Part shown: positions 1 to 20,000 of the stretch, piece after piece
Position numbering within the stretch: position 1 is the first letter of the stretch
Layout: each line of letters opens with the position of its first letter
Sequence record: DRR723986_1326
Reading direction: 5' to 3' (one strand)
Length of the DNA stretch: 20,000 nt
Translations under genes and position numbers: made by a program
The notes under the pieces: model-generated
The model's input: the letters and a program-made list of their open reading frames with translations, nothing else
Told to the model about the DNA's origin: nothing
Database searches by the model: none

Positions 1-311
1 CTTATGCAGGCAGTTTGCGAGTCTTTGAGCTAGTGCACACACCGGCACACCTGGAATCCGTTGGCGCGGCTCTATGGGCGGCGTCCGCGTTTATCATCCT
101 GGCTTTCTTGGGTGTCTACCTTGTCCAACTGCTGGCCATCAAGACACTTCCTAGCCGATCTCTCAATGCAATGTATGTTCACGCTCTCAACGGGTTTTAC
201 CTCGACACAATCGCACACCGTGTTGCTGCCAAGATCAGTGGCCATGACCTGAAGGTTGCCCCCGCTTACTCATCAAGTGTTTCGTTGACATCCCGGCGGA
301 AGCGTAGTTGA
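1..311 (+). CDS. dabB: 3' end (partial, runs off left edge) of DabB/MpsA-like NuoL/ND5-type membrane subunit of a DAB inorganic carbon transporter
   Basis: The frame is open from the window edge to TGA at 309-311. It encodes a hydrophobic helix (AALWAASAFIILAFLGVYLVQLL) followed by 'MYVHALNGFYLD', which resembles the C-terminal motif of DabB-type subunits. It lies 65 bp upstream of a DUF2309 gene, the usual dabB-dabA order. Confidence 0.8.
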   Translation, partial: YAGSLRVFELVHTPAHLESVGAALWAASAFIILAFLGVYLVQLLAIKTLPSRSLNAMYVHALNGFYLDTIAHRVAAKISGHDLKVAPAYSSSVSLTSRRKRS

Positions 312-376
312 GCCGCCCTTGATCGCCCAACACTTTGAAAGCCCAAACATCCCCCAAGTCCTAGGAAACTCTCACC

Positions 377-2959
377 ATGATCGACAAATGCTGGGAAACC
401 GAAAGCGAATCATTCACCGGCGGACAAGTGGCCACACAACCGCGCAGCTCCATTCCAACCAAGTCAGTGCCCAAACCCACGCAATCCTCGGCTGAAAAAA
501 TGAAGAAATCACTCCCGAACGCCTTCAGGGCAATCGCCCCAGCTTGGCCTCTGAAGGACATGGTGGCTGTGAATCCGTTTACGGAGTTGGCTGATCGCAA
601 CCTATTCGAGCTCCATAGCGAGCTGCGAACTGTTCGCGACACTCAGCTCCTCATGCCGCTAAGCTACTACCAGGCTCAGTTTGATCACGGTGTTCTAACG
701 AAGGCCAATATCTCACAAGCCTTAACAGAGTGTTCGAAGCAGTTTCCAAATCGTTTCGACGGTATTAGCTGGGAAGCCTTGGAGCTCACCCTTGCCGGTC
801 AGCCGAAAGACGAAGAAGGAGATCGCCAGTTTTTGACAATCGCTGAAGTTGCCGACAAGGCTGCGGAGGCGCCGCACTGGGTTGCTTTGATCATCGACGA
901 TGTGTCAAAGTACTGCGCCGCATACTTCGACGCTGGGCAAGCGATATGGAACGCCGCGCGACCTTCCACCGAAGCTACCAACAACCTATACAGCTCGTGG
1001 AAGCAACTGGCGGAGATTGATCGCCGTCTGGAGGTCTACGGTCTGCCCGGTTTTAGGAAGTTTGTTTCTGATCTTCCCGATACACCTGAGGAAGCAATCG
1101 AGGTCCTAACGAAGGCCTGCGGAGTGCCCGAAGTAGCCACCGAAAAATTCTGGCAGGCGGAGCTCTTCAGCGTTGGTGGGTGGGCTTCGTACGCGAAGTA
1201 CGTCGACCGGATCAACAAAATCGAGAACGTGGAGAATGGAGAGCTGGCGAGCCTGTTGGCAATCCGCCTAGCCTATGACTACGCACTGGTTCACCTTGGC
1301 GCGATCGAGTCCACGGCAATCGCTTGGTCTGCCAAACCGTCTCCGGATTCCGCTGACCACAGCGAAACGAAGATCTGCTACGTACTACAAACCGCTTTGG
1401 AAATCGCTTATCGATCCAAGATGCTCGACGGAGTGCTAGCCGCCCGTCCAAGTTTTCCGACCGGTACCGAGCAAGCGCCGGCGGAGTTCAATCTTGTATT
1501 TTGCATCGATGTGCGCAGCGAGATTATCCGTCGCCATCTGGAAAGCCAGTCCTCAGGACTCAATACATTCGGTTTTGCCGGATTTTTTGGAATCGCCGCT
1601 CAGCATCAATCCCCTGCATCGGCAGCAACGAACCAGTGCCCAGTTCTCCTGGACCCGGCCGTCGTCATTTCCGAATCAGGAGCGTCTGCCGACGAGCTTG
1701 GCAGGCAGCGTTCACGTGGCAAGTTCCTGCTGGAGGGCATCAAACGCCTCCAAGGAGCCGCCGTTTCTGGATTCGCATTTGTGGAATCCTGGGGCTTGAG
1801 CTACTTGCCCAGCATGATCTCGAGTGCGTTTCGGCCGAGTCTTCGGAAGGCAGGTTTAGCAGGCAAGACACCGACCAGCCAAACGACCAGTACTGGTTGC
1901 GATGTTCACCTGCAGGACCTGGAAAACAACAATCTGTCCGTTGAAGCGCAGGCCGACGTAGCCGCGAGCATCTTAAAGCACCTGGGCTTAACCAAGAACT
2001 TCGGAAAACTGTCGGTCTTCTGTGGTCATGGCAGTGCAACTGTCAACAATCCACTTCGTGCCGGACTCGACTGCGGCGCGTGCGGTGGCCACTCCGGTGA
2101 ATCGAATGCGAAGATGGCAGCAACGCTACTGAACTCGCCTGAGGTGCGTAAGATCCTGGCGACAAAGGGCTACTCGATCCCCGACGAAACGCACTTCATG
2201 GCCGCGGTGCACAACACCACGACCGACGAACTAAGATTCCTCGATACGGAGAAGGTTCCTGCAGCACTTGCAAGTGACCTGGCCGCGCTTCAAGCTCACT
2301 GCGATGCCGCGTCGGCACTTGCCAGAGCTGAGCGTGCAAAGAGATTCGTCGATTGCAGTGATGGTGAACAACTGCCTTTGAGAAGCACTGATTGGTCCGA
2401 AGTACGACCGGAATGGGGACTAGCAGGCAATGCGGCCTTTGTCGTCGCACCCCGATGGCGGACCAAACAACTCAAATTAGGCGGGCGTAGCTTCCTGCAC
2501 TCCTACGAGTACGAGCAAGACGAGGGATTCGCAACGCTTGAGCTGATTCTGACTGCGCCGATGGTGGTCACCAACTGGATCAACATGCAGTATTACGCCA
2601 GCGTCGTTGACAACAAGAACTATGGCTGCGGCAACAAGGCAATACACAACGTCGTTGGTAAGATTGGCGTCCAGGAAGGCAATGGAGGGGATCTCCGCAA
2701 CGGCCTTGCGCTGCAGTCCATCCATGACGGGGAAGGGCTACAGCACGAACCGCTTCGGTTGCAAGTGTTTGTCGAAGCACCTCGTGACGCAATCGCGGAC
2801 ATTCTGGGTCGACACGCGCATGTCGAAGACCTAGCCGCCAAGGGTTGGCTGCATTTGCATGCTATCGAATCGGGCGACTCGGAAACTTGCTACCGCTACT
2901 TGGGCAGCGGCCATTGGGATGAAATCCGCTCTCTCGAGCAAACTGCGTCGGCGAATTAG
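377..2959 (+). CDS. dabA: DabA/MpsB (DUF2309/UPF0753) beta-carbonic-anhydrase-like subunit of the DAB inorganic carbon pump
   Basis: 860-aa ORF with family motifs IAPAWPL..MVAVNPF, FCIDVRSE (C376/D378), CGHGS (H551), LDCGACGG (C566), DWSEVRPEWGLAGNA, GRSFLHSY, TAPMVVTNWINMQYYAS and HEPLRL. AGGA at 363-366 is a plausible RBS. Confidence 0.95.
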   Translation: MIDKCWETESESFTGGQVATQPRSSIPTKSVPKPTQSSAEKMKKSLPNAFRAIAPAWPLKDMVAVNPFTELADRNLFELHSELRTVRDTQLLMPLSYYQAQFDHGVLTKANISQALTECSKQFPNRFDGISWEALELTLAGQPKDEEGDRQFLTIAEVADKAAEAPHWVALIIDDVSKYCAAYFDAGQAIWNAARPSTEATNNLYSSWKQLAEIDRRLEVYGLPGFRKFVSDLPDTPEEAIEVLTKACGVPEVATEKFWQAELFSVGGWASYAKYVDRINKIENVENGELASLLAIRLAYDYALVHLGAIESTAIAWSAKPSPDSADHSETKICYVLQTALEIAYRSKMLDGVLAARPSFPTGTEQAPAEFNLVFCIDVRSEIIRRHLESQSSGLNTFGFAGFFGIAAQHQSPASAATNQCPVLLDPAVVISESGASADELGRQRSRGKFLLEGIKRLQGAAVSGFAFVESWGLSYLPSMISSAFRPSLRKAGLAGKTPTSQTTSTGCDVHLQDLENNNLSVEAQADVAASILKHLGLTKNFGKLSVFCGHGSATVNNPLRAGLDCGACGGHSGESNAKMAATLLNSPEVRKILATKGYSIPDETHFMAAVHNTTTDELRFLDTEKVPAALASDLAALQAHCDAASALARAERAKRFVDCSDGEQLPLRSTDWSEVRPEWGLAGNAAFVVAPRWRTKQLKLGGRSFLHSYEYEQDEGFATLELILTAPMVVTNWINMQYYASVVDNKNYGCGNKAIHNVVGKIGVQEGNGGDLRNGLALQSIHDGEGLQHEPLRLQVFVEAPRDAIADILGRHAHVEDLAAKGWLHLHAIESGDSETCYRYLGSGHWDEIRSLEQTASAN

Positions 2960-2983
2960 GCGCGGTAACTCGCTAGCAATTGA

Positions 2984-3015
2984 CGACGCCGAATCCATCG
3001 GCGTCGATTTCTTCT
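2984..3015 (+). terminator. Probable intrinsic terminator after dabA
   Basis: Perfect 9-bp stem CGACGCCGA (2984-2992), loop ATCCA, TCGGCGTCG (2998-3006), followed by ATTTCTTCT. It begins 24 nt after the dabA stop. Confidence 0.65.
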
Positions 3016-3409
3016 AGTCCGCTGTAAGACAAGGATGTCGCGAAACGCCGTATTGCGTATCGGCTGAATCTTGCGGCAAGCAGCAACGTCAAGTCTGGTG
3101 GCACCCGCCAGAGGTCGGCTGACCACTGGTTCGTGCTGCAACCGGCACAGGCATGGGAGCCGCCTGCGTCACGACCAATCCGAAAAATCGGCAAAGGCGG
3201 ACGACCTTGCCGCGATGCTACGAAATTCACCGAGCTGTTTATTCACGCTTCGCCGGTAAGCATAAAGTAAGCTTTAGCCCCCAATTTTCATGGGGAAGCC
3301 CCACCCCCTCAACTGGGGCTAGCCGCATGATTGCATCGTTGACAGCCAGGCGGGCTGCCAACACAAGTCCTTTGTAACCAACAACCTTTCGATGAAGAGT
3401 CTCTAGAAC

Positions 3410-5509
3410 GTGAGCAATTACGAATCGGAAGATCGACGTATTCTGGAAGCGCTGCGGCGTATCGGAATCTGTCTCGACATCACGGTCGATACCGCGGCAC
3501 TGAACCTGGGCGACGTACGCGTCGACGAAGATGACGACCGCCAAAGTCGCCTGTTGGTAGAAGGTGCGCGGCAAGCTGGCATCTACATGACACCTCAAGA
3601 GGATGTCACCAGCCAGGAAGTGTTGAGTTCACTCTCGGAAAGCTTCCCGGTTGTTATCTCACAAGAGGATGGCACCTACTGGGTCTTCGAACAACTCGTT
3701 GGCGGCAAAGTCGAAGCGAGTCGGATTACGACCCGCGTAGAAGTTCAACTGCTTACCGAATCCGACGTAGCCCGCGAACTGAGAACCGAACATCAAGCCT
3801 GGCTTTGCAAGCGGGAACTAGAGTGTTCTACGATGAGCGCCACCGACGAGCATGGTGGGCACGACGATCATCATCACGATCATCCAAAACCACTCTCCCG
3901 ATTCATCGCTCTGCTCAACCTCGACCGGCGCGATATCTGGGCTATCGTTGTGTTCGCCACAGTAGCTGGAGTCCTGGGACTCGCAACACCACTGGCGATT
4001 GAGTCGCTCGTGAACGTTGTGAGCTGGGGCACATACGTTCAACCGCTGCTTGTCTTGGGCTTGATGCTGCTGGCTTGCCTGGGCCTCGCTGGCATCCTGA
4101 AAGTTCTACAAACGGTCGTAGTCGAAATCATTCAGCGTCGACAACTCGTTCGCATTGTCGGTGACCTGGCGCATCGATTCCCACGAGCCTCGCAATCAGC
4201 CCTCAGCGGCATCTATCCTCGCGAGCTGGCGAATCGCGTGTTTGACATCATGACGATTCAGAAGGCCAGCGCGGTGTTATTGATGGATGGTGTCTCAATC
4301 ATCCTGACAACGATCATGGGCTTGCTCTTGCTTGCCTTCTATCACCCATTCCTGCTTGGATTCGATATCGCCCTGTTGTTGTGCATGCTCGGTTTTACAT
4401 GGGCACTGGGGCGTGGTGGGATCCGGACAGCGATTGCAGAATCGATCACCAAGTATCGCATTGCCCACTGGCTGCAAGACGTACTGTCAACACCGGCAGC
4501 GTTTAAGGTGAACGGAGGCGAAACGCTTGCCATCGAACGGGCCAACCGCCTAACAGCGGATTACATCAGTGCTCGACAAAAACAATTCCGTGTAGTTATT
4601 CGCCAAATTGCTTTTGCGATTGGTTTGCAAGTCGTCGCATCAACCGCACTCCTTGGGTTGGGTGGATGGTTGGTGATGAGTCAGGAACTTACGCTTGGCC
4701 AATTGGTTGCTAGTGAACTTGTTGTCACGGTTGTCGTAGGGGCATTTGCCAAGGCAGGTAAATCGCTCGAGAAATTCTACGACTTGATGGCTGGCATTGA
4801 TAAAGTTGGGCACCTGCTCGATATTCCCGTCGACCCGCGTTATGAGATCGGTGAGATTCCCGCGGAACCGGTTGACGTTCACTGGGAAACACTCAATTTC
4901 GCTTTTGCTAACACCGGCAGCTCATGCTCTGTGCCGTCGCACACGGTCGAAGCTGGCACAACACTGGCTATCATCGGAGGCGACCGCACGGGCAAGTCTC
5001 TGTTGATTCGTTCACTTGCTGGTTTGATCAAACCCAAGAACGGCATGGCTCAAATCGGTGGCTTCGACGCCCAGAGAGCATCTTTGGCTGGGTCTGGGCG
5101 ACTGGTTGGTTTGGCAAACCGTGGGGAAATTTTCCACGCCACCATTGAAGAAAACATCGACGTTGGCCGCAGCTTTGTCGGTAACAACCGTGTCCGTGAC
5201 GCTCTTGTCCAAGTCGGGCTATGGGACACGATTATGCGACTTCCAAACGGTCTACAGACTGTTTTGCAAAGCAATGGATCTCCGCTATCGAGCACGCAGA
5301 AGGCGCAGCTCATCATCGCTAGAGCGATTGCCGGCGGGCCAAGTCTGCTGCTGATCGACAGTCTGCTGGACGACCTGACTCCGGAGGTTCGCGAGTCTTT
5401 GTGGAAAACACTCGCCTGCGACGACGCGCCTTGGACCCTGATCTTGGTGACGAACCAGCGATCGATTGCCAACCTGTGTGATAACAAACTCGAACTTCAG
5501 GGAGCTTAA
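3410..5509 (+). CDS. T1SS/HlyB-like ABC exporter (N-terminal accessory domain + transmembrane domain + degenerate NBD)
   Basis: 699 aa with a GTG start. It has an ABC_membrane-type TMD (LGLATPLAIESLVN, LTLGQLVASELVV) and a C-terminal NBD with Walker A-like GGDRTGKS, IFHATIEENI, LPNGLQT, LSSTQ and LLLIDS. It is followed closely by MFP and OMF genes. Confidence 0.9.
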   Translation: MSNYESEDRRILEALRRIGICLDITVDTAALNLGDVRVDEDDDRQSRLLVEGARQAGIYMTPQEDVTSQEVLSSLSESFPVVISQEDGTYWVFEQLVGGKVEASRITTRVEVQLLTESDVARELRTEHQAWLCKRELECSTMSATDEHGGHDDHHHDHPKPLSRFIALLNLDRRDIWAIVVFATVAGVLGLATPLAIESLVNVVSWGTYVQPLLVLGLMLLACLGLAGILKVLQTVVVEIIQRRQLVRIVGDLAHRFPRASQSALSGIYPRELANRVFDIMTIQKASAVLLMDGVSIILTTIMGLLLLAFYHPFLLGFDIALLLCMLGFTWALGRGGIRTAIAESITKYRIAHWLQDVLSTPAAFKVNGGETLAIERANRLTADYISARQKQFRVVIRQIAFAIGLQVVASTALLGLGGWLVMSQELTLGQLVASELVVTVVVGAFAKAGKSLEKFYDLMAGIDKVGHLLDIPVDPRYEIGEIPAEPVDVHWETLNFAFANTGSSCSVPSHTVEAGTTLAIIGGDRTGKSLLIRSLAGLIKPKNGMAQIGGFDAQRASLAGSGRLVGLANRGEIFHATIEENIDVGRSFVGNNRVRDALVQVGLWDTIMRLPNGLQTVLQSNGSPLSSTQKAQLIIARAIAGGPSLLLIDSLLDDLTPEVRESLWKTLACDDAPWTLILVTNQRSIANLCDNKLELQGA

Positions 5510-5511
5510 AC

Positions 5512-6861
5512 ATGAGCAATCAACAAGAATTACTCTGTGCAGATTTCCCAGCTCTCCACTTGGTTCGCACGGGCCGCCGCGTTCGCCTGCTGGGCCGACT
5601 GACTTTGTACGCCTTGATCGCAACCATCATTTTGATGGTTTTCGTTCCCTGGCGGCAAACGGCGCGAGGAACAGGAACAGTCGTGGCAACAGACCCACAA
5701 CAACGCCCACAACCGGTGTTGTGCCCGGCCGAGGGTGTCATCGAGTGGACACGTGAAGACCTTCGCGAAGGGTCGTACGTCGAGAGAGGAGACTTGGTCG
5801 CTCGAATCGCGCCATTCGCAGAAGATACCATCGCGCAGCTACAACAGCAGATTGATACCGTGAAGCTAAAGAAGGAGGCGGCTGAGCTCGCACTCAAAGC
5901 GGCTGAGCTGGCACAGCAGGGTCAGAAGGAGGCAGGCCAGCGATTTAATGAGGCTCTGGACGATGAACTGGAGGCCGCGGAGAGCAAGCTGGAGCAAGTA
6001 AAGAACGATGTTCCGCAAATGCAGGCTGACTTGAATGATAAAATCAACAAGTACAACAACGCTCTCAAGGTAACCCCGCTGACGGTTGCTCGCGAGGAGT
6101 TGTTCTCGATGAGGCAAGAAGTCGATGCGGCGCAGGTGAAACTGGAGAAAGCCAACAACGCCGTACTCCAAGCTAAGGCGGATTTGAGATCCAAGCAAGC
6201 CGACGTTCAAGGCAAGCGACTCGAGATCGAAATCAAGAACAATAAAGCTGACATTGACGTCAGAGAGAAGCAAGACAAGCTGAATTCGATCGTCAACGAG
6301 ATGACAGAGTACCAAAACAAGAAGGATGGGTATCGACTCGACATCACTGCTCCGCGAAGCGGTTTTATTCAGCAATGGACCAGCGTCGTCGGTAGCGACA
6401 TTGTGAAGAAGGGCGATGCGCTCTGCATCATCGTCCCTGAGACAACCGACCTGGCGGTGGAGATGCAGGTTACTGGCAACGACATGCCGCTTATTCACGA
6501 AGGCGATCGCGTCCGACTGCAATTCGAAGGCTGGCCTGCGGTCCAGTTCGTCGGCTGGCCAAGTGTGGCTGTAGGTACGTTTGGCGGTAAAGTCAACCGC
6601 GTCTTCCCAACTGATGATAGCAAGGGGAACTTTCGGGTAGTTGTTACGCCTGACAAGCACTTTGACGGAGAGAGCGATTGGCCGGATAGCCGATACCTTC
6701 GTCAAGGCGTGAGAGCAAACGGATGGGTGCTTCTTAGACAGGTTCCACTTGGATACGAAATATGGCGTCAGTTGAACGGATTCCCACCAGTCGTTTCAGA
6801 CGAAGAGCCAGGAAAGGGCAAGGACGACAAGGGCTCGAAGGTCAAACTGCCAAAGGCCTAG
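5512..6861 (+). CDS. HlyD-family membrane fusion protein (periplasmic adaptor)
   Basis: 449 aa, starting 2 bp after the ABC stop. It has one N-terminal TM helix, lipoyl half-motifs (EGSYVERGDLV; ITAPRSG..VKKGDAL), a long coiled coil and a beta-barrel region (IHEGDRVRLQFEGWP). Confidence 0.92.
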   Translation: MSNQQELLCADFPALHLVRTGRRVRLLGRLTLYALIATIILMVFVPWRQTARGTGTVVATDPQQRPQPVLCPAEGVIEWTREDLREGSYVERGDLVARIAPFAEDTIAQLQQQIDTVKLKKEAAELALKAAELAQQGQKEAGQRFNEALDDELEAAESKLEQVKNDVPQMQADLNDKINKYNNALKVTPLTVAREELFSMRQEVDAAQVKLEKANNAVLQAKADLRSKQADVQGKRLEIEIKNNKADIDVREKQDKLNSIVNEMTEYQNKKDGYRLDITAPRSGFIQQWTSVVGSDIVKKGDALCIIVPETTDLAVEMQVTGNDMPLIHEGDRVRLQFEGWPAVQFVGWPSVAVGTFGGKVNRVFPTDDSKGNFRVVVTPDKHFDGESDWPDSRYLRQGVRANGWVLLRQVPLGYEIWRQLNGFPPVVSDEEPGKGKDDKGSKVKLPKA

Positions 6862-6869
6862 AGAACCGC

Positions 6870-8990
6870 TTGCTTCGTAGAGGATTGCTAGCAAAGTGGT
6901 TGCGATCGAGCTCCCAATTTGTAGCTCCTCACCTGATTGGCGCTACGTTGCTGGTCGCTGGCTCAACCGGCTGTGCCCAATTGGACTCGTTCCGTAAACA
7001 CAGGGTTACACCGAAAGAGACCACTCAACTTTCGGCCCCTGAGCCCAAGTCCTCGCGGAAATCATCCGTGCAGCAGGAGGAGCGTCTATCCAACGTTCCT
7101 GTTGTTCCAACCAGTTTCCACGCGCCAATCGATCCAGCGCAGAATCAAACGGGCCAAGCTACAGCCGCTCAGACGCCAAACGCGCAGCCAACGTTAACGC
7201 AAACGACAACCGCGCCCACGGTTGCGCCGCAGGGTCAGCAGTCAAGCCGAGTTGCCGCGCAGCCGGTTGGCTATGCAAGACCAGTTGCGCAAGAGGCACC
7301 CGCGACGCTGATCGAGGGACAGCCATCCCAGTTGCCAAATGTCATGCCACCAGAGATTCAGGTGGCCCCAGGATCACCGGCAGTGCGGTCTGATCAGGTC
7401 GCCGCTCCTCAAAACGGCCCACTCCCAGCGCCAGGCGCGAGCGAACCGCAGGCAGGCGGTGAACAAGGAACAGCCCCGGAGATGGGTGAAACAACCGGTT
7501 ATGCGGGCGACTCTTTCCTCTCCCTCGCTGATGTCATTGCCAGTGTCTATCAAGCCTTTCCGATGATCAACGCGGCGAGGCAAGAGCGGCAAATCGCTGG
7601 CGGTCAACTCCAGCAAGCCTGGGGTGCGTACGATACGAAACTTCAAGGCTATACGCTCAACGAACCCCTGGGCTTTTACAGAAACTTTCGTCAGGGCCTT
7701 GGCGTAGCACGACAAACATGGTGGGGCGGTTATGTATCGGCCGGTTATCGCCTCGGTCGTGGTGATTTCCAACCTTGGTACAAAGAACGTGAGACCAATG
7801 AAGGCGGCGAGTTCAAAATAGCTTTTGCCCAACCGCTGCTCCGCGGAAGAGCGATCGATCCACAGCGAGTCGCAGTCTTCCAAGCTTCGTTGGCAACGCG
7901 TGCAGCGGATCCCATCGTACAGCAGGCAATTCTGGACACATCTCAAGAAGCTGCTACGACCTATTGGAAGTGGGTTGCTGCTGGCGCTACTCTCCAAGCG
8001 CAACGCGAGCTACTTGAACTTGCTACTACACGTGGCGACGGGCTGGAGGCAGACTATAAGGCCAATCGGATCCCAGTAGTCGACTTAGTTTACAACCGCA
8101 AACTGATCGCCGACCGAACGACCTCTCAACTCAAGGCGCTCCAGAAGTTTCGAGAGGCCTCCGCAAAACTGTCCCTCTTTCTTCGTGACGAAATGGGCAA
8201 TCCGCTCAACGCTGATATTGATTGGGTTCCCCAACACTTTCCTGAGATTCAATCCTATACACCCAGGGATTTCGCTAGCGACTTCTCCGATGCACTTCGA
8301 CGCCGTCCAGAGCCGACGCTCCTACGTTTCGAAATGCAACAAGTGCAACTGGAGCGGCAGCTAGCGCGGAATGACTTACTGCCAAATCTCGACCTCGTCG
8401 CAGAAACATCACAGGACACCGGTCTGAGAGCTTCCAGCTCGAATGACAAAGGGCAATTCGAAATCGTAGTTGGTTTGCAAGGAGAAGTGCCGCTACAACG
8501 GAACAAGGCACAAGGTAAGCAAATCGAAACGCTAGCAAAGATTCAGCAGATATCGAACAAAATCGAGTATACGGAGAATAAGATCGGAGCCGAACTACAG
8601 CGAGCTCGCGCCGCCTTAGATCTGGCCGAACAAATCGTTGAGCAAGCGGAAGAGGGGCTACTGCAGTCTATCCGCGCCCTCTCTATCTACAACAAAGTGT
8701 TCGAAATCGGTGGCAAAGCCAACCTTATTCTCATCAACATTCTTGAAACAGAAGTGAATGAGAGTGAGCTTAAGCTTGTCGAAGCCCAACAGAATTGGTT
8801 TATTGCTCTTGTCGACTTCCAGGCCGTGCTCGGGTTAAACCCACTGGACCAAGCGATGACGGTCTCGCAACTTCCAGAATCGCAGCGCGCTGGTCCAGGA
8901 TTCCTGCCTGAACCTGAAATGGTTTCACCAGAAGAACTGGAGCGCGAAATGGAGCTTCTAGGAAACCCTAGTCTGCAACCACAACCGTAA
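6870..8990 (+). CDS. TolC/OMF-family outer membrane channel, predicted lipoprotein
   Basis: OEP-type repeats (LSLADVIASVYQAFP, FAQPLLRGRAID, LARNDLLPNLDL, EVPLQRNKAQG). A hydrophobic signal ends in a lipobox-like STG-C (Cys codon 6972-6974). The start is uncertain: in-frame TTG at 6870, 6885 or 6900 fits the signal peptide better than the ATG at 6762, which overlaps the MFP gene by 100 nt. Confidence 0.85.
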   Translation: MLRRGLLAKWLRSSSQFVAPHLIGATLLVAGSTGCAQLDSFRKHRVTPKETTQLSAPEPKSSRKSSVQQEERLSNVPVVPTSFHAPIDPAQNQTGQATAAQTPNAQPTLTQTTTAPTVAPQGQQSSRVAAQPVGYARPVAQEAPATLIEGQPSQLPNVMPPEIQVAPGSPAVRSDQVAAPQNGPLPAPGASEPQAGGEQGTAPEMGETTGYAGDSFLSLADVIASVYQAFPMINAARQERQIAGGQLQQAWGAYDTKLQGYTLNEPLGFYRNFRQGLGVARQTWWGGYVSAGYRLGRGDFQPWYKERETNEGGEFKIAFAQPLLRGRAIDPQRVAVFQASLATRAADPIVQQAILDTSQEAATTYWKWVAAGATLQAQRELLELATTRGDGLEADYKANRIPVVDLVYNRKLIADRTTSQLKALQKFREASAKLSLFLRDEMGNPLNADIDWVPQHFPEIQSYTPRDFASDFSDALRRRPEPTLLRFEMQQVQLERQLARNDLLPNLDLVAETSQDTGLRASSSNDKGQFEIVVGLQGEVPLQRNKAQGKQIETLAKIQQISNKIEYTENKIGAELQRARAALDLAEQIVEQAEEGLLQSIRALSIYNKVFEIGGKANLILINILETEVNESELKLVEAQQNWFIALVDFQAVLGLNPLDQAMTVSQLPESQRAGPGFLPEPEMVSPEELEREMELLGNPSLQPQP

Positions 8991-9030
8991 GACTTCCCTC
9001 GCGCACAATCGAAACAGTTCGCGAACCCAC

Positions 9031-11334
9031 TCACGGCAGCACCTGAGCGTCGTCGTCTCCCAGCACTCGCGAGAGCTGCTGCATGGTGCGATCGAGCTTT
9101 TGGTAAGCGTAGAACGATGCGATGAGTCCGACGCCGGTAATGACCACTCCGGTCAGAATCAGGTTCTCATGTGCCTGATCGCTTAGGACGATCAAGCCCA
9201 GTGCCGCCAACGGAATCATTGCCGCGGAAAGCAGGTACCAACGCATCTGTCGACGGATCGCAGCACAGCGACCACCGAATCCGGCGTCGTCCATCGTCGG
9301 TGCAATGACCGCAGGGTAGTACACGACGATCGCAAGAAGCGTCATCCCGAAATATGGGTAGATCCACGCCACGCCTCCACAAAGCACAAGGGAGACGAAG
9401 AAGTGGAACGCGTCATCAAGATCAAACTCTGAGTGCATTGTGGCAAACGAAGTCGCAAACACAACTCCGGAAACAGTCCATAGGATGCCACAGATTAGCG
9501 TGGCATAATTTCCGATCTGCCACAGTCGCCTCAGTTCATGCGTTGAGACTGCGTCGCCGGCGCGTGCTCGGCGGACGATCTTGACAATCGGCCAAGTAAT
9601 CCACAAGAACAACAAGCCGCCCAGAGGGAACACGATTGCGTTGACCAGATTTGCGACGTATCGGAAGTCTTCCTCAATCCCCTCAATTTGCAACGGAACC
9701 TGGCTGGCCTCCGAGGCGATCGCGGACGAACTCTTCACCGAGGATTGAAATGCGGGATCAATGTCCTTCATGCGTTGGTGATTGTAGTAGTAGTTGAAGA
9801 CGCTGGCCGCCGTGTTGGGGCCGAAAATAAGCGCGGCAGCAACCAACAGCACCGGCAGACACAACAGCCAGCCCGCGAGACTGTTCTTTGCTGGCTGAAA
9901 GCACTCGGCCAGATCGGGGTAGAACGCGAGCTTCAGTCGTGCCGCAGCCTCTTTACCACTCCGCGGCCGCCGCTCAGGATCGACGTTCAAGAGGTCCCGA
10001 ACAACCTTCTCGAGTGCTCGTTCAGTGGCCGTCTCAGCAGGGAACTCCGGCACGAACTCCTTTTCTCGAACATCACGTTGCAACTTAACAGCCTCAGTCC
10101 AACTAGCCGCCAACTCGGATAGCTGCCAGGGGCGTTTTCCTTGCCAGAGTTCCCACAGGACAATCCCCAACGCGTACAAATCGCTCCGACCGTCCAGTTG
10201 ATCTGCGGAAAGGCTGTCCAGTGGGTCGGCAACCTGCAGTTGCTCGGGGGACATATACGCCAGAGAACCTCCAAAGTAGGCTGCCGCTCCAGCACGACCG
10301 CCCAGTCCACTGCAACTTACGTTGAAGTCGGCCAGTTTCGGAATCGCTTCACCAGACAACAGAATGTTCGCGGGCTTTACATCGCGATGCAAAACACCTT
10401 TCGTGTCGGCATAGCCCAGCCCCTCGGCCAATTGAATTCCGATCCAGCTAACGGCTTCGGCCCATGACATCTCTGCGATGGCAGCTCGTATTGCGGATTG
10501 CTCGGGCACTGACTGGTTTGCGGCAAGCAGACTGCGATCAATCGCCTCAAGCACGTGCTTGCCAGCCCACAACTTGCGAGGCAAAGCGCGAACATGCTTG
10601 ATCGTGTCGGCAACTGTACCGCCGGGTAGATACTGCATGTACAGCAAGATGGTTGGCGGCTGATGAATCTCTCGTTGGTCAAAGACTCGCACCACATTCG
10701 GATGATCCAACTGCGAAAGTGCTTGCGGCTCCGAACTTCCTCGCGAGGTAGCCTTTAGCGCAACGAGTCGCTGCATCGATTCTTGGCGAGCGAGATAGAC
10801 CCGTGCAAAGGCGCCTTGCCCCAGTTGCTTAAGGATATGGAAATCGTCGACTTGCTCACCAACAGGAAGTTCGGGAACTCGCGACGCAACTCCGGTAAAC
10901 TCTTGTGTTTCGCCACCAGCAAGCCACTTTCCAATCGTAGCAGCCAAGTCTGGAAAACGCTGTCGGTAGTCTTCCCAAGAAGGTCGCTGCCCGGCCGCGC
11001 GGCGCAGTTGCACTTCTTCCAGCACTAGATCGAACGGCACCAACTCACTTGGAAGCAACTCAGCAACGGCTGGCCAGTAGAATTCCAGCGTTCTCGCTTG
11101 GCCGTGTTCGTGGGCTGTGGCCAAGTCGAACTTCATCAGTTCAACGAGGATTAGTCGCGTTGATTCTGCCGACGCGGTGGGGATGAGTTCAATTAATTGT
11201 GTTGCCGAATCAACCGGAGATAGGCCACTCAGTTGATCCATGCACATTTCTAGGAGCGCAAACGACGCTTCGATAGTCTCGCCGTCGAAGTCTTGATCCT
11301 GATCTTGGTCCTGCTTACGGGGCTGTTCAGACAT
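9031..11334 (-). CDS. Hanks-type Ser/Thr protein kinase with C-terminal multi-pass membrane domain
   Basis: 767 aa with LGQGAFARVY (P-loop), VALK, HPNVVRV, HRDVKPANILL, ADFN (DFG position), GGSLAYMSPEQ, SDLYALGIVLWEL and PERRP. About 6 hydrophobic segments lie in the C-terminal ~280 aa. Confidence 0.95.
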   Translation of the reverse strand: MSEQPRKQDQDQDQDFDGETIEASFALLEMCMDQLSGLSPVDSATQLIELIPTASAESTRLILVELMKFDLATAHEHGQARTLEFYWPAVAELLPSELVPFDLVLEEVQLRRAAGQRPSWEDYRQRFPDLAATIGKWLAGGETQEFTGVASRVPELPVGEQVDDFHILKQLGQGAFARVYLARQESMQRLVALKATSRGSSEPQALSQLDHPNVVRVFDQREIHQPPTILLYMQYLPGGTVADTIKHVRALPRKLWAGKHVLEAIDRSLLAANQSVPEQSAIRAAIAEMSWAEAVSWIGIQLAEGLGYADTKGVLHRDVKPANILLSGEAIPKLADFNVSCSGLGGRAGAAAYFGGSLAYMSPEQLQVADPLDSLSADQLDGRSDLYALGIVLWELWQGKRPWQLSELAASWTEAVKLQRDVREKEFVPEFPAETATERALEKVVRDLLNVDPERRPRSGKEAAARLKLAFYPDLAECFQPAKNSLAGWLLCLPVLLVAAALIFGPNTAASVFNYYYNHQRMKDIDPAFQSSVKSSSAIASEASQVPLQIEGIEEDFRYVANLVNAIVFPLGGLLFLWITWPIVKIVRRARAGDAVSTHELRRLWQIGNYATLICGILWTVSGVVFATSFATMHSEFDLDDAFHFFVSLVLCGGVAWIYPYFGMTLLAIVVYYPAVIAPTMDDAGFGGRCAAIRRQMRWYLLSAAMIPLAALGLIVLSDQAHENLILTGVVITGVGLIASFYAYQKLDRTMQQLSRVLGDDDAQVLP

Positions 11335-11916
11335 AAATCATGTTGTGGCGTTTGGATGGATCGGGCGTGACTACCAACAAGCATTGCTCTGGAGATGCAA
11401 TTACATTGTTGCACGCGACGGAGTGAGGAGACAGGTACGACTGCAAGACAAATCGTTTGTAGGGCAGGGCACTTGCCGCTTCGCCAACCCAGATTGGACG
11501 CTCCGTGCAGCTAGACAGGCCGTTATGCCGCGGTCGGAGAACCATATGCTTGGCGGATAGCCGCCTCTTGCGACTATGCCTTAGCCCCTCCGCACTTCTG
11601 GGATTGCCGCCAATGCGTTAAAATGACGCCTCAACTGCACCGCCTGCGGGCTGGAATGAATTCTTGCGATTTCAACTTTCTCAAGGATGAGCGCGGACGA
11701 AATCTATTGGTCGTCGTTTGATCGGCTCGCTGAACCACTATCTAGTCGTGGTCTACATCGTGCTGACCAGACGGCGATCTCTGCATTTGACACCACCGGG
11801 AAGCTGCACCACGAAGTGAGACAGTTGCCTCGGTGGCGTTCGTTTTGTGCCGATACAATCGTGACGTAAAACCGGTTTACGTCGATCGAGCAACTAGCAG
11901 CAAAAAAGGATGAGCC

Positions 11917-12405
11917 ATGGCCGAGATGGTCCCAATGACTCGCGAAAAGTACAACGAGATTCGCGCCGAAGTGGAGCAACTTGAGAACATCGAGATGCCC
12001 AAAGTTGCGGAGAAGATCGCCGAAGCCCGCGCCGAAGGCGACTTGAAAGAGAACGCCGAATATCACGCCCAGCGTGAAAATCAGGGCATGCTGCAGGCGA
12101 AGATCAACCAGAAAAAGCAGATGATTGCCAACGCGTACATCATCGACCCTAGCAAACTGTCCAAGGACGAAGTTGGTTTGCTGGCAACGGTAGTGGTCAA
12201 AGATCTAGACTACAACGACGAGGAAGAATTCACGCTCGTCGGCGCTGGCGATGAAGACTACGACACGGGCAAGATCCTATCGACCAGTCCAATCGGGGCA
12301 GCGTTGATGGGTACCAAGATCGGCGACAAAGTCGAGGTCGAAGTGCCCAAAGGCACCTTGAAGTTCGAGATCTTGGAAATCAAATACGACTTCGGCGATG
12401 AGTAA
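11917..12405 (+). CDS. greA: Transcription elongation factor GreA
   Basis: 162 aa with the signature [18 protein letters not shown] and C-terminal [39 protein letters not shown] lies upstream of the ATG. Confidence 0.97.
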
Positions 12406-12413
12406 AAACGCGG

Positions 12414-13112
12414 ATGAGTAGCAACGAGACAGACAGTGCGGCCGAAACGGACAACGCGGAAGAACACAAAGAACCGTCGCTCGGCCCCGCGTGCCTTGTC
12501 ATTGGTATCCTTGGCCTAGCATCCTTCTGCGCGTTTTGCGGAATTGGAAGCTGGATCATGTTCTATGACCAGTATCCGATGGCCGAGGACGGAATCCGGG
12601 AACAATTGATTCCCTGGGTTAAGCAAAGTCAGTTGGCCACCGACGACAAGAACTCAATCGTAAAGCAACTCAACGACCTCATTCCAAAACTCCAGCAGAA
12701 AACGATCAACAAGCAGCAACTACTACGTCTGCGAAACTGCTTAACTGATAATCCAGTGCTCCTGTGGGGTGGAGTCCAATCGATCGTTGCACAATCGGAA
12801 ACATCCGAGCTGTCAGACGTCGAAAAACAGACCCTTGAACGATTGACTCAGCGGTTGATGCGAATGGCAACGGATCGTGAGCTGAGCCGCAATGACATCG
12901 AATTTGCTTTGCAGCCCTGTGCAAAGGTTCGTGAAGACCAAATGGGCCTCGAAGTGCTGCCTGATTTGTCGGCCGATCAGATCCGTGACTTCATGACTCG
13001 AAGCGAACAGTTGCTCAACAAGAGCCAAATCCCCAACCAGGCCTACGACAAGACGCCTGCGGAAGCGTTCGAGATCCTGATCGATGCAGCTCTAGACCTG
13101 AAGACTCTCTAG
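12414..13112 (+). CDS. Hypothetical protein with single N-terminal membrane anchor and helical soluble domain
   Basis: 232-aa ORF 8 bp downstream of greA. An acidic N-terminus is followed by a hydrophobic Cys-containing segment (GPACLVIGILGLASFCAFCGIGSWIMF) and then amphipathic helices. Confidence 0.8.
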   Translation: MSSNETDSAAETDNAEEHKEPSLGPACLVIGILGLASFCAFCGIGSWIMFYDQYPMAEDGIREQLIPWVKQSQLATDDKNSIVKQLNDLIPKLQQKTINKQQLLRLRNCLTDNPVLLWGGVQSIVAQSETSELSDVEKQTLERLTQRLMRMATDRELSRNDIEFALQPCAKVREDQMGLEVLPDLSADQIRDFMTRSEQLLNKSQIPNQAYDKTPAEAFEILIDAALDLKTL

Positions 13113-13403
13113 TCTTTCTCGGACAAAAGGCGATACCATAGGCCATCGTGCGGGCGTTCTTGCAGGCATTGCGAGCGACGCTTTGGTGGCACAAGGTTAT
13201 CCCTCAAACAACAGCGTCATCGCTCGAACACTAGCCGGGGCCGCAAACAGGCTCGCAGCAGCCGCAGTGTTCGTCTTTCCTTGCCCCCCATCTGACGCCA
13301 CAGTTTCACTCCCGATCTCCCAGGCTACAATGGTGCTCGGTTGGCGCTTCTTTCTCCGACCACCATACCAATTCTGCTTCGCTCAAGCTCGATGTGAACA
13401 CCG

Positions 13404-15095
13404 ATGGCTTTCCTCTCAGCAATTAGCGGCTCGAACTTTGGCAGACGTTTCGACTTGAAGAAGCCTGAAACGGTTCTGGGTCGGCACCCCGAGTGTGACG
13501 TCACCATCGACGTTGGCGCGGTCAGCCGACAACATGCCCGCATCCTCAAACGCGATGAGAATCAGTTTGAAATCGAGGATCTCAAGAGCCGCAATAACAC
13601 GTTCTTGAACGGGCAGAAAATCACGTCGCCGGTTCCATTGCATGATGGTGACCTGATACGAATTTGCGATGTCGAGTATTCCTTTCATGTCGAAGACGGC
13701 ACGGGGCTGTTGTCAGGCAATACCATCGCGGGCGCCGATGGCCAGTCGTCGGTCAGCGTACTGCTTGTCGACGACAGCGGCGAAGATGAGTCATCCAGAG
13801 CCGTTAGCAGCAAACTTGATATCCGAGGAAGCCAACATGGATCGCAACTAACCAGTTCATCTGAGGCTCGACTACACGCAGTGTTGCAGATTGCTCAAAA
13901 TCTTGGGCGGGCAATCCAATTGGAGGAAGTGCTGCCGAAAGTGCTCGACACGCTCTTCAAAATCTTCTTGCAGGCCGATCGCGCCTTCGTTGTCCTCAAG
14001 GAGGGTGAAGAGCTGATTCCCCGATGGGTGAAGACTAGGCAACCAGATCAATCGGAGGCGTTTCGAATTAGCCGAACAGTTATGAACGAAGTCATGGAGG
14101 CGAAGCAGGCGATCATATCGCTCAACGCGTCTACAGACGAACGATTCGGCATGGCAAACAGCATCTCCGATTTCCGCATTCGTTCTATCATCGTCGCACC
14201 GCTGCTTGATTCCGATGACAATGCGCTAGGTGCGATTCAGATCGACACCATCAATCCGAAACGGCATTTCAATGACGAGGACCTTGAGATCCTAGCTGGT
14301 GTAGCGACTCAAGCGGGCATCGCCATCGAGAATGCGCAAATGCACGACCAACTGGTTCAGCAAGAACGCGTAAACAAGGATTTGCAATTAGCACGCAACG
14401 TCCAAGAAGCTTTTTTGCCCGTTGATGCACCCGAGCTGGAGAACTACTCGTTCTTCCATTTCTATCGTCCCGCTGACCAGATCGGCGGCGACTACTTCGA
14501 TTACATCCGCCTGGCTGATGGACGAATTGGCATTGTAACCGCGGACGTTTCCGGTCACGGCATTGCGGCGGCCATGTTGATGGCAAAGCTCTCTGCAGAA
14601 ACGCGGTTTCTGCTTGCCAGCCATACGGACACAGCCGAGGCGATAACAAACCTCAACAAACGATTCTGGGCGCTGGACGTGAAGATGTTCGCCACCTTCT
14701 TATGTCTCGTCCTGGACCCGGAATCTGGAACGGTGGAGATGGTCAACGCTGGACATATGTTACCGATGTGGATCGATAGCGATGGACACATCCAAGAACC
14801 CGGAGACTCAATCACCGGCGTTCCAATTGGTGTCCTACCAGATTTTGAGTATCAACAAGCGTCAATCCAGCTCAAGCCAGGTGACCGACTGTTGCTATTC
14901 ACCGACGGAATTCACGAAGCCAACTCAGCCTCGGGAGAGCTGTACGGACTTGAGCGACTGCGGTGTATCGCCTCGCAGCATCCTGACGACGTTAAAGAGT
15001 TCGGTGAAACGGTCATCACCGACGTCAATCGATTTGCAGACGGCGTAGAACAATCCGACGACATGTGCTTGGTTGTTCTATCGAGAGAGGACTAA
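13404..15095 (+). CDS. FHA-GAF-SpoIIE (PP2C/RsbU-type) protein-serine phosphatase
   Basis: 563 aa. FHA motifs LGRHPECD, VSRQHA and DLKSRNNTFLNG; GAF region IRSIIVAPL..GAIQID..FNDEDLEIL..AGIAIENA; PP2C motifs IGGDYFD, ADVSGHG, NAGH, LFTDG and SDDMC. Confidence 0.95.
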   Translation: MAFLSAISGSNFGRRFDLKKPETVLGRHPECDVTIDVGAVSRQHARILKRDENQFEIEDLKSRNNTFLNGQKITSPVPLHDGDLIRICDVEYSFHVEDGTGLLSGNTIAGADGQSSVSVLLVDDSGEDESSRAVSSKLDIRGSQHGSQLTSSSEARLHAVLQIAQNLGRAIQLEEVLPKVLDTLFKIFLQADRAFVVLKEGEELIPRWVKTRQPDQSEAFRISRTVMNEVMEAKQAIISLNASTDERFGMANSISDFRIRSIIVAPLLDSDDNALGAIQIDTINPKRHFNDEDLEILAGVATQAGIAIENAQMHDQLVQQERVNKDLQLARNVQEAFLPVDAPELENYSFFHFYRPADQIGGDYFDYIRLADGRIGIVTADVSGHGIAAAMLMAKLSAETRFLLASHTDTAEAITNLNKRFWALDVKMFATFLCLVLDPESGTVEMVNAGHMLPMWIDSDGHIQEPGDSITGVPIGVLPDFEYQQASIQLKPGDRLLLFTDGIHEANSASGELYGLERLRCIASQHPDDVKEFGETVITDVNRFADGVEQSDDMCLVVLSRED

Positions 15096-15107
15096 TTCCC
15101 ATTCGCC

Positions 15108-15965
15108 CTATCCCAGGGGCAACTCATCCGCATCGCCGCGTGGACGAACGAATCGATAACGTACGATGCAGTAGATTGCATTCACGAGATCTCGCCATCC
15201 GATCTTCTTACCTTCATCGCGGCTTCGGCACGAGTAACCGACGCCAACCTCTTCAATCTTGAGCTTCAGTTGAGCACACTTGGCAGTGATCTCCGGCTCG
15301 AATCCGAACCGAGATTGCTCGATACTGACCTGCTGCAGAACCCTCCGATCAAACGCTTTGTAACACGTTTCCATGTCGGTAAGCTGGTAGCCGGTGAGTT
15401 TGTTGGACAGGAAGGTGAGTGCCCAATTTCCAAACCTGTGCAATGCTGATGGATCTTGCTCAGGAGTTTCCAAATAACGCGACCCGTAGCAGACGCTGGT
15501 TGAACCATCTTGAATGGGCGCGATGACCTTCATGATATCGGTCGGGTTGTATTCCAGATCTGCATCTTGAACTATCACGATATCGCCGCGCGCTCTCTCG
15601 AATCCTGTCTGCAAGGCCGCTCCCTTGCCACGGTTTTGCTCGTGATGCACGACCTCGACTTCGTCGTACTTAGCCAGTTCGTCGACCCGCTGTGGGGTCG
15701 CGTCAGTGCTACCGTCATCGACCACGATGATTTGCTTGTCGATGGGCAACTGGCGAACTTTTTCGACGATTTCGAATACCGTTTCCGGCTCGTTGTAGAC
15801 GGGAATGACTACAGTCAAAGGAAACGTATCGGGCCGCAGAGCGCTACGAACCAAGTCATCGGCGTACTCCAACACGGAATCAAACCGCTCGACAATCTCG
15901 CTAATGTCTGCATCGCGAGCAGGTGCTGAGGTGGATACCGGTTTGTTGGAAATCACTGAATTCAT
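15108..15965 (-). CDS. Glycosyltransferase family 2 (DPM1/polyprenol-phosphate glycosyltransferase-like)
   Basis: 285 aa with VVIPVYNE, IIVVDDGSTD, NRGKGAAL, QDADLEY (DxD), YGSRY, TDMETCYK and GFEPEITAK. The exact start is uncertain. Confidence 0.93.
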   Translation of the reverse strand: MNSVISNKPVSTSAPARDADISEIVERFDSVLEYADDLVRSALRPDTFPLTVVIPVYNEPETVFEIVEKVRQLPIDKQIIVVDDGSTDATPQRVDELAKYDEVEVVHHEQNRGKGAALQTGFERARGDIVIVQDADLEYNPTDIMKVIAPIQDGSTSVCYGSRYLETPEQDPSALHRFGNWALTFLSNKLTGYQLTDMETCYKAFDRRVLQQVSIEQSRFGFEPEITAKCAQLKLKIEEVGVGYSCRSRDEGKKIGWRDLVNAIYCIVRYRFVRPRGDADELPLG

Positions 15966-16179
15966 GAGTAGACCCGCTGGGCTTGCGCGAAGTAGATGGG
16001 TACAAGTTTTCGTCGCGAAAGAGTAGCATTCCGGTTGTGCGATATTGAGAACTTTATCGGCCTGCGGTTACTGTTACGGCCAAAGACCTTGTCGGACGGC
16101 CACCCAGGCTCGCCGATCGCTACAATCCGCACGCTACACTGACGACTTTGGTACTCAAACTGAGCACCCGCGAGAGCCT

Positions 16180-18105
16180 ATGACGCCTGAGACACTGCTG
16201 CCCTTCTTTCTGGTCCTTGTTCCGTTGGTCGGAATCTTCGCGCAGTGGCTGGCGTGGCGGATGAAGATTCCAAGCATCCTCCTGCTGCTCGTCTTCGGGA
16301 TTTGCCTGGGCACATGGATCTCACCAGACTCCGTGCTGGCCAAAGCGGCTGGGACGGACGAAAGTCTCGGTCCAAAGCTGCTGTTTCCGATCGTCTCGTT
16401 GAGCGTCGCCATTATCCTCTTTGAAGGCGGCCTAACACTCCGATGGAATCAGTTGGGAGCAAGCGCGCCGGTCGTTTTTCGCCTGATCACGATCTCGTCG
16501 GTCGTCACTTGGATTCTGACTGCCGTTCTCGCAAAGTACCTGCTCGGCTTCAGTTGGCAACTTGCGTGGCTACTGGGCGCCGTCCTGATGGTGACCGGCC
16601 CAACAGTCGTCGGACCGTTGCTTCGACAGATCCGCCCCAACCGACAAACCAGCTCAATCCTTCAGTGGGAGGGCATTCTCATCGACCCGGTAGGTGCCGT
16701 TGCGGCAGTGCTGGTTTATGAAGTCATCGCCCACTCCGGAGCGGTCGGCCCCAGCGAGATTGCTGCAATCGTATTCGAAACACTGCTAATCGGAGTTGTG
16801 ATTGGATGTGTTGCAGCCGCGTTGCTGATCATTAGCTTGAGAAAGTTCTGGATTCCTGATTTCCTGCACGGAGTCGTTTTTCTGGTTGTCGCGCTAGCAA
16901 CGTTCTGGCTGAGCAATTGGATGAGCGAAGAATCTGGATTGGTGACCGTAACTATCCTTGGAATTTGCCTTGCGAATCAGAAGTACGTCAGTGTTGAACA
17001 CGTCCTCGAATTCAAGGAGCATCTACGTGTTCTCCTGATTAGCTGCCTATTCATCGTGCTCGGTTCCCGCCTTCAGCTATCATCTCTGGCGGAAATTGGA
17101 TGGATGGGGCTACCATTTGTTCTGCTGCTCGTCTTAGCCGTTCGACCAATCAGCGTGTTCCTGGGAACGTTAGGCTCTAAATGGGACATCCGCGAAAGGA
17201 CCTTTGTAAGCTTCGTTGCCCCTCGCGGAATCGTAGCAGCCTCGGTCGCCAGCGTTTTCGGACTGAAACTGGCGTCCGTTGGTCATGCCCAGGAGCTCAA
17301 TGTCGCTTTTGAGAAAGCTGACCTGCTAGTACCGGTGACCTTCCTAACAATTCTCGGAACAGTGTTGATCTGCGGCATGGGCGCCGGACCGCTGGCGCGG
17401 AAGCTGGGCCTGGCCGACTCAAACCCTCAAGGGATCTTGTTTGCCGGTGCAAGTCGTTGGGTCAGAGAGTTTGCGATAACGCTACAGACTGCGGGCATTC
17501 GCTCGGTGCTGATCGACACGAACTTTGGCAATGTCACCGCGGCTCGCATGGCCGGACTGACCGCAACTTGTGGAAACATACTGTCCGAGCACGTCCGTGA
17601 TGAACAGGATCTAGCCGGAATTGGACGATTCCTAGCTGTAACCCCCAGTGACGAAGTCAATACGCTGGCCACGATGGAACTAATGCACCTGTTCACTCGG
17701 GCCGAAGTCTACCAAGTCTCCGGCGGTGGCAAACAGCATAGTCGCTGGGATAGCATTCCAGAGAGTCGTCGCGGACGCACTCTTTTTGCTGGCGACATTA
17801 CGCATCGACAACTCGATGCGCTGATCGAAGCTGGAGCGACTTTGAAGTTGACGCTGCTCACGAAAGAATTCCCGATGGCAGCTTTTGAGGAGCAGCACGG
17901 CGAGGGGATGATTCCAATTGCTAAAATCACTGAAGAAGGGCAATTGCGACTTCGGGTCGCCAGCGGAGAACTCGATCCGCTTCCGGGTGACAGCATTGTC
18001 GCTATCGTGCCGAGCGTCGCATCCGCCGCAACCAGCAATGCTCTCCAGACATCAGCAAACTCGGATGTCGAAGCCACAGACGACTCCGAAGACGATCTAA
18101 TCTAG
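16180..18105 (+). CDS. CPA1/NhaP-type cation:proton antiporter with C-terminal RCK/TrkA-N-like domain
   Basis: About 13 TM segments with SVAIILFEGGL, VTGPTVVGPLL, WEGILIDPVGA and APRGIVAAS, followed by a Rossmann-like tail (GILFAGAS..SVLIDTN). The ATG at 16180, after GAGAG, is preferred over the upstream TTG at 16045. Confidence 0.92.
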   Translation: MTPETLLPFFLVLVPLVGIFAQWLAWRMKIPSILLLLVFGICLGTWISPDSVLAKAAGTDESLGPKLLFPIVSLSVAIILFEGGLTLRWNQLGASAPVVFRLITISSVVTWILTAVLAKYLLGFSWQLAWLLGAVLMVTGPTVVGPLLRQIRPNRQTSSILQWEGILIDPVGAVAAVLVYEVIAHSGAVGPSEIAAIVFETLLIGVVIGCVAAALLIISLRKFWIPDFLHGVVFLVVALATFWLSNWMSEESGLVTVTILGICLANQKYVSVEHVLEFKEHLRVLLISCLFIVLGSRLQLSSLAEIGWMGLPFVLLLVLAVRPISVFLGTLGSKWDIRERTFVSFVAPRGIVAASVASVFGLKLASVGHAQELNVAFEKADLLVPVTFLTILGTVLICGMGAGPLARKLGLADSNPQGILFAGASRWVREFAITLQTAGIRSVLIDTNFGNVTAARMAGLTATCGNILSEHVRDEQDLAGIGRFLAVTPSDEVNTLATMELMHLFTRAEVYQVSGGGKQHSRWDSIPESRRGRTLFAGDITHRQLDALIEAGATLKLTLLTKEFPMAAFEEQHGEGMIPIAKITEEGQLRLRVASGELDPLPGDSIVAIVPSVASAATSNALQTSANSDVEATDDSEDDLI

Positions 18106-18190
18106 GCGTTTGAGCCCCTTTTTTCGGGCGGCGGGTTGCCGTCTAATAGTGACGGCTCGCTACTTTCATGCTTTCTCGCTTCTCTCTGTT

Positions 18191-18841
18191 ATGCAATCCA
18201 TCGAACTCGCCATTGCCTTCGTGCCCGTTGCGATTTATCTCATCTTGATCGGCGGACTGCGAATGCGCAATCGTCCGCTTGTCACGTCTGGATGGCGCGA
18301 CACGCTAACGCTTGGCATCGCCTGCTTCGGTTTGGTTGCTATCGGCCCAATGCAATTGTTCTTTCCCGCTCAAGCTGCAGCTCGTTGGCACGGATGGGTT
18401 TGGCTGGCACTCCTGGCCCTGTACGTTCTAGCGCTGCTAATGCTACTGCTTAGCTGCAAACCGCGCTTGATTGCATACGGTCTAAGCCCTACACAGTTCC
18501 GAGAGCTTCTCGAGAAAGCCGCCAACACGGTCGATGAACAGTCGCACTGGGATGGCGACGTGCTCAACGTCCCGGGAGCTGGCATGCAGTTAGCCGTCGA
18601 ACCGTCGGGCGCTGCTCGCGTGCAACAAGTTGTCCATTTTGGAATCCTAAGAGATTTTCAGCAGTGGGTTACGCTTGAACGCGCCTTTGTAGGACTTGCT
18701 CGCCAAGAGAGGTGCCCGAGAAGCATTGCTGGGTTCCCACTGATGATGGCTGGTGCGTTCTTGCTGACGATTGCGATTATGCCAACGGTCAATGACCCGG
18801 CCGGAGCACTTGACCAACTACAGCAGTTCATCAACCGGTAA
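18191..18841 (+). CDS. Hypothetical integral membrane protein (about 4 TM)
   Basis: Three N-terminal hydrophobic helices, a soluble loop and a C-terminal helix. The ATG at 18191 is preferred over the TTG at 18110. Confidence 0.75.
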   Translation: MQSIELAIAFVPVAIYLILIGGLRMRNRPLVTSGWRDTLTLGIACFGLVAIGPMQLFFPAQAAARWHGWVWLALLALYVLALLMLLLSCKPRLIAYGLSPTQFRELLEKAANTVDEQSHWDGDVLNVPGAGMQLAVEPSGAARVQQVVHFGILRDFQQWVTLERAFVGLARQERCPRSIAGFPLMMAGAFLLTIAIMPTVNDPAGALDQLQQFINR

Positions 18842-18914
18842 ACTCACAGGAAGCGGCGAAGACAAAACTTGGCCTAGCGATCCTCAGCAGACTGATCTTG
18901 CCGGAAACTGACAC

Positions 18915-19865
18915 GTGAAACAACCTCAAACGCTCCTCCAGTACAGCGGCTTGATCGCCGTTCTTGGCTTGCTGATCGGTTTCTTTGGACTCACGACAGA
19001 CAACTTCTTAACGGCTGGCACCGCTCAATCGATCGCAAGCCAAGTGCCCGACTTAACACTCGTCGCAGTTGGAATGACGTTGGTCCTGGTGGTCGGTGGA
19101 ATTGACCTGAGCGTTGGATCATTGCTAGCGCTTGCATCGGCAACTATCGGCGTGCTTATGGTCAGCGCCGAATTTCCGCTGTGGGCTGCGGCACTGGTCG
19201 GCGTTATCGCCTCATCTGTTTGTGGATTAACCAGCGGGCTCATTGTCCAGTCAATGCGCCTGCCTTCCTTCATCGTTACGCTAGGCGTACTGGAGATAGC
19301 TCGTGGCCTGACGAAGTTAGTCGCTGACTCCCGAACGACGTTCATTGGCTCGGATATCGGTTTTCTGAGTGACCGTTTACCGCTGATCAGGCTTTCACCG
19401 ATATTCCTGTTCGCGATTGCGATTGTCGCCGTCGCTCACTTTACACTAACAAGAACCGTCTACGGCCGACACCTTATTGCTCTCGGCAGCAATGCAGAAG
19501 CGCTACGGTTGTCCGGAATTCGTACCGGTCCCTACTTGGTGAGTGTCTTTGCGATCAGCGGCCTTCTATCGGGTTTGGCCGGCATTTGCTACGCCGCCCG
19601 TCTGTCGTCCGCGGACCCCAACGCAGCAGTGGGCCTTGAACTGCTGGCAATCGCAGCGTGTGTGATCGGGGGAACAAGCCTGGCCGGCGGCAGAGGAAAC
19701 GTGCTTTGCACCTTTCTTGGGGTTCTCATCATCCAAGTTCTGCAAACAGGACTGGCGCAGAGCGGTGCTTCGGATCCGACGAAACAAATTGTCACCGGAT
19801 CCGTCATCGTGCTAGCCGTAATGCTGGACGCCTTGCGCGTCCGTTGGTCAAAAACAAGCGGCTGA
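18915..19865 (+). CDS. Sugar ABC transporter permease (RbsC/BPD_transp_2, CUT2 family)
   Basis: 316 aa with a GTG start. Motifs are AVGMTLVLVVGGIDLSVGS, LPSFIVTLG, RTVYGRHLIALGSNAEALRLSGI and ELLAIAACVIGGTSLAGGRG. Confidence 0.93.
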   Translation: MKQPQTLLQYSGLIAVLGLLIGFFGLTTDNFLTAGTAQSIASQVPDLTLVAVGMTLVLVVGGIDLSVGSLLALASATIGVLMVSAEFPLWAAALVGVIASSVCGLTSGLIVQSMRLPSFIVTLGVLEIARGLTKLVADSRTTFIGSDIGFLSDRLPLIRLSPIFLFAIAIVAVAHFTLTRTVYGRHLIALGSNAEALRLSGIRTGPYLVSVFAISGLLSGLAGICYAARLSSADPNAAVGLELLAIAACVIGGTSLAGGRGNVLCTFLGVLIIQVLQTGLAQSGASDPTKQIVTGSVIVLAVMLDALRVRWSKTSG

Positions 19866-19887
19866 TCAGATCGTCTGATCAGCCGCT
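19850..19887. terminator. Long perfect hairpin over the permease stop codon; probable (bi)directional terminator
   Basis: AGCGGCTGATCAGA (19857-19870), loop TCG, TCTGATCAGCCGCT (19874-19887) form a perfect 14-bp stem. On the minus strand it is followed by TGTTTTT. Confidence 0.6.
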
Positions 19888-20000
19888 GAGAACAAGTTAC
19901 CGAGCTGTTGGGCTAGAGCGCTTCCAGTTCGAATGTAGCGTTTCTGCGCCAATTTGATTCAGCTATTCATTTGGGGTAGCACGCTATACGTCCGTGCGAC

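Follow-up and report, generated by a model that had tools for sequence, protein, structure and literature searches.

The ABC-MFP-TolC operon that follows dabBA in the window (the whole stretch of 20,000 nucleotides that was analyzed) encodes an envelope-spanning channel shaped like a type I secretion system (T1SS), in which the ABC subunit has lost the residues that hydrolyze ATP. We consider it likely that this channel is a conduit for a small solute that works independently of ATP hydrolysis, and that it belongs to a bicarbonate-supply regulon together with DAB, PEP carboxylase, PurEK, carbonic anhydrase (CA), SbtA, and SulP; we give this combined reading a probability of about one half (0.5). 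Since the ABC motor is dead across the family and bicarbonate genes and their regulator are found beside it repeatedly, the operon is likely to be an ATP-hydrolysis-free part of the low-CO2 toolkit.

Gene content of the window

The window comes from a Pirellulaceae-type (planctomycete) genome. The open reading frames (ORFs) described here all lie on the + strand, in the order dabB end, dabA, ABC, membrane-fusion protein (MFP), and TolC-type outer-membrane factor (OMF). The sequence-only reading had described two co-oriented units ∼450 bp apart, and 450 bp indeed separate the stop of dabA from the start of ABC. Gene order is the same in the closest relative, locus L001. The features are as follows:

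3..311, +: C-terminal end of dabB, Mrp/complex-I-type membrane subunit (102-aa open-ended ORF; the gene starts to the left of the window)
377..2959, +: dabA, 860 aa, DAB2-length (PF10070, E = 2.6e-238)
2984..3016, +: 9-bp hairpin, terminator-like, with a weak short T-rich tail (hairpin itself 2984-3006; fold z = -2.2)
3241..3317, +: conserved noncoding block 5′ of ABC (near-identical in L001, unlike the rest of the gap)
3410..5509, +: ABC protein of HlyB/PCAT fold, 699 aa (PF00664 and PF00005)
4697..4783, +: polar stripe of TM6, G430-Q431...E436...K448, K451, E454, Y457, D458 (from conservation over 143 sequences)
4976..5458, +: degenerate ATPase motifs of the ABC protein (from motif alignment with the HlyB dyad)
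5512..6861, +: MFP, 449 aa (PF13437; TIGR01843 below cut-off)
6870..8990, +: TolC-type OMF (PF02321; longest ORF from 6762)

The ORF at 3-311 has no Pfam match when searched alone and is 79% identical to the C terminus of a 564-aa protein of L001 that carries PF00361 and PF00662 (DabB). The adjoining dabA matches PF10070 over its full length and, judged by its sequence, looks like an ordinary DAB2-length member of the DAB2/MpsAB group. All four putative Zn ligands are present (C376, D378, H551, and C566), with the same spacing as C351/D353/H524/C539 of Hnea DabA2, as given in the accessible part of 10.1101/476713. The MFP ends in two motifs particular to the family (FEGWPAVQF and EIWRQLNGF). 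The OMF comprises a signal peptide, a P/A/Q/T-rich linker of ∼180 aa, and two OEP repeats; a TTG at 6870-6900 is a likelier start than 6762. It also has a lipobox-like Cys at 6972, which is absent from L001.

The gap between dabA and the exporter

A terminator had been proposed between the two units. The 9-bp hairpin with its T tail is present, but the tail is weak, and terminator-like sites are about as frequent as expected by chance (15 in 12 kb vs. 13.9). The hairpin is absent in L001, and we rejected it as a conserved terminator on that ground. Apart from this hairpin, folding of the gap is not above chance, and no RNA element was matched there in Rfam. The conserved block at 3241-3317, which contains the palindrome TAAAG-N4-CTTTA (3263-3276), is likely to be the exporter's own promoter/operator. 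Among the 258 fetched loci, the palindrome occurs in L001 only, with one exact 19-mer match in genome G001; we rejected it as a regulon-wide site, there being no second good copy in five genomes. The exporter of the window is probably transcribed from its own promoter, so that its adjacency to dab would point to common control and not to a physical complex.

The ATPase site is degenerate across the family

The ABC protein consists of an N-terminal C39-like domain, a His-rich linker (3851-3883), a conserved transmembrane domain, and a degenerate nucleotide-binding domain (NBD). Its best fold matches are HlyB/D 8dck and 7sgr (16%-18% identity) and PCAT1; the AlphaFold model behind this comparison is modest (pLDDT 68, pTM 0.45) and was used for fold identity only.

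Degeneracy of the ATPase site throughout the family was overlooked in the sequence-only reading and was found here. The window protein retains the P-loop (GGDRTGKS), but its signature is LSSTQ instead of LSGGQ, the Q-loop Gln is lost, Walker B (D650-S651) is without Glu, and the switch (T681-N682) is without His. The corresponding catalytic dyad of HlyB is E631/H662 (PMC8277102, accessible part). Among 132 family members, the P-loop GK[ST] is retained in 91, Walker-B DE in 12, the switch His in 11, the Q-loop Gln in five, and SGG in one; Lys, Glu, and His occur together in only two (L070 and L100). Ordinary ABC proteins, both those aligned alongside the family and those of G001, have full motif scores. 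Both domains of the ABC protein are strongly conserved across the family, and the NBD is under strong purifying selection (dN 0.053 vs. dS ∼1.9), with 93% identity to L001, like GreA.

Each operon has one ABC gene, split at two loci. We found no second ABC gene, linked in the operons or closely related in a paralogue search of five genomes, that could supply a consensus site; the next-best ABC in those genomes scores 120-133 bits, against ∼1150-1220 for the family member. The ABC subunits presumably form a homodimer, which would leave neither composite site functional. Pairing with a heterodimer partner would not restore activity, since the signature that the family ABC would lend is also lost.

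These data bear on whether the operon secretes a protein or peptide whose gene lies elsewhere (an adhesin, say, or an extracellular carbonic anhydrase), with the help of a distant ABC partner or residual ATPase activity. The top fold matches (HlyB/HlyD and PCAT1), the C39-like domain, the widely retained P-loop, and the LssB T1SS family as best NCBIfam match, although far below cut-off, would all be expected of such a system, and G001 encodes another ABC of 708 aa with intact motifs. However, the Glu and His of the HlyB dyad are missing in ∼90% of members, the site shared with any partner would also be impaired because the family signature is lost, and five genomes contain no close ABC paralogue. 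The active C39 peptidase motif (Gln...Cys-Gly) is found in one out of 143 members, not including the window ABC, and the whole N-terminal domain is missing in 30 out of 134. At the 183 exporter loci surveyed, that of the window among them, no RTX-repeat ORF occurs, a count that covers the neighborhoods of these loci; within that scope, the earlier statement that no secreted-cargo ORF lies in or beside the operon holds. We regard secretion of a distant cargo as quite unlikely. A classical T1SS is also unlikely, given the family-wide degeneracy and the lack of adjacent cargo, in agreement with the sequence-only reading.

Conserved charged residues in the membrane domain

The invariant membrane residues of the ABC protein are mainly Lys, Arg, and Gln. 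K285 and K348 are invariant; K448, K451, R244, R248, and R276 are near-invariant; and E436 and H312 are conserved, the position of E436 being occupied by a hydrophobic residue in the ordinary ABC protein aligned with it. To judge by its helical spacing, the TM6 stripe would face the pore. From the seven Lys and Arg residues we predict an anionic solute, with bicarbonate or a related anion as first candidate. Either an ion gradient (through E436/H312) could supply the energy or gating, or nucleotide could do so by being bound but not hydrolyzed (through the P-loop of 91 out of 132 members). Against such a conduit, bicarbonate would leak out of an inside-negative cell through an anion path left open across the two membranes, so that import would need coupling.

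A metal conduit had also been suggested, and a role in Zn/Mn homeostasis, to the benefit of DabA and carbonic anhydrase as Zn enzymes, could account for the His-rich linker seen in the window and in 53 out of 134 members, and for the ArsR-family regulators that adjoin seven of 177 loci (with TerC/Alx in one). The linker is variable, however, and missing from most members, the invariant residues named above are of other kinds, and neither PEP carboxylase nor PurEK, its most frequent partners, depends on Zn as an enzyme. Of this idea the linker stands, and a metal substrate seems very improbable.

Linkage to inorganic-carbon genes

As inorganic-carbon (DIC) genes we counted DAB, PEP carboxylase, PurEK, carbonic anhydrase, SbtA, and SulP, six unrelated families that supply or use bicarbonate. 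PurK, for example, uses HCO3-, and purK mutants require high CO2 (PMC10880623, accessible part). A DIC gene lies within 5 kb of the exporter in 27 of 177 homologous loci, scattered over the tree; the other 150 have none, and in 113 of these a winged-helix or LysR neighbor is missing as well. PEP carboxylase is near the exporter at 14 of the 177, PurK at six, and DAB at five loci other than the window. The nearest DIC gene is 0-1 kb away in 18 loci (289 kb surveyed) and >5 kb away in one (602 kb).

The linkage exceeds what gene positions would give by chance. PEP carboxylase is within 10 kb of the exporter in nine out of 37 genomes that have both (0.15 expected), and DabA in three out of 52 (0.29 expected). 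Out of 66 family MFPs, 12 have dabA or ppc within 10 kb, compared with one out of 150 among the RND MFPs listed; within the same 20 genomes, the figures are six out of 19 and one out of 150 listed (P = 6e-6). On a FastTree phylogeny, 28 linked and 94 unlinked rows require 23 changes, a number to be read with a long-branch warning (L111/L115 and L022) and in which gains and losses are indistinguishable. Individual arrangements are varied: dabA and ABC are 43 bp apart in Sphingobium, with a carbonic anhydrase gene close by; ppc is linked in Persicobacter; and G296 has an uninterrupted wHTH-dabB-dabA-ppc-ABC-MFP series. We conclude that the exporter is linked to DIC genes above chance and in independent lineages. 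The pattern fits shared regulation and not a DAB-exporter complex.

The sequence-only reading had raised the possibility of a conserved linkage to DAB, to be judged by counting DAB, SulP, and CA genes around homologs. A link to inorganic-carbon genes stood, far above chance and the RND control, but it is not to DAB in particular. Most loci are unlinked. We rejected a DAB-specific partnership, given its five loci and DabA genes unlinked to the exporter in G003, G004, and G005. No locus is linked in a wider Planctomycetota sample of 17, outside the family sample and counted among the 150, and only two of 13 plasmid loci are; these plasmid loci and metagenome contigs make up our thin sampling of lineages beyond Planctomycetota.

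The adjacency to dab could be coincidental, the exporter being an envelope or efflux module of general use, unconnected with inorganic carbon. The hairpin and the separate promoter-like block between dabA and ABC suit this explanation, as do the majority of loci without a DIC gene, among them the close relatives L014, L147, and L150. Coincidence is nevertheless hard to reconcile with the enrichment over both the analytic expectation and the RND control, the steep distance gradient, the six unrelated partner families, the 23 tree changes, and a shared operator, and we hold it to be very unlikely.

Regulators and a predicted operator

In Pirellulaceae, a winged-helix (wHTH) regulator flanks dabBA and also the exporter. 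Out of 40 wHTH genes, 20 adjoin dabA, often with purEK and CA, and eight adjoin the exporter. An operator learned at exporter loci (score 196 vs. 41 shuffled) recurs at 13 of 16 held-out, exporter-free dab/purEK promoters, at none of five promoters without wHTH, and in 0.4% of random windows. At the family level in Pirellulaceae, then, dabBA, purEK, and the exporter have a regulator and a predicted operator in common, and the exporter would be induced at low CO2. No wHTH or NhaR site was found in the window (best scores 6.5 and 7.3), the dabB promoter lying outside it, and wHTH has no match in G001. Scanning 10 genomes with the operator pattern gave mostly chance matches in coding regions, with no clear unlinked DIC target among 50 loci examined; the regulon is thus shown only locally.

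The commonest neighbor of the exporter is a LysR regulator of NhaR type: Out of 68 NhaR genes, 24 are beside the exporter and nine near dabA or ppc. NhaR and Alx respond to alkali. The exporter may therefore belong to an alkaline-pH/Na+ stress module (NhaR, TerC/Alx, and cation/H+ antiporters) that exports OH-, carbonate, organic anions, or cations; DIC genes would share its regulators only because high pH makes CO2 scarce. Four of six exporter-adjacent LysR proteins tested pass the NhaR cut-off, TerC or cation/H+ antiporters adjoin the exporter in L122, L146, L179, and L200, wHTH homologs lie beside TerC at four of eight monoderm plasmid loci, and downhill anion efflux requires no ATP. DIC neighbors (27 loci) are far commoner than antiporters or TerC (a handful), however, and the main wHTH partner is dabBA. 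We consider a stress module unlikely.

Implications

Counting against the small-solute conduit are L070 and L100 with their Lys, Glu, and His, the 150 loci without a DIC gene, and the window without a wHTH or NhaR site. A narrower proposal, that the family has changed from ATP-driven secretion pumps to two-membrane bicarbonate/anion channels, driven by an ion gradient or gated by nucleotide, under a CO2-responsive winged-helix regulator, is tentative and on balance doubtful.

The family extends over Planctomycetota, Myxococcota, Bacteroidota, and Sphingomonadales, and no viral homologs were found. The literature covered, largely without subscription papers and without supplements, describes neither the family nor its DIC link, and the accessible part of PMC11934965 contains nothing relevant.

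Tripartite transporters are usually taught as being powered by ATP (ABC) or by ion gradients (RND or MFS). A large, conserved ABC-fold family in which neither composite pocket can split ATP would have to draw its energy from elsewhere or act as a gated channel. If the narrower channel proposal is true, tripartite transporters would have a new mode of energization, and a gap in the inorganic-carbon toolkit of bacteria would be filled. The shared regulator with its predicted operator would offer a handle on how heterotrophs sense shortage of CO2 or bicarbonate. Current annotations treat the genes as ordinary components of toxin secretion or multidrug efflux, probably in error for thousands of records.

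Comparison with known systems

The accessible parts of the DAB paper and of a DIC toolkit review do not mention a TolC-type part, and in this the exporter differs from DAB2/MpsAB and from the toolkit described there (SbtA, SulP/BicA, and carbonic anhydrases). With T1SSs of the HlyB-HlyD-TolC and PrtD/LipB/LssB types it shares the component set in one operon: an ABC exporter (C39-like domain, type IV exporter transmembrane domain, and NBD), an HlyD-type MFP, and a TolC-type OMF. In contrast to these systems, the active ATPase site is absent (catalytic Glu, switch His, Q-loop Gln, and LSGGQ), no RTX cargo is near 183 loci, identity to HlyB is 16%-18%, and Glu and Lys are conserved within the membrane. 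NCBIfam scores are all below cut-off (TIGR03375, 135 bits vs. 693; TIGR01846, 108 vs. 726; TIGR01842, 111 vs. 510; TIGR01843, 75 vs. 209). PCAT exporters (PCAT1, NHLP, and ComA) resemble the family in their N-terminal C39-fold domain and overall fold, but in the family the C39 catalytic motif is nearly absent (1/143), the domain itself is missing in 30 of 134 members, no leader-peptide cargo was seen at the loci, and the ATPase is dead.

A degenerate nucleotide site is also known from the asymmetric heterodimers TM287/288 and TmrAB (PMC8277102, accessible part). In these, two genes together supply one site that still works, whereas the exporter family has one gene in which the Walker B/His and signature sides are both degenerate. 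CFTR and SUR are ABC folds turned anion channel and regulator, and CFTR passes bicarbonate. They are eukaryotic, span a single membrane, and still hydrolyze at one site; the likeness is one of fold precedent, since in them an ABC exporter fold serves for something other than pumping.

Gene order and distribution of the exporter family

As the sequence-only reading had described, dabB-dabA and the ABC-MFP-TolC exporter operon are co-oriented, about 450 bp apart:

3-311, +, C-terminal end of dabB (last 102 codons; 79% identical to the C-terminus of DabB in the nearest relative)
377-2959, +, dabA
450-bp gap from dabA to the ABC gene
3410-5509, +, ABC protein
5512-6861, +, membrane-fusion protein (MFP)
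6762/6870-8990, +, TolC-type factor
3′ of the TolC-type factor, convergent, Ser/Thr kinase

The nearest genome found, an uncultured Pirellulaceae MAG (genome G001, locus L001), has the same gene order; its exporter proteins are 61-91% identical to ours, and its complete DabB confirms the identity of the window's dabB fragment. The window DabA retains C376, D378, H551, and C566, with the same kind of spacing as the four residues that Halothiobacillus DabA2 requires (available text of 10.1101/476713). The terminator proposed between the two units fared less well: a hairpin is present 3′ of dabA (2984-3006), but such sites are no commoner than chance (15 vs. 13.9 expected) and it has no counterpart in L001. 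Farther along the gap, 3241-3317 is conserved almost letter for letter between the two loci and contains the palindrome TAAAG-N4-CTTTA; this block probably serves as a promoter region for the exporter itself. Elsewhere, G001 carries a second, longer DAB (contig C135; L062:4457-13559) with two DabB-like genes, SulP, and an upstream OprP-type porin.

The remainder of the window (9031-19865) holds ordinary genes: a membrane Ser/Thr kinase, GreA, an FHA-GAF-SpoIIE phosphatase, a GT2 glycosyltransferase, a CPA1-TrkA antiporter, and a sugar-ABC permease whose own ATPase is not in the window. A weak Rfam Xoo2 match (19852-19951; 29 bits, cut-off 45) coincides with a palindrome 3′ of the gene for the permease; it is likely to reflect a terminator or to be a chance match.

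The exporter family comprises 400 clusters at 50% identity (E up to 1e-30). Of 8,000 proteins scored, at least 6,564 belong to it, with named members in Planctomycetia, Phycisphaerae, Myxococcota, Bacteroidota, and Sphingomonadales. In the Pirellulaceae sample 65 of 121 genomes carry it, nearly always in single copy; across the phylum it occurs in 18 of 201 genomes, and viral contigs yielded no member. One locus labelled plasmid (L022, NZ_CP081938.1) has the exporter flanked by ribosomal-protein and mur genes and looks chromosomal.

Linkage to bicarbonate genes

The sequence-only reading had suggested counting DAB, SulP, and carbonic anhydrase (CA) genes near homologs. Extended to PEP carboxylase (ppc), PurE/PurK, and SbtA (together, DIC genes), that count places a DIC gene within 5 kb of 27 of 177 exporter loci. 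Loci were annotated by BLAST against Pfam-checked seed proteins, so these counts are lower bounds; excluded were the window, L001, near-duplicates L010, L012, L074, and L142, a metagenome locus in which no MFP was called, and, for want of a fetched region, five further family hits. Restricting the count to loci that have 3 kb or more of DNA upstream gives 26 of 126. The linked share is 14/60 in random Pirellulaceae, 4/13 in close homologs, 7/77 in metagenomes, 2/10 in plasmids, and 0/17 in the wider phylum; three further plasmid loci show no DIC link. In 18 loci the closest DIC gene is at most 1 kb away (289 kb surveyed), against a single locus where it is farther than 5 kb (602 kb).

By coordinates, with G001 excluded, ppc lies within 10 kb of the exporter in nine of 37 genomes with both genes (0.15 expected), and dabA in three of 52 (0.29 expected). 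In 20 control genomes, chosen for long contigs after coordinates had been seen, one of the 150 RND adaptors listed (of 465 matched) is near dabA or ppc, against six of 19 family adaptors (P = 6e-6). That single RND positive, in G243 (L300:5665-15937), is a pump directly 3′ of dabBA. A FastTree tree built from 143 ABCs needs 23 changes to account for its 28 linked and 94 unlinked rows (21 short-flank rows uncounted); the link is therefore scattered rather than inherited once, although the tree cannot separate gain from loss. Coincidental adjacency, which would suit the unlinked sets, is highly improbable beside these excesses over expectation.

Linked members outside planctomycetes include a Sphingobium plasmid, with dabA 43 bp before the ABC gene and DUF2490 and CA nearby, and Persicobacter, with ppc 2.5 kb upstream. 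Exporter-bearing Pirellulaceae more often have dabA (52/64 vs. 21/56) and ppc (37/64 vs. 12/56), figures uncorrected for kinship and completeness.

The exporter is linked to bicarbonate genes in general: within 5 kb we find ppc 14 times, PurK and PurE six each, DAB five, CA three, and SbtA and SulP two each. The earlier proposal of a tie to CO2 physiology through DAB thus had the right direction but too narrow a focus. PEP carboxylase uses bicarbonate. PurK also does, and its mutants are high-CO2-requiring (PMC10880623, available text).

A recurrent Pirellulaceae operon joins a MarR-like winged-helix regulator (wHTH) to dabB-dabA-cysD-cysNC-CA-purE-purK, placing genes for sulfate activation among those for bicarbonate; it is whole in L303:1617-11947, whole by gene sizes in L310:1793-12134, and partial in L305:140-8922 and L314:1866-10413.

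Shared regulators

The small wHTH gene lies within 5 kb of the exporter in 22 of 177 loci. Among 40 copies in the 121-genome sample, 20 adjoin dabA and eight the exporter, five of these eight without dabA or ppc. A palindrome learnt from 25 exporter loci, ACGA(A/C)W-N4-W(T/G)TCGT (score 196 vs. 41 shuffled), passes the threshold in 13 of the 16 held-out dab/purEK promoter regions that have the wHTH and lack the exporter, in none of five without the wHTH, and in 0.4% of random windows; the held-out regions were drawn from gene positions after the wHTH neighbor counts had been seen. At family level this predicted operator is shared by exporter and dab/purEK genes. Against shared regulation, a scan of 10 genomes gave no clear unlinked DIC target, G001 has no wHTH match, and the window has neither a wHTH-type nor an NhaR-type site. 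On balance, the exporter likely belongs to a bicarbonate-supply regulon.

The wHTH family is unnamed and has a WTFLTNH motif (example, L009:7308-7685). It also adjoins CA, SbtA, TerC, DUF6671, or isocitrate dehydrogenase on plasmids of Actinobacteria and Deinococcus; on monoderm plasmids, CA, SbtA, DabB, or isocitrate dehydrogenase is adjacent in four of eight loci examined and TerC in four. The regulator is a candidate CO2/bicarbonate sensor.

The commonest exporter neighbor is an NhaR-type LysR regulator, often with an HPF-like ORF. Of 68 NhaR-type copies, 24 adjoin the exporter and nine adjoin dabA or ppc. This association would favor an alkaline/Na+ module, which we regard as unlikely. On the side of shared regulation, G001 has NhaR and the HPF-like ORF on another contig, and an NhaR-type site precedes its dabB (score 11.5, 0.55% of random windows). 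In about 15 loci this small HPF/RaiA-like ORF (L079:1405-1752, L122:2030-2374, L321:2050-2469), without a Pfam match at the cut-off used, separates the NhaR-type regulator from the exporter or from DIC genes.

A degenerate but conserved ABC subunit

The sequence-only reading had the exporter's gene layout right and overlooked the state of its motor. The modeled fold of the window ABC resembles HlyB/PCAT1, whose HlyB member has the catalytic dyad E631 and H662 (PMC8277102, available text). Its signature reads LSSTQ, Asp-Ser replaces Walker-B Asp-Glu, Thr-Asn replaces the His switch, and the Q-loop Gln is absent, leaving the P-loop GGDRTGKS as sole ATPase motif. Of 147 family ABCs aligned, the 132 with letters at every motif column keep Walker-B DE in 12 cases, the switch His in 11, the Q-loop Gln in five, SGG in one, and GK[ST] in 91. 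All catalytic motifs are present in a pair of ordinary ABCs from that alignment and in a further one from G001. Lys, DE, and His coincide in two scored members, L070 and L100, useful natural controls for ATPase assays. The family ATPase is very probably dead.

The gene itself is not decaying, since between window and L001 the nucleotide-binding domain has dN 0.053 against dS ~1.9 (close to saturation), a constraint as tight as that of GreA. Conservation over 143 sequences peaks in the membrane domain, where Q284, K285, S345, K348, H312, E436, K448, K451, Y457, and D458 are invariant or nearly so. A role in metal handling seems very unlikely.

Each operon has one ABC gene, and the second-best ABC scores about one-tenth of the family ABC in five genomes. 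A homodimer would have two dead composite sites; a partner ABC would also be handicapped, since the family signature is gone. Protein secretion with cargo or partner encoded far off would fit the T1SS-like parts, but it is improbable: as first noted for the window, no RTX-repeat ORF accompanies the exporter (0/183 loci), and just one of 143 ABCs has a C39 peptidase motif. One ABC-MFP fusion was seen (P0162, 1202 aa), and MFPs P0167, P0187, P0192, P0215, P0218, P0224, and P0248 have N-terminal extensions of 300-500 aa without a Pfam match.

Proposed working and comparison with known systems

We propose an anion conduit free of ATP turnover within the bicarbonate-supply regulon (probability about 0.5). 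A homodimeric ABC unable to turn over ATP would take its gating or drive from nucleotide binding or from an ion gradient involving E436 and H312, a small anion would pass along a Lys/Arg-rich path, and the exporter would be switched on together with bicarbonate-supply genes. That the substrate is bicarbonate itself is doubtful. Transport may run inward or outward, and an ungated path would drain bicarbonate from an inside-negative cell.

In the literature searched (titles and abstract openings) we found no description of the family or its link, and TolC is not mentioned in the available text of the DAB preprint or the DIC toolkit review. TM287/288 and TmrAB have a working site, whereas the family ABC has none. 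The exporter is built from T1SS parts in a T1SS-like architecture and shares parts with PCATs, but on the features tested it works like neither.

Follow-up and report, generated by a model that had tools for sequence, protein, structure and literature searches.

A HlyB/PCAT-like ABC half-transporter with a putatively dead ATPase domain in an ABC-MFP-OMF gene trio

Introduction

ABC exporters are expected to retain at least one functional ATP site. Here we ask how a transporter might work whose only ABC gene encodes an NBD with degenerate ATPase motifs, whether through a partner, through ATP binding alone or through another source of energy. The gene in question lies in a stretch of 20,000 nucleotides of sequence record DRR723986_1326, which was analysed as a whole and is referred to as the window.

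Results

The ABC protein and its neighbours

The open reading frame of the ABC gene is unbroken and of full length, as the preliminary description of the window had stated. Pfam assigns residues 177-445 of its 699-residue product to ABC_membrane and residues 510-650 to ABC_tran. The AF2 model of the protein (pLDDT 89.7) gave HlyB (8dck/7sgr) as the best Foldseek match over ∼705 columns; the model matched both HlyB and PCAT1 from end to end. All NCBIfam T1SS models scored the protein far under their cut-offs, including the best one, type_I_sec_LssB (134.7 bits versus 693), as well as HlyB (107.5 versus 726) and PrtD (111 versus 510). The fold match combined with these low scores therefore identifies the protein as belonging to a remote branch of T1SS ABC transporters. 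Its closest named relatives are from Pirellulaceae (62-68% identity), the likely family of origin of the window.

Pfam and PDB sequence searches gave no identification of the N-terminal domain, and it was by fold alone that we recognized it as C39-like. The first 140 residues, modelled separately, matched best the CLD of HlyB (3zua; Z 11.6, rmsd 3.8, 124 aligned residues; Foldseek E 1.5e-3). Conservation of this domain is poor, with zero invariant columns across 41 sequences, and family members of 550-590 residues are devoid of it. The adjoining linker is His-rich in most Pirellulaceae and in four further loci (L132, L133, L135 and L137), and not so in most Bacteroidia-type members.

The ABC gene is followed by genes for an HlyD-like membrane-fusion or adaptor protein (MFP) and a TolC-like outer-membrane factor (OMF). 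The true start of the OMF is probably located downstream of the first codon of its longest reading frame, and a putative lipobox-like Cys is found near 6972. The claim that the ABC protein is the sole ABC subunit of its operon was borne out: the ABC-MFP-OMF cluster (3410-8990) contains a single ABC gene, and there was no further ABC ATPase or exporter gene among the scanned reading frames of the window. Upstream lies dabA, which is possibly carried on a transcript separate from that of the trio. A weak terminator-like hairpin (2984-3006) follows it (two found versus 0.7 ± 1.1 in shuffled sequences), and the region upstream of the ABC gene yielded no match to a sigma-70-type promoter. The assignment of the preceding DabB fragment comes from a tblastn search with the DabB of a related locus, L038 (41% identity over 44 residues, E 4e-6).

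Features of the ABC locus and their positions in the window
Feature	Position	Strand	Remarks
DabB, C-terminal end (probable)	15..311	+	cut by window start; tblastn with L038 DabB
DabA, inorganic-carbon pump subunit	377..2959	+	PF10070, E 2.6e-238; 450 bp upstream of ABC gene
HlyB/PCAT-like ABC half-transporter, NBD putatively catalytically dead	3410..5509	+	699 aa; GTG start
C39-like domain, N-terminal	3410..3829	+	structure match; poorly conserved, missing in many members
His-rich linker preceding TMD	3845..3889	+	sequence
Type IV ABC transmembrane domain (TMD)	3890..4825	+	best-conserved part; carries D293, H312, E436, K448
D293 (TM3)	4286-4288
E436 (TM6)	4715-4717
Walker A, GGDRTGKS	4976..4999	+	G523-S530; R526 replaces second Gly; K529 and S530 kept
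Q-loop region without Gln	5105..5134	+	R571 at Gln position (P-glycoprotein alignment)
Signature, LSSTQ	5285..5299	+	P-glycoprotein alignment
Walker B, LLLIDS	5345..5362	+	D650 kept; S651 for catalytic Glu
Walker B plus altered D-loop, whole stretch	5345..5377	+	sequence
H-switch, N682 instead of His	5453..5455	+	P-glycoprotein alignment
MFP, HlyD-like adaptor	5512..6861	+	449 aa; 2 bp past ABC stop
OMF, TolC-like, longest ORF	6762..8990	+	OEP PF02321

Five degenerate motifs in the NBD

The central observation of the preliminary description, namely that five NBD motifs deviate together, was reproduced when motif positions were set by alignment to P-glycoprotein (R571 for Gln, S651 for Glu and N682 for His). 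Two relatives of 90% identity (P0001 and P0257) have the identical five motifs, and contigs from two public runs span the NBD without a gap. Record 8 of run X1 covers 4904-5600 with 10 differing letters and record 13 of run X2 covers 3641-5600 with 130, both counted among the best-supported differences listed. The shared motifs and the gap-free contigs rule out an assembly error. K529, S530 and D650 are also retained in the nearest relatives (P0001, P0002, P0005 and P0257). Because the roles of the catalytic Glu and the His are established, we infer that the protein has very probably lost the capacity to hydrolyze ATP.

A widespread family with degenerate ATPase motifs

A search for related loci returned 64 of them, spread over Planctomycetota, Bacteroidota and Bdellovibrionota; L064 was discarded as an unrelated ABC. 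In genomes, we found the family in 28/151 from Bacteroidota and in 13/151 genomes of a Planctomycetota sample. A metagenome scan, which used a Glu-containing pattern and hence is biased for E436 (see below), added 80 loci. The family comprises at least 1,200 protein clusters. The ABC, MFP and OMF genes occur together in 89 of the 104 genome loci, and the remaining loci mostly end at contig edges. In loci L039 and L221, the ABC gene is present with no MFP or OMF within ∼8 kb downstream. In the openly accessible literature, searched by listings and abstract openings, we found no description of the family. The database names 'toxin secretion ABC transporter' and 'HlyB' are probably misleading for it.

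We assembled a set of 156 Planctomycetota sequences, made up of 108 non-duplicate proteins together with those of 47 loci and of the window (L064 and the pieces of L005 were excluded). The catalytic Glu is present in none of them and the H-switch His in seven; the Walker A Lys is retained in 66 and replaced by Arg in 61. The Lys-less Walker A motifs are often acidic loops such as GDDVNGRS. The particular substitutions E→S, H→N and GG→ST are not themselves conserved: the Glu position is occupied by Gly in 114 sequences and by Ser in 11, replacement residues at the lost motifs differ among lineages, and the Gly-Gly positions of the signature are highly variable. Of the 170 locus-derived members whose NBD is whole (10 further ones were incomplete), 150 are devoid of at least one of the K, S/T, D, E and H residues, and 115 keep the Walker A Lys.

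At least 95% conservation was seen at 133 of 305 TMD columns versus 19 of 209 NBD columns in the 156 sequences. Mean pairwise identities of TMD/NBD in the family were 62/43% and 46/30%, as compared with 57/70, 40/59, 42/60, 46/52 and 35/63% for five groups of canonical exporters from the same genomes. We estimated dN/dS by Nei-Gojobori counts in 27 close pairs, several of which were saturated in dS; in the computable ones, values were 0.02-0.11 for the NBD and 0.01-0.07 for the TMD, and all three domains were well under 1. The purifying selection for which a comparison of homologs had been suggested as a check is thus present, and together with the complete absence of the catalytic Glu it favours a pseudo-ATPase over decay. 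No member with a closed reading frame was seen to have lost the NBD, in a search not aimed at NBD-less forms. Collectively, the NBD appears to be kept as a fold, with functional selection located in the membrane domain.

ATPase-intact relatives share the same gene layout

Twenty of the 170 members retain K, S/T, D, E and H. They are scattered on a FastTree tree of the TMD alone, which has some long branches and implies at least nine changes of state; on the same tree, the Lys state changes 22 times. A search started from one intact member retrieved 120 proteins, and K, D, E and H are present in every one of them; their names point to Gemmataceae, Schlesneria, Bryobacteraceae and, in one case, Pirellulaceae. 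The intact loci (for example L233, L234, L242, L255, L256 and L291) carry the same MFP and OMF genes in a trio with a single ABC gene. The identical three-gene layout of this intact sister clade suggests that the motor was lost repeatedly without recruitment of a partner, and the simplest reading is that the ancestor was an active homodimer that would have lost hydrolysis several times with no gain of a partner gene. The scenario of intact homologs with decay in one lineage, put forward as a possible refutation of the pseudo-ATPase, is therefore half true. Intact homologs do occur; decay confined to this lineage is ruled out by the presence of the dead state in several phyla under purifying selection.

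No partner half-transporter was found

A partner encoded elsewhere had been proposed, and we sought it in the genomes of relatives (302 searched, 10 inventoried); none was found. Five relatives' genomes had one family member apiece, with the next match at E 1e-27 or weaker. All 13 positive Planctomycetota genomes and 27 of the 28 positive Bacteroidota genomes have one copy; the remaining one (G115) has two dead copies in separate trios. No intact family paralog was present in trans in these 41 genomes. The PF00664 inventory of 10 genomes, in which 52 of 54 loci gave a protein, comprised groups of the MsbA/Mdl type and singletons, together with one protein of PCAT length and a further family that is also degenerate. 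Each genome has 3-6 other type IV exporter halves with mostly canonical motifs, and a single one (that of L205) encodes another peptidase-length T1SS/PCAT-type ABC. Neither the window nor the trios of related loci have an adjacent second half, except for extra exporter genes behind the trio in L019; in L018, L029 and L031, a separate ABC ATPase with its own permease is located directly upstream of the trio. The ABC protein likely works as a homodimer, and a remote MsbA-like partner is unlikely.

A conserved glutamate in TM6

The AF2 model places E436 about six residues into TM6 (residues 430-470) from the periplasmic side. Every one of the 156 dead Planctomycetota sequences has this residue, as do 100 of the 101 loci obtained without the Glu-containing pattern. 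In 150 dead loci the position shows one Val and zero Gln. The intact clade keeps Glu in 108 of 120 proteins and has Gln in 12, with five changes on the tree, and all 20 intact loci have Glu. We found no Glu in this column among the other exporters of the 10 inventoried genomes. Two further charges are also conserved: position 293 is acidic in 175/179 and position 448 basic in 178/180 sequences. The restriction of Gln to proteins with an intact ATPase suggests that the residue's role is one for which ATP can substitute, a hint that E436 might matter most when ATP is unusable. E436 may instead be a substrate-binding or gate residue, as most ATPase-intact members have it too.

Cargo and a link to inorganic carbon

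Of 184 loci, 1 had a reading frame with at least two RTX repeats; the search covered the reading frames within the loci, to the exclusion of remotely encoded cargo and of short leader peptides. TetR homologs are present in 23/42 loci of the Bacteroidota set and MarR homologs in 15/60 of the Planctomycetota set; such neighbours are usual for small-molecule pumps. A small solute is, on balance, the more probable cargo rather than a protein. The C39-like domain kept by many members points to an ancestor whose cargo was a protein or peptide.

Genes for DabA/B, SbtA, SulP, β-CA or PEPC occur near 17/104 genome loci (DabA 7, PEPC 6, β-CA 4, DabB 4, SulP 2, SbtA 2) and 14/80 metagenome loci, that is, near 31/184 in total, 153 loci being without any; control exporter loci had none (0/17). 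DabA was found in 9/184 loci versus an expected 0.4 or fewer, a figure that assumes one gene per 6-Mb genome and counts related loci that are not independent. Genome-wide, and uncorrected for kinship and genome size, DabA is encoded by 7/28 family-positive versus 1/123 negative Bacteroidota genomes and by 9/13 versus 13/138 Planctomycetota genomes; with the same proviso, SbtA is encoded by 16/28 positive versus 24/123 negative genomes. The Planctomycetota co-occurrence is inflated because the family's genomes there are large (5.4-10.5 Mb). Co-occurrence with PEPC is weak (6/13 versus 29/138, p 0.08). A split between aerobes and anaerobes is an unlikely cause of the Bacteroidota DabA co-occurrence, COX1 being present in 139/151 genomes. 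DabAB is a gradient-coupled inorganic-carbon pump that is present in heterotrophs too, according to the available part of bioRxiv 10.1101/476713. The association with CO2/bicarbonate or pH balance well exceeds what chance would give, and it specifies neither substrate nor direction; that the cargo itself is linked to inorganic carbon is possible, though we consider it doubtful.

Several other leads were followed. A role in metal export, suggested by the His-rich linker and nearby Zn enzymes, is rated low since most Bacteroidia-type members have no such linker and neither SbtA nor PEPC is a Zn enzyme. The available parts of PMC7906972 and PMC11611037 tie the Cytophaga hutchinsonii TolC protein CHU_2807 to Ca2+/Mg2+ uptake. 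A search with the family OMF gave no Cytophaga-named match among the matches listed, and CHU_2807 (49.9 kDa) is somewhat small compared with the family OMFs of 460-470 residues, so that we do not connect the two. As far as the available texts go, the SecA_DEAD/T1SS module (PMC4452313) is a different system without an ABC transporter, and the Flavobacterium johnsoniae TolC (PMC10197871) belongs to a different operon.

Discussion

That most of the family operates without ATP hydrolysis we regard as likely, a stronger claim than any single energy model. Of the three solutions put forward in the preliminary description, a different source of energy would suit the data best. As the ATP-splitting residues are lost and the family is still under selection, an ion gradient would be the likely drive in place of ATP; ion coupling of the TMD, as read from its conserved charges, is nonetheless for us an evenly balanced proposition. 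The best explanation as a whole, to which we give a little less than an even chance, is a homodimer with a structural NBD and an ion-coupled TMD that moves a small solute through MFP and OMF. The ABC protein would be the sole ABC-type subunit of a HlyB-HlyD-TolC-like trio and homodimeric, its dead NBD acting as a structural clamp. The membrane domain would cycle by H+ or Na+ coupling via the buried TM6 residue E436, together with D293 and K448, and the solute, possibly CO2/bicarbonate- or pH-related, would then cross the adaptor and the outer-membrane channel.

Some evidence would fit equally well an un-energized conduit or facilitator, in which a solute, for instance HCO3-, some other ion or a small organic acid, follows its gradient across the two membranes by way of the TMD dimer, E436 and K448 serve for selectivity or pH gating, and the energy comes from neighbours such as DabAB, SbtA, CA and PEPC. 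The dead motor and the constrained TMD are expected in either case; easy, repeated loss of the ATPase would follow if no energy input were needed, and the neighbours are indeed inorganic-carbon pumps and sinks. A conduit is nevertheless unlikely in our judgement: the occurrence of Gln at position 436 solely in ATPase-intact proteins suggests a function that ATP can take over, and an open pore spanning the envelope would run the risk of ion leakage. We consider still less probable the earlier suggestion that the TMD is gated by nucleotide which is bound but not hydrolyzed, in the manner of CFTR/SUR-type degenerate sites. The GKS motif and D650 are kept here and in the nearest relatives, as that suggestion presupposed, most locus-derived members have the Lys, the NBD is under purifying selection, and ATP binding alone can start LmrA currents (PMC6155054, available part). 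Across Planctomycetota the idea is weakened by the retention of the Lys in fewer than half of the sequences, by its frequent changes of state on the tree and by the variable Gly-Gly of the signature.

The ion-coupled homodimer also has to be weighed against models that retain or abandon ATP hydrolysis. Degenerate sites do occur in heterodimers and full transporters that have one active site (PMC7756269, available part), and the inventoried genomes offer several mostly canonical exporter halves with which this protein could pair as the degenerate half. Such a pairing is improbable: apart from the two dead copies of G115, the positive genomes contain neither another family member nor an intact paralog, the remaining exporters are of the MsbA/Mdl type and have NBD-dominated conservation, only one genome in ten has another peptidase-length candidate, and dead and intact members share the single-ABC layout. 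The partner's active site would, moreover, need the signature motif of this protein, which is unconstrained. A slow, non-canonical ATPase activity sufficient for transport would find a precedent in ABCB1, which keeps residual activity with both Walker B glutamates changed (PMC7756269, available part); we think this very improbable here, given that Glu, His, Gln and the signature are lost together, that replacements are unrelated between lineages and that the lost sites have no conserved polar residue as a substitute. Frameshifted copies in L005 and L281, possibly assembly errors, are what might suggest a decaying relic. This last reading is refuted by dN/dS values far below 1 in all three domains, and the intact trio occurs in at least three phyla, so that we give it next to no credence.

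In its broadest form, our proposal is that a T1SS branch repeatedly switched to ion-gradient drive while keeping the dead NBD, the adaptor and TolC, and that it serves inorganic-carbon or pH homeostasis; this is speculative and, taken as a whole, unlikely. If true, Planctomycetota, Bacteroidota and other phyla would possess a secondary-active, envelope-spanning transporter, with the intact sister clade as its living 'before' state. The repeated association with DabAB, SbtA, SulP/carbonic anhydrase and PEPC suggests that the bicarbonate supply of heterotrophs has an unrecognized envelope part.

Comparison with known systems

The family shares its CLD-TMD-NBD architecture with the Escherichia coli HlyB-HlyD-TolC T1SS (7SGR/8DCK; CLD 3ZUA) and with LssB/PCAT. 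The gene order ABC-MFP-OMF and the single ABC gene are also those of the HlyB system, from which we presume a homodimer. The trio and a type IV TMD with a C39-like domain are thus typical of a T1SS. The protein differs from HlyB (17% identity) in that it is devoid of the catalytic Glu, the His, the Gln and LSGGQ and falls under the curated T1SS cut-offs; the canonical K, D, E and H are found in the sister clade. The near absence of RTX cargo from the loci, the TetR/MarR neighbours and the TM6 Glu likewise set the family apart from HlyB-type systems.

Similar substitutions in Walker B, H-loop and signature, in the same fold, are seen in TM287/288, TmrAB, BmrCD and TAP. Heterodimers of the TM287/288 type retain one consensus site (PMC7756269, available part), whereas the motifs of both sites would be lost in a homodimer of the present protein, and the second half with a consensus site, which in such systems is usually adjacent, is not found beside it. 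LmrA and MsbA resemble the family in their TM6 glutamate. According to the available part of PMC6155054, ion gradients can drive LmrA, which requires E314 of TM6 in ion-coupled, namely proton-coupled, transport; the equivalence of E314 and E436 is presumptive. LmrA and MsbA differ from the family in having active NBDs and no tripartite channel.

The closest functional parallel may be SbmA/BacA (SLiPT), with which the family shares a type IV TMD, membrane glutamates and, as predicted here, the absence of ATP hydrolysis; ion coupling has been demonstrated for SbmA and would apply here by analogy. The available part of PMC13316013 describes SbmA as a type IV ABC TMD that is driven by protons and has a glutamate ladder; its proposed ancestor is a full ABC transporter, the NBD of which was lost. 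SbmA lost the NBD and the coupling helices, has a YddA-like ABC origin and imports peptides without MFP or OMF. The present family, in contrast, retains a folded dead NBD and originates from the T1SS branch; SLiPTs are defined by an extra TM0 and by the lack of NBD and coupling helices, and here the full NBD fold is present. The trio may therefore work like SbmA and yet be no SLiPT. SbmA represents only the end point of a switch from primary to ATP-independent transport. The occurrence of intact and dead members in one layout makes this switch testable on natural pairs, such as a Gemmata and a Rhodopirellula protein.

Trio layout and genomic setting

Neither an MFP nor an OMF gene was found in the ~8 kb downstream of the ABC genes at L039 and L221, members of the 'GIVGAADS/GTLGAADS' clade, in which the Walker A Lys is missing; a PEPC gene lies close to L221, and the trio is present at the related locus L040. 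At three other loci (L013, L017 and L024) the OMF gene has been relocated upstream of the ABC gene, from which a MarR-like gene separates it at L017 and L024. Large plasmids of Persicobacter and Fulvitalea also carry family members (L297, L298; three records).

The other genes listed from the window, apart from the antiporter gene, are ordinary planctomycete genes, and no recurrent link to the trio was found for any of these five. Antiporter genes of the PF00999 type lie close to the trio in several loci, which would fit a pH-homeostasis setting.

Genes neighbouring or interrupting the trio
Feature	Location	Strand	Remark
Family 1 glycosyltransferase	L116:10461-11591		inserted between ABC and MFP genes
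Ser/Thr kinase with membrane segments	window 9031-11334	-	
GreA	window 11917-12405		
FHA-GAF-SpoIIE phosphatase	window 13404-15095		
GT2 glycosyltransferase	window 15108-15965	-	
Sugar-type ABC permease	window 18915-19865		
Cation/H+ antiporter (PF00999)	window 16045-18105		near trio
Cation/H+ antiporter (PF00999)	L026:6338-7948		near trio
Cation/H+ antiporter (PF00999)	L015:11460-13415		near trio
Cation/H+ antiporter (PF00999)	L120:13770-16094		near trio

NBD motifs outside the degenerate family members

The ATPase-intact sister clade (P0258-P0377; loci L233, L242 and L255) has LSLGQ as its fixed signature, with the signature Leu in 113 of the 120 proteins, and lacks the Q-loop Gln, the region reading KG[IV]E, so that even members that look active are non-standard.

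A second type IV exporter half, unrelated to the family, occurs in three Planctomycetota genomes (L177 in G210, L179 in G289 and L185 in G190). No Walker A is recognisable in these three NBDs, the signature position reads LTIGE/LDAGQ/IGVGE and Walker B is IEEPE; their degeneration goes beyond that of the family's NBD.
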